From contig JAUNTX010000009.1 in the NCBI GenBank assembly GCA_030538475.1, forward strand, positions 9,618 through 73,617: a stretch of DNA of 64,000 nt. Reading direction: 5' to 3'. The number at the start of each line of letters is the position of its first letter. Within the stretch, counting starts at the first letter, position 1. The notes under the pieces were generated by a model, which saw only the letters and a list, made by a program, of their open reading frames with translations, was not told the DNA's origin and made no database searches. The position numbers and the translations under genes were made by a program. Shown one piece after another: positions 1-64,000 of this stretch. This stretch comes from Dermabacter sp. (lineage in GTDB: Bacteria > Actinomycetota > Actinomycetes > Actinomycetales > Dermabacteraceae).

Positions 1-819
1 GCCCGCCCGGTGCAGGTTCTTCACCATCTGCTGCACCTCGCGGAACACGGCGGCCGGCCCCGCGGCCTGCGCCTCGGCGGTCGCGTAGTGCGGGTGCGGA
101 GCGAAATAGCTCAGGGTGTTGTAGCCCCAGTAGTTCGTGAGGCCGAGGCGCGTGAGGTGCACTTCGTCGAGCCCCGCGTGGATCGGCAAAAGCTCGACGG
201 CGGTGACGCCCAAGTCCTTGAGGTACGCGATAGATGCCGGGTCTCCCATCCCCGCGTAGGTGCCGCGCCGCTGTTCGTCAATCGCCGGATTGAGCGCGGA
301 AAAGCCCCGCACGTGCGCCTCGTAGATGACGGTATCGGCGTAGTCGATGGCGGGCCGGACGTCGTCGGCCATGAACGAGCGATCGGGGTGCAGCACGACG
401 CTGTGGATGCTCGTGTCGCGGTTGTCCTCGGTCGCGCGCTCGCGGGGATGCACGGGCCGCAGCTGCGAATCGACCCGGTGGTGAAACATCGAAGCGAACA
501 GCCCGGAGCTGTGATCCAGCCCGTGCGCGTACGGGTCCAGGAGGAGATGGTCGGGGTTGAACGTGAGGCCGCGTTCTGGATCCCACGGGCCGTAGGCGCG
601 CAGGCCGTAGTGCGTGCCTTCCGTCAAGCCCTCGACTTTTCCCCAGTGCACACCTTGATCTACGTGGGGGAGCGCGATGCGGCGCTCATGATCGCCGCTG
701 AGGACGCACACCTCGATCCGGTCCGCGCGCGGCGCCGCGATGGAATACGTACCGGTGCCGCTCGCATCCACTATCAGACCCGGGTGCGCGGGGGGAGGGG
801 GAAAAGTCACGAGAGACAT
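1..819 (-). CDS. glgX: Glycogen debranching enzyme GlgX (isoamylase family), N-terminal part; gene runs off the window start
   Basis: Minus-strand translation VTFPPPPAHPGLIVDASGTGTYSIAAPRADRIEVCVL…HYGLRAYGPWDPERGLTFNPDHLLLDPYAHGL…VIYEAHVRGFSALNP…NYWGYNTLSYFAPHPHYA matches GlgX/TreX N-terminal and catalytic motifs. The plus-strand ORF 10..967 is its antisense shadow. Start ATG at 819 or GTG at 810. Confidence 0.75.
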   Translation of the reverse strand, partial: MSLVTFPPPPAHPGLIVDASGTGTYSIAAPRADRIEVCVLSGDHERRIALPHVDQGVHWGKVEGLTEGTHYGLRAYGPWDPERGLTFNPDHLLLDPYAHGLDHSSGLFASMFHHRVDSQLRPVHPRERATEDNRDTSIHSVVLHPDRSFMADDVRPAIDYADTVIYEAHVRGFSALNPAIDEQRRGTYAGMGDPASIAYLKDLGVTAVELLPIHAGLDEVHLTRLGLTNYWGYNTLSYFAPHPHYATAEAQAAGPAAVFREVQQMVKNLHRAG

Positions 820-966
820 TCTCCCAGGAAAGGGGGAACAATGGTGGCAGGTGGACGGGGAACGGGGCGCACGTCTCAATCTTCGCCGTCCTATAGAGTG
901 GCGAGCGACGTGGCCGAGGCGCCTCTCGCCGGTCGGCCGTCGGGATCTCCAGGGAAAGTAGTGCGC

Positions 967-2052
967 ATGACTGTTCATCACCAGCCGCCGACGGCAGCGG
1001 GCGCAGCGCCCTCGCCCCAGCAGGCCCCCGCGGCCAGCGCGCCGGGCGCCTTCGCCCCGCCCAGCTCGGCCCTGACGGCCGAGGATCAGGCCCGGGCCCA
1101 GCAGATCGTCGCCCGGATTTCCGAAGTGTTCGCCTCGCGCGTCGTCGGCCAAGAGCGCTTGCGGCTCGCGCTGCTCACGAGCCTCGCCACGGGCGGGCAC
1201 GTCCTGCTCGAATCCGTGCCGGGCCTCGCCAAGACCACGGCCGCGCAGGCCCTCGCGAGCGCGATTGGCGGCTCCTTCCGGCGCATCCAGTGCACGCCCG
1301 ACCTCATGCCGAACGACATCATCGGCACCCAGATCTTCAACTACGGCACGAACGAGTTCACGACCCAGCTCGGGCCGGTCCACGCGAACATCGTGCTGCT
1401 CGATGAGATCAACCGTTCGAGCGCGAAGACCCAGTCGGCGATGCTCGAGGCCATGCAGGAGCGCCAGACCTCGATTGGCGGCGAGGTCTACCCTCTGCCC
1501 AGCCCGTTCATGGTGCTGGCCACGCAGAACCCCATCGAGGAAGAGGGCACCTACGTGCTTCCCGAAGCGCAAATGGACCGCTTCCTCATGAAGGAAATTC
1601 TCACCTACCCGCGGCCGCGCGAAGAGCACGAAATCCTTGATCGCTCGACCGCGGGCACGCTCGCGACCCCCGCGCGGACCTTTGAGTCCGTGAGCCTCGA
1701 GGACGTCACGTTCTTGCAGCGCGCGGTGGACCGCGTGTACGTGGACGATGCCGTCAAGCGCTACATCGTGGACCTCGTGTTCTCCACGCGCGGTTCCGGG
1801 CCCCGCCCCATCCCCAACATCACCCAGTCCGTTCGCGTGGGCGCCTCCCCCCGCGGCTCGCTGGCCCTCATGCGCGTCGCGCAAGCGCACGCCCTCATCA
1901 GCGGGCGGGACTACACGACCCCGGAGGACGTACGGGCGCTGCGCTACTCGGTGCTGCGGCACCGCCTCGTGCTCACGTTCGACGCCCTGGCCAGCGGCAT
2001 TACCCCCGAAACGATCATCGACGCCGTGTTCAACGCGGTGCCGCTGCCGTAG
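967..2052 (+). CDS. MoxR-family AAA+ ATPase with a Pro/Ala-rich N-terminal extension
   Basis: Motifs GHVLLESVPGLAKT (Walker A), LLDEINRSSAKTQSAMLEAMQERQTSIGG, VLATQNPIEEEGTYVLPEAQMDRF. In-frame ATG at 967; the longer frame back to 10 is antisense of glgX. Confidence 0.85.
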   Translation: MTVHHQPPTAAGAAPSPQQAPAASAPGAFAPPSSALTAEDQARAQQIVARISEVFASRVVGQERLRLALLTSLATGGHVLLESVPGLAKTTAAQALASAIGGSFRRIQCTPDLMPNDIIGTQIFNYGTNEFTTQLGPVHANIVLLDEINRSSAKTQSAMLEAMQERQTSIGGEVYPLPSPFMVLATQNPIEEEGTYVLPEAQMDRFLMKEILTYPRPREEHEILDRSTAGTLATPARTFESVSLEDVTFLQRAVDRVYVDDAVKRYIVDLVFSTRGSGPRPIPNITQSVRVGASPRGSLALMRVAQAHALISGRDYTTPEDVRALRYSVLRHRLVLTFDALASGITPETIIDAVFNAVPLP

Positions 2053-2067
2053 CCGCCGGGCGCCGCC

Positions 2068-2964
2068 ATGTCCACCTCACTGCTCACCCGGGTCAAGGCC
2101 AAAGTTGATCTGCACACCTCGAAGAAGGTGCGCGGGCTCATCGCCGGGCGCGGCCGCTCGATGTTCAAGGGCAGCGGCGAGGACTTCGACGACCTGAAGT
2201 ACTACCAGCCCGGCGACAAAATCTCCGACATCGACTGGAAGGCCACCGCCCGCAGCGGCGAGCCGCTCATCCGGCAGTTCAACGAGGAGCGCGTGCGCTA
2301 CCTGAGCATCGTGGCCGATACCTCGCAGGCGATGGCGGCCACGGCGGCGGACGGCACCCTGAAGCGCGATGCGATGGTGACGGCCGCGGGCCTCTTGTGC
2401 TACCTCGCCCAGACCCACGGCGACCTGGTCTCCCTCGTCGCCGGAAGCCCGTCTCGCCCCGCCCAGCTTCCCTCGCGTTCCTCCCGCGGTCACCTCGAGT
2501 TGCTCCTCAGGATGCTCGATACGGACACGGGCGCCGCCGGATCCGCGTCGGACCTCGACTGGCTGCTCACCCGTGCCTTCCGCGTCACGGGCCGCGCCAC
2601 CCTCATGACCATCATCACCGACGAGGCCCACCCCTCGCTCGCCCACGCGCACCTCTTGCGGCGCCTTGCCACGCGCCACGACCTCATGGTTGTGCGCATC
2701 CGCGACGCTGACCCGCTCGTGCGCATCGACCCGACCGCAAGCGTGATCGACGTGGCGGCACCGCGCGAGCTGGCCCGCCTCACCCGGGAATCGGCCCGCG
2801 TCCAGCAGGAGGTCGATGCGTTTCGCCGCCGCCGCACCGAGGAAATCACCGAGATGCTCGACGGCCTGCGCATCCCGAATGTGCTCACCGACGGCGACAC
2901 GAGCGTGGTGGACGACATCGTTGCTCTTCTTCGACGCCAGGGAGGGAAGAATGGACGACCTTGA
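2068..2964 (+). CDS. DUF58 domain protein (MoxR-associated)
   Basis: Motif GEDFDDLKYYQPGDKISDIDWKATARSGEPLIRQFNEER is typical of DUF58; it lies directly downstream of MoxR. Confidence 0.8.
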   Translation: MSTSLLTRVKAKVDLHTSKKVRGLIAGRGRSMFKGSGEDFDDLKYYQPGDKISDIDWKATARSGEPLIRQFNEERVRYLSIVADTSQAMAATAADGTLKRDAMVTAAGLLCYLAQTHGDLVSLVAGSPSRPAQLPSRSSRGHLELLLRMLDTDTGAAGSASDLDWLLTRAFRVTGRATLMTIITDEAHPSLAHAHLLRRLATRHDLMVVRIRDADPLVRIDPTASVIDVAAPRELARLTRESARVQQEVDAFRRRRTEEITEMLDGLRIPNVLTDGDTSVVDDIVALLRRQGGKNGRP

Positions 2965-3415
2965 GATCATCGAGCCCCCGCAGTACTCGTTCGCGTGGCT
3001 CATCCTCGCCGTGCTGTGCGTGCTCATCATCCTCACCCTCGTGATCCTCACCGTGCGCCTGACCCGGTACATCCTGGAACGCCGGGCGTATCGCGGGCGC
3101 CCCGACGGAGCCGAGGGGCTCAAGGCGGAGTTCTTGCGGATGATCAACGGGGCGGGCGAACGCCACGACCGAGGCGAGATCACCGCCCGCGACGCCCACC
3201 GCGAACTCGAAGCCATCATGCGGATGTTCGTCACCCGCACCGTCGGCCTCGACGTGCGCACCCAAGACGCCGCCACCCTCGAAGCCGACCCCCGCACCCG
3301 GCAGGTCGGCCGCCTCATCGCCGACATCCACGTGCCCGGGTACGCCCGCACCTCCGATGCCGCCCTGCACGCCTCGATGCAGCGCGCGAGGGCGGTGGTG
3401 CGCGCATGGTCATGA
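2951..3415 (+). CDS. Small single-pass membrane protein (DUF4381/BatE-like) of the MoxR operon
   Basis: MDDLEIIEPPQYSFAWLILAVLCVLIILTLVILTV… contains a TM helix. RBS GGGAGGGAAG precedes the ATG. Start overlaps the DUF58 stop and the stop overlaps the next gene. Confidence 0.6.
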   Translation: MDDLEIIEPPQYSFAWLILAVLCVLIILTLVILTVRLTRYILERRAYRGRPDGAEGLKAEFLRMINGAGERHDRGEITARDAHRELEAIMRMFVTRTVGLDVRTQDAATLEADPRTRQVGRLIADIHVPGYARTSDAALHASMQRARAVVRAWS

Positions 3416-4431
3416 GCCTGTGGTGGCTGACCTGCCTCCTGCTGATCCTCGCCCTCGTGGCGTGGGCCCTCGCCTACCTCAACCGCAAGGCCGTCCACGA
3501 ACGCCCCGTGATCGTGGCCAATACCGAGTTCATCGACCGCCTCCCGTCAGTCCAGCGCGCCCAGCGCACCTCTCGAATCCTGCGCATCCTCTCGCTCATC
3601 CTCACCGCGCTCCTCGTGCTCGTGAGCGCCGTCATGGCGGGCCGCGTGGCCAGCGAGCGCGTGGAAGCCCCCGACTTCGCGAACCGCGACATCGTGCTGT
3701 GCCTCGACGTGTCCGGCTCGATGATCACCTACGACGCCGAGATTCTCTCGACCTTCGCCGACCTCGTGGAGAACTTCAAGGGAGAACGCGTCGGCCTATC
3801 CATCTTTAACTCGACCTCGCGCACGGTCTTCCCCCTCACCAACGACTACGCCCTGATCCGGCGCGAGCTGGAAGCGGGAGCCCAAGCGCTCAGCTACAAC
3901 CCCGTGGCCCACCGCCTCGGCTCCGCGCAGTACTCCGAAGAACAGATCGAGGACTACTGGCAGTTCGTGGACGGCACCTACTCCGAAGTCATCCCGCCCT
4001 CGCTCATCGGCGACGGCGTGGCCTCGTGCGGGCAGCTCTTCGACCAGGCGGAAACCGAGCGCTCGCGGTTCATCGTGCTCGCCACCGATAACGAGTCCGG
4101 CGGCGAGGGGATCTACACGCTGCCCGAATCCACCGAAGCGCTCGTGAGCCGCGACGTGACCCTGTGGTCGTTCTACCCGGGAGCCGGGGCGTGCGGGGGA
4201 CCGCAGTGCGGCGACGAACTGAAGACCGAAAGCGAACGCACGGGCGGCCAGATGTGGTCCTCGCGCGACCCCGCGGCGATCCCCGCAATCGTGGGGGAGA
4301 TCCAGAAGGCGCAAGCGGTGGAGATGGGCGCGGTGCCGCGAGTGGTGCGCACGGACCACCCGGGAGTCGCGTTCGCGCTCACGCTCGTGCTCACCGTCCT
4401 GCTCGTCGGCGTGGGATGGAGGTCGCGCTAG
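3406..4431 (+). CDS. von Willebrand factor A (VWA) domain membrane protein, BatA-like
   Basis: Two N-terminal TM segments followed by DIVLCLDVSGSMITYD (MIDAS DxSxS) and a VWA fold. ATGGTCATGA start/stop overlap with the upstream gene. Confidence 0.8.
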   Translation: MVMSLWWLTCLLLILALVAWALAYLNRKAVHERPVIVANTEFIDRLPSVQRAQRTSRILRILSLILTALLVLVSAVMAGRVASERVEAPDFANRDIVLCLDVSGSMITYDAEILSTFADLVENFKGERVGLSIFNSTSRTVFPLTNDYALIRRELEAGAQALSYNPVAHRLGSAQYSEEQIEDYWQFVDGTYSEVIPPSLIGDGVASCGQLFDQAETERSRFIVLATDNESGGEGIYTLPESTEALVSRDVTLWSFYPGAGACGGPQCGDELKTESERTGGQMWSSRDPAAIPAIVGEIQKAQAVEMGAVPRVVRTDHPGVAFALTLVLTVLLVGVGWRSR

Positions 4432-5438
4432 TGTTCCAGCTTCAGCCCCTCATGCCCTGGTGGCTCATCGTCCTCGTGTTCGTGCCGCTCGTGGGCCTGT
4501 GCCTCGCGGCGCTCGTGCGCGGGAGGGGGCCGCGCATCGACTGGGTGCGGCGGCTCATCCTCGTCCTGCTCGTGCTGTGCGTGGCCGTGCGGCCCGTGAC
4601 GGTCCAGGAGTCGATCTCGACAGAGCGGATGAACGCCAACGTGTTCTTCGTCGTGGACCGCACGGGCAGCATGGCCGCGGAAGACTACGACGGATCCGAG
4701 CCCCGGATCGACGGAGTGCGCGCCGACATGCAGCAGATCATGAGCCTCACGGAGGGCTCGCGCTACTCGATCATCTCCTTCGATTCGGTGGCCTCGGCGC
4801 AGCTTCCCCTGACGACCGACGCGGGCGCCGTACGCGCCTGGATCGAAACGATGACCACGGAAACGACCGCCTATTCGCAGGGCTCCAACGTGGATCGCCC
4901 CCGCCGCACGCTCGAACGCGAAGTGGCCGAGGCCCGCGAACTGGACCCCGATTCCTCCGTGCTCGTCTACTACTTCACCGACGGGGAAAACACGGACGAT
5001 GAGGAGTCCGAAAGCTTCGCCGAGCTGCGCGGGCACATCGACGGCGGCGCGGTCCTCGGCTACGGCACCGAGGCAGGTGGCCCCATGAAGATCCGGGGTG
5101 GGCCCGATGCCGGGCAGTACATTCAGGACCCCGCGGGCGGCAACGGCCTCTCGAGGATCGACGAGGAGAATCTGCGGAGCATCGCGGAACAGATGGGCGT
5201 GGTCTACGAGCACCGGGTGGCCCCGAACGGGGGACTCGATGCGACCCTGCAGGGCGTCACGCTCGAGCCCGTGGCATCGGAGGAAGAGCAGGCCACCCCG
5301 AGTTTCGAGGACTGGTATTGGATCCCGGCGATTGCTGTCGCGCTCGTCGCCATCTGGGAGCTCGTGGCGCTGACTTTGCGCTGGCCGAGGCCCGTCGAGC
5401 GGGCCGATCTTGCCCAGATCACGAGGAGCGGACGATGA
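4416..5438 (+). CDS. VWA domain membrane protein, BatB-like
   Basis: TM helices then VFFVVDRTGSMAAED (MIDAS) and a VWA fold. Start overlaps the upstream stop; ATGA overlap with the next gene. Confidence 0.8.
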   Translation: MEVALVFQLQPLMPWWLIVLVFVPLVGLCLAALVRGRGPRIDWVRRLILVLLVLCVAVRPVTVQESISTERMNANVFFVVDRTGSMAAEDYDGSEPRIDGVRADMQQIMSLTEGSRYSIISFDSVASAQLPLTTDAGAVRAWIETMTTETTAYSQGSNVDRPRRTLEREVAEARELDPDSSVLVYYFTDGENTDDEESESFAELRGHIDGGAVLGYGTEAGGPMKIRGGPDAGQYIQDPAGGNGLSRIDEENLRSIAEQMGVVYEHRVAPNGGLDATLQGVTLEPVASEEEQATPSFEDWYWIPAIAVALVAIWELVALTLRWPRPVERADLAQITRSGR

Positions 5439-6307
5439 ATGCACGAGAGCGCCGAGCCGAGGCCCGAGTGTGGAGGCGCCGCGCGAGGCGAGGACGCAAC
5501 CACGGGCTGAACTCCCGCACCCTCCGGCTGTCCCGGCTCATCACCTTCGCAGTGCTGGCCGTCCCGCTGCTCGCGCTCGGGCTGCTCACCGGCAAGTTCG
5601 TCAGCATGCCGGTGCTCCAGGCCTATGCGCTCTCGGCCTACGGGGGCGGCGACTTCGCCGTGGCGGGGGAGCGCAGCGACCTCCTACAGCACGGCAACGT
5701 CTTCGAGCCCTACCTCCCGTCCCTCACGAAGGGCACGGCCCTCCTGGCCGCGGGCGATGCCACCGCCGCGCAGCCGCTCCTCGAGACCTCTCTGCAGGCG
5801 TGGACGAACGGCAGCGACCTCAATCAGCCCGCGCACGCCCAGTGCAAGATCCGCAACAACCTCGCGATTGCGATGACCATGAACGCCGAGGCGGCGCCGG
5901 ATGCGGCGGCGAAGGCCGATGCCCTGTACGCCGCCGAAGAGGTCCTGGCCCCGTGCATGTCCGGCGGCGGCTCGTCGGAGAACAACGAGGACCAGGAATC
6001 GACGGACGCCAACGGCGAGGAGATCCGCGAGCGCCGGGAGCAGGCCGATAGCGAGGCGGGCAATGATCCGCGCGAATCGCCGACCGACGAGGACTCGACC
6101 GGCGGGCAGGAAGAAAACCCCGAGAACGATCCCCGATACGCCGACCCGGAGGGAGAGGGTGAGGACGGCCAGAGCCCGACCCCCGATCCGGGAGAGCAGC
6201 AGCGCGAGGAAGAGCTTGAGCAGCGCAACAAGGGCACGGGCGATGGGGGCGATCCGGATGGCGACCAGGACGGCGATCCCGACGGGGGAGGAGTGAAGCC
6301 ATGGTGA
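5435..6307 (+). CDS. Membrane-anchored protein with a TPR-like region and a long acidic D/E/G-rich C-terminal tail (BatC/BatD-like)
   Basis: AGGAG RBS precedes the ATG at 5435. TM helix LITFAVLAVPLLALGLL; tail ENNEDQESTDANGEEIRERREQADSEAGNDPRESPTDEDSTGGQEENPENDPRYADPEGEGEDGQSPTPDPGEQQREEELEQRNKGTGDGGDPDGDQDGDPDGG. Confidence 0.6.
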   Translation: MNARERRAEARVWRRRARRGRNHGLNSRTLRLSRLITFAVLAVPLLALGLLTGKFVSMPVLQAYALSAYGGGDFAVAGERSDLLQHGNVFEPYLPSLTKGTALLAAGDATAAQPLLETSLQAWTNGSDLNQPAHAQCKIRNNLAIAMTMNAEAAPDAAAKADALYAAEEVLAPCMSGGGSSENNEDQESTDANGEEIRERREQADSEAGNDPRESPTDEDSTGGQEENPENDPRYADPEGEGEDGQSPTPDPGEQQREEELEQRNKGTGDGGDPDGDQDGDPDGGGVKPW

Positions 6308-7470
6308 ACGCTCGCGTGTACCTCGATCACGCCGCGACCACGAGCGCGCGAACCGCGGCCCTCGAGGCCTATCTCGAGGCGGCCCGCACGCTCGGCAATC
6401 CGTCGAGCCAGCACGCCTCCGGGCGGCGGGTGCGCGGCATCGTCGATGATGCGCTCGCCCACATGGCGCAGCTGCTCGGCGTCCCGGCCAGCTGGCTGAT
6501 CCTCACCTCGGGCGGCACGGAGTCCGACAACCTCGCGCTGCGAGGCCTCAGCGGCGCCGACCGCGCGCGCGGGGGCGCGGGCCGGATCGTGGGCTGCGCG
6601 ACCGATCATCCCGCGGTCGTGGATACCGTGCGGGACCTCGGGGGCGCCCTCGCGCCCGTCCACTCCACGGGGCTCCTGGACCTCGACGCGCTCGACGCCC
6701 TCGTGGCGCCCGACGATACCCACCCGGCGGCGGTGCTCGTGAGCGCCGCGCTCGTCAACAACGAGACGGGGATCGTGCAGGACCTCGCGGCTATTGAGGA
6801 GCGGATTCGGCCGCTTGGCGCCGTGCTGCACACCGATGCCGTGCAGGCGATCGGACACGTTCCGCTGCCCGACATGGAGCGCGTGCCGCTCGTCTCGATC
6901 ACGGGCCACAAGATCGGCGCCCCCGTGGGCGCGGGCCTGCTCGTCGCGAACCCTTCGGTGACCCTCAGCCCCGTCGGCACGGGCGGCGGCCAGCAGCGGG
7001 GAATCCGCTCCGGCACGCTCGATGCCGCGCACGCCGCGGCCCTCGCCGTCGCCCTCGAAGAAACGCTCGGCGCCCGTGAGGCCGAAGGGGCGCGCGTCGC
7101 TGCGCTGTCGACGCGTCTGCGCGGGGTGATCCGAGAGGCCGCCCCCGACGCGATCTTCACCGCCGAAGACGCGCCGCATTCGCCGCACGTGGTGCACGTG
7201 TGCATCGAGGGCGTCGATCAGGACGCTCTGCTGTTCCTCCTCGACCAGCGCGGCATCGACTGCTCTGCGGGCTCCGCGTGCCACGCGGGCGTCACGCAGG
7301 CCTCGCACGTGCTGAGCGCGATGGGCATGAGCGAGGCCCGCATGCGCGGGGCGGTGCGCTTCTCGCTCGGCCACACGAGCACCGATGCCGACGTGGACGC
7401 CCTCGCCGAGGTGCTTCCCGACGTGCTGCCGCGCGCCCGCGCCCTCGGCGCCCTGAACCGCTCCTCGTAG
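6301..7470 (+). CDS. iscS: Cysteine desulfurase (class V aminotransferase, IscS/NifS family)
   Basis: LDHAATTSARTAALEAY…GNPSSQHASGRR…LTSGGTESDN…ITGHKIGAPVGAGLL (PLP lysine motif). Lies upstream of mnmA, as in mycobacteria. Confidence 0.85.
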   Translation: MVNARVYLDHAATTSARTAALEAYLEAARTLGNPSSQHASGRRVRGIVDDALAHMAQLLGVPASWLILTSGGTESDNLALRGLSGADRARGGAGRIVGCATDHPAVVDTVRDLGGALAPVHSTGLLDLDALDALVAPDDTHPAAVLVSAALVNNETGIVQDLAAIEERIRPLGAVLHTDAVQAIGHVPLPDMERVPLVSITGHKIGAPVGAGLLVANPSVTLSPVGTGGGQQRGIRSGTLDAAHAAALAVALEETLGAREAEGARVAALSTRLRGVIREAAPDAIFTAEDAPHSPHVVHVCIEGVDQDALLFLLDQRGIDCSAGSACHAGVTQASHVLSAMGMSEARMRGAVRFSLGHTSTDADVDALAEVLPDVLPRARALGALNRSS

Positions 7471-7663
7471 CGGCCTCATAGCAGACTCGTAGCGGCCGGG
7501 CCGGGTGATCTTTGCCCGTCGGCCTGGGGCGCGCGGGGCGGCGCTCCGTACACTGATGGACGGTCGCCAACGCCCGCGTGTGCGGCGGGCCCCGGCGTGG
7601 CTGTACCGCGGGGCCGACGGCGGGCCCCGGGGATGGACGTGGAGTGAAAGGACGGTGGCGAGG

Positions 7664-8743
7664 ATGAAGGTGCTGGCCGCGATGAGTGGCGGAGTGGACT
7701 CCGCCGTGGCCGCTGCCCTCGCCGTGGAGCAGGGGCACGAGGTGGTGGGCGTCCACATGGCGCTCAGCAAGAACCGCGAGCAGACCCGCACGGGATCGCG
7801 CGGCTGCTGCACGGTCGAAGACGCCTCCGACGCCCGCCGCGCCGCCGACCACATCGGGATCCCGTACTACGTGTGGGACCTGAGCGATGACTTTCACGAC
7901 CTCGTGGTGAGCGACTTCCTCGCCGAGTATTCCGCGGGCCGTACCCCGAACCCGTGCGTGCGCTGCAACGAGCGGATCAAGTTCGCCTCCCTCATGGACC
8001 GCGCGCGCCTGCTGGGCTTCGACGCCGTGTGCACGGGCCACTACGCGTCCGTGCGCAACGAGGGCCCCGGCGGGGCGCGCTCCCTGCATCGCAGCGCGAA
8101 CGACGCGAAGGACCAGAGTTACGTGCTCGCCGTCATGGGGCCCGAGGGCCTCGCCCGCTCGATCTTCCCGCTCGGCGACTTCACGGACAAGGCGCAGGTG
8201 CGGGCGGAAGCGGACCGCCGCGGGCTCGGCGTGGGCAGCAAGCCGGACAGCTACGACATCTGCTTCATCGCCGACGGCGACACGCGGGGCTTCCTCGACC
8301 GCACCCTCGGCGAAAAGCCCGGGGACATCGTGGACGCCGACGGCGTGGTGCTCGGCCAGCATGGCGGCACGCACGGCTTCACCATCGGCCAGCGCAAGGG
8401 GCTCGGGCTCGAGCGGCCCGCGCCCGATGGGCAGCCCCGCTACGTGCTCGATGTGCAGCCGGAGACGCGGCAGGTGATCGTGGGGGCGGCCGAACTGCTC
8501 TCGACCTCGCGCCTGCGCGCAAGCGCGCTCGTCCTCTTCGAGCCGCTGACGGCGGGCGACGAGGTGACGGCGCAGATCCGTGCGCACGGCGAGGCGGTGC
8601 CCGCGCGGGTGGCTTCCGTCGGCGAGGACGACCTCGTGGTCGATCTCGAGCGGCCGATCCGCGGAGTGGCGCCCGGCCAGACCCTCGTGCTCTACAGCGG
8701 GGACCGCGTGCGCGCCTCGGCCACCCTCGAGGCGCGCGAGTGA
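7664..8743 (+). CDS. mnmA: tRNA-specific 2-thiouridylase MnmA
   Basis: [19 protein letters not shown] (PP-loop SGGxDS), [18 protein letters not shown]. Start chosen at the conserved MnmA N-terminus. Confidence 0.85.
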
Positions 8744-9843
8744 CCTCCGCGCCGGTGACTTCCGCTCCGATGTCCCTCGCTCCGGGCGGGGCGTATCTGC
8801 GGCTCGCGAGCGATGGCACCCTGCGGGTGTCCGGCGCGGGGGCCGACGGCGCCGATCACCGCATCGAGCGCCTCTCTCGCATGCGCGCGCTGCTGGGCTC
8901 CGGCGAGGAGCACGGCGTCGCCCCCACCCCGGCGCTCGCCTTCGGCGGCCACGGGCGCTACGACCAGAGCGTGCCCGCGAGCCTCGCGCACCTGCCGCTC
9001 ACGGGCGACCTGGCGCCCTACGGGTGGCGGATCGGCCCCGGTGCGAGCCACGACTGGCGCGAGGCGAGCCGCGAGGCGGACCGCCTAATGGACGCTGCCC
9101 GCATCGCCTTCTTCGGCTACGAGGGCCCGCTCCAGCTGACGCGGCTCGGTCCCGTCGCCCTCGCCTCCGCCACGTTTACCGCCGCGGGCGAGCGCGTCCT
9201 GTCGGATCCGGGGCTTCTCGCCGATCTCCCCTTCGTGCTGGCCGAGGCCCTCGGCCGTGCCGCCGGGAGCGTGCGGGCGATGGTTCCCGGCGCCGCGCCG
9301 CGGCTCCTGATCGATGAGCGCTCGGCCACCGCCGCGGTCCTCGGGCGCGTGCCCACCGCATCGGGGTACCGCACGTACGCGCCGCTCGGGCCCCGCCGCT
9401 TCGGCGAGCTCCTCGCGCCGCTGCTGACCGAAACGCACACGCACATCGAGGCCCCCGCGTGCGTCGCGCTCACGCCCCTGCACGACATCGTGACCGCGGC
9501 CCTCGACGCGGGCTCGCGGTCGCTTGCTCTCGATCCGACGGCCGGCGATCTTGCGAACCTCGGCCGCACGTGGGAGACGCTGGCTGCCGCCCGCGAATCC
9601 GGCGTAGAACTGACCTTTCTTGTGCCCGCGCACCGACTGCGCGAGGCGGGCATGCACGCCCTCACGGCCTGGCGGCGCCTCGGCTACGGGCCCCGGGAGG
9701 CGGCGGGCTTCGGCTTCGCCACGAGCCGCTCACCCCGCTCGGACCTCTCGCGCGCGCTCCCGCCCGAGGCCTTCACGACCTCCGCCGATCTGGACGCCCT
9801 GCGCCGCTATGCGGTCGAGGTCGTGGACACGCTCGCCGGTTAG
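8740..9843 (+). CDS. Conserved hypothetical protein; cobalamin-independent methionine-synthase (MetE)-like domain family that is syntenic with ligA in actinobacteria
   Basis: Sits between mnmA and ligA, as the Rv3015c-type gene does. GTGA overlap with the mnmA stop; ATG at 8770 is an alternative start. Confidence 0.5.
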
Positions 9844-10436
9844 GAATCCCGCGAGGCGGGCGCGTTCTCGGGCGTCACGGGCAAGAGGGCGACGGCCGCG
9901 GCCGTGATCGCCACGGCGGCGGCCGCGAGGACGAGCGAGGGGAGGGAGCCCGCGCTCACCCACGCGAACGGAAGCACGCACAGGACGGCGAGCGCCACCG
10001 ACAGCAGACTCGCGCTGCCGAGCGCCGAGAGGATCGCGCGGCGCGCGCTCGCGCTCATCACCCCGTGCCGCCGCGCGTGGGCGGCAACGGCCCAGGACGC
10101 GTGAGCGGCCCCCAGCAGGAACGCCACGGCACATGCCCTCGGCAGCGACAGGGGAGCGCCGAGCCACAGGGTGGCGGCGAACGCGAGGAACACGAGCAGG
10201 CCCACGTCCGAATTGGGGCGCAGGCACTGAAGCGCGGTGAGGATCCCGATGACGAGCGCCGCGAGGATCATGCCCATCCCGAGCGAAGACGAGGCATCGG
10301 TGGTGGCGTCGGTGACGAGCCAGAGCGCCGCCGCGACGGAGGCGGCCGCCGCGAGGCGCAGCCGCCACTGCGCGGCGCTGATGGTCCGCACGGTCCCGAG
10401 AACGCGCACGAAGGCGCGCGTGAGGCGAGTGATCAC
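9840..10436 (-). CDS. Integral membrane protein (4-5 TM), terminal gene of the second MoxR module
   Basis: Hydrophobic segments ILAALVIGILTAL, LLVFLAFAATLWLGAPL, AILSALGSASLLSVALAVLCVLPFAWV. GTGA overlap with the DUF58 stop. Confidence 0.5.
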   Translation of the reverse strand: MITRLTRAFVRVLGTVRTISAAQWRLRLAAAASVAAALWLVTDATTDASSSLGMGMILAALVIGILTALQCLRPNSDVGLLVFLAFAATLWLGAPLSLPRACAVAFLLGAAHASWAVAAHARRHGVMSASARRAILSALGSASLLSVALAVLCVLPFAWVSAGSLPSLVLAAAAVAITAAAVALLPVTPENAPASRDS

Positions 10437-11662
10437 GGGGCATCCTCCCAGCGCGTTACCGGGACGCCGCGCCGCTCGAGCGCGCTGATCTGCACGCGTC
10501 GTTCGATGCCGCGCAGCACCCACGCCTCGTCCCAGAGCCGCCGGTCCTCCGCCCCCTCGATCCGCCGCAGGGGCGCGCCGGTGAGCCGCGAGACATCGAC
10601 GAGGCTGGGCGGCAGGGTGTCGATCACGCTCACGTGGGCGCCGGAGGCGACGAGCGTGCCGATCTTCTCGAGCACGTCGCCCCGTAGCAGCGGGGAACAC
10701 ACGTAGGTGAGGGTGCCCGCGCGGACGCGGGGAAGGCGCGCGAGGCGCACGGGGCTCAGCGCATCCCGGGAGGTGTGGGCCAGCAGCTCGACGATCCGCG
10801 CGAGCTGCCCCTGGCCCGAGCGATAACCCACCGAGCCGATCCGGGTGCCGAGGTCGCACAGCGCCACCCGGTCCCCGAGGCTGAGGAAGTGGCGCGATAG
10901 CCCCGTCACGGCCTGCACCGTCTGATCGAGGCTCGATCCCACACCGCCGGGGACGGCGCCCACCGGGTGAATGTCGGAGAGCGTATCGGTGACGATGAGA
11001 ACGTCGGTATCGCGCTCGGTAAACGTGTCGTTGGTGTGCAGCGTCCGGGTGCGAGAGGTGACCCGCCAGTTGATGCGAGTGAGCCGGTCGCCGGGGCGAA
11101 ACGCGCGCACGTCGGCCAGTGCAGTCCCGTCGCCCGTGGCCCGCGAGAGGTGCGGGCCGCTCACGCCGAGGACCTTCCTGAGCGCGGGGGCCGACGGGGC
11201 GCTCCCGGCGTTCGGCACGACGGCGAGGGTGAGGGCGGGATGGGTATCTGCCCGGCGGAAGGCGCCGAGAGCATCGGAGACCTGCACGACGATGGGCCCG
11301 AGCGGGAAGCGGCCCCAGGTATTCGGGCGCACCGTGAGCTGGGCGCTGCCCGCGTCGGTCAGCATCCCCCATCTCGGCGCGTAGGTGAGCGCATCACTCA
11401 GCGGCGCCGCCGCGGTCACGAGCGCGCCCTCGGCCGGGCTCGAGGCCTCCACGTGGACGGCGTCGGATTCCATGAGGCGCGTGTCCGAGACGCGCAGCGT
11501 GGCCGCCTCCTGAACGCGGGGCCGCATGCGGTAGGCGACCGCGAGCCAGGCCACGAGCGGAACCGCGATGAGCACGGCGTCGAGACGCCCGAACAGTGCG
11601 CCAAGCAGGAGGAACGCGGCCGCCGCCACGACCGCTCGCGTGTGCGCGGCCGTCGCTTTCAC
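10433..11662 (-). CDS. DUF58 domain protein (second copy)
   Basis: FRPGDRLTRINWRVTSRTRTLHTNDTFTERDTDVLIVTDT is the DUF58 core; it lies directly downstream of the second MoxR ATPase. Confidence 0.8.
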   Translation of the reverse strand: MKATAAHTRAVVAAAAFLLLGALFGRLDAVLIAVPLVAWLAVAYRMRPRVQEAATLRVSDTRLMESDAVHVEASSPAEGALVTAAAPLSDALTYAPRWGMLTDAGSAQLTVRPNTWGRFPLGPIVVQVSDALGAFRRADTHPALTLAVVPNAGSAPSAPALRKVLGVSGPHLSRATGDGTALADVRAFRPGDRLTRINWRVTSRTRTLHTNDTFTERDTDVLIVTDTLSDIHPVGAVPGGVGSSLDQTVQAVTGLSRHFLSLGDRVALCDLGTRIGSVGYRSGQGQLARIVELLAHTSRDALSPVRLARLPRVRAGTLTYVCSPLLRGDVLEKIGTLVASGAHVSVIDTLPPSLVDVSRLTGAPLRRIEGAEDRRLWDEAWVLRGIERRVQISALERRGVPVTRWEDAP

Positions 11663-11669
11663 GGGGTGC

Positions 11670-12674
11670 TCACTTCCCGCGCGTGGCTTCGGGCGCGCTC
11701 ACCCGCGTGAGCACGGACTGGACCACGGAGGCCGACGTGATGGCGTGCAGCCACAGCTCCGGGCGAATGAGCACGCGGTGATCCAAGCACGCGTGGGCCA
11801 CGTCCTTGATGTCCTCGGGGATGACGAAGCCGCGGCCCTGAATGAGGGCATGCGCGCGGGCGCACTGGACGAGGGCGAGGGAGCCGCGCGGGGAGGCGCC
11901 GAGCGCCACCTGGTCGTGGCTGCGGGTCGCGGCCACCAGTTCCACGGCGTAGCGGCCCACGGCCTCGCTCACCGTGACGTCTTCGACCGCGCGCTGGAGG
12001 GCGAGCAGGCCGGAGGCTTCGACCACGGTGCGTACCCGCTGAAACTCCTCGCGGCGCTCGATCCGCCGCGCGATGACCTCCCACTCCTCGTCGATCGTGG
12101 GGTAGCCGAAGCTCACCCGCACGAGGAAGCGGTCCAGCTGCGCTTCGGGCAGCGGATAGGTGCCCTCGGTTTCCACGGGGTTGGCCGTGGCGAGCACGTG
12201 GAAGGGGTTCGGCAGCGGGTGGGTGGTGCCTTCGATGCTGACCTGCCGCTCCTGCATCGCTTCCAGGAGCGCCGACTGGGTTTTCGGCGGGGTCCGGTTG
12301 ATTTCATCGGCCAGGAGGAGCCCCGTGAAGACGGGGCCGGGCCGGAACTCGAAGGCGTTCGTGGCCTGGTTGTAGACCTCCGCTCCCGTGAGGTCCGCGG
12401 GCAGCATGTCGGGCGTGAACTGAGCGCGCGTGAACGGGAGGCCGAGGGCCTCGGCGAACGAGCGGGCCGCGAGGGTCTTGCCGAGCCCGGGGGAGTCCTC
12501 GATGAGCACGTGCCCGCCCGCGAGGATGCCCGCGAGGACGGTCGTGAGCGCCGCGTCCTTGCCGACTACCGCGCGGGAGACTTCGGCGAGCACGCTACGG
12601 GCGAGCGCGGAGGCCTCGTCGATGCCGAGGCGGTCGGTGGGCGCGGGCGTGGATGGCGACGGGGGCGTGGTCAT
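11670..12674 (-). CDS. MoxR-family AAA+ ATPase (second copy)
   Basis: GHVLIEDSPGLGKT, LLADEINRTPPKTQSALLEAMQERQVSIEG, VLATANPVETEGTYPLPEAQLDRF. Confidence 0.9.
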   Translation of the reverse strand: MTTPPSPSTPAPTDRLGIDEASALARSVLAEVSRAVVGKDAALTTVLAGILAGGHVLIEDSPGLGKTLAARSFAEALGLPFTRAQFTPDMLPADLTGAEVYNQATNAFEFRPGPVFTGLLLADEINRTPPKTQSALLEAMQERQVSIEGTTHPLPNPFHVLATANPVETEGTYPLPEAQLDRFLVRVSFGYPTIDEEWEVIARRIERREEFQRVRTVVEASGLLALQRAVEDVTVSEAVGRYAVELVAATRSHDQVALGASPRGSLALVQCARAHALIQGRGFVIPEDIKDVAHACLDHRVLIRPELWLHAITSASVVQSVLTRVSAPEATRGK

Positions 12675-13327
12675 GGTGACGATTCCTCGGTGACGTGAGA
12701 GGTGGGGCGGGCGTGGGCCGTGGGGCGGGCGGGAGACGAGTGGACATCGGGCGCGCCGGTGTCGGGTGTGCGGGTGCCCGGCGCATGGGCATCCGGGCCG
12801 ACGGCGGCAGGGGCGCGGTCGGTGGACAGGACGCGGGTGAGCTCGCCATCGAGCTCCTTGAGGGCGGCGGTGAGGATCGCGCGGGTGAATCGAGGTTCGC
12901 GGCGCGCGGCGGCGTCGCTGCGGGCATAGGCGATGATCCCCGCGGTCCGGGAGGACAGGTGAAGGCTCATGCCCCGCCGCTCAGCCTCCGCCTCGACCAG
13001 GGACGCGACCTCGCCGAGGGCGCGGGCCCCCGAGCGCACGCCCTGCCGCTTCGCCTCGATGGTGCGAAAAAGATCGTCCTCGATCCGCCGCACGCGGGTG
13101 TCCTTCGCTGATTCCAGCTCACCACCGGCGCCGATCTGGGCCGCGGGAAAGCCCGTGGACTTCGCTCGCACGAGCCCCGCGTCGGCCACCCAGAAGGCGG
13201 TGGCGCCGCCGACGGCGACCAGAAGCGCGGCCACCGGGTTCAGCTGGGTGTCGAAGGCGGCGAGAGTGATGACGAGTGCGCCCGCGCCGAGGACCGCGGC
13301 CGCGCACATGAGGACGAGGCGCCTCAC
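12671..13327 (-). CDS. Membrane protein with two N-terminal TM helices (MoxR-operon associated)
   Basis: LVLMCAAAVLGAGALVITLAAF and VAALLVAVGGATAFWVA. Four-nt overlap with the MoxR start. Confidence 0.5.
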   Translation of the reverse strand: MRRLVLMCAAAVLGAGALVITLAAFDTQLNPVAALLVAVGGATAFWVADAGLVRAKSTGFPAAQIGAGGELESAKDTRVRRIEDDLFRTIEAKRQGVRSGARALGEVASLVEAEAERRGMSLHLSSRTAGIIAYARSDAAARREPRFTRAILTAALKELDGELTRVLSTDRAPAAVGPDAHAPGTRTPDTGAPDVHSSPARPTAHARPTSHVTEESSP

Positions 13328-14148
13328 CGCTCGGCCCCCGCGGGCCGCATCGGAACGTCATCGCTCGCGTCCCGCTCCTTCGCACCCACTCCTGCGGGCC
13401 GCGCCGCAGCCTCGTCGTTCGCCGCAGCCTCGCCGTGAGCCGCAGAGGCGAGAAGGGCCGCGGTCAGCGCGGTCGCCTCCTCGCGCATGGCGGCCAGGTC
13501 CGCGGCCTCGAGCACGCCAGCGCTTCGGTGGTAGGCCTGGCGATACAGCTCCCCGAGGCGCGCGAGGCTCGCGTGATCCACGCTCAGGTGCCGGATGCTC
13601 GCGAGGACAAACTCGGTCGAGGTTTCGTAAGCGAGACGCGGGCGCCCGGCGGCGCCCACCGCCTCCTCGACATCGAGCCACGCGCCAACGATGGCGTCGT
13701 GATCGGATTCCGTGCTCGCGAGGGTGGCCGTTGCCGCGCTCGCGGCGGCGTGCACCTGCGCGGTGCTCACGGCGGCCGGAGCGTCCTCGTCCGGTTCCGC
13801 CTCGCGCCGGCTCGCGACCCGGTGGCGAAGCGCACGCACGAGGGCGATGGTCACGACGGCGCCGAGCCCGAGGCCCGCCACGGTGAGCAGCACGGCGATG
13901 GCCGCCTGCACGACGAAGGCGCCCGCCCCGGCCTCCTCGGGCACCGGGACATCGGCGGTGCTCGGGGGCACGAGCGGCTCCGCGGCGGTATCGGACGTGC
14001 GCAGAAGGGAATCGAACGACGAGAAGCTGTCCCCGCCCACCTCGACAATCGTCCCGAGGTGGGCGCGCGAGGCGAGGGCGGCGCAGAGCACGACGAGGGC
14101 GGCGCATGCCACGGGCACAGCCCAGCGCCGCTGCTGCATGAGGGTCCC
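13324..14148 (-). CDS. DUF4129-like membrane protein (MoxR-operon associated)
   Basis: TM helices at the N-terminus and middle, C-terminal region WLDVEEAVGAAGRPRLAYETSTEFVLASIRHLSV…LGELYRQAYH resembling DUF4129. Start taken at the ATG giving MQQRRWAVPVA…; the ORF frame extends to 14229. Confidence 0.5.
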   Translation of the reverse strand, partial: GTLMQQRRWAVPVACAALVVLCAALASRAHLGTIVEVGGDSFSSFDSLLRTSDTAAEPLVPPSTADVPVPEEAGAGAFVVQAAIAVLLTVAGLGLGAVVTIALVRALRHRVASRREAEPDEDAPAAVSTAQVHAAASAATATLASTESDHDAIVGAWLDVEEAVGAAGRPRLAYETSTEFVLASIRHLSVDHASLARLGELYRQAYHRSAGVLEAADLAAMREEATALTAALLASAAHGEAAANDEAAARPAGVGAKERDASDDVPMRPAGAER

Positions 14149-14273
14149 TTCGTGGCGAATCGGCGCACCGCCGCGCCGCTGATGGCCCCACCCTAAAACA
14201 CGTGTGCGCTGGGAACTCTCAGGCTCCACTGTCGGCCCGGGGCCCCAGGCAGCGGGCGCGAGCGCCGTTTTAG

Positions 14274-16622
<2,349 letters not shown>

Positions 16623-16640
16623 GGCCCGTCCTCCCGCCCG

Positions 16641-17999
16641 CTACGCCTCCTCGAGCGCCCGGTTCGCGTATTCGGGCAGGAAGGCCGCGGCGATCGCGGC
16701 GAGCGTGAAGCTCGCCCCGAACACCGCAAACAGCAGGCCGAGCCCGCCCGCGTGGGCGATGACGGGAACCACGAGCGGCGCGAGCATCGCCGCGATGCGT
16801 CCCGCCGCGGTCGCCGCTCCGGCGCCCGTGGCCCGAAGCGGGGTGGGAAACACCTCGGGCGTCAGCGCATACAGGGCGCCCCACGCCCCGAGATTGAAGA
16901 AGGACAGTACGCACGCGGTGGCGAGCGCGAGCGCGGCGGCAGCGCCCTGGTGGCCGGGCCACAGAGCCTCGGCGAGCACGGGGGAGGTGCCGAACGCGAG
17001 GGCCCCGATCCCCGAGCCCGCGAGGAAGACGATGAGCGTCGCGCGCCGGCCCCAGACCTCCACGAGCACGGCCGCCACCAGGTATCCCGGCAGCTGCGCG
17101 AGAGTCATCCACAGCACGAACTCGAACGACTTGACGACCTCCATGCCGCCCTGGTGCAGCAGGGTCGGCAGCCAAATGAACGCGCCGTAGTAGGAGAAGT
17201 TGACGCCGCACCACACGAGCGCGAGCGCGATGGTGCGCGTGCGATACCGGGTGGCCCACAGCTCGCGCCACGTGGCCGGGGGCGCGGGAGGCGCGACGGG
17301 CGAGGGCTCAGAAGGCGGCGCGATCCTCGCCGCGCGCTCGAAGTCCCGCACCACAGCCTCGGCGTCCTCGTGGCGCCCGCGCGCTTCGAGGAAGCGGACC
17401 GATTCGGGAAGGCCGAAGCGAATCACGAGCGACCAGAGGGCCGGGACGGCGCCGAGGGCGAGCGCCCAGCGCCAGCCGTCCTCGTGCGCGGGCACAAGGA
17501 GGTAGCCGATCACGGCGGCCAGGAGCCAGCCGATCGCCCAGAACGACTCGAGGGCCACGACCATGCGCCCGCGGATCCTCCGCGGCGCGAACTCGGAGAC
17601 CAGGGTCGAGGCGACCGGCAGTTCCGCGCCGAGCCCGAGACCCACGACGAACCGCAGGGCGATGAGCATCGCGAGCCCCGTGCTGAGCGCCGAGAGCCCC
17701 GTGGCTACGCCGTAGACGAGCATCGTGAGGGCGAAGACCTGGCGCCGACCGATCCTGTCGGCCAGCAGACCACCGAGCGAGGCACCGATGGCCATCCCCA
17801 CGAACCCGATTGAACCGAGCACGGAGAGCTCGCCCTGGCTCGGGTGCCACGCGGCCGCGACGGCCACCATGATGAACGAGATCAGGCCGATGTCCATCGC
17901 ATCGAGCGCCCACCCCACACCTGAGCCCATGAGCAGGCGATGATGAGAGCGGGTATAGGGCAGGGCATCGAGCCGCTCGGTGCGCGTCGCATTCGCCAT
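16641..17999 (-). CDS. MFS transporter
   Basis: Twelve predicted TM segments and the MFS signature ADRIGRRQV. It is the C-terminal part of a long minus ORF whose upstream portion is antisense to gatCA. Confidence 0.75.
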   Translation of the reverse strand: MANATRTERLDALPYTRSHHRLLMGSGVGWALDAMDIGLISFIMVAVAAAWHPSQGELSVLGSIGFVGMAIGASLGGLLADRIGRRQVFALTMLVYGVATGLSALSTGLAMLIALRFVVGLGLGAELPVASTLVSEFAPRRIRGRMVVALESFWAIGWLLAAVIGYLLVPAHEDGWRWALALGAVPALWSLVIRFGLPESVRFLEARGRHEDAEAVVRDFERAARIAPPSEPSPVAPPAPPATWRELWATRYRTRTIALALVWCGVNFSYYGAFIWLPTLLHQGGMEVVKSFEFVLWMTLAQLPGYLVAAVLVEVWGRRATLIVFLAGSGIGALAFGTSPVLAEALWPGHQGAAAALALATACVLSFFNLGAWGALYALTPEVFPTPLRATGAGAATAAGRIAAMLAPLVVPVIAHAGGLGLLFAVFGASFTLAAIAAAFLPEYANRALEEA

Positions 18000-18062
18000 A
18001 CGCGCCAGTGTAGGGGCCGAGGCGCCGTCGCTGCCCCACCAGCCACCCCCTAGACTGGGCTC

Positions 18063-18359
18063 ATGCCAGCAATTGAACGTGAAGAAGTCGCGCGCCTGGC
18101 GTCTCTCGCTCGTATCGAGCTCACCGATGAGGACCTCACCCGTTTCGCGGGGGAGTTCGATGCCATTCTCGACGCCGTCGCGTCGGTCAGCGAGGTCGCC
18201 ACCGCGGACGTACCCGCCACCAGCCACCCCATGCCGATGACCAACGTGTTTCGCGCGGACGTGGTCACGAAGACCCTGACGCAAGAAGAGGCGCTCTCGG
18301 GCGCCCCCGAGGCCGCCGACGGCCGCTTCGCCGTGCCGCAGATCCTGGGCGAGGAGTGA
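18063..18359 (+). CDS. gatC: Glu/Asp-tRNA amidotransferase subunit C
   Basis: MPAIEREEVARLASLARIELTDEDLTRFAGEFDAILD is typical of GatC. Confidence 0.9.
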   Translation: MPAIEREEVARLASLARIELTDEDLTRFAGEFDAILDAVASVSEVATADVPATSHPMPMTNVFRADVVTKTLTQEEALSGAPEAADGRFAVPQILGEE

Positions 18360-18362
18360 GCC

Positions 18363-19892
18363 GTGAACGATCTTATTAAGCTGTCCGCTGCCCAGATGGC
18401 GCGCGGCCTGGCCGACGCACAGTTCAGCTCGCGCGAACTCACCGAGGCGCACCTCGCGCGCATCGACGCGGTCGATGGGGAGCTCAACTCCTTCGTCACC
18501 GTGACCGCCGAGGATGCCCTGGCCACCGCCGATGCCGTCGATACCGCGCGCGCCGCGGGCGAGGGCGTCTCGGCGCTCGCGGGCGTGCCCGTCGCCGTCA
18601 AGGATGTCGTCGTGACCCGCGGCGTGCGCACCACGGCGGGCTCGCGCATGCTCGAGAACTGGATCCCGCCGTACGACGCGACGCTCGTGACGAACCTGCG
18701 CACCGCGCAGCTGCCGATCCTCGGCAAGACCAACATGGACGAGTTCGCGATGGGCTCGTCGACCGAGACGAGCGCGTTCGGCCCCACCCGCAACCCGTGG
18801 GACCTCGAGCGGATCCCGGGTGGTTCCGGCGGTGGCTCTGCGGCCGCCGTCGGCGGTTTCGAGGCCCCGCTCGCGATTGGCACCGACACGGGCGGCTCGA
18901 TCCGCCAGCCCGCCGCCGTGACCGGCACCGTGGGCGTCAAGCCCACCTACGGCTCCGTCTCCCGCTACGGCCTCATCGCGATGGCCAGCTCGCTCGACCA
19001 GGCGGGCCCGTGCACCCGCACGGTCGAAGACGCCGCGCTGCTGCACGAGATCATGGGCGGCTACGACCCGATGGACTCCACGTCCATCAACGGCGGCTTC
19101 GGCGACTTCGTGGCCGCGGCCCGCTCGAAGGACGTCAAGGGCCTGCGCATCGGCGTCATCGAGGAACTCGAGAACGACGGCTTCGACCCGCTCGTCAAGG
19201 AGCGCTTCGAGGCGTCCCTGCGCCTGCTCGAGGAGGCGGGCGCCGAGATCGTGCGCGTGAGCTGCCCGAACTTCCAGTACGCGCTCGGCGCCTACTACCT
19301 CATCATGCCGTCGGAGGCGAGCTCCAACCTCGCCAAGTTCGACGGCATGCGCTTCGGCCTGCGGGTCGTGCCCGAGGAATCGCCCACGGCCGAACGGGTC
19401 ATGGCCGCCACGCGCGGCGCGGGCTTCGGCAACGAGGTCAAGCGCCGCATCCTGCTCGGCACCTACGCCCTGAGCTCCGGCTACTACGACGCCTACTACG
19501 GCAGCGCCCAAAAGGTGCGCACGCTCGTGCAGCGCGACTTCGCCGCCGCGTTTGAATCCGTGGACGTGCTCGCCTCGCCCACGGCGCCGACGGTGGCGTT
19601 CCGGATCGGGGAGAACATCAACAACCCGATGAAGATGTACCTCAACGACATCGCCACGATCCCGGCGAACCTCGCCGGCGTGCCCGGGATCTCGATCCCG
19701 AGCGGGCTCGCGGAAGAGGGGATGCCCGCCGGGATCCAGTTCCTGGCCCCCGCGATGGCCGATGATCGCCTGTACCGCGTGGGCGGGGCCCTCGAGGCGC
19801 TGCTCGAGCAGTCCTGGGGCGGGCCCCTGCTGGCGTCGGCCCCCGACGTGACCGGCCGTGGCGCGATGAGCAGTGAAGGAGGCGCCCTGTGA
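18363..19892 (+). CDS. gatA: Glu/Asp-tRNA amidotransferase subunit A
   Basis: Amidase signature [22 protein letters not shown]. Confidence 0.93.
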
Positions 19893-21403
19893 GCGCATAC
19901 ACCGAGATCGAACCCATCGAGTACGAGGATGCCGCGAGCCGGTACGATCCCGTGCTCGGCATCGAGGTCCACGTGGAGCTCGGGACCGCCACGAAGATGT
20001 TCGACGGCGCCCCCAACGTGTTTGCCGCAGAACCGAACACGGCGATCACCCCCGTCTCGCTCGGCCTGCCGGGCACGCTGCCGGTGGTCAACGAGAAGGC
20101 GGTCGAGTACGCGATCACGATTGGGCTCGCGCTCAACTGCACGATTGCCGAGACCTGCCGCTTCTCGCGCAAGCAGTACTTCTACCCCGATCTGACGAAG
20201 AACTTCCAGACCTCGCAGTACGACGAACCGATTGCGTTCGACGGCTGGGTCGACGTGGAGCTGTCGGACGGTGAGATCGTGCGGGTGGAGATCGAGCGCG
20301 CGCACATGGAGGAAGACGCCGGAAAGAACACCCACATCGGTGGTGCCACCGGCCGGATCCAGGGCGCCACGCATTCGCAGGTGGACTACAACCGCGCGGG
20401 CGTTCCCCTCGTGGAGATCGTGACGCGGCCGATCCCGAACGTGGGCGAGCGCGCCCCCGAGGTGGCCGCGGCGTACGTGCGGACCCTGCGCGACATCTTC
20501 CGCACGCTCGAGGTGTCCGAGGCGAAGATGGAGCGCGGCAACGTGCGCGCCGACATCAACGTCTCGCTCAGGACCTCGCCCGAGGCGCCGCTCGGCACCC
20601 GGACGGAGACCAAGAACGTCAACTCGTTCCGCGCGATTGAGCGGGCCGTGCGCTTCGAGATGCGCAGGCAGGCCGCGATTCTCGACGCGGGGATGGACGT
20701 GATCCAGGAGACTCGTCACTTCCATGACGAGTCGGGTGAGACCAGCTCGGGGCGCGTCAAGAGCGACGCCGAGGACTACCGCTACTTCCCGGAGCCCGAT
20801 CTGGTGCCCGTGGCCCCGAGCCGCGAGTGGGTCGAGCAGCTGCGCGCGGCGCTTCCGGAGCTTCCCGCGGCCCGGCGCCGACGCCTGCTGGGCGACTGGG
20901 GCTTCACGGACCTCGAGATGCGCGACGTTATCAACGCCGGTGCGCTCGACCTCATCGATGCGACGGTCTCGAGCGGCGCTCCGGCGCAGCAGGCGCGCAA
21001 GTGGTGGATGGGTGAGCTGGCCCGTGTCGCGAAGGAAGCGGACGCGGGGCTCGATGAGCTTGCCGTGAGCCCGGCTCAGGTGGCCGAGCTCGTGAGCCTC
21101 GTGGAGGTGGGCACGATCAACGACAAGATCGGCCGTCAGGTGCTCGCGAAGGTGCTCGCCGGTGAGGGTGATCCCGCCGCCATTGTGGAGCGCGACGGCC
21201 TCGCCGTGCTGTCCGACGATTCGGCGCTCACCTCCGCTGTCGATCAGGCGATTGCCGAGAATCCTGACGTGGTGGCCAAGATCCAGGGCGGTAAGGTCCA
21301 GGCGATTGGCGCGCTCATCGGCCCGATCATGAAGGCGACGCGGGGGCAGGCCGACGCGGGCCGGGTCCGCGCGATCATCATGGAGCGCCTCGGCGTGAGC
21401 TAG
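19889..21403 (+). CDS. gatB: Glu/Asp-tRNA amidotransferase subunit B
   Basis: [20 protein letters not shown] and GatB/YqeY C-terminus; overlaps the gatA stop. Confidence 0.93.
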
Positions 21404-21649
21404 CCCACGATGTGCCATACCGCACACGCGTGCTGTTGGGGTCCCCGTTCTTGCGAGAGCGGGGGCCCCGTGGTATGTACCCCGCGGTAACTGGGCCTTT
21501 AATGCGGCGGCGGCCCCACCTGGGAAAAACGGTGTTTGTGCAAGTTGGCAACGTGACGCACCTTCGTACGCTGCGGCGATGCTTGATTCGCGGCGCCAGA
21601 TCGGAACACTGGTACAGGTTGTTCGACACCCCCTGAAGGAGACCGCCAG

Positions 21650-23245
21650 ATGCACAGTTCCGGTGCCATCGATCAATTCCTCGACACCTACTTCGCTCCG
21701 ATCGCCGATGCCCTGTCAGCGATCGTTTTCTATGCGCCCACCATCGCGGGCGTCGAAGTCCCCCTCATCGTGCTGTGGCTCATGATCGCCGCCGCCTTCC
21801 TTACCGTGTGGCTGCGCTTCCAGCCCATCACGGGACTTCGGCACTCGATTGACGTGATCCGCGGGCGCTTCACGCGCAAGACCGATCCGGGTGAGGTGAG
21901 CTCCTTCCAGGCGCTCGCCACGGAACTCTCCGGAACCGTCGGCCTCGGCAACATTGCGGGTGTGGCGGTCGCCATCTCCATCGGCGGCCCCGGCGCGGCG
22001 CTCTGGATCGTGATCTTCGGCTTCCTCGCCATGAGCGTGAAGATGGCCGAGGCGACCCTCGGCGTCAAGTACCGCGAGATCGACGCCGAGGGGCACACCC
22101 ACGGCGGTCCCATGTACTACCTCAAGCACGGCCTCGCAGAAATCGGCTGGAAGAAGACCGGCGCGGTCCTCGCGACCTGCTACGCCGCCTTTGCCCTCAT
22201 CGGCGTGTTCGGCGCGGGCAACCTCTTCCAGGCCAACCAGAGCGCCGTCATCCTCGGCGATCAGCTCGGCATCCAGTTCCTGCAGGACAACCGCTGGTTC
22301 GTGGGCCTCATCATGGCCACGCTCGCCGGCCTCGTCATCATCGGCGGCATTCGCTCGATTGGCCGCTGGACCGCGAAGATCACGCCGCTCATGGCCATCG
22401 TCTACTTCATCAGCGTCGTCATCATCCTCGGCGCGAACATCACGGCCGTGCCGGAAGCGGCGTGGCTCATCGTCTCGAGCGCCTTCAACCCCGAGGGCGT
22501 CGCCGGCGGCATCGTGGGCGTGGCCGTCGCGGGCATTCAGCGCGCGCTGTTCTCGAACGCGGCTGGCGTGGGTTCGGCGGGCATGGCCCATTCGGCCTCG
22601 AAGACCAAGGATCCGGCGACCGAGGGCTTCACCGCGATGTGGGAGCCGCTCGTGGACTCGGTGATCGTGTGTACGCTCACCGCGCTCGCCATCACCGTGA
22701 CCGGCGTGTACCGCACCGGTGAAACGGACGGCATCGCCATGACGTCGGCCGCGTTCGGCACCGTCTCCGCGTGGTTCCCGTACGTCCTCATGGTGGCCGT
22801 CGCGCTGTTCGCGTTCTCCACGGTGCTGAGCTACTACTACTACGGCCAGCTGGCGGCGGAGTATCTGTTCGGCACCTCGCCCATCGTGGTGCGCGGCTTC
22901 CAGATCGTGTGGATCCTCGCCGTGATCCTCGGTTCGGCCGTCTCGCTCGATTCGGTGATCGCGTTCTCCGACTCGATGTTCTTCCTCATGACCATCCCGA
23001 ACCTGCTGGGCATCTACTTCCTCGCGAAGATCGTCCGCTACGAGATCCTTCGCCACAAGGTGAAGGTCGAGACTGGCGCGATTGCGATCGTGGCTCCCGA
23101 GCTGGCCGTGGGCATGGGCGATCACGACCCGACCCCGGAGCAGGTGGAGACCGCCGCGCGCGAAGAGGCGGAGCTTCAGGCCCACGACGCGGCCGTCAAG
23201 GCTCGCCTGGATGCCGATCCGAACTACCCGTATCGCGAAGGCTAG
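21650..23245 (+). CDS. Sodium:alanine (alanine/glycine:cation) symporter, AGCS family
   Basis: FQALATELSGTVGLGNIAGVAVAISIGGPGA is the AGCS signature; multi-pass membrane protein. Confidence 0.85.
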   Translation: MHSSGAIDQFLDTYFAPIADALSAIVFYAPTIAGVEVPLIVLWLMIAAAFLTVWLRFQPITGLRHSIDVIRGRFTRKTDPGEVSSFQALATELSGTVGLGNIAGVAVAISIGGPGAALWIVIFGFLAMSVKMAEATLGVKYREIDAEGHTHGGPMYYLKHGLAEIGWKKTGAVLATCYAAFALIGVFGAGNLFQANQSAVILGDQLGIQFLQDNRWFVGLIMATLAGLVIIGGIRSIGRWTAKITPLMAIVYFISVVIILGANITAVPEAAWLIVSSAFNPEGVAGGIVGVAVAGIQRALFSNAAGVGSAGMAHSASKTKDPATEGFTAMWEPLVDSVIVCTLTALAITVTGVYRTGETDGIAMTSAAFGTVSAWFPYVLMVAVALFAFSTVLSYYYYGQLAAEYLFGTSPIVVRGFQIVWILAVILGSAVSLDSVIAFSDSMFFLMTIPNLLGIYFLAKIVRYEILRHKVKVETGAIAIVAPELAVGMGDHDPTPEQVETAAREEAELQAHDAAVKARLDADPNYPYREG

Positions 23246-23286
23246 ATCCTCGACGTTCGGAGCGCCCGTGAGGGCATCTCTCCCGC

Positions 23287-23319
23287 GAGACCCCCGTCCA
23301 GCATCCGGACGGGGGTCTC
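23287..23319 (+). terminator. Intrinsic terminator-like hairpin downstream of the AGCS symporter
   Basis: Perfect 13-bp stem GAGACCCCCGTCC / GGACGGGGGTCTC with a 7-nt loop. Confidence 0.55.
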
Positions 23320-23344
23320 GCCATTCGGGGCGTAGAATCGCTCC

Positions 23345-25177
23345 ATGCCTCAACTTCGTTCACGCACCTCCACGCACGGCCGCAACATGGCGGGCGCGCG
23401 CGCCCTCTGGCGCGCCACCGGCATGACCACCAAGGACTTCGGCAAGCCCATCATCGCGATCGCCAACTCCTACACGCAGTTCGTGCCCGGTCACGTGCAC
23501 CTCAAGAACGTGGGCGACATCGTGGCGAGCTCGATCCGCGAGGCGGGCGCGAACGCCAAGGAGTTCAACACGATTGCGGTGGACGACGGCATTGCCATGG
23601 GCCACCAGGGGATGCTCTACTCGCTACCGAGCCGCGATGTCATCGCCGACAGCGTGGAATACATGGTCAACGCCCACTGCGCCGATGCGCTCGTGTGCAT
23701 CTCCAATTGCGACAAGATCACCCCGGGGATGCTCATGGCGGCGATGCGCCTCAACATCCCGGTGGTCTTCGTCTCCGGCGGCCCGATGGAGGCCGGCAAG
23801 CCGGTCGAGGGGGTTGTGGACCACAAACTCGACCTCGTGGACGCGATCAGCCTCGCGGTGGATGAGCGCGTGAGCGACGATCAGCTGGCCCAGATCGAAG
23901 ACAATGCGTGCCCCACGTGCGGATCCTGCTCCGGCATGTTCACCGCCAACTCGATGAACTGCCTCACCGAGGCCCTCGGCCTCTCCCTGCCCGGCAACGG
24001 CACGACGCTCGCCACCCACGAGTTCCGCCGGGACCTCTTCGTGCAGGCGGGGGCGCGGATCGTCGAGCTCTGCGAGCGCTACTACGGCAACGATGATGAG
24101 TCCGTGCTGCCGCGCAACGTGGCCACGAAGGCCGCGTTCGGCAACGCGATGGCGCTCGACGTGGCCATGGGCGGCTCGACCAACACGGTCCTGCACATCC
24201 TGGCCGCGGCCATCGAGGGGCAGATCGACTTCACTCTGGAGGACATCGACCGCATCTCCCGCGTGGTGCCCTGCCTGTCCAAGGTGGCCCCGAACGGCTT
24301 CGCCCATGTCGAGGACGTGCACCGCGCGGGAGGCATCCCCGCGATCCTCGGCGAGCTGGACCGCGCCGGGCTCCTCGATCACTCGGTGCACTCCATTCAC
24401 TCCGTGGACCTCTCCACGTGGCTGCGGCAGTGGGACATTCGCGGGCCGGAGCCGAGCCCCGAGGCGCTCCGATTGTTCAGCGCCGCCCCCGGCGGGGTGC
24501 GCACCACCGTGGCCTTCAGCCAGGACATGCGGTGGGAAAGCCTCGATACGGACGCCGAAGAAGGGGTGATTCGCGCGGTCTCCCACGCCCACACGAAGGA
24601 TGGCGGGCTCAACGTGCTCGTGGGCAACCTCGCGACCGACGGCGCGATCATCAAGAGCGCGGGCATCGACGAAGACCTCTTCCACTTCGAGGGCACCGCC
24701 GTGGTGTGCGAATCGCAAGAGGAAGCCGTCCAGAAGATCCTCGACAAGACCGTCAAGGAGGGCGACATCGTCGTCATCCAGTTCGAGGGCCCCCAGGGCG
24801 GCCCCGGCATGCAGGAAATGCTCTACCCCACCTCGTTCCTCAAGGGGCGCGGCCTTGGCAAGTCCTGCGCCCTCATCACCGACGGGCGGTTCTCGGGGGG
24901 TACCTCCGGCGTTTCTATCGGCCACATCTCTCCCGAAGCTGCCGAAGGTGGCGTCATCGGCCTCGTGGAAGACGGCGACCACATCGTCATCGACGTGCAC
25001 AAGCGCGAACTCACCCTCGACGTGAGCGACGCTGAACTCGAGCGCCGCCGCGAGGCCCGCGGGCCCCTGCCGTGGAAGCCGAAGCGCCGCACGAGGGAGG
25101 TCTCCCAGGCCCTCAAGGTGTACGCGCACCTCGTGCGCTCTGCAACCTACGGCGCGACCCGTCGGCCCCTCGACTAA
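23345..25177 (+). CDS. ilvD: Dihydroxy-acid dehydratase
   Basis: [53 protein letters not shown]. Confidence 0.93.
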
Positions 25178-25255
25178 TACCCGAGCCCGCCACCCCCGGG
25201 GTCCAGATGGTGGACGTCGGGGGTGAGGGGTGGGGCCTCGTGTAGGCTGGCGGCC

Positions 25256-25297
25256 ATGCAGAGCAACCTTCTCGTCGTTATTACCGTGCGCGGCTGA
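25256..25297 (+). CDS. ilvBNC leader peptide ([13 protein letters not shown])
   Basis: A 13-codon ORF rich in Leu/Val/Ile (LLVVITV), followed by a strong terminator and then ilvB. Matches the actinobacterial ilvB attenuator architecture. Confidence 0.6.
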
Positions 25298-25325
25298 CGC
25301 CCACGCTACGAGACGTCGCCGCGCA

Positions 25326-25365
25326 CCCCTCGAAACTCCCCTGGTGGGTCGAGGGGTTTTTTATT
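25326..25365 (+). terminator. Attenuator/intrinsic terminator between the leader peptide and ilvB
   Basis: Stem CCCCTCG…CGAGGGG followed by TTTTTTATT, about 20 nt upstream of the ilvB RBS GGAGGG. Confidence 0.7.
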
Positions 25366-25386
25366 GGACCGAATGTAGGAGGGCCG

Positions 25387-27147
25387 ATGGCTGAGCAGGT
25401 CACCGGAGCCGAGTCACTGATCCTGTCCCTCGAAGCCGCGGGAGCCGAGGTCGTCTTCGGGCTTCCCGGCGGGGCGATCCTGCCCACGTACGATCCGCTC
25501 CTGGATGCGGAGAAGCTGCGCCACATTCTGGTGCGCCACGAGCAGGGGGCGGGCCACGCGGCGAGCGGCTACGCGCACGCGACCGGCAGGGTCGGGGTGT
25601 GCCTCGCGACCTCCGGTCCGGGCGCGACGAACCTCATCACGGCGATTGCGGATGCGCAGATGGATTCGATTCCGATGGTGGCGATCACCGGACAGGTGGG
25701 ATCGAGCTTCATCGGGACCGACGCGTTCCAGGAGGCCGACATCGTGGGCATGACCATGCCCGTGACCAAGCACAACATCCTCGTCAAGGACGCGGCCGAT
25801 ATTCCGCTCGCGATCAAGCAGGCCTTCCACATCGCCTCGACGGGGCGCCCCGGCGTGGTGCTCGTGGATGTCACGAAGGACGCCCAGCAGGCCACGACCA
25901 CGTTCGAGTGGCCCGAGGATCTGGACCTGCCCGGCTACCGGCTCGTCGGCCGCCCGCACGGCAAGCAGGTGCGCGAAGCGGTTGAGCTGCTGCTCACGGC
26001 GAAGCGTCCCGTGTTCCTGCTGGGCGGCGGCGTGCTGCGCGGTCGGGCCTCCGAGGAAGTGCGCGCGCTCGTGGAAGCCTCCGGCGCCCCGTTCGTGACG
26101 ACCCTCATGGGCCGCGGCGGACTCCCGGATTCCCACCCGCAGCACCTCGGAATGCCGGGGATGCACGGCAACGTGTCCGCGGTGGCCTCGCTCCAGCGCT
26201 CCGACCTCATCATCGCCATCGGTGCCCGCTTCGATGACCGCGTGACCGGGCGCCTGGACTCCTTTGCCCCGGGCGCGGCCGTGGTCCACGTCGATATCGA
26301 CCCGGCCGAGATCTCGAAGAACCGCCTGGCCGACGTGCCGATCGTGGGGGAGGCCCGCGACGTGGCCACCGCGCTGCGCGAAGAGCTCGAGGACCGGCTG
26401 CACGAGGCCGACGAGGACCCGCGCGACTACTCCGCGTGGTGGCAGATCATGGGCGGGCTGCGCGAGAACTACCCGCTCGGGTGGACGGAAACCGCCGATG
26501 GCTACACGGCGCCGCAGAAGGTCATCTCGCGCATCAGCGAGATCAGCGGCCCCGAGTCGATCTTCGTCTCCGGCGTGGGCCAGCACCAGATGTGGTCGAG
26601 CCAGTTCATCGATTTCGAGGAGCCGTTCTCGTGGATCAACTCGGGTGGGCTCGGCACGATGGGGTACGCGGTCCCGGCCGCGATGGGCGCCAAGGTGGGC
26701 CGCCCCGACCGCGTGGTGTGGGCGATTGACGGCGACGGCTGTTTCCAGATGACCAATCAGGAACTGGCCACGTGCGTCATCAACGACATCCCGATCAAGG
26801 TCGCCGTCATCAACAACAGCTCGCTCGGCATGGTGCGCCAGTGGCAGAACCTGTTCTACAACCAGCGCTTCAGCAACACCGACCTCAACACGGGGCACGG
26901 GACCAGGCGCGTGCCGGACTTCGTGAAGCTGGCCGACGCCTACGGGGCCGTGGGTCTTCGGTGCGAGCGGGACGAGGACATCGATGCCACGATCCGGCAG
27001 GCGATGGAGATTAATGATCGGCCCGTGGTCGTGGACTTCCAGGTCAGTGCCGATGCGATGGTGTGGCCGATGGTGCCCGCGGGCGTGTCGAACGACGAGA
27101 TCCAGATTGCTAAGGGCATGACCCCCGAGTGGGAGAGGGAGATCTGA
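25387..27147 (+). CDS. ilvB: Acetolactate synthase large subunit
   Basis: TPP-enzyme motifs [17 protein letters not shown] and DGDGCFQM. Confidence 0.93.
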
Positions 27148-27150
27148 GCC

Positions 27151-27681
27151 ATGGATTTTTCGCGGAACCCCGAAAATTCGCACACCCTGTCCGTGCTCGT
27201 GCAGGACCGCCCCGGCGTCCTTACTCGCGTCTCGGCGCTGTTTGCGCGGCGCGGCTACAACATCGTCTCGCTCGCGGTGGGCCCGACGGAGCACCCGGAG
27301 ATCTCGCGCATCACGGTCGTGGTCGATGTGGATCAGGTGTCGCTCGAACAGATCACGAAGCAGCTGAACAAGCTGGTCAACGTGCTGAAGATCGTGCAGT
27401 TGGAGCCCCGCCAGGCGGTCGAGCGTGAACTCATCCTCATCAAGGTGAAGGCCAACAACCAGACCCGCACCTCGGTGCTCGAGATCGTGCAGATGTTCCG
27501 CGCCAAGGTCGTGGATGCGGCGGCGGACTCGGTGACCATCGAGGCCACGGGAACCTCCGACAAGCTCGCGGCCCTGCTGCAGATGCTCGAGCAGTTCAGC
27601 GTCAAGGAGATCGTGAAGTCGGGCGCCGTGGCCATCGGGCGCGGCCCGCGCTCGATCACCGATCGCACCTTCCTCGCCTAA
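27151..27681 (+). CDS. ilvN: Acetolactate synthase small (regulatory) subunit
   Basis: ACT domain HTLSVLVQDRPGVLTRVSALFARRGYNI. Confidence 0.9.
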   Translation: MDFSRNPENSHTLSVLVQDRPGVLTRVSALFARRGYNIVSLAVGPTEHPEISRITVVVDVDQVSLEQITKQLNKLVNVLKIVQLEPRQAVERELILIKVKANNQTRTSVLEIVQMFRAKVVDAAADSVTIEATGTSDKLAALLQMLEQFSVKEIVKSGAVAIGRGPRSITDRTFLA

Positions 27682-27767
27682 ACCACCCCCAGAATTTCTC
27701 ATATTGAGACAGTCGCCCAAAACGTAAGACACGTTGGGGGTAGACTGAGGGCATCACCGACGTGTGA

Positions 27768-28832
<1,065 letters not shown>

Positions 28833-28861
28833 TCCGCTCGCGGGTCCGTCACAGCCCGGCA

Positions 28862-28909
28862 GGCAACGAGGCCGCTCACCTACCACCGTGGGTGGGCGGC
28901 CTTGTTGCC
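28862..28909 (+). terminator. Hairpin terminator downstream of ilvC
   Basis: GGCAACGAGGCCGC … GCGGCCTTGTTGCC, a 14-bp imperfect stem. Confidence 0.45.
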
Positions 28910-28967
28910 CGATGACCGCGCGCCCACGCTCGCCCCCTCGCCTCACCGCCCCTGACGAAAGACTCCC

Positions 28968-30581
28968 ATGCCTGCTGCGCACACATCCCGCGTGTTGATC
29001 GCCGAAGAACTCAGCTCCGCCACTCGCGACGCCCTCGGGGACACCGTTGACGTCCTCCACGTGGACGGGACCGATCGCGAGGCCCTCCTCGAGGCCGTGA
29101 GCAACGTGGACGCCCTGCTCGTGCGCTCCGCCACGAAGGTGGATGCCGAGGTGTATGCCGCGGCCAGCCGACTCAAGGTCGTGGCCCGCGCCGGGGTCGG
29201 GCTCGACAACGTCGATGTGGGCGCCGCGACGAACGCGGGCGTCATGGTCATCAACGCCCCCACCTCGAACATCGTCTCCGCCGCGGAACTCGCGGTCACG
29301 CTCATCCTGGCCGGGCTGCGCCGCGTCGCCGAGGCCGATCAGTCCATGAAGGCCGGGCGCTGGGACCGCCAGAAGCTCACGGGAGTGGAGCTGAGCGAGA
29401 AGACCGTCGGCATCGTGGGCTTCGGGCGAATCGGCCAGCTCGTGGCCGAACGCCTGCGCGGATTCGACGTGACGCTCCTCGCGTACGACCCCTACGTGTC
29501 CAAGGCGCGCGCCGCCGAACACGGGGCCCGCGCCGTCGAGCTCGAGGAGCTCATGCGCCTGAGCGACGTGGTGACCGTGCACATGCCGAAGACCCCGGAG
29601 ACCGTGGGGATGATCGGCAAGGACGAGTTCGAGATCGCCAAGCGCAACCTGCACATCGTCAATGCCGCTCGCGGTGGCCTCATCGATGAGAGCGCCCTGT
29701 TCGAGGCCCTCACGACCGGCCGGATCGCCTCTGCCGCGCTCGATGTTTATTCGAGCGAGCCCGCCGCTGAGTCCGAGACCGCGAAGCGGCTGCTGACGCT
29801 GCCGAACGTGACCCTCACCCCGCACCTCGGGGCCTCGACCTCCGAGGCGCAAGAGCGCGCTGGCGTCGCCGTTGCGAAGTCGGTGCGGCTCGCCCTCGAT
29901 GGCGAGCTCGTGCCCGATGCGGTCAACGTGGCCGGGGGAGCGATCGACAAGGACGTGCGCCCGGGCATCGCGCTCGCCGACCGCCTGGGCCAGATCTTCA
30001 CCGCCCTCGCCGACGCCGCGATCAGCAAGCTCGACATCATCGTCCACGGCGAACTGGCCCACAAGGACGTCAAGGGCATCGAGCTTTCCGCCCTGCGCGG
30101 CCTCTTCCGCCAGGTCGTGAGCGAGAACGTGAGCTACGTGAACGCGCCCGTCATCGCGAAGGAACGCGGCATCGCGGTGGAACTCGTGCGCGAGGAAAGT
30201 TCGTCCCGTTTCCGCAACGTGGTCGAGCTGCGCGGCGCGCTCAGCAACGGGACCGTGCTGAGCGTGAGCGGCACGCTCAGCAGCAAGAACCAGGAGCACA
30301 AGCTCGTGGGCATCAACGCGCATGAACTGGACGTGCCGTTCACCGATCACCTCCTCGTCATCAGCTACGACGACCGGCCCGGCATGGTCGGCCAGATCGG
30401 CGGGATCCTCGGCGGCGCCGGAGCGAACATCGCGGGCATGCAGGTCTCGCGCCTCGGCGATCTCGGCTCCGAAGCGATCGTGGTGCTCAACCTCGATGAC
30501 TCCGTGAGCATGGAGACCGCCGAACAGATCCGTTCCACCATCGGCGCGCGCGCCGTCACCCCCGTCACCATCACCTACTGA
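28968..30581 (+). CDS. serA: D-3-phosphoglycerate dehydrogenase
   Basis: 2-hydroxyacid dehydrogenase fold (GIVGFGRIG) plus C-terminal ACT domain. Confidence 0.9.
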
Positions 30582-30625
30582 GCCCCCGTCGGCCCAGCCA
30601 ACCAGCAGCAAAGGATTCCTTGCCC

Positions 30626-31678
30626 ATGAGCACCCTCAACCTGGCAGTCATTCCCGGCGACGGCATCGGCAAGGAGGTGGTGCCCGAGGGCCTCAAGGTG
30701 CTGCGCGCAGCGCTCGAGGGCACCGACATTGACCTCTCGACGACCGACTTCGACCTCGGGGCCGGGCGCTGGCACGCGACGGGGGACACCCTGACCGACG
30801 AGGACCTCGCCGCGCTCGCGACGCACGATGCGATCCTGCTCGGCGCCGTCGGCGACCCGAGCGTCCCCTCGGGCGTCCTCGAACGCGGCCTGCTGCTGCG
30901 GCTGCGCTTCGCGCTCAACCAGTACGTCAACCTCCGCCCCACGACGCTCTTTCCTTTCGTCACCTCGCCGCTTGCCGATCCGGGCGACGTGGACTTCGTG
31001 GTGGTGCGCGAGGGGACCGAGGGCGCCTACGTCGGCGCCGGTGGGGCGATGCGCGTGGGCACGAAGGATGAGGTGGCCACCGAGGTCTCGCTCAACACGG
31101 CGCTCGGCGCCGAACGCGTGGTGCGCTACGCGTTCGAGCAGGCGATGAAGCGCCGCAAGAAGCTCACGCTCGTGCACAAGCACAACGTCCTCGTGCACGC
31201 GGGCCACCTGTGGCGCCGCGTCGTGGACGAGGTGGCAGCTGAGTTCCCCGAGGTCGAGGTGGACTACGCGCACATTGACGCGATGATGATCTACCTCGTG
31301 CAGGATCCGAGCCGCTTCGACGTGATCGTCACCGACAACCTGTTCGGCGACATCATTACCGACCTCGCGGGCGCGATCAGCGGCGGGATCGGCCTCGCCG
31401 CCTCCGGCAACCTCAACCCGTCCGGCGAGTTCCCCTCGATGTTCGAGCCCGTGCACGGCAGCGCCCCCGATATCGCAGGGGAGAACATCGCGAACCCCAC
31501 CGCCACGATCCTGTCGGTGGCCCTCCTGCTCGAATCGATCGGCGAAGAGGCCGCGGCGGCGCGCGTGCGCGACGCGGTGATGGCCGATCTGAGCGCGAAC
31601 TCCGGCGCGCAGCGCTCCACCACCGAGGTTGGGGACGCCCTGGCCGAGGCGGTACGTCAGTCCTCGCCCGCGCGCTGA
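30626..31678 (+). CDS. leuB: 3-isopropylmalate dehydrogenase
   Basis: [14 protein letters not shown]…, [10 protein letters not shown]. Confidence 0.9.
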
Positions 31679-31698
31679 ACCCGACTATTCTGAGGAGC

Positions 31699-32805
31699 AT
31701 GACGATGACATCCGCCCCCACGCCCGCCAGTTACGCCGCACCGAGTGCCGAGCGCCGATTCAGCGACGCCGAGCGCGCCGCGGTGCTCGCGAACCCGGGC
31801 TTCGGCGATCACTTCACCGACTACATGGCGCATCAGCGCTGGACCAATGCCGACGGCTGGAGCGCTGGCGAAGTACTTCCCTACGGCCCCCTCCAGCTCG
31901 AGCCCGCGGCCGCCGTGTTCCACTACGCGCAGGAAGTCTTCGAGGGACTCAAGGCGTTTCGTCACGCCGACGGCAGCGTCTGGACGTTCCGGCCGCAGAA
32001 GAACGCCGAACGCATGCGCGCCTCCGCTCGCAGGCTCGCCCTGCCGGAGCTGAGCGACGAGGCGTTCCTCGACTCGCTCGCGGCCGTGGTCCAGGCCGAC
32101 GAGCCGTGGGTGCCGGAAGGCGGCGAATCCAGCCTCTACCTGCGCCCCTTCATGTTCGCCTCCGAGAATTTCCTCGGCGTACGCGCGGCCCACCAGGTCG
32201 ATTACTTCGTCATCGCCTCGCCCGCGGGCAACTACTTCCCGCGCGGCGTCCAGCCGCTCGTGGTGTGGGTGTCCCCGCTCGCGGCGCGCGCCGGACGCGG
32301 AGGCACGGGCGCCGCGAAGTGCGGTGGCAACTACGCGAGCTCGCTCGAAGGCAAGCGCCAGGCGGGAGCGGCCGGAGCCGACGAGGTCATGTTCCTCGAT
32401 TCCGAGACCCACACGAACATCGACGAGCTGTCTGGCATGAACGTCTTCGTCCTGTACCGCGACGGCCGGCTCGTGACGCCGAAGCTCACCGGCTCGATCC
32501 TGCCGGGCGTGACCCGCGATTCGATCATGCGGCTGGCCGCCGACCGCGGGCTCAAAGCGTCGGAGGATTCGGTTAACCTCGAGGCGCTGCTGGCCGATAT
32601 CGCCTCGGGCGAGGTAACGGAAATGTTCGCGTGCGGGACCGCCGCCGTCATCAACCCGATTGGTGAACTGCGCACCGAGGACGGCACGTGGAGCATCGGC
32701 GATGGCGGCTCCGGCGCCACTACGATGAGCCTGCGCTCGGAACTGACCGATATCCAGTACGGCCGCACCGACGACCGCCACGGTTGGCTCTACCGACTGG
32801 CCTGA
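31699..32805 (+). CDS. ilvE: Branched-chain amino acid aminotransferase
   Basis: FGDHFTDYM…FHYAQEVFEGLKAF…, class IV aminotransferase fold. Confidence 0.9.
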   Translation: MTMTSAPTPASYAAPSAERRFSDAERAAVLANPGFGDHFTDYMAHQRWTNADGWSAGEVLPYGPLQLEPAAAVFHYAQEVFEGLKAFRHADGSVWTFRPQKNAERMRASARRLALPELSDEAFLDSLAAVVQADEPWVPEGGESSLYLRPFMFASENFLGVRAAHQVDYFVIASPAGNYFPRGVQPLVVWVSPLAARAGRGGTGAAKCGGNYASSLEGKRQAGAAGADEVMFLDSETHTNIDELSGMNVFVLYRDGRLVTPKLTGSILPGVTRDSIMRLAADRGLKASEDSVNLEALLADIASGEVTEMFACGTAAVINPIGELRTEDGTWSIGDGGSGATTMSLRSELTDIQYGRTDDRHGWLYRLA

Positions 32806-32815
32806 TACTGTGTCG

Positions 32816-32855
32816 CCAGCGGCCGGGGGTCACGACTCCCGGCCGCTGGTGTATC
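32816..32855 (+). terminator. Hairpin terminator downstream of ilvE
   Basis: Perfect 12-bp stem CCAGCGGCCGGG / CCCGGCCGCTGG. Confidence 0.5.
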
Positions 32856-32887
32856 CACCCCCACCTCTGCCGCATCGAAGGTCCACG

Positions 32888-34474
32888 ATGACGTTTCACA
32901 TGTACGACACCACGCTGCGCGACGGCTCCCAGCAGGAGGGCCTCACCCTCAGCGTCGATGACAAACTGCAGGTTGCCCGCCTCCTCGACAGCCTGGGCGT
33001 GACCTACATCGAGGGTGGCTGGCCCGGCGCGATCCCGAGGGATACCGAGTTCTTTCGCCGGGCACGCGAAGAGCTGAGCCTCGACGGCGCTCGCCTCGCC
33101 GCCTTCGGCGCGACCCGCAAGGCCGGGGTGGCCGTGGACGAGGATCCGCAGCTGCAGGCCCTCGTGGACTCCGAAGCGCCGACCGTCACCCTCGTGGCGA
33201 AGTCCGATCTGCGCCACGTGGAGGCCGCGCTGCGCACCACGGGCGAAGAAAACCTCCTCATGGTGAGCGAGAGCGTCCAGTTCCTCCTCGAACACGACCG
33301 TGAGGTGTTCGTCGATGCCGAGCACTTCTTCGACGCGTTCCTCGACAATCCCGGCTATGCCACGAGCGTGGTCGTCGAGGCGTTCTCCGCGGGCGCGAGC
33401 GTCGTGGTGCTGTGCGACACGAACGGCGGGATGCTTCCCCACCAGATCGAAGCCATCATCGCCGAGTTGGGGGATCGCCTCGCGATGGCCGGGGTTGAGG
33501 AGCCGCAGCTCGGGGTGCACATGCACAACGATTCGGGCTGCGCGATTGCCAATTCCCTCACGGGCGTGCGCTCGGGCGCCATGCACGTCCAGGGCTGCAT
33601 CAACGGCTACGGCGAACGCACCGGCAACGCCGATCTGATCCCCGTGATCGCCAACCTGCAACTGAAGCTCGGCTACGATCTGCTCGCTCCCGAACAGCTC
33701 GCGGAATCCACGCGCATCGCCCACGCCATCGGCGAGATCGTCAACATGCCCACGCAGCCGCGCGCCCCCTACGTGGGCCAGAGCGCCTTCGCCCACAAGG
33801 CGGGGCTGCACGCGAGCGCGATCCGGGTGGATCCGAACCTGTACCAGCACATGGATCCCCGCGAGATCGGCAACGACATGCGGATGATCATTTCGGACAT
33901 GGCCGGCCGCGCCTCGATTGAACTCAAGGGCCGCGAACTGGGCATCGACCTCTCCGGCAAGGACGGCCTGCTCAGCCAGCTCGCCACCACCGTCAAGGGC
34001 CGTGAGGCCGAGGGGTACAGCTACGAGGCCGCCGACGCCTCCTTCGAGATGCTCGTGCTCGACGAGCTTCACGAACTGCCCACCTACGTCGAGGTGCAGT
34101 CCTGGCGGGCCTCGACCCACCAGCTGCGCGACGGCTCCCTCGAATCCGAGGCCACGGTGCGACTCGTCACCCCCGACGGCTCCCGCCGGGTCACCATCGC
34201 GGAAGGCAACGGCCCCGTCAACGCGCTCGACCGCGCGCTGCGCGACGCCCTCAAGGAAACCTACCCGCAGGTCGCGGACTTCGAGCTGCTCGACTTCAAG
34301 GTGCGCATCCTCGACGCGCAGCACGGCACCGACGCGACCACGCGCGTGCTCGTGCACACGCAGATCCCCGGGATGCGTTTTTCCACCGTCGGCGTGGGCC
34401 CGAACGTTATCGAAGCTTCGTGGGAGGCCCTGTTCGACGCCTACTGGTACGGGCTCTACAAGCTGAGGGCCTGA
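32888..34474 (+). CDS. 2-isopropylmalate synthase/citramalate synthase family protein (LeuA type 2 / CimA-like)
   Basis: MTFHMYDTTLRDGSQQEGLTLSVDDKLQVARLLDSLGVTYIEGGWPGA…HMHNDSGCA is the DRE-TIM metallolyase fold of CimA/LeuA2; a LeuA-dimer-like regulatory C-terminus is present. Confidence 0.8.
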   Translation: MTFHMYDTTLRDGSQQEGLTLSVDDKLQVARLLDSLGVTYIEGGWPGAIPRDTEFFRRAREELSLDGARLAAFGATRKAGVAVDEDPQLQALVDSEAPTVTLVAKSDLRHVEAALRTTGEENLLMVSESVQFLLEHDREVFVDAEHFFDAFLDNPGYATSVVVEAFSAGASVVVLCDTNGGMLPHQIEAIIAELGDRLAMAGVEEPQLGVHMHNDSGCAIANSLTGVRSGAMHVQGCINGYGERTGNADLIPVIANLQLKLGYDLLAPEQLAESTRIAHAIGEIVNMPTQPRAPYVGQSAFAHKAGLHASAIRVDPNLYQHMDPREIGNDMRMIISDMAGRASIELKGRELGIDLSGKDGLLSQLATTVKGREAEGYSYEAADASFEMLVLDELHELPTYVEVQSWRASTHQLRDGSLESEATVRLVTPDGSRRVTIAEGNGPVNALDRALRDALKETYPQVADFELLDFKVRILDAQHGTDATTRVLVHTQIPGMRFSTVGVGPNVIEASWEALFDAYWYGLYKLRA

Positions 34475-34509
34475 GCCGCTCCGTCGCTCGCCTCGCCGTA
34501 TCGTGGGTC

Positions 34510-35379
34510 TTATACCGCGCTCAGGGCCGCGGCCTCGTGCCCCGTCGAGGCATACAGGTGCAGAAGGCGCTCGACCTCTGACTGGACCGCGCGATTGGCG
34601 GGGGCGATGTAGGCGCGGGGGTCCACGACGCCTGGCCGGGAATGGAGCATGTCGGCCAGCGTCTTGGTGAAGAGCGCATTGAGATGCGTGGAGACGTTAA
34701 TTTTCGTCATCCCCGCCGCGATGGCATCCACCATGCCCGCATCACTCACCCCGGACGAGCCGTGCAGGACGAGGGGGACGGCGAGGCTCTCCGACAGGGC
34801 GGAGATGAGGCGCGTGTCGAGTTGTGCCGAGCGTTCCGTCATGGCGTGGGAGCTTCCTACGGCTACGGCGAGAAGATCGACGCCGGTCTCGTCGACGAAG
34901 GCGCGAGCCTCGTCGGGGCTGGTGCGCGCGCCCGGGGCGTGCACGCCGTCTTTGCCTCCCACCTCGCCGAGTTCGGCCTCGACGCTCAGGCCCTCGGCAT
35001 GGCACATGGTAACGACGAGCGCCGTGGTGCGGACGTTGGTGCGGTAGTCCAGGCGTGAGCCGTCGAACATGACCGAGGAAAACCCGAGCGCGATGGCGTC
35101 TCTGATGAGTCCCAGGTCGTCGGCGTGGTCGAGGTGGACCACGACGGGCACGGAAGCCGCGTCGGCAATCGCCAGAGTGGCCTTCCCGAGCGGAGCGAGG
35201 GCACCCCCGTGGAAGGCGACAGCGTTCTGGCTGATCTGTAGGACGATGGGGAGGCCGGAGGACTCCGCGGCTCGGACCAGGGTCTCGGCGGTCTCGATCT
35301 GAACGACGTTGAAGGCGCCGAGCCCGATCTGCTGTCGCTGCGCGAGCTGTGCAAGGGTGGACAGTGGTGCGAGGGGCAT
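34510..35379 (-). CDS. Class II ketose-bisphosphate aldolase (tagatose-1,6-bisphosphate aldolase GatY/KbaY-like)
   Basis: GAFNVVQIETAETLVRAAESSGLPIVLQISQN…VVVHLDHADD…LHGSSG is the class II FBA/TBP aldolase family. Confidence 0.8.
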   Translation of the reverse strand: MPLAPLSTLAQLAQRQQIGLGAFNVVQIETAETLVRAAESSGLPIVLQISQNAVAFHGGALAPLGKATLAIADAASVPVVVHLDHADDLGLIRDAIALGFSSVMFDGSRLDYRTNVRTTALVVTMCHAEGLSVEAELGEVGGKDGVHAPGARTSPDEARAFVDETGVDLLAVAVGSSHAMTERSAQLDTRLISALSESLAVPLVLHGSSGVSDAGMVDAIAAGMTKINVSTHLNALFTKTLADMLHSRPGVVDPRAYIAPANRAVQSEVERLLHLYASTGHEAAALSAV

Positions 35380-35400
35380 GGTGAGGCTCTTTCTGACGAA

Positions 35401-36345
35401 TTAGGAGGAGAGGGTGACGAGGGGGAGCAGCCGTTCGTAGGTCGGATCGTCGATCAGGCCGGCCACGGGGGCCGCGACCGCCGCGCCAGAGCGCGCCACG
35501 GCCGAGGCCAGCATCGACGTCCAGTCCTCGGCGCCACCGGCGAGGTCGTGGGCGAGGCTCGCCACGACCGCGTCTCCGGCGCCGGTGGCGTTACCGACGA
35601 TGACCTCTCCCGGTCGGGCCCAGAGGGGGCGGCGCGCTGATGCGCGCCCGCGCGGGGCGGGAAAGACCCCGAGGCCGCGTTCACCGTCGGACAGCAGCAC
35701 GCTGACATCGCCGATCGATTGCAGCGCGCGGACGCCCTCGTCGATGGTGGTGGTGCCCGTGGCCTCGAGCAGTTCGGCGCGATTGGGCTTGAGGATCGAG
35801 GCGCCAGCGGCCGCTGCCGCGAGCAAGAGGGGGCCGGACGTGTCCACGATGACCGTTGCCCCGCCCGCGCGGGCGGCGGCAATGACCTGGCTGAACTGTT
35901 CGCCGGTGGCGTTTTGGGGGAGCGATCCGCTAATGGCCACGACGGCGTGGGTGGCACTCAGCGACTCGACGGTGGAGGCCAAGGAGTCCCACGCCGCTTG
36001 GGCCAAAGGGGCACCGGGTTCGTTGAGGAGCAGCCCCGCGCGGTCATCCACCAGAGTGGTCGTGCGGCGTGTTTCTTCGGCTACCTCCACCCACGCCTGC
36101 GTGATGCGTGGATCCAGGAGGTCCTGAAGCATGTGCCCCGTGTGGCCCCCGATGAAGCCGGTGACACTCGTGTCGGTGCCGAGTTGGCGGGCCACCGACG
36201 CCACATTCACGCCCTTGCCTCCGGCACGCGTGGTGACCCGGTGGACTCGGTGGACCTCGTACGGGGTGAGCCGGTCGATGTCGTACGTGATGTCCAGGGC
36301 TGGGTTACACGTGACGGTCAGGATCTTGGCGCCTGCGGGAGTCAT
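35401..36345 (-). CDS. PfkB-family sugar-phosphate kinase (tagatose-6-phosphate / 1-phosphofructokinase-like)
   Basis: ILTVTCNPALDITY…RAGGKGVNVA…, PfkB signature GAGDA. Confidence 0.8.
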   Translation of the reverse strand: MTPAGAKILTVTCNPALDITYDIDRLTPYEVHRVHRVTTRAGGKGVNVASVARQLGTDTSVTGFIGGHTGHMLQDLLDPRITQAWVEVAEETRRTTTLVDDRAGLLLNEPGAPLAQAAWDSLASTVESLSATHAVVAISGSLPQNATGEQFSQVIAAARAGGATVIVDTSGPLLLAAAAAGASILKPNRAELLEATGTTTIDEGVRALQSIGDVSVLLSDGERGLGVFPAPRGRASARRPLWARPGEVIVGNATGAGDAVVASLAHDLAGGAEDWTSMLASAVARSGAAVAAPVAGLIDDPTYERLLPLVTLSS

Positions 36346-37388
36346 GCCGATTCACCCCCGATGCGGTAGAGGGCCTTGAGGATGCTCCCGGAGCCGTGGC
36401 GAATATCGAGAAAGGGCTGTGGACCATCGTCGAGGGAGTATTCGGCGGAGATCAGCCGATCGATGGAGTCGCGGTTGTTCTTGATGAACGCCATGGCCCA
36501 GGTCCACTCGTGACCCGGGAATGGCGCCGAGTAGCTCATCCAATAGCCTTTGATCGTCAGCTCTTTGCGGAGAATCGACTCGAACTCCGACGCCTCGAAG
36601 CTGACCCTCGAGTGCGCCGTGCCCACGAGCGCCACCCGTCCTCCTCTGCGTGTGTGGGTGATGGCTTGGACCTGGGTGGATGGGTGGCCAGCGATTTCAA
36701 TGCTGAGCTGTGGCCACCGTGTGCGCTCGAAGTGCTCGCGGGCGGCTTCTCCCGTATTGGTCACGATGGACGTCGCCCCGAACTCCTTCGCGAGCGCGAG
36801 CCGCTCGGGGGAAATGTCGACCGCGGTCACGGATCGGGCGCCGTTCGCCGTCAGCACGGCTATCGCGAGCAGGCCGATGACGCCGGTTCCGAAGACGGCC
36901 GCGTCCACCCCGTCGATCTGCTGCAGGTCGCCGAGGCAGTGCAGCGCGATGCTGAGTGGCTCGATGAGCGCCGCGTGGCGCAGCGACACGCCTTCGGGTA
37001 GGACGAGGCAGTTGCGGGCGGGAACGCACACGTACTCGGCGAAGGCGCCCTGGCGGCGGGAGCCGATAAAGGAGTAGGTGGGGCACAGCGATGGCCGACC
37101 CTCCATGCACGCAGCGCACGTGCCACACGGCACGAGGGGGGCCACGCATACCCGATCACCCACGCGGGGGCTCCTCACACCCTCTCCGAGCGCCTGAACA
37201 CGCCCGGAGAATTCGTGGCCGAGCACCTGGCCGCGTGAGCGGACGGCGCCGTCAAAGTACCGAGGAAAGTCCGATCCGCACATGCCCGCATAGGCGACGG
37301 CGATGAGGACCTCACCCGGGCCAGGTGACGGGACGGGAATATCGACCAGGTCCATGATCCCGGGGCCATTAATCGCGAGAGCCTTCAT
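36342..37388 (-). CDS. Zinc-dependent alcohol dehydrogenase (galactitol-1-phosphate 5-dehydrogenase GatD-like)
   Basis: GEVLIAVAYAGMCGSDFPRYFDG…GHEFSGRV (zinc-binding) and GTGVIGLLAIA (Rossmann fold). Confidence 0.8.
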   Translation of the reverse strand: MKALAINGPGIMDLVDIPVPSPGPGEVLIAVAYAGMCGSDFPRYFDGAVRSRGQVLGHEFSGRVQALGEGVRSPRVGDRVCVAPLVPCGTCAACMEGRPSLCPTYSFIGSRRQGAFAEYVCVPARNCLVLPEGVSLRHAALIEPLSIALHCLGDLQQIDGVDAAVFGTGVIGLLAIAVLTANGARSVTAVDISPERLALAKEFGATSIVTNTGEAAREHFERTRWPQLSIEIAGHPSTQVQAITHTRRGGRVALVGTAHSRVSFEASEFESILRKELTIKGYWMSYSAPFPGHEWTWAMAFIKNNRDSIDRLISAEYSLDDGPQPFLDIRHGSGSILKALYRIGGESA

Positions 37389-37394
37389 CGTGGA

Positions 37395-38765
37395 TCACCG
37401 CTCCTTCGTGGTCTCTGCCGCGGGCGCGTAGGCGGGCCGGTAGATGCGGCCACGCTTGTAGGCGACGAAGGTGTAGACGAACGACGCCACGTAGAGAACC
37501 AGAATGATGGCAAATCCGAGGCCCATCTCGAGCGTGATTCCTCGAGCCAGCAGGTAGGTGATCGGCGCGCCGCCCTGGTCGAGCGAGGTGAGGGACTTTG
37601 CGTCACCGAGCAGGCCGACGTTGCTGGCCAGCTGCGTGTGCAGCGCGATCATCTGGTTGGAGATCCAGATGGTCATGGCCATGATGACGGATCCCGAGAT
37701 CAGGGTGCGGAAGATGTTGCCCGAGTGGAGGGCCACAGCCATGGCAATAAAGAACCCGATGGTGGCCAGATCGCCGAAGGGCAAGACCTGGTTGCCGGGA
37801 ACGATCACGGCGAGAACGATCGTGATGGGGACGAACAGGATGCCCGCGGAGACCACTTGCGGATCGCCGAGGAGCAGTGCCGGGTCGAGCCCGATGCGGT
37901 AGTCCGAGCTCTTGAACCGCTTCTGCAGCATCTGCTTGGCCGCATCCGCGATGGGCAGGAGGCTCTGCATGATGAGCTTGACCACCATGGGCATCAGGAG
38001 CATGACCGCTCCCATGGCGACACCCAGCTGGAGGGATGGGCCCACGCCGTAGCCGGCGAGGAGGCCGACGATGAGGCCAAGGATCGTGCCCACCACGAGG
38101 GGCTGGCCGAAAGGACCGAGGTATTTCTCGAGCTTGTCGGTCGTGAGCGTGATGTTCCGGATCCCGGGAATCTTGTCGATGGCATCATCGATGGGCTTGG
38201 CGATGACGCCCATGTACGCCGCCGTGCCGTGGGGAATGGCGACGCCCTCGAGTCCGAAGTACTCGTCGGTCGCCTGCCCGTACATGTCACCGAGCTTGTA
38301 GGCGAGGGCGGAGTGCACCACGATCCCGACGATGGCCCACCAGTAGCTTCCGGTGGCGATCTGCACGATGGCGCCGGTGAAGGCGAAGTGCCAGATGTTC
38401 CAGATGTCGACGTTGACCACGCGCGTCATCTTGGTCACGAGCATCACGATGTTGGTGAGGATCGCGACGGGGATGGCGAGCAGGCCCATGCTCGAGGCCC
38501 AGGCCATCGGGGAGGAGCCGGGCCACCCGATATCGACCACGTTCAGGCCCACGTTGAAACGCTCGGCCATCGCCTCTGCCGCCGGGCCAAGGTTCGAGGT
38601 GAGGAGTCCGACGACGAGCCCGATGCCGACGAAACCGACGCCGATGGTGAGGCCCGAGACAAGAGATTTGCCGAAGCCTCGCCGGAGGCAGAGGCCGATG
38701 ATGAAGATGACCAGGGGGAGCATGACGCTCGGCCCGAGATCGACGATGTACTGGATGGCTTCCAT
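37395..38765 (-). CDS. PTS galactitol-specific EIIC component
   Basis: MEAIQYIVDLGPSVMLPLVIFIIGL… multi-pass membrane protein typical of the GatC family. Confidence 0.85.
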   Translation of the reverse strand: MEAIQYIVDLGPSVMLPLVIFIIGLCLRRGFGKSLVSGLTIGVGFVGIGLVVGLLTSNLGPAAEAMAERFNVGLNVVDIGWPGSSPMAWASSMGLLAIPVAILTNIVMLVTKMTRVVNVDIWNIWHFAFTGAIVQIATGSYWWAIVGIVVHSALAYKLGDMYGQATDEYFGLEGVAIPHGTAAYMGVIAKPIDDAIDKIPGIRNITLTTDKLEKYLGPFGQPLVVGTILGLIVGLLAGYGVGPSLQLGVAMGAVMLLMPMVVKLIMQSLLPIADAAKQMLQKRFKSSDYRIGLDPALLLGDPQVVSAGILFVPITIVLAVIVPGNQVLPFGDLATIGFFIAMAVALHSGNIFRTLISGSVIMAMTIWISNQMIALHTQLASNVGLLGDAKSLTSLDQGGAPITYLLARGITLEMGLGFAIILVLYVASFVYTFVAYKRGRIYRPAYAPAAETTKER

Positions 38766-38932
38766 GAGGGTGTCCCTGTGACTCGTAGTTTTTGGGTGTG
38801 CTTCGCCCCGCTTAGTACTCGGGGAGTAAAAAGCGTGCAGGGGGTGTGGTGGAGGGAGGTGCGCTGTGTCAGCGACGGCCGCTGTGGCCGAAAAGGGGGG
38901 GGCGGAGAGGACGGAGGCGCCCCGAGGGGCGT

Positions 38933-39208
38933 CTAGCTCAGTGCCTCGATGATGCGGGCCTCAGTGGCCTCGACATTGATTCCTGAAATGAAGGCGAGGC
39001 CGTGCACGACAGGAACCGGGTACTCCTTGTGGATTTTCGCGGTCGTGACGATGAGGTCTACGGTGTCCGCATAGGAGTCAAGTTCGCCGATCCTTGCTTG
39101 GAAGACATCGACGGGGATGGAGTGTTCGGCGCACAGCTCCCGAACTCTATTGGCTGCCACGGTTGACGTCGCAACCGCACCGCCACACGCAACAACGATC
39201 TTTTTCAT
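38933..39208 (-). CDS. PTS galactitol-family EIIB component
   Basis: MKKIVVACGGAVATSTV… (phospho-Cys at CGG), 91 aa. Confidence 0.8.
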   Translation of the reverse strand: MKKIVVACGGAVATSTVAANRVRELCAEHSIPVDVFQARIGELDSYADTVDLIVTTAKIHKEYPVPVVHGLAFISGINVEATEARIIEALS

Positions 39209-39244
39209 GGTGGATTCTCCTGTGATCCGAGTGTCCTCAGTGCT

Positions 39245-39712
39245 CTAGTGATGCCGTGAGGAGGTGAGAGGGGCGAGGGCCCGGTGGGCGTCTTCGGGGG
39301 AGTGGGCCGAGAGGAGTTGAGCGCGAACGTCGCTGTCCTGAAGCGCACCGATCAATCGCTGGAGGGTCGCGAGGTGGTCGTCGGCTGAGGAGAGCACAAG
39401 GAAGATGACGAGGCTCGCGCTGATGGTGTCGTTCTCACCGCCGCCCATCTCGTTGAAGGTGAGTGGAGGCTCCGGGCGCACCAGCACCAGCGCGTTGTCG
39501 ATAACGTGTTCAGCGCTCGTGTGCGGGATGGCGACGCCGCCGGGAATCGGGAGGCCCGTGGGGTATTCACTCTCGCGCTCGTTGAGCGCGGTGATGTAGG
39601 TATCGCGAACGATCCCGTCGGCGATGAGCTGGGTGCCGACGTGGTCGAAAAGCTCTTCCTTGCTGGCGAACGTGCGCTGTTGGCACACGATGATGCGAGG
39701 CGTCGATGTCAT
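39245..39712 (-). CDS. PTS EIIA component (mannitol/fructose/galactitol EIIA family)
   Basis: PTGLPIPGGVAIPHTSAEHV (active-site His region). Confidence 0.8.
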   Translation of the reverse strand: MTSTPRIIVCQQRTFASKEELFDHVGTQLIADGIVRDTYITALNERESEYPTGLPIPGGVAIPHTSAEHVIDNALVLVRPEPPLTFNEMGGGENDTISASLVIFLVLSSADDHLATLQRLIGALQDSDVRAQLLSAHSPEDAHRALAPLTSSRHH

Positions 39713-40482
39713 GATGTGGCTCCGGCTGCTTGAGTGAGGTGTGGGTGGTCGAGGGCATCGACGATGGAGGGGTCAATATCGGCGATGGAATCCGTGAGGA
39801 TCTCGGTGAACTCCGTTGCGGTGGCGACGGTGTGTGGGGCAATGACCCCAAACTTGGTGTGATCGGCGAGCAAGATGGAGGTTCCGCACTGCCGCATGGC
39901 TGCCGCCGAGACGTGAGTCTCTTCCATATGCGGGTTGGTGACCCCGGCACGCGGGTGGATACCAGCGCAGCCGAAGAAGCCCAGGTCCATGTTGAGCATC
40001 GCGAGGTTGCGCAGGGTGGGCGCACCGTACAGGGACTGTTCGTTGGCGCGGATCTTCCCACCCGGCAGGATGGTCGTGATGTGCGCCGAATCGGCGAGGA
40101 GCGAGGCGATCGGGAACGAGTTGGTGATGACGGTGAGTTCGGGTTGCGCGAGGAGGGATCGCGCGAGCACGTAGTTCGTGGACCCGTAGTCAAGAAAGAT
40201 GGTCATCCCGGGCTCCACGAGGGCGGCCGCGTGGGAGGCGATGGCCTGCTTCTCGCTGAGCTGGCTCGCACGGCGCGCATGATAGGCGCTTTCGGGTGCG
40301 GTGACCTTGCCGACCGCGCCGCCGCGTACCTGCGTGAGGAGGCCCTGTTCGTCGAGGGCCTGGAGGTCCTTGCGAACCGTTTCTCGGCTGGCGCCCAGCT
40401 CTTTGCTGAGTTCGGCAATCTGTACGCTGTCCCGTTCGTCGAGGACGGCGAGGATGCGCTGGCGGCGTTCACCATGTCTCAT
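39709..40482 (-). CDS. DeoR-family transcriptional regulator (GatR-like)
   Basis: N-terminal HTH QRILAVLDERDSVQIAELSKELGASRETVRKDL and C-terminal DeoR sugar-binding domain. Confidence 0.85.
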   Translation of the reverse strand: MRHGERRQRILAVLDERDSVQIAELSKELGASRETVRKDLQALDEQGLLTQVRGGAVGKVTAPESAYHARRASQLSEKQAIASHAAALVEPGMTIFLDYGSTNYVLARSLLAQPELTVITNSFPIASLLADSAHITTILPGGKIRANEQSLYGAPTLRNLAMLNMDLGFFGCAGIHPRAGVTNPHMEETHVSAAAMRQCGTSILLADHTKFGVIAPHTVATATEFTEILTDSIADIDPSIVDALDHPHLTQAAGATS

Positions 40483-40520
40483 GGGTGGTCCTTTGTCGCG
40501 CTGGAGTGGCTACGCGCACT

Positions 40521-40635
40521 AGTTTGGCAAACGCCAAGCGCAATGTCAAGCTCTATGCGCAGATTGCCAGAAGATTCGAGGTTCTAGCCGCATTCGCATG
40601 GCAAGCGCCAAGGTTGCTACTTGGCGGATGGCAGG
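40521..40635 (-). promoter_or_regulatory. Promoter/operator region of the gat operon with repeated TGGC-N4-GCCA palindromes
   Basis: TTGGCAAACGCCAAG (40523-40537), TGGCAAGCGCCAAGG (40599-40613), TTGGCGGATGGCA (40621-40633). Confidence 0.35.
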
Positions 40636-41195
40636 CCCTGGCCCGTATCGCCACCCATGAGGTTCCGACGGACGCCGATGTCGGGCCCCGTGGGCCGCGC
40701 GGGAGCGCCGGGCGGGCGAAACAGCGCGGCCGCGGGGGAGTCCTTCGGCAGAAGAGGCGGGGCCGACGGTCCCGCGGAGGTGGCGGGGCGGCTCGTGGGA
40801 GCGCACGCGTTCGTGGGCTGGGACGGGGTGGAGGCCGGGGTGTCGGCGAGGCGCCGCACCTTCTGTTCGCTCGGGTAGGCGTACATGCCGAAGATTTCCC
40901 CGGCCATGAGCGTGATCGGTAGGGCCGCGTCGCCGTTGATCTCGAGGATCTCGGCCACGCTTGTGCAGTCGGCAAACGCCCAATCGTCGGCCCCACGGGC
41001 ATACACGTGGACCGGGTAGCCGTCGGCCTGGAGCCTGCCGACGGCCTCCAGGAGGTCGGCGTGCTCGCGCGCGTCCTCGGAGCCTGCTGGTGGGGGAGGG
41101 CCCACGAAGATGTCAACGGTGTTGCGTTCGGGTGAGGATTCTGCCGCCACCGCCACGCTCCTTTCTGGTTCGGCGCACCTCGTGCGCGTGCTCAC
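40617..41195 (-). CDS. ArsD-like (thioredoxin-fold) protein lacking the metal-binding cysteines, with a Pro/Ala-rich disordered C-terminus
   Basis: VDIFVGPPPPAGSE…LQADGYPVHVYARGADDWAFADCTSVAEILEINGDAALPITLMAGEIFGMYAYPSEQKVRRLA aligns with ArsD (MVFDPAMCCSTGVCG…GLPLLLLDGETVMAGRYPKRAEL) but CCSTGVC is replaced by PPPPAGS. The exact start is uncertain. Confidence 0.45.
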   Translation of the reverse strand: MSTRTRCAEPERSVAVAAESSPERNTVDIFVGPPPPAGSEDAREHADLLEAVGRLQADGYPVHVYARGADDWAFADCTSVAEILEINGDAALPITLMAGEIFGMYAYPSEQKVRRLADTPASTPSQPTNACAPTSRPATSAGPSAPPLLPKDSPAAALFRPPGAPARPTGPDIGVRRNLMGGDTGQGLPSAK

Positions 41196-41207
41196 GGAGG
41201 GCGGGGT

Positions 41208-43763
41208 CTAGCGCCACGGGGCCTTCGCCACGTCGCCCACGTACTCGACGGCGAGGACCAGTTCACCGGCCTCGTCGGTGGCCTTCAGGTCCACGACGGC
41301 CTGGATCACGAAGTCGTTGTTCTCCTCGGGGTCCATGACGATCTGGCTCACGAGCCAGCGCGTGGATTCCTGCTCGATCCTGAGGTAGCGGGGCAGGCGC
41401 GCGCGATCCTCGGTGACCACGTGATCGTAGGCGTCGTAGAACTCGTCCATCGCATCGGCCCAGCGCTCCGTCGTGAACCCGTCGGCCCCATCCAGCGCCC
41501 CGAGGCGCTCCTCGCGCTCGAACGCAAAGTCCTCGACGCGGCGCCACATGGCGGCGCGGACCATCTGGGTGAGCACCCGGGTCTGGGCGCTCAGGGCGCG
41601 CGGCGAATCGGGCCTGATCTCGCTCGCCGCATCGCCGTCGGAGTCCGGGTGGGAGAGCGCCTCCCATTCGTCGAGCAGGGAGGAGTCGATGCCGCGCACG
41701 AGCACTCCGAGCCATTCGATGACCGACTCCAGTTCCTCGGTGCGCAGTTCCACGGGCAGGGTGCGGCGCAGCGCCTGGTAGGCATCGGACAGGTAGCGCA
41801 GCACCACGCCCTCGGAGCGAAGGAGCTGGTAGCGGGAGATGAACTCGCTGAACGTGGAGCCGGTCTCGTAGAACTCGCGCACAATCCGCTTTGGGGAGAG
41901 GTCGTGGACGGACACCCACGGCCGGGCCTTCGCGTAGATCTCGAGCGCCGCCGTCAGCTCCTCCTCGAGCGGGCGCGGCCACGTCACCTGATCCAGCAGC
42001 GTCATCCGCTCCGAATACTCCACCCCTTCGGCCTTCAACTCGGCGAGCAGTTCCCGCTTGGCGGCATTTTGCTGGGCCAGCAGCACCGCGAAGGGATCCT
42101 CGAGGATCGCCTCGATGATCGAGAGGGAATCCATCGTGAGCGTGGGGGAGTCCTCGTCGAGGATGTCGAGCGCCGCGATAGCGAACGGGGCGAGCGGCTG
42201 GTTCATCTGGAAGTCCCACTGCAGATCGTCCACGAGTCGCACGCTGCGGCCGCGGTGATCTGGGGTGTCGAGCACCTCGACGATCTCCGCCTCCTTGAGG
42301 CCGCGGAACAGCTCGAGGGCCTGGCGCTTGAGGGCGAAGCCGTGCGCGCGGCTCTGATGTGAGGCATCGATGAGCCGCCTCGTCGCGGTGGCCGCATTGC
42401 CGGGGCGGGAGATGAGCGCGAGCAGCATCGCGCTCGTGATCCGCATGTGCGGGCGCAGCGCAGGCGGGGGCTGCTCGGTCAGCTTCGCGAGGTTCTCCTC
42501 GCTCCAGTTCACCTCGCCGTCGGGCACGCGCAGCTTCGGCTCGCGCTTTTTCTTCTTCGCACTGTTCGGCGCGGTGCCGCTGCTCGCGCGCGCCAGCACG
42601 CGCGCCTGCTCCTTCTCAAACTCGACCGCCCACGGCGGGGCCTGCACGACCACGTGGCCCACCGTGTCGTAGCCCGCGCGGCCCGCCCGCCCCGCAATCT
42701 GCAGGAACTCGCGCGTATTGAGCACACGCTTGCGCTTGCCGTCGAACTTCGCGAGCGAGGTCAGCAGCACCGTGCGGATCGGCACGTTGATCCCCACGCC
42801 GAGCGTGTCCGTGCCCGCGATGACCTTGAGCAGCCCGGACTGGGCGAGGCGCTCCACGAGCCGCCGATACTTGGGCAGCATCCCCGCGTGGTGGACCCCG
42901 ATGCCTTCGCGCACGAGCTTCGAGAGGATCTGGCCGAACCCCTTGGAGAATCGGAAGTCGCCGATCAGCTCCCGGATCCGCTCCTTTTCCTCCTTGGTGA
43001 GGATCTTGGTGCCCAGCAGCACCTGCGCCTGTTCGAGCGCGTCCTTCTGGGTGAAGTGGACGATGTAGACGGGGGCGTTGTTGGCCTCGAGGATCTCCGC
43101 GATGGTCGTCTCCAAGTCCGTGCGGGCCCAGGTGAAGTCGAGCGGCACGGGGCGGGGAGCATCCGCGATGGTCGAGACGGCGCGGCCCGTGCGCTCGGCC
43201 AGGTCCTCCTCGAAGAACGAGACATCGCCGAGGGTCGCGCTCATGAGGACGAACTGGGTCTGCCCGAGCTCGATGAGGGGCACCTGCCACGCCCACCCGC
43301 GCTCGGCATCGTCGTAGAAGTGGAACTCGTCCATGACCACGAGCCCCACGTCGCTCTCGGGGCCTTCGCGCAGGGCGTGGTTCGCGAGGATTTCGGCGGT
43401 ACACACGATGATTGGCGCCTCGTGGTTGACTGACGAATCGCCGGTCATCATCCCCACGTTCTCGGCGCCGAACATCGCCACGAGGTCAAAGAACTTCTCG
43501 CTCACGAGCGCCTTGATGGGTGCGGTGTAGTACGCTACCTCGCCGCGGGCCATCGCGGCAAAGATCGCCGCGTACGCAATCGTGGTCTTGCCGGAGCCCG
43601 TGGGGGTGGCCGCGATGACGTGATCGCCCGCCGCAATCGCGAGCAGAGCCTCCTCCTGGTGCGGGTACAGGGTGCGGCCCAGGTCGGCCTGGGCGGCCAC
43701 GAATCCCTCCACGATGGCGTCATCGGTGGGAGTGGGCGGAAGGAAAGCGCTCAGCAAAGCCAT
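41208..43763 (-). CDS. DEAD/DEAH-box helicase (Ski2-like, DUF3516-containing actinobacterial helicase)
   Basis: ATPTGSGKT (Walker A), VVMDEFH (DEAH-like), SAT, helicase C domain GIGVHHAGMLP…AGTDTLGVGINVP, and a long C-terminal domain. Confidence 0.85.
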   Translation of the reverse strand: MALLSAFLPPTPTDDAIVEGFVAAQADLGRTLYPHQEEALLAIAAGDHVIAATPTGSGKTTIAYAAIFAAMARGEVAYYTAPIKALVSEKFFDLVAMFGAENVGMMTGDSSVNHEAPIIVCTAEILANHALREGPESDVGLVVMDEFHFYDDAERGWAWQVPLIELGQTQFVLMSATLGDVSFFEEDLAERTGRAVSTIADAPRPVPLDFTWARTDLETTIAEILEANNAPVYIVHFTQKDALEQAQVLLGTKILTKEEKERIRELIGDFRFSKGFGQILSKLVREGIGVHHAGMLPKYRRLVERLAQSGLLKVIAGTDTLGVGINVPIRTVLLTSLAKFDGKRKRVLNTREFLQIAGRAGRAGYDTVGHVVVQAPPWAVEFEKEQARVLARASSGTAPNSAKKKKREPKLRVPDGEVNWSEENLAKLTEQPPPALRPHMRITSAMLLALISRPGNAATATRRLIDASHQSRAHGFALKRQALELFRGLKEAEIVEVLDTPDHRGRSVRLVDDLQWDFQMNQPLAPFAIAALDILDEDSPTLTMDSLSIIEAILEDPFAVLLAQQNAAKRELLAELKAEGVEYSERMTLLDQVTWPRPLEEELTAALEIYAKARPWVSVHDLSPKRIVREFYETGSTFSEFISRYQLLRSEGVVLRYLSDAYQALRRTLPVELRTEELESVIEWLGVLVRGIDSSLLDEWEALSHPDSDGDAASEIRPDSPRALSAQTRVLTQMVRAAMWRRVEDFAFEREERLGALDGADGFTTERWADAMDEFYDAYDHVVTEDRARLPRYLRIEQESTRWLVSQIVMDPEENNDFVIQAVVDLKATDEAGELVLAVEYVGDVAKAPWR

Positions 43764-43819
43764 GCGCTCATTGTTCCAGGTGCGCGACGCGGCCGGGTTC
43801 AGACCCGCGGTACTGACGC

Positions 43820-44635
43820 TCAGGGAAGCTCAAGGTCCGCCACGACCGGCAGGTGATCGGAGGCATCGGAGTCCACGACGTGCATGGAGCGCACCCGAAT
43901 CTCGGGGCTCGCGAGCACGTAATCGATCCGGCGAAACGGCCGGCGCGCCGGATGCGTCGGGCCGCTCAACCGGCGCAGCAGAGCGCTCAGGACCGGCATC
44001 CGCCTCCCGGGCCGCGCTGCCCAGGCGTCGGTGAACTCGCCCGTGAACTCGCGGTAGTCCAGCGGGTGCGCGGCCGGGGCGTTGAGATCGCCGACGAGGA
44101 CGGCTGGTCTGGGGGCCTCGCCACCCGTCGGTGCAAGGACCTCCCTGATCGCCCGAAACTGCGCCCTGCGCACGCGCGAGGGAGAGGTGGCCAGGTGGGC
44201 GACCACCACCGTGAGCAGGCGGGGCTCGGCGCCCGGACCGGACGCATCGAGGGTGGCCACGAGCGCGCCCCGCCGCTCCACCACGCGCGGATCGGGGAGG
44301 AAGACATGCCGGAGATCCACGACGGGAATCCGCGTGAGCAGGGCCAGGCCGTAGTGGCGGCGAAGCGGCGAGGAGCCCGATGGATCCAGGTCCACGTTCG
44401 CCACGAACTCGTGGTGCATCCCGAGCCGCTCGCCGAGCCACCGCGACTGATCCACGAAGTTGGAGCGGCTCGAGTAGTGGCGATCCACCTCTTGCAGGCC
44501 GATGACGTCGGCGCCGATGCCCTCGAGCGTGTGCGCGGTGCCCTCGAGGTCGAGCGTGCCGTCGGCGCGGGCGCCGTGGTGAATGTTGAACGAGGCGATC
44601 CTCAGGTGCGTGGGGCGCTCGGTCATGTCCATACC
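43820..44635 (-). CDS. Endonuclease/exonuclease/phosphatase (EEP) family protein
   Basis: LRIASFNIHHG…VIGLQEVD…GDLNA…SDHLPVVADL are EEP motifs. GGAGG RBS before the MDMTERP start; the ORF frame extends upstream. Confidence 0.75.
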   Translation of the reverse strand, partial: GMDMTERPTHLRIASFNIHHGARADGTLDLEGTAHTLEGIGADVIGLQEVDRHYSSRSNFVDQSRWLGERLGMHHEFVANVDLDPSGSSPLRRHYGLALLTRIPVVDLRHVFLPDPRVVERRGALVATLDASGPGAEPRLLTVVVAHLATSPSRVRRAQFRAIREVLAPTGGEAPRPAVLVGDLNAPAAHPLDYREFTGEFTDAWAARPGRRMPVLSALLRRLSGPTHPARRPFRRIDYVLASPEIRVRSMHVVDSDASDHLPVVADLELP

Positions 44636-45600
44636 TCCGGCAGGTGGGGCGTCAGGGGCATAAGGGAGTCGAGGAGCTGCGCGCGGAGTTCGTCGGAGCG
44701 CGTCGCCAGTTCGCGCTGACGGCGCACGTATTCGGCCTTGCCCTCGGGGGTCTCGATCGCCACCACCGCGTATCCGAGGCCGCGGCAATCGTATGGGGAG
44801 GCTTCCATGTCGAGCACTCGAATCTGCCGCGCGTGCTCGAAACAGTCGAGCGCGAGGGAACTCGGCACGAGCGGCACAAGTTTCATCGCCCACTTATACA
44901 GATCCATCCCCGCGTGCAGGCAGGCCGGATTCTCGCGCTGAATCTGCGTGGCGCGCGTGAGCTGGACGGCGTTCAGCCCCACCGCCTCGGGCGTGAAGAA
45001 ACGGAACGCGTCCACGTGCGTACACGCGAGCGAATGCTCCTGAACCACGCGGTCCGTCTGCTCGCGGCTGAGCCGCAGCGGCAGCGACGAATGCCGACGC
45101 TCGCCGGGCTTTTGGCGATACACCATCGCCCATTCGTGCAGGCCGTAGCAGCCAAAGTTGGGCCGCCGCGAGGCCAGAGTGCTCGCCTCGAGCAGCCGCA
45201 CGATCCACGCCACCGCATCGCCGCGAGCGGCAAGAAACGCCTCCGTGTCGGCCCGGCGCACCGGGGCATCTGGCGCATCGGCGTACCAGGTGCGGGAGCC
45301 GTCGGCCTGCACATCGGCCACCCCGGAATGTTCCGCGTCGGCCGCCGGGTCGTACCCCACCTGCCAGCCCGGGTGCCAGCGGCGCAAGAGCGACGGGCTG
45401 AAGGGGTAGTAGGTGTAGAGGAAGTCTTCGACCGGATGGGCAATCCCCGCGGCCTTGCGCTCGCGGTGCCCCGCGGTCAGGCGATCGGCGCGCTCGGCGT
45501 GAGCCTCGCGCTCAGCTCGCGCCTGGTCCGCGCTGAGGACGGTTCCCGGCGCGGGGTGGCCCGCGGCGGCGGGGCGGGCGTCGGGGGCGGTGATCGGCAT
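44623..45600 (-). CDS. Conserved hypothetical protein (actinobacterial; in some databases similar families are annotated as 3-methyladenine DNA glycosylase-like)
   Basis: Coherent ORF MPITAPDARPA…YTYYPFSPSLLRRWHPG…NFGCYGLHEWAMVYRQ…; start ATG at 45600. The longer frame to 46536 is antisense of the FAH gene. Confidence 0.45.
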   Translation of the reverse strand: MPITAPDARPAAAGHPAPGTVLSADQARAEREAHAERADRLTAGHRERKAAGIAHPVEDFLYTYYPFSPSLLRRWHPGWQVGYDPAADAEHSGVADVQADGSRTWYADAPDAPVRRADTEAFLAARGDAVAWIVRLLEASTLASRRPNFGCYGLHEWAMVYRQKPGERRHSSLPLRLSREQTDRVVQEHSLACTHVDAFRFFTPEAVGLNAVQLTRATQIQRENPACLHAGMDLYKWAMKLVPLVPSSLALDCFEHARQIRVLDMEASPYDCRGLGYAVVAIETPEGKAEYVRRQRELATRSDELRAQLLDSLMPLTPHLPEVWT

Positions 45601-45720
45601 GGCACCAGAGTACCGAGCACGGCGTGCCGCCGACGCCCGGGCGAGAACCTGGCAACATCCGGCCCCTTCCGGCAGGCTGGCGCGCCGCGGGAATGACGGT
45701 CCCCCTCTAGACTGGCCCTC

Positions 45721-46515
45721 ATGCGCATTGCACGATTCACGACTGGCAGCGACCCGATGTTCGGGATCATCCAAGACAAAGACGGCGTGGACACGGTGTA
45801 TGGCCTCACCGGAGACCCGCTCTACACCGAAATTCAACCGAGCGGCGTCATCGTGCCCCTGGAGGACGTGCGGCTGCTCGCCCCGGTGATTCCCCGCTCG
45901 AAGGTGGTGGGGGTAGGCAAGAACTACGCCGATCACGCCGCGGAGATGGGCACCGAGGTGCCCGAAATTCCGCTGCTGTTCCTCAAGCCCAACACCACCG
46001 TCATCGGCCCGGGCGATCCGATCATCACTCCCGAGTTCACCGACGAACTGAGCCTCGAGGCCGAACTCGCGGTCGTCATCAAGCGGGTGGCCAAGAACGT
46101 CACGGCGGCAGATGCCGCGGACTACATCTTCGGCTACACGTGCGCGAACGACCTCACGGCGCGCGACGCCCAGCGCGCGGAAAACCAGTGGTTCCGCGCG
46201 AAGGCGTTCGACACGTCGTGCCCGCTCGGCCCCTGGATCGAGACGGACCTCGACCTCGACTCGGGGCTCCGCGTCACCTCGCACGTGGACGGGGAGATCC
46301 AGCAGGACGGCACCACCGCCGACATGCTGTGGTCCCTCCCCGCCCTCATCGAAGAGATCACGAAGGTCACGACCCTGCTGCCGGGCGATGTCATCCTCAC
46401 CGGCACGCCCGCCGGGGTCAGCCTCGTCACGCCCGGCCAGAGCATCGATGTCACGATCGACGGCATCGGCACCCTCACCAACCGCGTCCTTCGCGCCGAC
46501 GACCTCCAGGCCTAG
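45721..46515 (+). CDS. Fumarylacetoacetate hydrolase (FAH) family protein
   Basis: [17 protein letters not shown]…LFLKP…GPGDPI…ELAVVI… is the FAH fold; lies directly upstream of gltX, as the Rv2993c homologue does. Confidence 0.85.
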
Positions 46516-46565
46516 CCGCACCCCCGTCGGCCCCACCCCTCGCCACCTCCAAGGAGAACCATTCC

Positions 46566-48086
46566 GTGAGCACCACCACCTCGCTCCCGCTGGCCAGCCA
46601 GCGCGGCGTCGATAACGTCCGCGTGCGCTTTTGCCCCTCGCCCACCGGCACCCCCCACGTGGGCATGGTCCGCACCGCCCTGTTCAACTGGGCCTACGCC
46701 CGCCGCACGGGCGGCACGCTCGTGTTCCGGATCGAGGACACAGACCAGCAGCGCGATAGCGAGGAGAGCTACCACCAGCTGCTCGACGCGATGCGCTGGC
46801 TCGGCATCACGTGGGACGAGGGCGTGGAAGCGGGCGGCAACGACGGCCCGTACCGCCAGTCGGAGCGCGCGGAGATCTACCAGGAGGTCATCCAAAAGCT
46901 CAAGGACGGCGGCCACATCTACGAATCGTTCTCCACCCCGGAAGAGATTCAGGCCCGACACGTTGCCGCGGGGCGGCCCAAGGAATCCGGCTACGACGGC
47001 TTTGACCGCGACCTCAGCGCCGAGCAGATCGAGGCCTACCGCGCCCAGGGGCGCGCGGGCGTGTGGCGCATGCGGATGCCGGAGACCGACGTGAGCTTTG
47101 ACGACCTCGTGCGGGGAGAGATCACGTTCAAGGCCGGATCCACGCCCGACTTCGTCGTGGTCCGCGGCAACGGCCAGCCGCTGTATACGCTGACGAACCC
47201 CGTCGATGATGCCCTCATGGGCATCACGCACGTGCTGCGCGGCGAAGACATCCTGAGCTCCACGCCCCGCCAGATCGTGCTCTTCGAGGCCCTCAAGGCC
47301 ATCGGTGTCGCGGCCGCCACCCCCGTCTACGGCCACCTGCCGTACGTGCTCGGTGAAGGCAACAAGAAGCTCTCCAAGCGCGACCCCGAATCCAACCTCT
47401 TCCTCTACCGCGACCAGGGATTCCTGCCGGAGGGCATGGTCAACTACCTCGCGCTGCTCGGCTGGGGCTATAGCGCCGATCAGGACGTCTTCACCCGCGA
47501 GGAGTTCGTGGCGAAGTTTGACGTGGCCAGCGTCAACCCGAACCCCGCGCGCGTGGACCTCAAGAAGGCACAGGCCATCAACGCCGACCACATGCGGATG
47601 CTGCCCGCCGCGGACTTCACCGAGCGGATGGTGCCCTACCTGGAAAAGGCGGGCGTGGTGAGCACCCCGATCACGGCCGACGAGCACGCGCTGCTCGTGC
47701 GCGCCACCCCGCTCGTCCAGCCCCGCATGAACCTGCTCGGCGAAGCCCCCGACATGCTCCGCTTCCTGTTCACCGCCGATAGCGACCTCGTGGTGGACGA
47801 GGATGCCCTCAAGAAGCTCGGCGATGATCCCGCGGGTGTGGTGCGCCGCGCCATCGAGGTCATCGAACTCGGCGGCGAAGACGCCTTCGACGCGGCAACG
47901 CTCGAATCCTCCCTGCGCACCGCGATCATCGAGGAGATGGGCGTCAAGCCGCGCCTCGCCTTTGGCCCGCTGCGCTCGGCGATCTCCGGCAGGCGCGTGA
48001 GCCCGCCCCTGTTCGAATCGATGGAACTGCTGGGGTTCGTCTCGACCCTGGCCCGTCTGCGCGCGTTCTTGGCCCTGGTGGCCTAG
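46566..48086 (+). CDS. gltX: Glutamate--tRNA ligase
   Basis: [26 protein letters not shown] (HIGH motif) and KLSKR (KMSKS). GTG start preceded by AAGGAGAA. Confidence 0.92.
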
Positions 48087-48097
48087 GGGTCCATCGC

Positions 48098-49210
48098 ATG
48101 TCAGTGAACACCGGTGCGTACGGTGTGGGCCGCGCGCACGCCAAAGCGATCCTCATCGGGGAACACGCGGTGGTGTACGGGCACCCGGCCATCGCGTTTC
48201 CCGTTCCCGCGCTCAGGATCTCCGCGACCGCGACCCTGCTGCCGTTTCCCGACGCCGGACGCGGCGGGCACGAGGGCGTTGCCCTCGACGGCTCCCTCAC
48301 CATCGACGGCGTTCCCACACTGGATGGGACGCTGCGGATGGACGGCGCCCTCACCCTCGACGTGCCCTCGAGCGACACGGGGGATCGGCGCGGCAAGCGT
48401 CGCGTGGCCACCGTCGGCGATCCCTCCACCGGGGCCATCTACGTGGACCTGCACGGCGATCACGGCGAGGACGAGCTCGCGCATTCCGCGCTGCGCACGA
48501 TCCTCACCCACGTGGGTCAGGAGCCCGGCCGCGCCGAGGTCCACGTCGAAGGCAGCATCCCCACGGCCCGCGGCCTCGGATCCTCGGCCGCGATGGCGAG
48601 CGCGATCGCCGTGGCCGTCGCCCGCCTGTACGGCCACGAACTGACGAGCGAGGAGCGGTTCGAGCTCGTGCAGTTCGTGGAGCGCATAGCGCACGGCACC
48701 CCGAGCGGGCTCGATGCCTACGCGACGATGGCCGACGGCCCCCTCTGGTTCCAGGAGGGCCGGGCAGAACCCCTCGCGGTCGAGACCCGGCCCGCGCTGC
48801 TCATCGCCGACACGGGCATGCCGGGCCGCACACTGGATGCCGTGGCCGACGTGCGCCGGCTTCGCGGGCAGCAGCCCGAGACGGTCAATCCCGCGCTCGA
48901 GACCATCGCCTCCCTCGCGCACGAGGCGCGCGAAGGGCTCGGAACGGGGGACCTTGTTTCCGTCGGCTGCGCGATGAACGCGTGCCACGACGTGCTGCGC
49001 TCCCTCGGCGTCTCCCACCCCGCCCTCGATACGCTCGTCGAGGCCGCCCGCGAGGCCGGGGCCCTCGGGGCGAAGCTCACCGGCGGCGGCCAGGGAGGCT
49101 GCATCATCGCCCTGGCGCCCTCGGGCGCCGAACTTCCCGGTATCGCCCGCGCCCTGCGGGCCGCCGGGGCCACCCACGTGTGGGACGTCCACGAGGAGGA
49201 CCAGGAATGA
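48098..49210 (+). CDS. mvk: Mevalonate kinase
   Basis: GHMP kinase: GRAHAKAILIGEHAVVYG, PTARGLGSSAAMASAIA. First gene of an operon whose genes overlap. Confidence 0.85.
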   Translation: MSVNTGAYGVGRAHAKAILIGEHAVVYGHPAIAFPVPALRISATATLLPFPDAGRGGHEGVALDGSLTIDGVPTLDGTLRMDGALTLDVPSSDTGDRRGKRRVATVGDPSTGAIYVDLHGDHGEDELAHSALRTILTHVGQEPGRAEVHVEGSIPTARGLGSSAAMASAIAVAVARLYGHELTSEERFELVQFVERIAHGTPSGLDAYATMADGPLWFQEGRAEPLAVETRPALLIADTGMPGRTLDAVADVRRLRGQQPETVNPALETIASLAHEAREGLGTGDLVSVGCAMNACHDVLRSLGVSHPALDTLVEAAREAGALGAKLTGGGQGGCIIALAPSGAELPGIARALRAAGATHVWDVHEEDQE

Positions 49211-50199
49211 GCACGGCAACGGCCATCGCACACCCGAACATTGCGCTCGTGAAGTACTGGGGGAAGGCCGACCACGCGCTGATCCTCCCGGCCACGGGCT
49301 CGCTTTCCTTCACGCTCGACATCTTCCCAACCACGACCGAGGTGAGCCTCACCGACGGGCCCGAGGACTCGGTTGAGCTGGACGGCGCCGCCCTCACCGG
49401 AGAGGAATCGCGCAGAGTCGTCGAGGTGCTCGACCTGGTGCGCGAGGCCGCGGGCGCGAGCGCGCGGGCGCGCGTGATCTCGACCAACACGGTGCCGACG
49501 GCCGCCGGGCTCGCCTCAAGCGCCGCCGCCTTCGCGGCCCTCGCGACAGCGGCCGCAGCCGCCTACGGCCTCGAGACCACGCCCGCGGAACTCTCGCGCC
49601 TTGCCCGCCGCGGCTCCGGCTCCGCGTGCCGCTCCATCTTCGGCGGCCTCGTGCGCTGGGACCAGGGTACGGATGACGCCACGAGCGTGGCCCGCCCCCT
49701 CGAGTGGGCGGGGGAGGATCTCGCGATGATCGTCGCGGTGCTCTCGAGCGACCGCAAAAAAATCGGCAGCCGGGCCGCCATGAAGCTCACCGAACAGACC
49801 TCGCCGTACTACGCCGGGTGGGTGGCCTCCAACACCGTCCTGCTCGAGCGGGCCACCGAGGCCGTTCGCGCCGGTGACTACGAGAGCCTCGGCGAGATCG
49901 CGGAGATGAGCGCCCTGCGCATGCACGCCTCGATGTTCGGCGCGGAGCCGCCCGTCCGCTACCTCACCGCCGACAGCTTCGCCCTCTTCGATGCCGTCGC
50001 CGAGCTGCGCGCCGAGGGCCTGCTCGCCTACGCGAGCGCCGACGCGGGCCCCAACGTGAAGATTCTGTGTCGAGCTCGTGAGGCCGGGGATCTGGCCGCG
50101 CGCCTGCGTGAGAGGATGGCGGGCGTGACCCTCCATACCGCCCATGCCGGCCCTGGCGCCTTCCTCGCATCCGAGGCTGCGCCACCCGCCGCCACATGA
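49207..50199 (+). CDS. mvaD: Diphosphomevalonate decarboxylase
   Basis: AHPNIALVKYWGKADHALILPATGSLSFTLD and TAAGLASSAAAFAALA are MVD signatures. ATGA overlap with mvk. Confidence 0.88.
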   Translation: MSTATAIAHPNIALVKYWGKADHALILPATGSLSFTLDIFPTTTEVSLTDGPEDSVELDGAALTGEESRRVVEVLDLVREAAGASARARVISTNTVPTAAGLASSAAAFAALATAAAAAYGLETTPAELSRLARRGSGSACRSIFGGLVRWDQGTDDATSVARPLEWAGEDLAMIVAVLSSDRKKIGSRAAMKLTEQTSPYYAGWVASNTVLLERATEAVRAGDYESLGEIAEMSALRMHASMFGAEPPVRYLTADSFALFDAVAELRAEGLLAYASADAGPNVKILCRAREAGDLAARLRERMAGVTLHTAHAGPGAFLASEAAPPAAT

Positions 50200-51353
50200 G
50201 CACAGTTCGCGCCCCGGGCAAGCTGCTCATCGTGGGCGAATACTCGGTGGTGCGGACCGGACGGCCCGCCGTGGTCATCGCGATGGATGCGGGCATCCGC
50301 GCCGAGGCCCGCGCACTGTCCACCGCGCCAGGATCGCGCCCCGCCACTGGACTTGGCGCATTGGTGGCCTCGTCGGCCTTCGCCGACTCGCCCCTGACCT
50401 GGACGCCCGCGCCCTTGAACGCCCCCGCGGCGGACCGCGCGGCTCGCGAGCCCGCCCTGCGAGCGCTCGATGTTCTCGCCGCCTACGCACACGGCGCCGG
50501 AGCGGCCCCCACGCCCCTCGACATCACCCTCACCTCGAGCCTTGCCGACGACGCCGGCACGAAGTACGGCCTTGGCTCCTCCGGCGCCGTCGTCGTGGCC
50601 GTGGTCGCGGCCGCCGCCGACGCCTGGGGCCTCGACCTCGAGCCCGACACGCTGTTTCGGGTGAGCGCGCTCGCGGTCATCGCGGGGAGCCCAAGCGCCT
50701 CGTGCGCCGACGTGGCCGCGTCCGTGCTCGGAGGCTGGATTTTCTTCCGCTCGTTCGACCGCGCGGCCGTCCTGGAGCGGGCGCAGAGCGATGGCGTGCA
50801 CGCCGCGGTTCACGCGCCGTGGCCGGGCCTTGAACTGCGCCCCCTGCACGTGAGCGAGCGCCTGCGCGTGCTCGTCGGCTGGAGCGGATCGCCCGCCTCG
50901 ACCGCGAACCTCGTGGCCGCGCTCGACGAGGCCGCCGCGACCGGCGCCATGGACCTGGAGGAGTGGGCAGAGCGCAGCGAAGCCGCGACCCTCGCGCTCG
51001 CCCGAGACCTCGAGGCGGGAGACATCGCCGGTGTGCTCGACGGCATCCGCGCCTCCCAGCGCCTCCTCGCGGACCTGGATCACGGGGCGCGCGGCGACGG
51101 CCGGGCGCTCGGCATCCTCACCCCGGCGCTCGGGCGCATGATCGACATCGCGGAGGCCCACGGCGCCGCGGCGAAGATCTCCGGCGCGGGCGGGGGAGAC
51201 TGCATGATCGCACTCACCGACCGCGACGAGGTATCCACTCGCGTGCAGCAGACGTGGCGCAGCGAAGGCTTCACCCCGCTCGACCTGGGCCTCGGCGCCC
51301 TCCTTGTCACGACCACCCATCCCGCCCCCGCATTCGAGGAGGAGCACCGATGA
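50196..51353 (+). CDS. Phosphomevalonate kinase (GHMP type)
   Basis: APGKLLIVGEYSVV…, GLGSSGAVVVAVVAA, GAGGGD. Confidence 0.8.
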   Translation: MSTVRAPGKLLIVGEYSVVRTGRPAVVIAMDAGIRAEARALSTAPGSRPATGLGALVASSAFADSPLTWTPAPLNAPAADRAAREPALRALDVLAAYAHGAGAAPTPLDITLTSSLADDAGTKYGLGSSGAVVVAVVAAAADAWGLDLEPDTLFRVSALAVIAGSPSASCADVAASVLGGWIFFRSFDRAAVLERAQSDGVHAAVHAPWPGLELRPLHVSERLRVLVGWSGSPASTANLVAALDEAAATGAMDLEEWAERSEAATLALARDLEAGDIAGVLDGIRASQRLLADLDHGARGDGRALGILTPALGRMIDIAEAHGAAAKISGAGGGDCMIALTDRDEVSTRVQQTWRSEGFTPLDLGLGALLVTTTHPAPAFEEEHR

Positions 51354-52435
51354 ACGAATCGAGAAAAGACGACCACGTGCGGCTGGCGATGGAGCAAAAC
51401 TCCCGCAGGCGCCGCGCCGTCCACTTCGACGACGTGCGGTTCATGCATCACCCCCTCGCCGCCGTCGATGTCGCCTCCGTCTCGGTGGCCACCTCGATCG
51501 ATGAGACCCAGTGGGACCTCCCGTTCTTCATCAACGGCATGACGGGCGGCAGCGACTTCACGGGCCAGCTCAATCGCTCGCTGGCCATCGCCGCCGCCGA
51601 TACCGGCATCGCAATGGCGTCGGGGTCCATGAGCGCCTACTTCAAGAATCCCGCGTGCGCCGAAAGCTTCACGGTGCTGCGCGAGGAGAACCCGCACGGG
51701 TTCCTCATGGCGAACCTCTCCGCCAACGCGACGCCGGAGCAGGCGCGCGAGGCCGTGGACCTCATCGACGCCGACGCCCTGCAGATTCACATCAACCCCG
51801 TGCAAGAAATCGTCATGCCGGAGGGGGACCGAGAGTTCACCCATCGCCGCCGGGCGATTGAACGCATCGTCGGCGCCGTGAGCGTACCCGTGATCGTCAA
51901 GGAGGTGGGTTTCGGGATGAGCGCCGACACGGTGCTGCGCCTGGCCCGCCTGGGCGTGCGCTACGTGGACGTGGCCGGAAGCGGCGGCACGAATTTTGCG
52001 CGCATCGAGAACGCCCGGCGCTCCGGCGAGAACTTCCCCCTGCTCGATGACTGGGGGCACAGCGCCGTCGAAAGCCTCATCGATGCCCGCGGCGCCGCCC
52101 GCGACTCCGGTGTGGGCCTGCTGGCCTCCGGCGGGGTGCGCACCCCGCTCGACGTGGTCAAGGCCCTCGCGCTCGGCGCGCGCGCCGTGGGCGTGGCCGG
52201 GAGCTTCCTCGCCATCGTGCGCAACGACGGCCCGGACGCCCTCATCGAGGAGATCGAGCTGTGGCGCGAGCAGGTGCAGGCCATCATGGCGCTGCTGGGC
52301 GCCGAGACCGTGGACGCGCTGACCAGCACGGACCTGCTCATCACGGGCGAGGTGCGCGACTTCGCCGATGCCCGCGGCATCGACATGACCCGGTACGCCC
52401 GCCGCAGCGCGAGCCGCCACGCGGGAGGGGAATGA
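51350..52435 (+). CDS. fni: Isopentenyl-diphosphate delta-isomerase, type 2 (FMN-dependent)
   Basis: FFINGMTGGS…, VIVKEVGFGMS, ASGGVR are IDI-2 signatures. GAGGAG RBS. Confidence 0.85.
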   Translation: MNESRKDDHVRLAMEQNSRRRRAVHFDDVRFMHHPLAAVDVASVSVATSIDETQWDLPFFINGMTGGSDFTGQLNRSLAIAAADTGIAMASGSMSAYFKNPACAESFTVLREENPHGFLMANLSANATPEQAREAVDLIDADALQIHINPVQEIVMPEGDREFTHRRRAIERIVGAVSVPVIVKEVGFGMSADTVLRLARLGVRYVDVAGSGGTNFARIENARRSGENFPLLDDWGHSAVESLIDARGAARDSGVGLLASGGVRTPLDVVKALALGARAVGVAGSFLAIVRNDGPDALIEEIELWREQVQAIMALLGAETVDALTSTDLLITGEVRDFADARGIDMTRYARRSASRHAGGE

Positions 52436-52436
52436 C

Positions 52437-53483
52437 ATGAGTGCTCAGAATCAGGAGTTCGCCCAGATCCCGATGGCGTGGATCGGCCCGCTGCGCCTGA
52501 GCGGCAATGTGACCAGCGGCGAGATCGAGGTACCGCTCGCGACGTACGAGACCACCCTGTTCCCGTCGGTCAAGCGGGGCGCCACCGTCTCCCGCCTCGT
52601 CGAGGGGGGCATTCGCGCCACGCTCGTGGACGAACGCATGACCCGCTCGATCCTCTTTCGGGCCGACAGCGCGGCGGATGCTCACCAGGCGGCGCAGCGG
52701 ATCACCGAGGACCTTCCCGCGCTGCAGCGGGTCGTGGCGGGCACGAGCCGGTTCGCCACCCTGATCGACGTGGCCCCGCACATCGTCGGCAACCTGCTGT
52801 ACCTGCGCCTCGAGTTCACGACCGGTGACGCGGCCGGGCACAACATGGTGACCCTCGCCGCCGATGCGCTCATGCCCGCCATCGCCGAACGTGAGCCCGC
52901 CCTGCAGTACGCGAGCATTTCCGGCAACTTCTGCACCGACAAGAAGGCGTCGGCCGTCAACGGAATCCGCGGGCGCGGCAAGAACGTCATCGCGGAGATC
53001 ACGCTTCCGGCCGAGGTGCTGCGGCGCCGGCTGCGCACGAGCGCAGAGCGCATGATGGACCTCAACGTTCGCAAGAACCTCGTCGGCGGGATCGCCGCGG
53101 GATCCCTGCGCAGCGCGAATGCGCACTACGCCAACATGCTGCTCGGCTTCTACCTGGCCACCGGCCAGGACGCCGCGAACATCGTGGAGGGCTCCCAGGG
53201 CATCACCCACACCGAGGTGCGCGGCGAGGACCTCTACTTCTCGTGCACGATCCCGCACCTCATCGTGGGCAGCGTCGGCAACGGCAAGGGCCTGGACGGC
53301 GTGACCCGCACGCTCGAGCGGCTCGGATGCCGCGAGGAGCGGGAGCCGGGCGATAACGCGCGGCGCCTCGCCGTTCTCGCCGCCGCGACGGTCCTGTGTG
53401 GCGAACTGTCGCTCATGGCCGCACAAACGAATCCGGGCGAGCTCATGGCCGCCCACATCCAGTTCGAACGGAGTTCTCGATGA
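52437..53483 (+). CDS. Hydroxymethylglutaryl-CoA reductase (short actinobacterial form)
   Basis: TGDAAGHNMV, GNFCTDKKASAVN, GTVGG-like HLIVGSVGNG are HMGR catalytic-domain motifs. Confidence 0.8.
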   Translation: MSAQNQEFAQIPMAWIGPLRLSGNVTSGEIEVPLATYETTLFPSVKRGATVSRLVEGGIRATLVDERMTRSILFRADSAADAHQAAQRITEDLPALQRVVAGTSRFATLIDVAPHIVGNLLYLRLEFTTGDAAGHNMVTLAADALMPAIAEREPALQYASISGNFCTDKKASAVNGIRGRGKNVIAEITLPAEVLRRRLRTSAERMMDLNVRKNLVGGIAAGSLRSANAHYANMLLGFYLATGQDAANIVEGSQGITHTEVRGEDLYFSCTIPHLIVGSVGNGKGLDGVTRTLERLGCREEREPGDNARRLAVLAAATVLCGELSLMAAQTNPGELMAAHIQFERSSR

Positions 53484-54661
53484 CACCGGTGCCGCTCGGC
53501 ATTGACGATATTTCGGCCGCGACGGGCTCGCTCATGTTCCCGCTCGCCTCCCTCGCCGACGCGCAGGGCACGAGCGCGGGCAAGTACCACCGCGGCATCG
53601 GCCAGGTGGAAATGAGCCTCCCGAGCGCCGACGAGGACATCGTGACCCTCGCGGCCCGAGCCGCCGCCCCCATCATCGAGCGCCACGGGACGGCCGGGAT
53701 CCGCACGGTCCTCTTCGCGACCGAATCCGGCATCGATCAGTCCAAGGCCGCGGGCATCTTCGTCCACGAACTCCTGGGTCTCGATCCTCACGTGCGTGTG
53801 GTGGAGCTCAAGGAGGCGTGCTACTCCGCGACCTCTGCCCTCCAGTTCGCGCTCGGTCTCGTGGCCCGCAGGCCTGACGAGAAGGTGCTCGTCATCGCGT
53901 CCGACGTGGCCCGCTACGAACTCGACTCAAGTGGCGAGGCTACCCAGGGCAGCGGCGCCGTCGCGATGCTCGTGACCGCGAACCCCCGCATCCTTCAGAT
54001 CGAGGACGCCTCCGGCCTGTTCACGGAGAACGTGCACGACTTCTGGCGCCCGAACGATCGCAGCACCGCCATCGTTGACGGCCGCTACTCCGTGACCGTG
54101 TACCTGCGCGCCGTCGAAGCCGCGTGGAACGACTACCTGAGCCGCGGGGGCGCCGAGTTCGCCTCCATCGCCCGCGTGTGCTTCCACCAGCCGTTCACGA
54201 AGATGGCCGCCAAGGCCATGCAGACCCTCGCCAAGGTGGCAGGGGCAGACGACGTGGCCGCGCGCGTGGCCTCGCTCGAGGACACGATGGTGCTCAACCG
54301 ACGCCTCGGCAACTCCTACACGGCCTCCACCTACATGGCGCTGCTGTCCCTCCTCGAGGGCGGCGCGCTCGACGCGGGGGAGAGGGTCGGTGTCTTCAGC
54401 TACGGCTCCGGCGCCGTCGCGGAGTTCTTCACCGGCCTGCTCGTCGACGGCTACCGCGACCAGCTGCGGCTCGGGGCCATGGACCGGATGCTCGACGAGC
54501 GCCGCGTCATCGAATACCCCGAGTACCGCGAGCGACACATCGCCTTCGACCGCGTGGGCGACCTCGAGACGCCGCACGAAACGTCCGGGCCCTTCCGCTT
54601 CGCTGGCGTGCGCGACTCGATCCGCGTGTACGAGAAGCTCGAGGGCTCTCCCAGCGCCTGA
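53480..54661 (+). CDS. mvaS: Hydroxymethylglutaryl-CoA synthase
   Basis: Thiolase-fold initiation enzyme: LGIDDISAATGSLMFPL…, EACYSATSAL (active-site Cys), HQPFTKM. Confidence 0.85.
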   Translation: MTPVPLGIDDISAATGSLMFPLASLADAQGTSAGKYHRGIGQVEMSLPSADEDIVTLAARAAAPIIERHGTAGIRTVLFATESGIDQSKAAGIFVHELLGLDPHVRVVELKEACYSATSALQFALGLVARRPDEKVLVIASDVARYELDSSGEATQGSGAVAMLVTANPRILQIEDASGLFTENVHDFWRPNDRSTAIVDGRYSVTVYLRAVEAAWNDYLSRGGAEFASIARVCFHQPFTKMAAKAMQTLAKVAGADDVAARVASLEDTMVLNRRLGNSYTASTYMALLSLLEGGALDAGERVGVFSYGSGAVAEFFTGLLVDGYRDQLRLGAMDRMLDERRVIEYPEYRERHIAFDRVGDLETPHETSGPFRFAGVRDSIRVYEKLEGSPSA

Positions 54662-54759
54662 TCCGGGCCGGGGTAGCGCATGCCACACCCCGAGAAGTTG
54701 GCGGCCAGGCACCCCGTGAGCTAGAGTTTTATTTCGTTCGGCCTTGGCCGGAAATACCC

Positions 54760-54834
54760 TGGGGTATGGTGTAATTGGCAACACGGCTGATTCTGGTTCA
54801 GTTGTTCTAGGTTCGAGTCCTGGTACCCCAGCCA
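54760..54834 (+). tRNA. tRNA-Gln (anticodon CTG)
   Basis: Cloverleaf folds by hand: acceptor TGGGGTA/TACCCCA (U1-A72 as in bacterial tRNA-Gln), D-stem GTGT/ACAC, anticodon stem GCTGA/TCAGT, loop TTCTGGT, T-arm CTAGG-TTCGAGT-CCTGG, G73 then CCA. Confidence 0.85.
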
Positions 54835-54838
54835 CACG

Positions 54839-54870
54839 CCTCGGGATTCCTCGCGAATCCCGAGGCTTTT
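54839..54870 (+). terminator. Rho-independent terminator after tRNA-Gln
   Basis: Perfect 11-bp stem CCTCGGGATTC / GAATCCCGAGG followed by CTTTT. Confidence 0.75.
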
Positions 54871-55017
54871 GCGTTGCCTGGGGCCTGGCATCAGCCTCGG
54901 GCTGGGGTGGTGGGCGCAGGAGCCCGCTCCAGGCGCGGCCTGCGAGCTGGATAAAATCCACACACTCTCAGGTGTTCTGTGCAAGGGTTTTATCCGCTGG
55001 GGATCAGGATGAGTTAT

Positions 55018-55917
55018 TCACTCCCAGATATGACGCTGTGGATTCCACGCGCCTGTTGCGGCGGACGTGAGCACCGGATCAGCGAACCCGGCCACCGCGG
55101 TGAGAACGTCGGCGAACGATGCTGGGAGCTCTGCCTCACGGTGCGTTCGCGTGCGCCAGGCGCGGTACTTCTGTTGAGCCCCTTCCTGCATTGGGTCAAG
55201 TGTGGGCAGCAGTGGTGCGAGGTCAACCGTGCGGTACTCCGCGACGGTCTCAAGTGACGCACGAAGGTCGCTGGCATCGACCGGGTGGAGCCCGACGAGC
55301 GTATAGACGTCGGCGAAGTCGCGCCAGCGGGTGTTGGCCACTCCGCGGTCGATGGCGGTCACGATCTTCTCCGCGAGCACCATTGTGAGTGGGTAGCCGA
55401 GGAGCCTGACAGTGGGTTGGTCAAGAGGCACGATGCGTGGCAAGTCGATGAGGCGCGGTGCGGGCCAGATCGGGTCACCAAAGTTCACGTCTATACCGAT
55501 CGCCAGCCGAGATTTCCCCAGATGTGCCGTGAGCTTCACTCGGACTCCCGCATACTCGTCGGCGTCTCGAATCGTTGTTGCGGTGATGCTGGAGGGGTCG
55601 AAGATGAGCCCGTCGGGAACAGTCAGAGCAGCGATGGCGCGAACCCGCTCGGTGACTTCTTCTGGATCTCCCGAAAGTCGGGTGGCTTGCAGATCGATGT
55701 CCTTCGTCGGCCGGCGCGCCGCGAAGGCTGCGAGGAGGACGCCGCCCTTGAGCACGAAGTCCTCCCGGTACGCAGATGCCGTGATCCGCGCCAAGAGTCC
55801 TTCGAGGGCATACAGCGTCATCAGTTCTTGAACGTCGGCCCCCGTGCGCCGGGCGAAACTGCGAATGGCAATGGCAGCGTCGCCAGCAGGGGTTCCATGT
55901 TGCGGAAGTGGGGTCAC
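55018..55917 (-). CDS. AbiEii/AbiGii-family nucleotidyltransferase toxin (DUF1814)
   Basis: MTPLPQHGTPAGDAAIAIRSF…EDFVLKGGVLLAAFAARRPTKDIDLQA… is the AbiEii NTase fold; 4-nt overlap with the upstream AbiEi gene. Confidence 0.8.
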   Translation of the reverse strand: MTPLPQHGTPAGDAAIAIRSFARRTGADVQELMTLYALEGLLARITASAYREDFVLKGGVLLAAFAARRPTKDIDLQATRLSGDPEEVTERVRAIAALTVPDGLIFDPSSITATTIRDADEYAGVRVKLTAHLGKSRLAIGIDVNFGDPIWPAPRLIDLPRIVPLDQPTVRLLGYPLTMVLAEKIVTAIDRGVANTRWRDFADVYTLVGLHPVDASDLRASLETVAEYRTVDLAPLLPTLDPMQEGAQQKYRAWRTRTHREAELPASFADVLTAVAGFADPVLTSAATGAWNPQRHIWE

Positions 55918-56495
55918 AGCAGAACCTCCAGGGCCTGCCGGATGGCAGGAAGCGCCGACGGGAAGTTGCCCGCCATGGCAAGCAGCGTGCCGGGGCTACT
56001 GTCGCGCCTGCTCAACCACTGCTTGAGAGAGCCGATGGCAAGGTCGCTGCCCCACGCGTGCCGCAACCGGAATGCATCAATCAGCGTGCGTTCGGCCGAG
56101 TACAGGCCAATGGAGCGCCCGCCCGGCAGGGCGTATTGATCGCGGCCGATGTCAAAAGTGTCGGTGGCGAAGCTGTGCCAGGTAATAGGCGCGTGACGGA
56201 CGGTGACAGGCTGTGTGCCACGGGGGATAGCGATGTCGCTGCGAGTGGGGATTTCGTCGGTGAGCCCATGGAGAGACAGCGCCGTGAGAAGGCACAGTGT
56301 TGCGTCGGGCTTCTTCGTTGTGATCGCCATCCATGCCGCGGTGGTGTCATCTGTGAGTCCTGCGCGGAGAAAAAGGCCGGGCGAGACGCGCTCGAACTCG
56401 CCTGAGCTAAGAAGGAGGTCGAGGCCGTGGCGGGTGAGTCCCTGGTGGGCGAGGTCTTCGTAGCGAAGGAGGTCGGGCAGTGTCGCGGTATCCAT
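55914..56495 (-). CDS. AbiEi-family antitoxin/transcriptional regulator
   Basis: MDTATLPDLLRYEDLAHQGLTRHGLDLLLSSGEFERVSPGLFL is the AbiEi N-terminal winged-helix domain. AGGAGG RBS; paired with AbiEii. Confidence 0.75.
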   Translation of the reverse strand: MDTATLPDLLRYEDLAHQGLTRHGLDLLLSSGEFERVSPGLFLRAGLTDDTTAAWMAITTKKPDATLCLLTALSLHGLTDEIPTRSDIAIPRGTQPVTVRHAPITWHSFATDTFDIGRDQYALPGGRSIGLYSAERTLIDAFRLRHAWGSDLAIGSLKQWLSRRDSSPGTLLAMAGNFPSALPAIRQALEVLL

Positions 56496-56510
56496 CGTTG
56501 CCTCCTGTTC

Positions 56511-56555
56511 GGCAGAAACTCAGACACACACAGCATACCTGTCGTAGTTTCTGCC
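56511..56555 (-). promoter_or_regulatory. Inverted-repeat operator in the abiEi promoter
   Basis: Perfect 10-bp arms GGCAGAAACT … AGTTTCTGCC separated by 25 nt, about 15 bp upstream of the abiEi RBS. Confidence 0.55.
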
Positions 56556-56697
56556 GTAAAGCGGTGGGGTGCCGCGGCGGGCCCTGAACGGCACCCAAGG
56601 CCCCGCGATGCCCCGCGACTCAGATCACACGCTCTCAGTTTGGGGCCACTCCGGGTGGCTGCTAAGCTATTCAAGGCTTCGGAAGCGAAGATCACTG

Positions 56698-56773
56698 GCC
56701 CCGTTCGTCTAGCGGCCTAGGACGTCGCCCTCTCACGGCGGTAACACCGGTTCAAATCCGGTACGGGGTACCA
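56698..56773 (+). tRNA. tRNA-Glu (anticodon CTC)
   Basis: Acceptor GCCCCGT/ACGGGGT (G1·U72, common in actinobacterial tRNA-Glu), short D-stem GTC/GAC, anticodon stem TCGCC/GGCGG, loop CTCTCAC, T-arm ACCGG-TTCAAAT-CCGGT, A73 then CCA. Confidence 0.8.
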
Positions 56774-56780
56774 GAGCATG

Positions 56781-56816
56781 AAGGCCCGATCACTTCGGTG
56801 ATCGGGCCTTTGTCGT
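56781..56816 (+). terminator. Rho-independent terminator after tRNA-Glu
   Basis: Perfect 13-bp stem AAGGCCCGATCAC / GTGATCGGGCCTT, loop TTCG, then TGTCGTG. Confidence 0.7.
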
Positions 56817-56957
56817 GCGTGAACGTCTGCGCGTGCGGGCGCGGACGCTCATCTTCGTGGGGACCGTCCTGATGCAGGGGCCCGGGAGAGAGGTCTAGAC
56901 TGGAGGAGCCAGGTAACCCGGCTCACATGGGAGTGGGCACTGTTCAGGAGGAACAAG

Positions 56958-57773
56958 ATGAGCACTGCATCCGGCCGCATCGTTGTGGGTGTGGAAGATA
57001 CCGAAGAATCCGATCGCGCGATCCGCTGGGCAGCCAAGCACGCACTGGCCACCGACACGACCCTGCACCTCGTGCACGCGTTCGTGTGGCCGCTCATGGG
57101 CGTCGATGTGGACCCGGTGCCGGGCGTCAGTGGCTCGGGCCTCAAGGTCTCCGCGCAGCGACTCCTGGACGAAGCGGCAGATATCGCTCGCGAAGTGGCC
57201 CCCGGCGTCAACGTCACCACCGAAATCGTGGACGGTCGCGCCGTCGACGTGCTCATCGGCCAGTCCGAGACAGCGAAGGCGCTCGTCGTCGGCTCGCGCG
57301 GGCTCGGCCGCTTCCTCTCGCTCATCGTGGGCTCCACGAGTTCCGCGCTGATCTCGCGCGCGAAGTGCTCAATTGTGGTGGTGCGCGGCGATCTGGAGAG
57401 CACAGGCCCCGTCGCCGTGTTCTACGACGGAGGCGCACACTTTGAGCGGGCGCTCGAGCGCGCCGCGGAGTTCGCGGGGCTGTTCGGCACGAGCGTCCGC
57501 GTGATTCCCTCCATCGTGATTCCCGAAGGCCGGTGGCAGGGCATCCTCGAAAAGGCGCAAGCGCACCTGCGGGATGTGGCGCCCACGGTCGAGGTGGACA
57601 TCACGGAGTTTGGGCGCGAGCACACTGCCAAGGAGCTCTTGCGCCGCAGCGAAGGCACCCGCCTCATCGTGGCCAACGCGCGCGATAAGAACGACGAGGG
57701 TGCTCAGCCGGTGGTCTCCAACACCGCATTCCTGCAGTACGCCCACACCCCGGTGTGGCTCGAGCGGGCCTAG
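56958..57773 (+). CDS. Universal stress protein (tandem UspA domains)
   Basis: Two USP domains: IVVGVEDTEESDRAIRWAA…VVGSRGLGRFLSLIVGSTSSALISRAKCSIVVV, then a second repeat. Confidence 0.8.
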   Translation: MSTASGRIVVGVEDTEESDRAIRWAAKHALATDTTLHLVHAFVWPLMGVDVDPVPGVSGSGLKVSAQRLLDEAADIAREVAPGVNVTTEIVDGRAVDVLIGQSETAKALVVGSRGLGRFLSLIVGSTSSALISRAKCSIVVVRGDLESTGPVAVFYDGGAHFERALERAAEFAGLFGTSVRVIPSIVIPEGRWQGILEKAQAHLRDVAPTVEVDITEFGREHTAKELLRRSEGTRLIVANARDKNDEGAQPVVSNTAFLQYAHTPVWLERA

Positions 57774-58501
57774 CCTGCCGCGCGGCGAATCACCTCGGTG
57801 AGGTGGTTCGCCGAACTAATGACCGCGGTCGCGTGGAGCCTGCCGGGCTGCCGGGTCATCCGCTCGATGGGCCCGGAGATAGATAGGGCGGCGATCACGC
57901 GGCCGTGAGGCCCACGCACCGGAGCGCTCACGGACGCCACGCCCGATTCGCGCTCGCCGACGCTCTGCGCCCAGCCGCGACGGCGCACGGCCGACAGCAT
58001 GGTGGCCGTGAAGCGCGCCCCGTGGAGGCCGCGGTGCAGGCGATCCGGTTCCTCCCAGGCCAGGAGAATCTGCGCGGCGGAACCGGCACGCATCGTGAGG
58101 GTCGCGCCGAGCGGCACCGAATCGCGCAGGCCAATCGGGCGCTCCGCGGTGGCCACGCAGATGCGGTGATCGCCCTGGCGCCGGTAGAGTTGCGCCGATT
58201 CCCCGGTGTGATCGCGCAGGGCGGCGAGCACGGGGCCGGCCGCGGCCAGCAGCCGGTCTTCACCGGCGGCGGCGGCAAGTTCGGTCAGGCGAGGGCCCAG
58301 GATGAAACGTCCCTGCATGTCGCGCGTGACGAGCCGGTGGTGCTCGAGGGCAACGGCGAGGCGATGGGCGGTGGGCCGGGCGAGGCCCGTGGACTGCACG
58401 AGCTGTGCGAGGGTGGCGGGGCCGGCCTCCAGGGCTCCGAGCACGGAGGCTGCCTTGTCGAGGACGCCGACGCCGCTTCCGTCTTCCTTCTCAATGTTCA
58501 T
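57770..58501 (-). CDS. IclR-family transcriptional regulator (LtbR-like; divergent from leuCD)
   Basis: N-terminal [39 protein letters not shown] and an IclR effector domain. Position and orientation match the Rv2989/LtbR regulators upstream of leuC. Confidence 0.8.
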
Positions 58502-58505
58502 GGAC

Positions 58506-58521
58506 TAAGACTAGCGTCTTA
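58506..58521 (+). promoter_or_regulatory. Perfect palindrome TAAGAC-TAGC-GTCTTA in the ltbR-leuC divergent intergenic region (candidate IclR operator)
   Basis: 16-bp palindrome lying 5 nt from the ltbR start codon. Confidence 0.35.
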
Positions 58522-58674
58522 GATAGTGAAACGCACATGCGGTGTTTCGTGGACACCCGCACTATTGCAGTGAGCACCGGTGCGCCTCGAATCCAACGGC
58601 GTGCCAGGGAACCGTCGGCCCCACCCGATCCGGATGGCTGGCGTGACCAACAAACGACACAAGGAGTCCTGAGC

Positions 58675-60087
58675 ATGGCGGGGACACTCGCAGAAAAAGT
58701 GTGGCACGACCACGTGGTCCGCAAGGGTGAGGGCAACGAGCCCGACCTTCTGTACATCGATCTTCACCTCCTTCACGAGGTGACCTCGCCCCAGGCCTTC
58801 GACGGCCTCCGCCAGGAACAGCGCCCCCTTCGCCGCCTCGATCAGACGATCGCCACCGAGGATCACAACACGCCGACCCTCAACATCGACCAGCCGATTG
58901 CCGACATCACGAGCCGCACGCAGATCAACACGCTGCGCGCGAACGCCGAGGAGTTCGGCGTGCGCATCCACTCGCTCGGCGATGTCGAACAGGGGATCGT
59001 CCACGTGGTGGGCCCCCAGCTGGGCCTCACCATGCCCGGCATCACCGTGGTGTGCGGCGACTCCCACACCTCCACCCACGGCGCGTTCGGCGCGCTCGCC
59101 TTCGGCATCGGCACCTCCGAGGTCGAACACGTGCTCGCCACCCAGACCCTCCCGCTCAAGCCGTTCAAGACCATGGCCATCACCGTCAACGGCGAGCTGA
59201 AGCCAGGCGTGAGCGCGAAAGACATCATCCTCGCCGTCATCGCCAAGATCGGCACCGGCGGCGGCCAGGGCTACGTGCTCGAATACCGCGGCGACGCCAT
59301 CCGCGCACTCTCGATGGAGGGCCGCATGACGATCTGCAACATGTCCATCGAGGCCGGTGCTCGCGCGGGCATGATCGCCCCGGACGAAACCACGTTCGAG
59401 TACGTCAAGGGCCGCCCGCACGCCCCCGAGGGCGAGGCATGGGACGAAGCCGTCGAATACTGGCGAAGCCTCAGCAGCGACGAGGACGCCACGTTCGACG
59501 CCGAAGTCATCATCAACGCCGACGAGCTCGAACCCTTCGTGACGTGGGGGACCAACCCGGGCCAGGGCCTGCCCCTATCGGCTACCGTCCCCACGCCCGA
59601 GACCATCACCGACGAAACTGAGCGAGTGAGCGCCGAACGCGCCATCGAATACATGGACCTCGTTCCGGGCATGCCGCTCAAGGACATCAAGGTGGACACC
59701 GTGTTCATGGGCTCGTGCACCAACGGCCGCATCGAGGACCTGCGCGCGTTCACGGAGATCATTCGCGGCCGCACGAAGAGTCCCGACGTGCGCGTGCTCG
59801 TGGTCCCCGGCTCGGCGCGCGTGCGCCTCCAGGCAGAGCAAGAGGGCCTGCACGAAGACATCCTCGCGTTCGGCGCCGAATGGCGAAACGCGGGCTGCTC
59901 GATGTGCCTCGGGATGAACCCCGATCAGCTGGCACCGGGTGAGCGCAGCGCCTCCACCTCGAACCGTAACTTCGAGGGCCGACAGGGCAAGGGCGGGCGC
60001 ACGCACCTCGTCTCACCCGTCGTGGCTGCCGCCACCGCCGTGCGCGGCACCCTGTCCTCGCCCGCCGACCTGGAGCCCGCGCGCTAG
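58675..60087 (+). CDS. leuC: 3-isopropylmalate dehydratase large subunit
   Basis: [15 protein letters not shown]…[18 protein letters not shown]…, aconitase-family Cys motifs (CGDSHT, GSCTNGR). AAGGAG RBS. Confidence 0.92.
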
Positions 60088-60132
60088 ACCCCGCGCCTAG
60101 CCCCGCTCGCTCCACCAGGAAGGACCCCTCCC

Positions 60133-60750
60133 ATGGAAAAGTTCACCACCCATACCGGCGTCGGCGTGCCGCTGCGCCGCAGCAACGTTGACACCGACCA
60201 GATCATCCCCGCGGTCTACCTCAAGCGCGTCACGAAGACGGGCTTCGAGGACGGCCTCTTCAGCGCCTGGCGCAACGATCCCGACTTCGTGCTCAACCAG
60301 GATGCCTACACCCACGGCACGGTCCTTGTTGCCGGTCCCGAGTTCGGTACGGGATCCTCCCGCGAACACGCCGTGTGGGCGCTGCGCGACTACGGCTTCG
60401 CCGCCGTCCTCTCAAGCCGCTTCGCCGATATCTTCCGCGGCAACGCGGGCAAGCAGGGGCTAGTAGCCGCCCAGCTCGACCAGAGCGACATCGAGCAGAT
60501 CTGGAAGATCCTCGACAACGCCCCCGGCACGCCCATCACCGTGGACCTCGAAGCGCGCCAGGTGCACGTGGCCGACGCCACGTTCGCCTTCGAGATCGAC
60601 GACTACACCCGCTGGCGCCTTATGGAGGGCCTCGACGACATCGGCCTCACGCTGCGCCACGAAGCCGACATCGATGCGTTCGAGTCCACCCGGCCGCGCT
60701 GGATGCCGAAGACCCTCCCGGTGAAGACCGAGGACACGGCCACGGCCTGA
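60133..60750 (+). CDS. leuD: 3-isopropylmalate dehydratase small subunit
   Basis: [26 protein letters not shown]…[13 protein letters not shown]. Confidence 0.92.
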
Positions 60751-60938
60751 GCTCCTTCTTGACTCGAGACACCCGCAGTGGGCGTCGTCGCATGTGGTGC
60801 GGCGGCGCCCACCTGCTTTTCCGCTGGCCGTGAACACGCACGGGCGCCGGTTCACGCGCGCGGAGGAATTCTCACGGCACTTCGGTATGGTGGAGCGGTT
60901 AGCCGTCTTCCGGCCCACGCGAGGAAAACAAGGACACG

Positions 60939-62255
60939 ATGAGCACCACCTTCTATGTACGCGGCGGTAAGCCGCTTCGCGGAGAAATCACCGTTCGCGG
61001 CGCCAAGAACTTCGTGTCGAAAGCCATGGTGGCCGCCCTCCTCGGCGACACCCCCAGCGAGCTTTCGAGCGTCCCCGACATCAGCGACGTGCGGATCGTG
61101 AGCGAACTGCTCAAGGTGCACGGCGTGCGAGTCACGCGCGACAACGACGCCGGCACGATCATCATGGACTCCGCCAACGTGGAAAAAGCGCACGTGGCCG
61201 ATATCGACGCGCACGCGGGAAGCTCGCGCATCCCGATCCTCTTCTGTGGCCCCCTGCTGCACCGCCTCGGCGAGGCCACCATCCCCGATCTTGGCGGCTG
61301 CCGGATCGGTGACAGGCCCATCAACTACCACCTCGACGTGCTGCGTAACTTCGGCGCGAACGTGGAAAAGCGCGAGCACGGCATCTTCATCACGGCCCCT
61401 GACGGCCTGCGCGGCGCGAAGATCCGCCTCGAATACCCGAGCGTGGGCGCGACCGAACAGGTGCTGCTCACGGCGGTGCGCGCCAAGGGCATCACCGAGC
61501 TGGAAAACGCCGCGGTAGAGCCGGAAATCGAAGACCTCATCCACGTGCTGCAGAAGATGGGCGCGATGATCTCGCTGCGCACCGATCGCACCATCGTGAT
61601 CGAGGGCGTCGAGGAACTGCACGGCTACACTCACCGCGCGCTGCCGGACCGCATCGAGGCCGCCAGCTGGGCCTGCGCGGCGCTCGTGACGGGCGGCGAT
61701 GTGTTCGTACGCGGCGCGGAACAGAAGGGCATGGCCACCTTCCTCAACGTGCTGCGCAAGGTGGGCGCGGGCATGGAGATCCTCGACGACGGCATCCGCT
61801 TTTACGACACGGGCAAGGGCCTGAAGTCCGTCGCCATCGAGACCGACGTGCACCCCGGCTTCATGACGGACTGGCAGCAGCCCCTCGTGGTGCTGCTGAC
61901 GCAGGCCGAAGGCATCTCGATCGTGCACGAAACCGTGTATGAGAACCGCCTGGGCTTCACGCGCGCGCTCAACGACATGGGGGCACAGATCCAGGTGTAC
62001 CGCGAGTGCCTCGGCGGCTCGAGCTGCCGGTTCGGCCAGCGCAACTACAACCATTCCGCGGTGGTCAGCGGCCCGCGCCCGCTCTCGGGTGCGAACATCA
62101 CGGTGCCCGATCTGCGCGGCGGCTTCAGCTACCTCATCGCGGCCCTCGGCGCTACCGGCGTGTCCCAGATTCACGGCATCGATCTCATCGACCGCGGCTA
62201 CGAGGCCTTCCGGGACAAGCTGCGCGCGCTCGGCGCAGACTTCTGGGAAGACTGA
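60939..62255 (+). CDS. murA: UDP-N-acetylglucosamine 1-carboxyvinyltransferase
   Basis: EPT family: FYVRGGKPLRGEITVRGAKNFVSKAMVAALL…. Confidence 0.9.
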   Translation: MSTTFYVRGGKPLRGEITVRGAKNFVSKAMVAALLGDTPSELSSVPDISDVRIVSELLKVHGVRVTRDNDAGTIIMDSANVEKAHVADIDAHAGSSRIPILFCGPLLHRLGEATIPDLGGCRIGDRPINYHLDVLRNFGANVEKREHGIFITAPDGLRGAKIRLEYPSVGATEQVLLTAVRAKGITELENAAVEPEIEDLIHVLQKMGAMISLRTDRTIVIEGVEELHGYTHRALPDRIEAASWACAALVTGGDVFVRGAEQKGMATFLNVLRKVGAGMEILDDGIRFYDTGKGLKSVAIETDVHPGFMTDWQQPLVVLLTQAEGISIVHETVYENRLGFTRALNDMGAQIQVYRECLGGSSCRFGQRNYNHSAVVSGPRPLSGANITVPDLRGGFSYLIAALGATGVSQIHGIDLIDRGYEAFRDKLRALGADFWED

Positions 62256-62271
62256 GCGGAAAGGCGGCGGC

Positions 62272-62886
62272 GTGAGCGACGGCGAGATCATCGACGGGGC
62301 CGGGGCACGAGCGAGCGGCTACACGTCGCTTGCCCTGCGGGACATTCCCGTCCCGGACTACTGCGACGTGGTCATCGTGCCCACGCGCGGCGTGCGCGAG
62401 ACCGATCCCGAGGTGTGGGCGAGCGCGATCTTCTCCCACGACAACGCCACCCTGGCCTCGCGCGGCGCTAAGGCGCTGCGGGACGAAGCCATTCGCCTCT
62501 TCGACCTCGTGCCGCCGCCCGCGAAGGACCGCGTGGTGAGCGAGGTCGTCGGCGCCGAAGCGCTCATCATTGACGACACACCCTCGCTGCGGGTGCGCAT
62601 CGGGGTGGCGGTTGAGCCGGGCGGCGATTTGGTGCGCGTGACGACCGCGGTGAAGTATCGCTCGATCCGTGGCCGCCTCACGTTTGGCCCGCGCCGCCTC
62701 ATGCACGCGGCCGCCGTCCACACTCTTGCCCGCCGCGCACCCGTGACCATTCGGCGCCGGGCGCAGATCGCGCCGCCGTCGGCCCCCCGCACCATCGAGG
62801 CGGGTTCCCTGCCCGGTCGTGCTCGCATCGAGGCGCCGCGCACCGGGGACTCTTCGGCTCAGCGAAGGTCGGGCAGTGGCGACTGA
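62272..62886 (+). CDS. Hypothetical protein between murA and gpsA
   Basis: Coherent ORF VSDGEIIDGAGARASGYTSLALRDIPVPDYCDVVIVPTRGVRETDP…; positional equivalent of the Rv2983/cg1491 slot, but no motif is recognised with confidence. Confidence 0.35.
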   Translation: MSDGEIIDGAGARASGYTSLALRDIPVPDYCDVVIVPTRGVRETDPEVWASAIFSHDNATLASRGAKALRDEAIRLFDLVPPPAKDRVVSEVVGAEALIIDDTPSLRVRIGVAVEPGGDLVRVTTAVKYRSIRGRLTFGPRRLMHAAAVHTLARRAPVTIRRRAQIAPPSAPRTIEAGSLPGRARIEAPRTGDSSAQRRSGSGD

Positions 62887-62887
62887 G

Positions 62888-63886
62888 GTGGCGGCTCCTC
62901 CCACCATCGCCGTGCTCGGTGCAGGCAGCTGGGGCACCGTGTTTTCCACGGTGCTCGAGGCCGCGGGCGCCCGCGTTCACCTCTGGGCCAGGCGGCCCGA
63001 GGTCGCGCACGAGATCAACGAGCGGCACACGAACACCGCCTACCTTCCGGGCCTCACCCTCGGCCCCGCCATTCGGGCATTCGCCGAGGTGGGGCAGGCC
63101 ATTGACGGTGTGGATGGCATCGTGCTCGCCGTCCCCGCCCAGTCCCTTCGCGGCGCCTTCGCCGCGTGGCCCACGCTGCCGGACGTGCCCGTGCTCTCCC
63201 TCATCAAGGGGATCGAGCAGGGCACGGACCTGCGAATCTCCGAACTCATGACCGAGGTGGGTGGCATCGGCGCTGACCGTATCGCCGTCCTGTCCGGCCC
63301 AAACCTCGCCGGGGAGATCGCCCAGCAGCAGCCGTGCGCGTCGGTCGTGGCAAGCAGCAACGCCGACGTGGCCCGCACCGTGGCCACGTGGTGCCGGGCG
63401 CCGTGGTTTCGCACCTACGTGAGCGAGGATGTCATCGGCGTCGAAGTCGCGGGCGCGATGAAGAACGTCATCGCGACCGCGGTCGGAGCCGCGGCAGGGC
63501 TCGGCTACGGCGATAACTCCCGCGCCTCGCTCATCACGCGCGGGCTCGCGGAGATGAGCCGCATGGGCACCGCGCTCGGCGCCTCACCCGCCACGTTCGC
63601 CGGCCTCGCAGGCATGGGGGACCTCGTGGCCACGTGCGCCTCGCCGCTGTCCCGAAACTTCCGGCTGGGCCGCGCCCTCGGGGAGGGTATGAGCCTTGAG
63701 GCGGCAACCGTGGCCGTCGGCCAGACCGCCGAAGGCGTCGCGACCGCCCGCGCCATCGCCGAGGTCGCGAGTGCGAAAGGCATCGACGTGCCCATCACGA
63801 GCGCTCTCGTCGATGTCATCGACCACGGCCGCGACATCGCCGATGTCACCACCGCCCTCCTGTCCCGCTCCGTGAGAGCCGAATGA
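62888..63886 (+). CDS. gpsA: NAD(P)H-dependent glycerol-3-phosphate dehydrogenase
   Basis: [17 protein letters not shown]… and [11 protein letters not shown]. The start could lie further upstream at 62819. Confidence 0.88.
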
Positions 63887-64000
63887 AGGAAGCCCCTGTG
63901 ATCACTGTTGCCCTCCTCTTTGGTGGCCGTTCCGGCGAGCACGGCATCTCGTGCGTGACCGCGGGCTCGATCCTGCGCCAGATCGACCGGACGCGCTTTC
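63883..64000 (+). CDS. ddl: D-alanine--D-alanine ligase, N-terminal fragment (runs off the window end)
   Basis: [30 protein letters not shown] is the Ddl N-terminus; ATGA overlap with the gpsA stop. Confidence 0.75.

Follow-up and report, generated by a model that had tools for sequence, protein, structure and literature searches.

A six-gene classical mevalonate cassette between gltX and tRNA-Gln in Dermabacter sp. and its closest relatives

The 64,000-nucleotide stretch of Dermabacter sp. DNA analyzed here (the window) carries a complete gene set for the classical mevalonate (MVA) pathway between gltX and tRNA-Gln. We consider it likely, with a probability of about 0.75, that this cassette goes back to a single old insertion with vertical inheritance since then, and that it is the main and probably the only supply of IPP and DMAPP, the MEP pathway having been lost. 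Publications or annotations already cover the cassette and the order of its genes, as well as its patchy occurrence among Actinomycetota and the MEV-only status of Dermabacter.

The mevalonate cassette and its relatives

Six genes occupy positions 48098-54661 of the forward strand, in the order mvk, mvd, pmk, fni (IDI-2), hmgr and hmgs:

48098..49210, +, mvk, mevalonate kinase (370 aa; TIGR00549, 244 bits, cut-off 163)
49207..50199, +, mvd, diphosphomevalonate decarboxylase (330 aa; TIGR01240, 292 bits, cut-off 171)
50196..51353, +, pmk, phosphomevalonate kinase of the Gram-positive type (385 aa; TIGR01220, 275 bits, cut-off 166)
51350..52435, +, fni, type 2 (FMN-dependent) isopentenyl-diphosphate isomerase (361 aa; TIGR02151, 376 bits, cut-off 281)
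52437..53483, +, hmgr, class I NADPH HMG-CoA reductase, short actinobacterial form (348 aa; PF00368, 287 bits, cut-off 27)
53480..54661, +, hmgs (mvaS), HMG-CoA synthase (393 aa; TIGR01835, 457 bits, cut-off 360)

All six open reading frames lie where the first-pass annotation had placed a complete operon leading from acetoacetyl-CoA to IPP/DMAPP, and each matches its enzyme family; six consecutive co-oriented matches with E-values of 1e-72 to 1e-137 cannot be due to chance. In the profile search, five of the six products exceeded their NCBIfam equivalog cut-offs. The expected match to the family model was only partly obtained for HMGR, which passed for PF00368 but reached 293 bits against TIGR00533, under the cut-off of 441.8, because the protein covers profile positions 70-402 only and the N-terminal part is missing, as it is in all related cassettes. 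A public contig (L148) is 100% identical to the window over 47360-53778, and a separate gene caller gave product lengths of 370/330/385/361/348 aa there as well. The tight coupling described earlier was also seen, with ATGA start/stop overlaps at four cassette junctions (49207, 50196, 51350 and 53480) and a 1-nt gap between fni and hmgr. The overlaps suggest translational coupling.

Since mevalonate kinase, diphosphomevalonate decarboxylase and phosphomevalonate kinase, all GHMP kinases, were found together, the encoded route is the classical one and not the archaeal variant, the models of which scored far under their cut-offs (NF040704, 155 versus 475 bits; NF040847, 38 versus 560 bits). The isomerase encoded within the operon is of type 2 (FMN/NAD(P)H). 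HMGR, whose class the first-pass annotation had proposed to check, is classed as a soluble class I enzyme of about 350 aa. Its NCBIfam matches are class I models only, and in the PDB it matches class I enzymes best (6hr7, 1e-70; human 1dq8), with the E, DKK, GQD and H positions that are conserved in them aligned. It had been singled out as short, but 348 aa is the usual length here, homologues in all cassettes compared having 346-355 aa. For MVK, the AF2 model (pTM 0.82) found mevalonate kinases as its best PDB folds. The alignment revealed a clade-specific insertion in MVK at about aa 47-118, basic in character (G-x-R-R/H-G-K-R-R...PSTGAIY), which is common to the window and Dermabacter spp. 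and missing from Paramicrobacterium MVK. If hitchhiking on the gltX operon led to a pathway takeover, a long shot taken up below, this insertion might have been gained along with it for regulation or interaction.

The block is the standard actinobacterial ("Streptomyces-type") classical mevalonate cassette. Its gene order had been said to differ from that of Streptomyces; it is in fact identical to nphT1-T6 of the nphT1-nphT7 cluster of Streptomyces sp. CL190 (mvk-mdd-pmk-idi2-hmgr-hmgs; Takagi/Kuzuyama/Seto, reviewed in PMC5509993), from which the window departs just in lacking nphT7 and the neighboring biosynthetic genes. Both share the six enzymes, the single orientation, the tight packing, the type 2 IDI and the short (∼350-aa) class I HMGR, and the window HMGS is about 55% identical to its Streptomyces homologues. 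In contrast to CL190, the window has no nphT7 acetoacetyl-CoA synthase gene, tRNA-Gln following 98 nt past hmgs, and its cassette is fused to gltX in core synteny rather than lying in a terpenoid/meroterpenoid cluster. The same order recurs in L075, L077, L078, L081, L083 and L084; the last of these (Streptomyces tuirus) has ABBA prenyltransferase and phenazine-type genes close by, unlike the window. The operons of Firmicutes (mvaK1-mvaD-mvaK2 plus mvaS/mvaA in Staphylococcus, Streptococcus and Enterococcus) encode the same classical route, with Gram-positive-type PMK and IDI-2 as here, and are the sole IPP source in those bacteria. Firmicutes, however, have a class II HMGR (mvaA) and genes split over two or more operons, whereas the window has a class I HMGR and one six-gene operon.

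The insertion site behind gltX

The following features surround the cassette:

45721..46515, +, FAH-family (Rv2993c-like) gene (Pfam FAA_hydrolase, 232 bits, plus Rv2993c-like_N)
46566..48086, +, gltX, glutamate-tRNA ligase (TIGR00464, 406 bits; GTG start after AAGGAG)
54698..54727, +, promoter-like element of tRNA-Gln (-35 TTGGCG, 18-nt spacer, -10 TAGAGT)
54760..54834, +, tRNA-Gln (CTG) (ARAGORN; Rfam RF00005, 58 bits)
54838..54866, +, terminator-like hairpin (12-bp stem, then a T run)
56698..56773, tRNA-Glu (CTC)

The FAH gene adjoins gltX upstream in all relatives, as in the window. Downstream, gltX is followed by tRNA-Gln and tRNA-Glu within about 0.1-1 kb in 16 of the 21 relatives scanned, and this short spacing was found at every Brachybacterium, Helcobacillus, Arthrobacter and Nocardioides locus with a long enough contig, in agreement with the earlier remark that tRNA genes come directly after gltX in the mycobacterial/corynebacterial synteny. 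Since the cassette-free gltX-tRNA-Gln-tRNA-Glu order reaches the Nocardioides outgroup, we take it as the ancestral state. Among 74 gltX loci, the cassette stands directly behind gltX in L001-L004 only; the gltX-[MVA] arrangement also occurs in L080, L085 and L088-L090, and altogether, apart from the window and Dermabacter spp., just two related lineages have a cassette at this site. Other Micrococcales carry the cassette at other loci, and horizontal acquisition is therefore the best reading. The proposal of a horizontally acquired block, which interrupts a conserved gene order here, was in this respect well founded.

Dermabacter (D. hominis NBRC 106157, D. indicis and Dermabacter sp. p3-SID358) shares the insertion site and gene order with the window, within a common synteny of helicase, FAH, gltX, [MVA], tRNA-Gln, tRNA-Glu, Usp, IclR, leuCD, murA and gpsA. 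The window differs from these genomes in its GC content (69%, versus 62-64%), in the gltX/mvk junction, where the mvk ATG lies 11 nt past the gltX stop codon (48086) in place of a 4-nt overlap (as in Dermabacter L085), and in carrying an AbiE module in the tRNA-Gln/tRNA-Glu gap.

On the right side, the promoter-like element is kept upstream of tRNA-Gln in taxa with or without the cassette; it probably acts as the promoter of this tRNA, and it sets the limit of the insertion on this side. We thus picture one insertion, bounded by the stop codon of gltX on the left and the promoter of tRNA-Gln on the right, that would date to the ancestor shared by Dermabacter and the lineages closest to it.

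As a separate observation, an AbiE toxin-antitoxin pair is inserted between tRNA-Gln and tRNA-Glu in the window. This module downstream of the cassette is clearly foreign, and the recurrent insertion site is the gap between these two tRNAs, not the cassette site.

Age and descent of the insertion

Cassette composition equals that of the flanks in the GC3 and codon-usage comparison called for earlier: GC3 is 0.88-0.91 (background, 0.887 ± 0.035) and codon-usage distance is 0.049-0.063 (background, 0.058 ± 0.016). Cassette GC3 tracks the host, from 0.42 in L080 to 0.91 in the window, and the cassette is intact across a clade of 46-69% GC. No integrase was found among the window ORFs, so that the integrase/recombinase hallmark of a genomic island is missing, and no direct or att-like repeats flank the block at its boundaries. 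Flank-like codon usage and GC3, host tracking and the lack of an integrase or att-like repeat together indicate that the insertion is old. A recently acquired island integrated at a tRNA gene would fit the position of the block 98 nt upstream of tRNA-Gln and the foreign AbiE module close downstream. This reading is nevertheless already contradicted, and we give it hardly any probability: besides the matching composition and the missing integrase and repeats, the block precedes both the tRNA and its conserved promoter instead of abutting the tRNA 3' end, and identity to the Dermabacter proteins is 65-88%, near the 82% of gltX, for every cassette protein except PMK (44-46%). The tRNA-proximal hotspot suggested by the first-pass annotation does not hold up against these data and the clade-wide vertical inheritance.

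In neighbor-joining trees, which were built from few taxa, the marker tree (gltX plus FAH) recovered the cassette-bearing lineages as monophyletic (82% bootstrap), with Helcobacillus and L007, both without a cassette at the gltX site, as their sister group. The concatenated cassette tree joined the window and Dermabacter with 100% support, and with 99% when L080 was added, congruent with the marker tree. The sister relationship of the Dermabacter-clade cassettes to those of Leucobacter and Paramicrobacterium, which bears on the donor lineage, received only 51-52% bootstrap. The cassette would have been inherited vertically ever since its insertion.

Alternatively, there may have been no insertion at all, the cassette behind gltX being ancestral to Dermabacteraceae or Micrococcales and repeatedly lost in Brachybacterium, Helcobacillus and others. 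The cassette is indeed common in Micrococcales, always with the same gene order, and that of Paramicrobacterium also adjoins gltX. We nonetheless regard this scenario as very improbable, given the reach of the cassette-free order to Nocardioides, the different locus in each other lineage, with Paramicrobacterium having it on the opposite side of gltX, and the grouping of the Brachybacterium sacelli cassette with Ruania (100%) and not with Dermabacter.

Paramicrobacterium (Microbacteriaceae) has the same six-gene cassette, likewise in the FAH-gltX unit, and this is among the nearest cassettes outside the Dermabacter clade (HMGS, 65-68%; HMGR, 75-76%). In the Dermabacter clade the cassette follows gltX, whereas in Paramicrobacterium it is inserted ahead of gltX (FAH-[MVA]-gltX-tRNA-Gln). 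The gltX of Paramicrobacterium is of the Microbacteriaceae type and was therefore not cotransferred. Conceivably, the same cassette entered the FAH-gltX unit twice, its placement by gltX would not be accidental, and hitchhiking on a constitutive, growth-rate-linked operon led to MVA takeover and MEP loss; we consider this a long shot.

Expression and role in isoprenoid supply

The hairpin at 54838..54866 is the first terminator-like site past gltX on the forward strand; none was detected in the gltX/mvk spacer or in the stretch from hmgs to tRNA-Gln. Given the 11-nt gltX/mvk spacing and the lack of a terminator or promoter-like site in between, transcription most likely starts at the FAH/gltX promoter and reads through into the operon, making the whole a single constitutive housekeeping unit. 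Judging from family membership, HMGS would condense acetyl-CoA with acetoacetyl-CoA, class I HMGR would reduce HMG-CoA to mevalonate with NADPH, MVK, PMK and MVD would convert mevalonate to IPP, and the FMN-dependent IDI-2 would equilibrate IPP and DMAPP. The acetoacetyl-CoA would have to come from a thiolase encoded elsewhere, as no acetoacetyl-CoA-forming enzyme was found in the 64-kb window.

We propose that the cassette is the main, and probably the sole, source of IPP/DMAPP for undecaprenyl phosphate and menaquinone. MEP loss is inferred from the listing of Dermabacter vaginalis as "MEV" only in a survey published in 2026 (PMC13001223 Table S1), with which the earlier suggestion of primary isoprenoid supply also agrees. 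Within the 64-kb window, neither tblastn with E. coli queries nor Pfam annotation detected a MEP homologue. Pfam annotation of the window likewise showed no terpene synthase, prenyltransferase or other terpenoid genes near the cassette, the flanks consisting of housekeeping genes; the first-pass annotation had already noted that no terpene synthase is attached.

The cassette could instead encode an accessory second pathway, extra or conditional beside a working MEP route, a situation known from Streptomyces, Mycobacterium marinum and some Microbacterium species. Actinobacteria with both pathways are well documented, and the same cassette occurs beside MEP in several Micrococcales genera, with "both" pathways listed for Microbacterium (6/23), Leucobacter (1/6) and Ruania (1/4) (PMC13001223 Table S1). 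We hold such an arrangement to be unlikely here, though less so than the other alternatives: the published table gives MEV only for the nearest named genus, the cassette is joined directly to a housekeeping gene that is essential and has stayed intact over the 46-69% GC clade, and no terpenoid, prenyltransferase or nphT7 gene adjoins it, unlike in S. tuirus.

MEV-only bacteria make no HMBPP, the antigen of Vγ9Vδ2 T cells, and are intrinsically insensitive to fosmidomycin. On the published genus-level call, cassette capture was accompanied by MEP loss in a skin-associated actinobacterial lineage. The single old insertion that we favor would thus be an example of the swap of a whole essential pathway, with a six-gene cassette caught in a housekeeping operon and fully ameliorated.

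Gene content and family assignment of the mevalonate cassette

The window is a stretch of core actinobacterial chromosome. It begins with moxR/DUF58/VWA genes, cysteine desulfurase, mnmA, ligA, gatAB, ilvD, ilvBNC, serA, leuB and leuA, continues with a gat-type PTS/tagatose operon, a DUF3516 helicase, an Exo/endo-phosphatase, FAH (an Rv2993c-like gene), gltX and the mevalonate (MVA) cassette, and ends with tRNA-Gln, an AbiE pair, tRNA-Glu, Usp, IclR, leuC, leuD, murA and gpsA. The ORF at 18054-18359, ahead of gatA, is presumably gatC. Modules of a MoxR-type AAA ATPase and a DUF58 protein occur twice, on opposite strands (1-5438 and 10433-12980), the first also containing a VWA protein. The gat-type operon (34510-40509, minus strand) encodes a class II aldolase, a PfkB kinase, a Zn-dehydrogenase, PTS EIIC-GAT, EIIA and a DeoR regulator; its GC content of 0.62-0.66 is lower than that of its surroundings, which may mark it as an accessory island for sugar utilisation.

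The cassette consists of six co-oriented genes at 48098-54661, as the first-pass annotation had proposed and as ORFs, junctions and family profiles confirmed.

Cassette genes with the profile scores of their products
48098-49210, plus strand, mvk ORF; MVK, TIGR00549, 244 bits (cut-off 163)
49207-50199, plus strand, mvd ORF; MVD, TIGR01240, 292 bits (cut-off 171)
50196-51353, plus strand, pmk ORF; PMK, TIGR01220, 275 bits (cut-off 166)
51350-52435, plus strand, fni ORF; IDI-2, TIGR02151, 376 bits (cut-off 281)
52437-53483, plus strand, hmgr ORF; HMGR, TIGR00533 positions 70-402, 293 bits (cut-off 441.8)
53480-54661, plus strand, hmgs ORF; HMGS, TIGR01835, 457 bits (cut-off 360)

At four junctions the start and stop codons overlap as ATGA (49207, 50196, 51350 and 53480), fni and hmgr are separated by 1 nt, and the mvk ATG lies 11 nt past the gltX stop (48086). 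Gene calls on a public contig (L148) that is 100% identical over 47360-53778 have the same lengths as the window ORFs.

The expectation that all six products match their enzyme-family models was borne out for five (MVK, MVD, PMK, IDI-2 and HMGS), which pass the NCBIfam equivalog cut-offs, whereas HMGR matches solely class I models and stays below the full-length TIGR00533 cut-off because it lacks the N-terminal segment. HMGR nevertheless scores 287 bits against PF00368, the solved structures that match it best belong to class I enzymes (archaeal 6hr7, 1e-70; human 1dq8), and it retains the conserved Glu (PLATYE), Lys (CTDKK), Asp (ATGQD) and His (AAHIQ) in alignment with solved class I enzymes. 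Its length of ∼350 aa, previously described as short, is typical of cassettes of this kind. Since the archaeal-variant decarboxylase and kinase models score far below cut-off on the cassette products, the window encodes the classical route. Judged by family membership, HMGS, class I HMGR, MVK, PMK, MVD and IDI-2 would together convert acetoacetyl-CoA and acetyl-CoA to IPP and DMAPP.

The predicted MVK model (pTM 0.82) superimposes best on solved mevalonate kinases. Residues ∼47-118 (window 48236-48451) form a clade-specific insertion of 45-70 aa, with a variable part of D-G-x-L-T-like repeats and a conserved basic part, G-D-R-R-G-K-R-R-V-A-T-V-G-D-P-S-T-G-A-I-Y. This insertion occurs in the gltX-linked clade (the window, L001, Dermabacter and L080) and in none of the other homologues inspected (Paramicrobacterium, Leucobacter, Plantibacter, Brachybacterium, Ruania and Streptomyces). 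In the AF2 model the GHMP core is confident, and the insertion has a pLDDT of <50, the model being unreliable there. PMK (50196-51353) is only 44-46% identical to the Dermabacter orthologue, compared with 65-88% for the other five cassette proteins; despite this divergence it still scores above the TIGR01220 cut-off.

The window comes from a Dermabacteraceae genome. Its MVK has a 100% identical counterpart at NCBI, the protein "MAG: mevalonate kinase [Dermabacter sp.]", and a Logan contig also matches; for the HMGS sequence, no record gave an exact match. The window gltX shares 84% identity with an uncultured Dermabacteraceae MAG and 82% with Dermabacter spp., and the window GC is 0.689 versus 0.62-0.645 in Dermabacter loci. 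Given this GC difference and a gltX identity of only 82%, the source may represent a genus-level lineage adjacent to, and distinct from, Dermabacter proper.

Insertion behind gltX and its age

Among 74 gltX loci, each taken with 10-kb flanks, the cassette is present in only four, L001-L004 (a Dermabacteraceae MAG and three Dermabacter species), in each case immediately after gltX. The same FAH-gltX-MVA-tRNA-Gln arrangement occurs in Dermabacter-like contigs (L085, L088-L090) and in L080, a divergent ENA metagenome scaffold of 46% GC whose gltX is 77% identical to that of the window. Further finds of a metagenome scan with HMGS were Dermabacter-like contigs of this arrangement and distant cassettes at ≤52% identity. 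Loci of Brachybacterium, Helcobacillus, other Dermabacteraceae, Arthrobacter and Nocardioides have tRNA-Gln(CTG) within ∼0.1-1 kb downstream of gltX, and tRNA-Glu(CTC) another 30-100 nt further on; in a Demequina locus (L019) the distance from gltX to the downstream tRNA-Gln is 2.6 kb. This cassette-free order across relatives is thus the ancestral state, and comparative synteny upholds the view of the cassette as an insertion between gltX and tRNA-Gln.

A promoter-like element lies upstream of tRNA-Gln at 54698-54727 (-35 TTGGCG, 18-nt spacer, -10 TAGAGT), and a similar -35/-10 element is conserved across Dermabacteraceae and Paramicrobacterium, with or without the cassette, which places the insertion point between the gltX stop and this element. 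A sigma-70 scan of 45.5-57 kb returned no promoter-like sites; it used the E. coli consensus and missed this element. An Rfam search of 43-58 kb found two tRNAs and nothing else.

The first-pass annotation regarded the block as horizontally acquired at a tRNA-proximal hot spot and proposed comparing its composition with the flanks. No contrast emerged: the cassette has a GC3 of 0.883-0.914 and a codon-usage distance of 0.049-0.063, both within the distribution of the 34 other window genes (0.887 ± 0.035 and 0.058 ± 0.016, respectively). From host to host, hmgs varies in GC3 (L080, 0.42; Dermabacter, 0.81; the window, 0.91), each value lying close to that of the adjoining gltX; the cassette has fully followed the base composition of each host. 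Synonymous sites are saturated at the divergences between the compared sequences. The window contains no integrase ORF, and a search of both block boundaries for direct repeats resembling att sites yielded nothing beyond chance matches in GC-rich coding DNA.

In a neighbour-joining tree of gltX and FAH, the cassette-bearing lineages are monophyletic (82%), with Helcobacillus and L007, both lacking the cassette at the gltX locus, as sister group. The concatenated six-protein tree is congruent with it, joining the window and Dermabacter (100%) and then L080 (99%). Based on these sequence comparisons, the simplest history would be a single ancient insertion, inherited vertically ever since.

The recurrent insertion gap is instead the one between tRNA-Gln (54760-54834) and tRNA-Glu (56698-56773), which are only 30-100 nt apart in most relatives. 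In the window, this gap holds a complete type IV toxin-antitoxin (abortive-infection) pair at 55018-56495.

AbiE genes between the two tRNAs
55018-55917, minus strand, AbiEii (PADLOC 266 bits, GC3 0.71)
55914-56495, minus strand, AbiEi (PADLOC 152 bits, GC3 0.76)

The window as a whole has a GC3 of 0.887, and the codon-usage distance of the two genes (0.10-0.12) exceeds the highest background value, 0.092; the pair looks like a recent insertion. Differing cargo of 4-5 kb occupies the same gap in L077, a Paramicrobacterium locus (12895-16945), and in the Demequina locus (14120-19273), and the gap acts as a hot spot for repeated insertion. L080 carries acyltransferase and ABC-transporter genes after tRNA-Gln (from 11343 on), and no tRNA-Glu was found in that locus.

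Cassettes at other loci

A cassette of the same gene order lies between parE and parC in Leucobacter, beside gltB and without fni in Plantibacter, in a rhamnose-utilisation region in Brachybacterium sacelli (L075, 4787-11158) and at a further, different locus in Ruania (L083). The B. sacelli cassette groups with that of Ruania (100% bootstrap), apart from Dermabacter, and we therefore count at least two cassette acquisitions in Dermabacteraceae.

Paramicrobacterium agarici and a related MAG (L077, 3971-12712; L081, 3944-12676) have the order FAH-[MVA]-gltX, with the cassette on the opposite side of gltX relative to the window. These cassettes are among the nearest to those of the Dermabacter clade (HMGS identity 65-68%). 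Co-transfer of gltX with the cassette between the two groups was rejected, since the gltX of either group clusters within the family of its host, that of Paramicrobacterium with Microbacteriaceae. The double association of cassette and gltX may reflect either chance or selection.

Expression and use of the pathway

We found no terminator-like or promoter-like site between gltX and mvk. In Dermabacter the mvk start overlaps the gltX stop, and past the window gltX no strong hairpin followed by a T run occurs before 54838-54866, after tRNA-Gln. The cassette would thus be co-transcribed with gltX, and the ATGA overlaps would couple translation of its genes.

The 64-kb window contains no genes of the alternative MEP route and no thiolase, terpene synthase or prenyltransferase. 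A tblastn search of the window and 86 loci with E. coli Dxs, Dxr, IspF, IspG and IspH likewise detected no MEP homologue near gltX, the sole match being one Dxs/transketolase-like sequence in an unrelated MAG. The table of species published by Qabar et al. 2026 (PMC13001223) gives MEV for Dermabacter vaginalis, MEP for Devriesea and a mixed picture for Brachybacterium; many cassette-bearing Microbacterium, Leucobacter and Ruania keep MEP (PMC13001223).

Contrary to the first-pass annotation, the gene order does not differ from that in Streptomyces: it is that of nphT1-nphT6, a cluster originally cloned from Streptomyces sp. CL190 (PMC5509993). Unlike the CL190 cluster, the window cassette lacks nphT7, the acetoacetyl-CoA synthase gene. 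In Streptomyces tuirus, the cassette adjoins ABBA prenyltransferase and phenazine-type genes. Because the NCBI record of the MAG already names the cassette genes correctly and the genus is catalogued as MEV-only, the finding is already known; the exact insertion point, the single origin within the clade and the predicted gltX coupling are minor additions. Primary rather than secondary-metabolic use of the cassette, as originally suggested from the missing terpene synthase, is supported by its housekeeping context, by the absence of nphT7 and terpenoid genes and by the published species table.

Follow-up and report, generated by a model that had tools for sequence, protein, structure and literature searches.

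An AbiEi/AbiEii toxin-antitoxin pair inserted between the tRNA-Gln and tRNA-Glu genes of a Dermabacter sp.

The DNA separating the tRNA-Gln and tRNA-Glu genes of this Dermabacter sp. very probably represents a complete, apparently functional AbiE operon that was acquired horizontally, came to lie 3' of tRNA-Gln and so split the tRNA-Gln/tRNA-Glu pair. Both proteins belong to the AbiE family and retain its motifs, the pair stands as an insertion in a spacer that is short in relatives, and the repeat in front of it is conserved among homologous loci with covariation between its arms.

Gene layout and identity of the two proteins

The spacer between the two tRNA genes (54835-56697) measures 1,863 nt in the window, which is the whole 64,000-nt (64-kb) stretch of DNA analysed. 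It has the following features, here listed with the genes on either side and the basis of each assignment.

54760-54834, plus strand: tRNA-Gln, anticodon CTG (ARAGORN; Rfam tRNA, 58 bits)
54838-54871, plus strand: terminator-like hairpin with a 12-bp stem and 5-nt loop, followed by TTTTG (terminator scan, predicted RNA folds)
54949-54995: 8-bp inverted repeat, GGATAAAA (54949-54956) and TTTTATCC (54988-54995), with a 31-nt loop (sequence)
54959-54971, plus strand: left copy of the 13-nt direct repeat CACACACTCTCAG (repeat search)
55018-55917, minus strand: abiEii, DUF1814 nucleotidyltransferase toxin, 299 aa, GTG start (Pfam, PADLOC and PDB matches)
55914-56495, minus strand: abiEi, antitoxin and putative autorepressor, 193 aa, ATG start (PADLOC, PDB 6y8q)
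56501-56505, minus strand: predicted ribosome-binding site GGAGG, 5 nt before the abiEi ATG (sequence; conserved block in the alignment)
56510-56556, minus strand: 47-bp dyad, the predicted operator, with perfect 11-bp arms at 56510-56520 and 56546-56556 (repeat search, covariation)
56557-56616: G+C-rich filler between the operator and the ancestral spacer (sequence)
56617-56697, plus strand: retained ancestral Gln-Glu spacer (aligns with the whole 75-nt Dermabacter/Helcobacillus spacer)
56698-56773, plus strand: tRNA-Glu, anticodon CTC (ARAGORN; Rfam)
56781-56810: perfect 13-bp hairpin terminator 3' of tRNA-Glu (repeat search)

Both ORFs within the spacer are on the minus strand, with the antitoxin gene first and an overlap of 4 nt (GTGA, 55914-55917), which is also found in every intact homologous locus. 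The ARAGORN, Rfam and ORF results agree with the original prediction of a minus-strand abiEi-abiEii operon with a 4-nt overlap between tRNA genes lying ~1.9 kb apart. That prediction also described the two tRNA genes as adjacent downstream of gltX in related actinobacteria; here gltX is not immediately upstream, as it ends at 48086 and a mevalonate-pathway cluster of six genes (48098-54661) intervenes before tRNA-Gln. The final bases of tRNA-Gln (54832-54834) are CCA, with CGA or CGC found in relatives by sequence comparison. At E<=1, Rfam identified only the two tRNAs, with no riboswitch or sRNA found in the spacer, and no further defence genes accompany the AbiE pair in the 64-kb window.

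The toxin was identified by its match to Pfam PF08843 (E=4.8e-34; 118.8 bits, the cut-off being 22.5; positions 2-235 of the 238-position profile), to the PADLOC AbiEii profile (E=8.6e-80) and to PDB 9hlo_B, the toxin of Streptococcus agalactiae (E=2.2e-25). Residue-by-residue alignment with 9hlo_B places motifs I/II at K57-G58-G59, followed after 13 residues by D73-I-D75, together with R69; motif III at L-A-E-K184...R191; and motif IV at R199-D-F-A-D203. In this alignment GG58-59, R69, T71, D73, D75, K184, R191 and D203 correspond to G49/G50, R63, T65, D67, D69, K173, R180 and D192 of the S. agalactiae toxin, with residue roles taken from PMC3985639 and bioRxiv 10.64898/2026.01.19.700257. The motifs hG[GS]-x(n)-DhD, K...R and +DxxD are all required for the toxicity of the S. 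agalactiae protein (PMC3985639). T65 of that protein is the Ser/Thr phosphoacceptor two residues before the DxD, and T71 is the predicted phosphoacceptor position here.

AbiEi, assigned to the COG5340 antitoxin-repressors, matched the PADLOC AbiEi profile (E=3.2e-45 over residues 8-192) and PDB 6y8q, the antitoxin of S. agalactiae (E=3.6e-8 over residues 25-193), while NCBIfam had no match for either AbiEi or AbiEii. The proposed identity of the pair is therefore upheld by PF08843, by PADLOC for both proteins and by PDB 9hlo_B and 6y8q. Of the two Pfam families put forward as a check, PF08843 was matched well above its cut-off, whereas AbiEi scored 23.3 bits with AbiEi_4, just below the curated cut-off of 25. 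The AbiEi loop T79-D80-E81-I82-P83 is matched by TDEIP in the 6y8q alignment and does not vary across 17 homologues; its DEI residues align with D85-E86-I87 of the S. agalactiae antitoxin, a flexible loop required there for toxin binding and antitoxicity. The AbiEi structure that AlphaFold modelled on the 17-sequence alignment had a pLDDT of 57 and a pTM of 0.46, and with such a pLDDT it is too poor for a fold search or for added support.

Insertion into the tRNA spacer and its boundaries

Of 53 related genomes, 52 have a stretch of 30-112 nt between tRNA-Gln and tRNA-Glu. The gene order in Dermabacter and Helcobacillus is HMG-CoA reductase, HMG-CoA synthase, tRNA-Gln, 75 nt, tRNA-Glu, Usp and IclR, and these genomes represent the empty site because the flanking genes are the same and the spacer is 75 nt. 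An insertion of the pair into a normally short tRNA spacer, as had been proposed, is thus supported. The accompanying description of a defence islet at a tRNA hotspot holds in part: just one other relative (Timonella) has cargo in this spacer, which is unrelated, and a putative anti-phage role is carried over from the family. The GC3 of the AbiE pair is 0.71/0.76 against 0.84-0.91 in the neighbouring genes, which points to horizontal acquisition.

It is very improbable that the arrangement is ancestral, with the pair always between the tRNA genes and lost in relatives. One homologue (L121, 62% AbiEi identity) has an abiEii that ends 5 nt from tRNA-Gln in the same relative orientation, as such a history might lead one to expect, but the other side of that locus is a glycerate-kinase-like gene (identity read from sequence) and not tRNA-Glu. 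Loss would moreover be needed in 52 of the 53 sampled lineages, including the closest, with identical flanking genes, and both the low GC3 of the pair and the scattering of the clade among unrelated contexts argue against it.

On the tRNA-Glu side, the score of the local alignment between the retained spacer and that of Dermabacter/Helcobacillus was reached by 4 of 500 shuffles. This segment contains a promoter-like pair for tRNA-Glu (TTGGGG 56640-56645, 17 nt, TAAGCT 56663-56668), the Dermabacter/Helcobacillus spacer having TTGGAA-17-TAAAGT, and -10-like boxes similar to TAAGCT occur in the spacers of many relatives. Given that tRNA-Glu has kept the ancestral spacer, and with it a promoter-like element, expression of this tRNA is probably intact. 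The filler ends in a tandem 10-mer, GCCCCGCGAT and GCCCCGCGAC (56600-56619), resembling the Dermabacter tRNA-Gln 3' end and spacer start; as the 10-mer motif is common in the window, this resemblance counts as weak evidence. Among homologous loci, conservation of the module runs from about -65 relative to the abiEi start and breaks off exactly with the abiEii stop codon. When the non-coding flanks (54835-55017 and 56557-56697) were compared with the fetched loci and with the remainder of the window, nothing significantly similar was found.

On the tRNA-Gln side, the hairpin at 54838-54871 lies just after the tRNA gene, is strong and is without a counterpart in the Dermabacter spacer, which makes it a probable component of the insert; it would stop tRNA-Gln read-through running antisense into abiEii. 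The 8-bp inverted repeat 3' of abiEii, put forward as a terminator or island boundary, is present, but none of 21 homologous loci has it downstream of abiEii, and the terminator was rejected given the A+T-rich stem, which is weak in the predicted fold, the 31-nt loop, the lack of a U-tract on the abiE strand and the lack of conservation. The boundary is weakly indicated through the 13-nt direct repeat, the left copy of which sits in the loop of the 8-bp repeat and the right copy (56626-56638) inside the ancestral spacer. This direct repeat has two copies only in the 64-kb window, and such repeats arose in 8 of 300 flank shuffles (p~0.03); its left copy is a weak candidate for the inner insertion boundary.

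No integrase ORF was found in the spacer and no second tRNA-Gln 3' end (att-type duplicate) was found in the window with up to 3 mismatches allowed, the nearest to an att duplication being a short CCCCGCGA(T/C) resemblance and the 13-nt direct repeat. The islet is thus without marks of arrival (integrase, clear att duplication or transposase), and the integrase plus tRNA 3'-end direct repeat by which tRNA-targeted integrative islands are recognised are absent here. An exact-protein search with HMG-CoA synthase for an empty site in the same species gave no match. Searches with the IclR and Usp proteins gave short contigs only, one of which, 100% identical and from an independent read-set assembly, carries the AbiE pair, with the other two stopping short of the spacer, one within tRNA-Glu and one within iclR.

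A total of 578 homologues were found, many of them named AbiEi-family antitoxin by NCBI, and the clade occurs in genera such as Microbacterium, Leucobacter, Rathayibacter, Schaalia, Brooklawnia and Ruania. One homologue (L089) is located at tRNA-Pro(ggg) with a tyrosine integrase adjoining, others adjoin an integrase in a Microbacterium island, two (L117 and L121) are beside tRNA-Gln, with L117 in a BREX island, and further homologues are lone two-gene inserts between housekeeping genes. Members of the clade are often carried beside a tyrosine integrase, at tRNA-Pro or at tRNA-Gln, and decay has often left just the AbiEi repressor. At ~20 of the 44 homologous loci, abiEi is intact but abiEii has a frameshift, is truncated or is missing, which suggests that such modules often become inactive; both ORFs are intact here. 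A scan of viral contigs with the AbiEi alignment found no relatives, and the plasmid and phage collections contained distant AbiEii relatives only, at <60% identity.

Operator and promoter of the abiE operon

The perfect 10-bp inverted repeat predicted in the promoter region is present as GGCAGAAACT (56511-56520) and AGTTTCTGCC (56546-56555), although its length needs correction, the perfect repeat being 11 bp with one base more on each side (CGGCAGAAACT, 56510-56520; AGTTTCTGCCG, 56546-56556) and extending imperfectly to 22-nt arms with 82% complementarity. A -10-like TATGCT (56537 to 56532, minus strand), non-palindromic and highly conserved, occupies the centre of the dyad, and a -35-like TTTACG (56560 to 56555, minus strand) overlaps its outer arm. 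The predicted abiE leader is ~29 nt long. A generic sigma-70 scan returned no promoter within 54600-56900, so the promoter calls rest on conservation; the pattern TANNNT is known for actinobacterial promoters and gives a second basis for the -10 assignment. The divergent tRNA-Glu promoter is ~110-130 bp away from this putative operator, at which AbiEi would bind and bend the DNA.

The ~47-bp dyad core is common to 44 distinct homologous loci. Across these, 74.8% of arm-position cells are complementary, compared with 32-38% after displacing one arm by 1-3 columns; the observed covariation was reached in 0 of 500 shuffles, and 16 of 21 arm pairs were changed on both sides. The clade consensus is a dyad of ~47 bp with half-sites C..CAGAAA-N5/6-ACAG around the TATGCT box. 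The covariation in the clade, together with a layout like that of the proven S. agalactiae operator, supports the assignment of the inverted repeat as a putative AbiEi operator, this being the kind of site that had been anticipated.

As an RNA stem would likewise predict compensatory changes between the arms, two alternatives to a protein operator were also considered: that the abiE leader folds here into an RNA hairpin acting as attenuator or stability element, or that the dyad is a recombination site. We give these alternatives very little credence. The TATGCT box is central and non-palindromic, and a transcript starting ~7 nt downstream would contain one arm only. Mismatches in the arms at the 44 loci comprised 47 G-T (wobble-compatible) versus 77 A-C, and this lack of a G-T excess favours a DNA site over an RNA hairpin. 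In S. agalactiae and Mycobacterium tuberculosis, sites of identical architecture are proven to be bound by AbiEi. The RNA-hairpin reading was rejected on the central TATGCT and the mismatch counts.

Relation to known systems and proposed function

The best solved-structure match for both proteins is AbiE of S. agalactiae (SAG1284 AbiEi/SAG1285 AbiEii; PDB 6Y8Q and 9HLO), in which the antitoxin gene is also first with a 4-nt overlap, and the four nucleotidyltransferase motifs, the T65 phosphoacceptor and the antitoxin DEI loop of that system all have equivalents here. Its operator, TGTTGCTTTTA-N27-TAAAAGCAACA, has an 11-bp perfect repeat and 23-bp arms over the promoter (PMC3985639), the same layout as in the present locus, and its transcription starts 26 bp before the ATG, giving a short leader as predicted here. 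The systems differ in that the proteins have low identity, being distant though HMMER-alignable; the operator sequences are unrelated (CGGCAGAAACT versus TGTTGCTTTTA); the gap between perfect arms is 25 nt here and 27 nt in S. agalactiae; and the setting is a 1.8-kb islet in a tRNA spacer of a high-G+C actinobacterium instead of a conjugative element of 50-90 kb.

Within the same phylum, M. tuberculosis Rv2827c-Rv2826c (MenA4-MenT4) and Rv1044-Rv1045 (MenA3-MenT3) likewise combine a DUF1814 toxin with an AbiEi-like antitoxin. For Rv2827c, autoregulation depends on 23-bp inverted repeats with 13 bp between them (PMC7319586), a gap equal to that between the extended 22-nt arms here, but this protein is larger and acts on two repeat pairs with negative cooperativity, in contrast to the single dyad of this locus. 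No MenT/MenA chains were among the PDB sequence matches at E<0.01-0.1, which suggests that the present pair is closer to the streptococcal type. MenT toxins modify tRNA 3' ends, and MenT3 is neutralised through induced phosphorylation. An operon whose toxin family modifies tRNA 3' ends is here wedged inside a tRNA gene pair, with its 3' end facing tRNA-Gln.

Two further systems were likened by description. AbiE of Lactococcus lactis pNP40, the founding member, has a demonstrated abortive-infection phenotype; it is plasmid-borne in a low-G+C Firmicute and has ~25% identity with the streptococcal pair (PMC3985639). RlegTA and SanaTA, tested with phage T7, share with the present pair the toxin superfamily, the predicted phosphoacceptor and the antitoxin loop, but they are proteobacterial, and SanaA is far shorter and without the full AbiEi architecture.

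By analogy with these characterised homologues, from which DNA binding, toxicity, neutralisation, tRNA target, phosphorylation and any anti-phage effect are carried over, the minus-strand promoter (TATGCT 56537-56532) would drive abiEi and abiEii as one transcript, with translational coupling via the GTGA overlap. AbiEi would contact DNA with its N-terminal part and act as antitoxin with its C-terminal part, and two copies of it may bind the half-sites of the 47-bp dyad straddling the -10 box, giving negative autoregulation. Free AbiEii would most likely add nucleotides to tRNA 3' ends, stopping translation and growth. In the best current model the D80-E81-I82 loop of AbiEi would bind the toxin and induce self-phosphorylation of AbiEii on T71; neutralisation by induced phosphorylation is the type VII mechanism, formerly classed as type IV. 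If the supply of AbiEi were lost, e.g., through phage host shut-off, AbiEii would be freed and the infection might be aborted.

It is possible, though we regard it as rather unlikely, that the same AbiE module has no anti-phage role and is a selfish or stabilising chromosomal toxin-antitoxin pair, left over from an integrative element whose maintenance it formerly aided and kept because its loss is harmful. AbiE of S. agalactiae stabilises plasmids, sits on an integrative conjugative element (PMC3985639) and failed to protect E. coli from 32 coliphages, so that membership of the AbiE family is no guarantee of a defence function; homologues of the clade adjoin integrases in islands, and the pair here is without a companion defence gene in the window. 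Against this, lactococcal AbiE aborts phage infection, related DUF1814 pairs lower T7 plaquing and the L117 homologue is located in a BREX island, and in any case stabilising and anti-phage roles are not mutually exclusive. The frequent decay of abiEii beside an intact abiEi would agree with an inert module, a relic in decay that has lost the function of its toxin, its promoter or both, but this is improbable, as both ORFs are full length, the tested catalytic and neutralisation residues are all kept, the operator arms are perfect over 11 bp and the identical copy recurs in the independent assembly.

We consider it extremely improbable that the module couples the expression or 3'-end status of the flanking tRNA-Gln/tRNA-Glu to the toxin-antitoxin state. 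Were such coupling true, the recurrence of the clade beside tRNA-Gln (L117 and L121) could reflect selection and not the site preference of an integrase.

The locus is an ordinary new member of the very abundant and well-understood AbiE family, whose systems are among the most abundant defence-type modules, and it leaves knowledge of AbiE unchanged. For annotation, two 'hypothetical proteins' of the MAG can now be read as a complete AbiE pair, and the operator consensus is usable for the actinobacterial AbiE clade. For this Dermabacteraceae lineage, it means that the tRNA-Gln/tRNA-Glu spacer holds acquired DNA.

Identity of the gene pair between tRNA-Gln and tRNA-Glu

In the window, tRNA-Gln and tRNA-Glu are separated by a spacer of 1,863 nt holding two minus-strand open reading frames with a four-base overlap (GTGA), which agrees with the original prediction of an overlapping minus-strand pair parting the tRNAs by 1.9 kb. 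The sequence comes from a metagenome-assembled genome, labeled Dermabacter sp. by NCBI, in the record of which AbiEi is annotated as a hypothetical protein. The features of the locus are:

54760-54834, plus strand, tRNA-Gln(ctg) (ARAGORN, Rfam)
54838-54866, plus strand, strong hairpin with a 12-bp stem, then TTTTG
55018-55917, minus strand, abiEii open reading frame, 299 aa, GTG start
55914-56495, minus strand, abiEi open reading frame, 193 aa, ATG start
56698-56773, plus strand, tRNA-Glu(ctc) (ARAGORN, Rfam)

By profile homology, the 299-aa product is identified as AbiEii and the 193-aa product as AbiEi. The former matched almost the whole of the Pfam AbiEii profile (PF08843) with 118.8 bits (cut-off 22.5) and the PADLOC AbiEii model with E=8.6e-80. 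Among solved structures, the one match at E<0.01 was 9HLO chain B (E=2.2e-25), deposited under the name AbiGII and taken here as the S. agalactiae toxin because the residue numbering agrees with that protein. The 193-aa product matched PADLOC AbiEi (E=3.2e-45) and, over residues 25-193, the structure of S. agalactiae AbiEi (6Y8Q, E=3.6e-8), while its AbiEi_4 score in Pfam was 23.3 bits, slightly below the 25-bit cut-off, and a search of NCBIfam gave no match for AbiEi. The assignment of the pair to AbiE, for which a Pfam search had been proposed, is thus borne out by PF08843 and, for both proteins, by PADLOC.

In alignments, every residue found essential by mutagenesis in S. agalactiae has a counterpart in the window pair. 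Residues G58-G59, R69, D73, D75, K184, R191, and D203 of AbiEii correspond to G49/G50, R63, D67, D69, K173, R180, and D192, with T71 pairing with the phosphoacceptor T65, and the D80-E81-I82 of AbiEi, invariant among 17 homologs, corresponds to the D85-E86-I87 loop. The roles of these residues have been described for S. agalactiae AbiE (PMC3985639; bioRxiv 10.64898/2026.01.19.700257), and AbiE was moved from type IV to type VII, the type in which the antitoxin induces autophosphorylation of the toxin (bioRxiv 10.64898/2026.01.19.700257).

Insertion into the tRNA spacer

With the neighboring IclR protein as query and one genome per species, 80 loci (L001-L080) were obtained from Micrococcales and related actinobacteria. 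The spacer between the two tRNAs was 30-112 nt (median 89) in 52 of the 53 loci holding both. Only one other spacer is occupied, that of Timonella sp. A28 (3,680 nt; L009 11093-14772). Its genes are unrelated to the abiE pair and encode a hydrolase of the S33 type, a GNAT acetyltransferase, a fragment resembling PaaX and a member of the endonuclease/exonuclease/phosphatase family; a defence-model search of them gave no match. The original prediction held that the tRNAs are adjacent downstream of gltX; the adjacency is general, but in the window a mevalonate cluster intervenes after gltX.

In the region 46140-54661, this six-gene cluster (48098-54661, between gltX, which ends at 48086, and tRNA-Gln) encodes, besides HMG-CoA reductase and HMG-CoA synthase, two kinases of the GHMP family, diphosphomevalonate decarboxylase and a protein of the FMN-dependent dehydrogenase family which we take to be IDI-2-like. 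In Dermabacter and Helcobacillus the reductase and synthase genes occupy the equivalent position and the gltX-tRNA-Gln interval is the same, ~6.75 kb; Brachybacterium has neither the two genes there nor that interval. Among relatives, gltX and tRNA-Gln lie 0.13 to 6.8 kb apart, so that the variable interval of this neighborhood is the one upstream of tRNA-Gln and not the Gln-Glu spacer.

The best available empty site is the 75-nt spacer of Dermabacter hominis and Helcobacillus massiliensis, flanked as in the window by HMG-CoA reductase, HMG-CoA synthase, tRNA-Gln, tRNA-Glu, Usp, and IclR. Positions 56617-56697 align with this entire spacer (local score reached by 4 of 500 shuffles); the foreign DNA therefore most likely starts directly at the 3′ end of tRNA-Gln (~54833) and extends to ~56616. 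The 75-nt spacer contains a promoter-like pair, TTGGAA-17-TAAAGT, represented in the window by TTGGGG (56640-56645) and TAAGCT (56663-56668), and tRNA-Glu has most likely retained this predicted promoter as its own. Conserved boxes resembling a -10 element, GGTAGAGT or GGTAAGGT, occur ~20-45 nt before tRNA-Glu in many Micrococcales spacers of 60-110 nt (L001-L080), an indication that tRNA-Glu is often transcribed from a promoter of its own. Relatives carry one to four copies of tRNA-Glu; the window has one.

It could be argued that the pair is ancestral and was lost in all relatives, but this is unlikely on grounds of parsimony and also of codon usage. The GC3 values of abiEii (0.71) and abiEi (0.76) lie below those of neighboring genes (0.84-0.91) and the median of long window ORFs (0.865), as would fit acquisition from outside.

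Among homologs the conserved unit stops exactly at the abiEii stop codon, and the flanking sequences beyond it resemble neither each other nor the window. The 8-bp repeat proposed as an island boundary or terminator (GGATAAAA/TTTTATCC, 54949-54956/54988-54995) is present and, given those unrelated flanks, locus-specific. On the abiE strand its stem is weak and A+T-rich, the loop measures 31 nt and no U-tract follows, which argues against a terminator; the strong hairpin of the spacer is that at 54838-54866, oriented to terminate transcription of tRNA-Gln. A 13-nt direct repeat flanks the module (CACACACTCTCAG, 54959-54971, inside the 8-bp-repeat loop; CACACGCTCTCAG, 56626-56638, inside the ancestral spacer). 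It has no further copies in the 64 kb, an equally good repeat between the two flanks arose in 8 of 300 shuffles, and it is a weak candidate for the junction. The tRNA-Gln ends in an encoded CCA (54832-54834) where Dermabacter, Helcobacillus, and Brachybacterium have CGA or CGC, which would fit an insertion junction directly after the tRNA body. Directly before the retained spacer, a tandem 10-mer (GCCCCGCGAT/GCCCCGCGAC, 56600-56619) resembles the Dermabacter sequence CCCCAGC/GAT (tRNA-Gln 3′ end/spacer start) and may be an att-like remnant, for which it is weak evidence, since the motif occurs five times in the window. No integrase is present at the module, a search of the window for a second copy of the tRNA-Gln 3′ end found none, and the non-coding flanks matched none of the fetched loci.

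A conserved dyad over the predicted abiEi promoter

Each arm of the promoter repeat, described originally as perfect over 10 bp, has one further matching base (11 bp; CGGCAGAAACT, 56510-56520, and AGTTTCTGCCG, 56546-56556), and the repeat runs on as imperfect 22-nt arms with a gap of 13 nt. For comparison, 57 metagenome loci with AbiEi relatives (52-83% identity) were collected, and the 85 nt 5′ of the start codon were aligned for 44 distinct loci. Conservation sets in sharply ~65 nt upstream of the start codon, with the consensus GTCAnCAGAAACCATnACAGGTATGCTnTATCTGTAACGGATTCTGTTGA. Between the arms (columns 39-59 and 65-85), 74.8% of cells were complementary, against 32-38% when one arm was slid by 1-3 columns, and two-sided changes were seen at 16 of 21 positions, against 8-12 in these controls; the covariation was reached by none of 500 shuffles. 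Some loci have near-perfect long arms (22-23 nt in L131). Mismatches in the outer arms do not favor G-T (47, against 77 A-C) as an RNA stem would, and a DNA site is therefore favored.

The center of the dyad, TATGCT, is non-palindromic, yet ranks among the best-conserved positions. Actinobacterial -10 boxes have the form TANNNT, and TATGCT fits as a candidate -10 box, although a generic sigma-70 scan reported nothing in the dyad region. Transcription would start ~7 nt past it, giving a leader of ~29 nt with the right arm only.

In layout the dyad matches the proven operator of S. agalactiae, which consists of a perfect 11-bp repeat (TGTTGCTTTTA-N27-TAAAAGCAACA) whose arms extend to 23 bp, 3 bp apart, and overlap the -35 and -10 boxes, with transcription starting 26 bp before the ATG (PMC3985639). 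M. tuberculosis Rv2827c binds 23-bp repeats with a 13-bp gap (PMC7319586). The reading of the repeat as a site of the kind AbiEi binds is well supported by this layout and by the covariation, from which we infer binding.

Distribution, mobility and role of the pair

Close homologs (74-80% identity) are spread over Actinomycetota, including Microbacterium, Leucobacter, Rathayibacter, Brooklawnia, Ruania, and Schaalia. Some are two-gene inserts alone among housekeeping genes; others lie near tRNA-Pro(ggg), accompanied by a WYL-domain protein and an HTH_17-family protein, the clade being found near this tRNA in four distinct loci (L089, L120, L142, L144). A tyrosine integrase gene is directly upstream of the pair in L089 (2248-5478), at tRNA-Pro(ggg), and also in the Microbacterium island loci L147-L150, which lie between glutamine-synthetase genes and yielded no tRNA. 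Two members of the clade that are more distant have tRNA-Gln as their neighbor: in L121 (1100-2078) the abiEii stop and the 3′ end of a convergent tRNA-Gln are separated by 5 nt, in the relative orientation of the window, and in L117 (1991-4415) a lone abiEi comes after tRNA-Gln, with BrxA and BrxB of a BREX island next in line. Viral contigs yielded no relatives, and plasmid and phage collections only distant ones. The simplest reading of these neighborhoods makes the pair a cargo carried close to the integrase in tRNA-targeting islands, of which only the pair would remain in the window. A distant AbiE-like pair was seen in Ruania rhizosphaerae (L079 11273-12828; 31 and 42% identity to the window proteins; toxin against Pfam AbiEii E=3.6e-32), ~570 nt from the orthologous iclR, in a genome that does not have the two tRNAs at this position.

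In ~20 of the 44 distinct homologous loci abiEii is frameshifted, truncated or absent, with abiEi and the operator intact (L090, L091, L096, L097, L100, L101, L104, L107-L110, L112-L115, L117, L122-L125, L131), and the antitoxin-repressor often outlasts the toxin. Such losses could suggest that the window module too is decayed and inert, but everything testable in it is intact and this is unlikely. Its molecular mechanism would follow that of characterized homologs. The least secure step is an anti-phage role, argued by analogy: phage infection is aborted by lactococcal AbiE, but S. agalactiae AbiE gave E. coli no protection against 32 phages, and a selfish or stabilizing role only is therefore a live alternative.

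The original observation and its main interpretation are correct, and the placement of the pair is slightly unusual though not unprecedented. The pair adds a member to a very abundant and well-studied family, AbiE having been ranked as the fourth most abundant defence system (bioRxiv 10.64898/2026.01.19.700257). Among the by-products, the operator consensus of this actinobacterial clade and the documented associations of the clade with integrases and tRNAs are the most useful.
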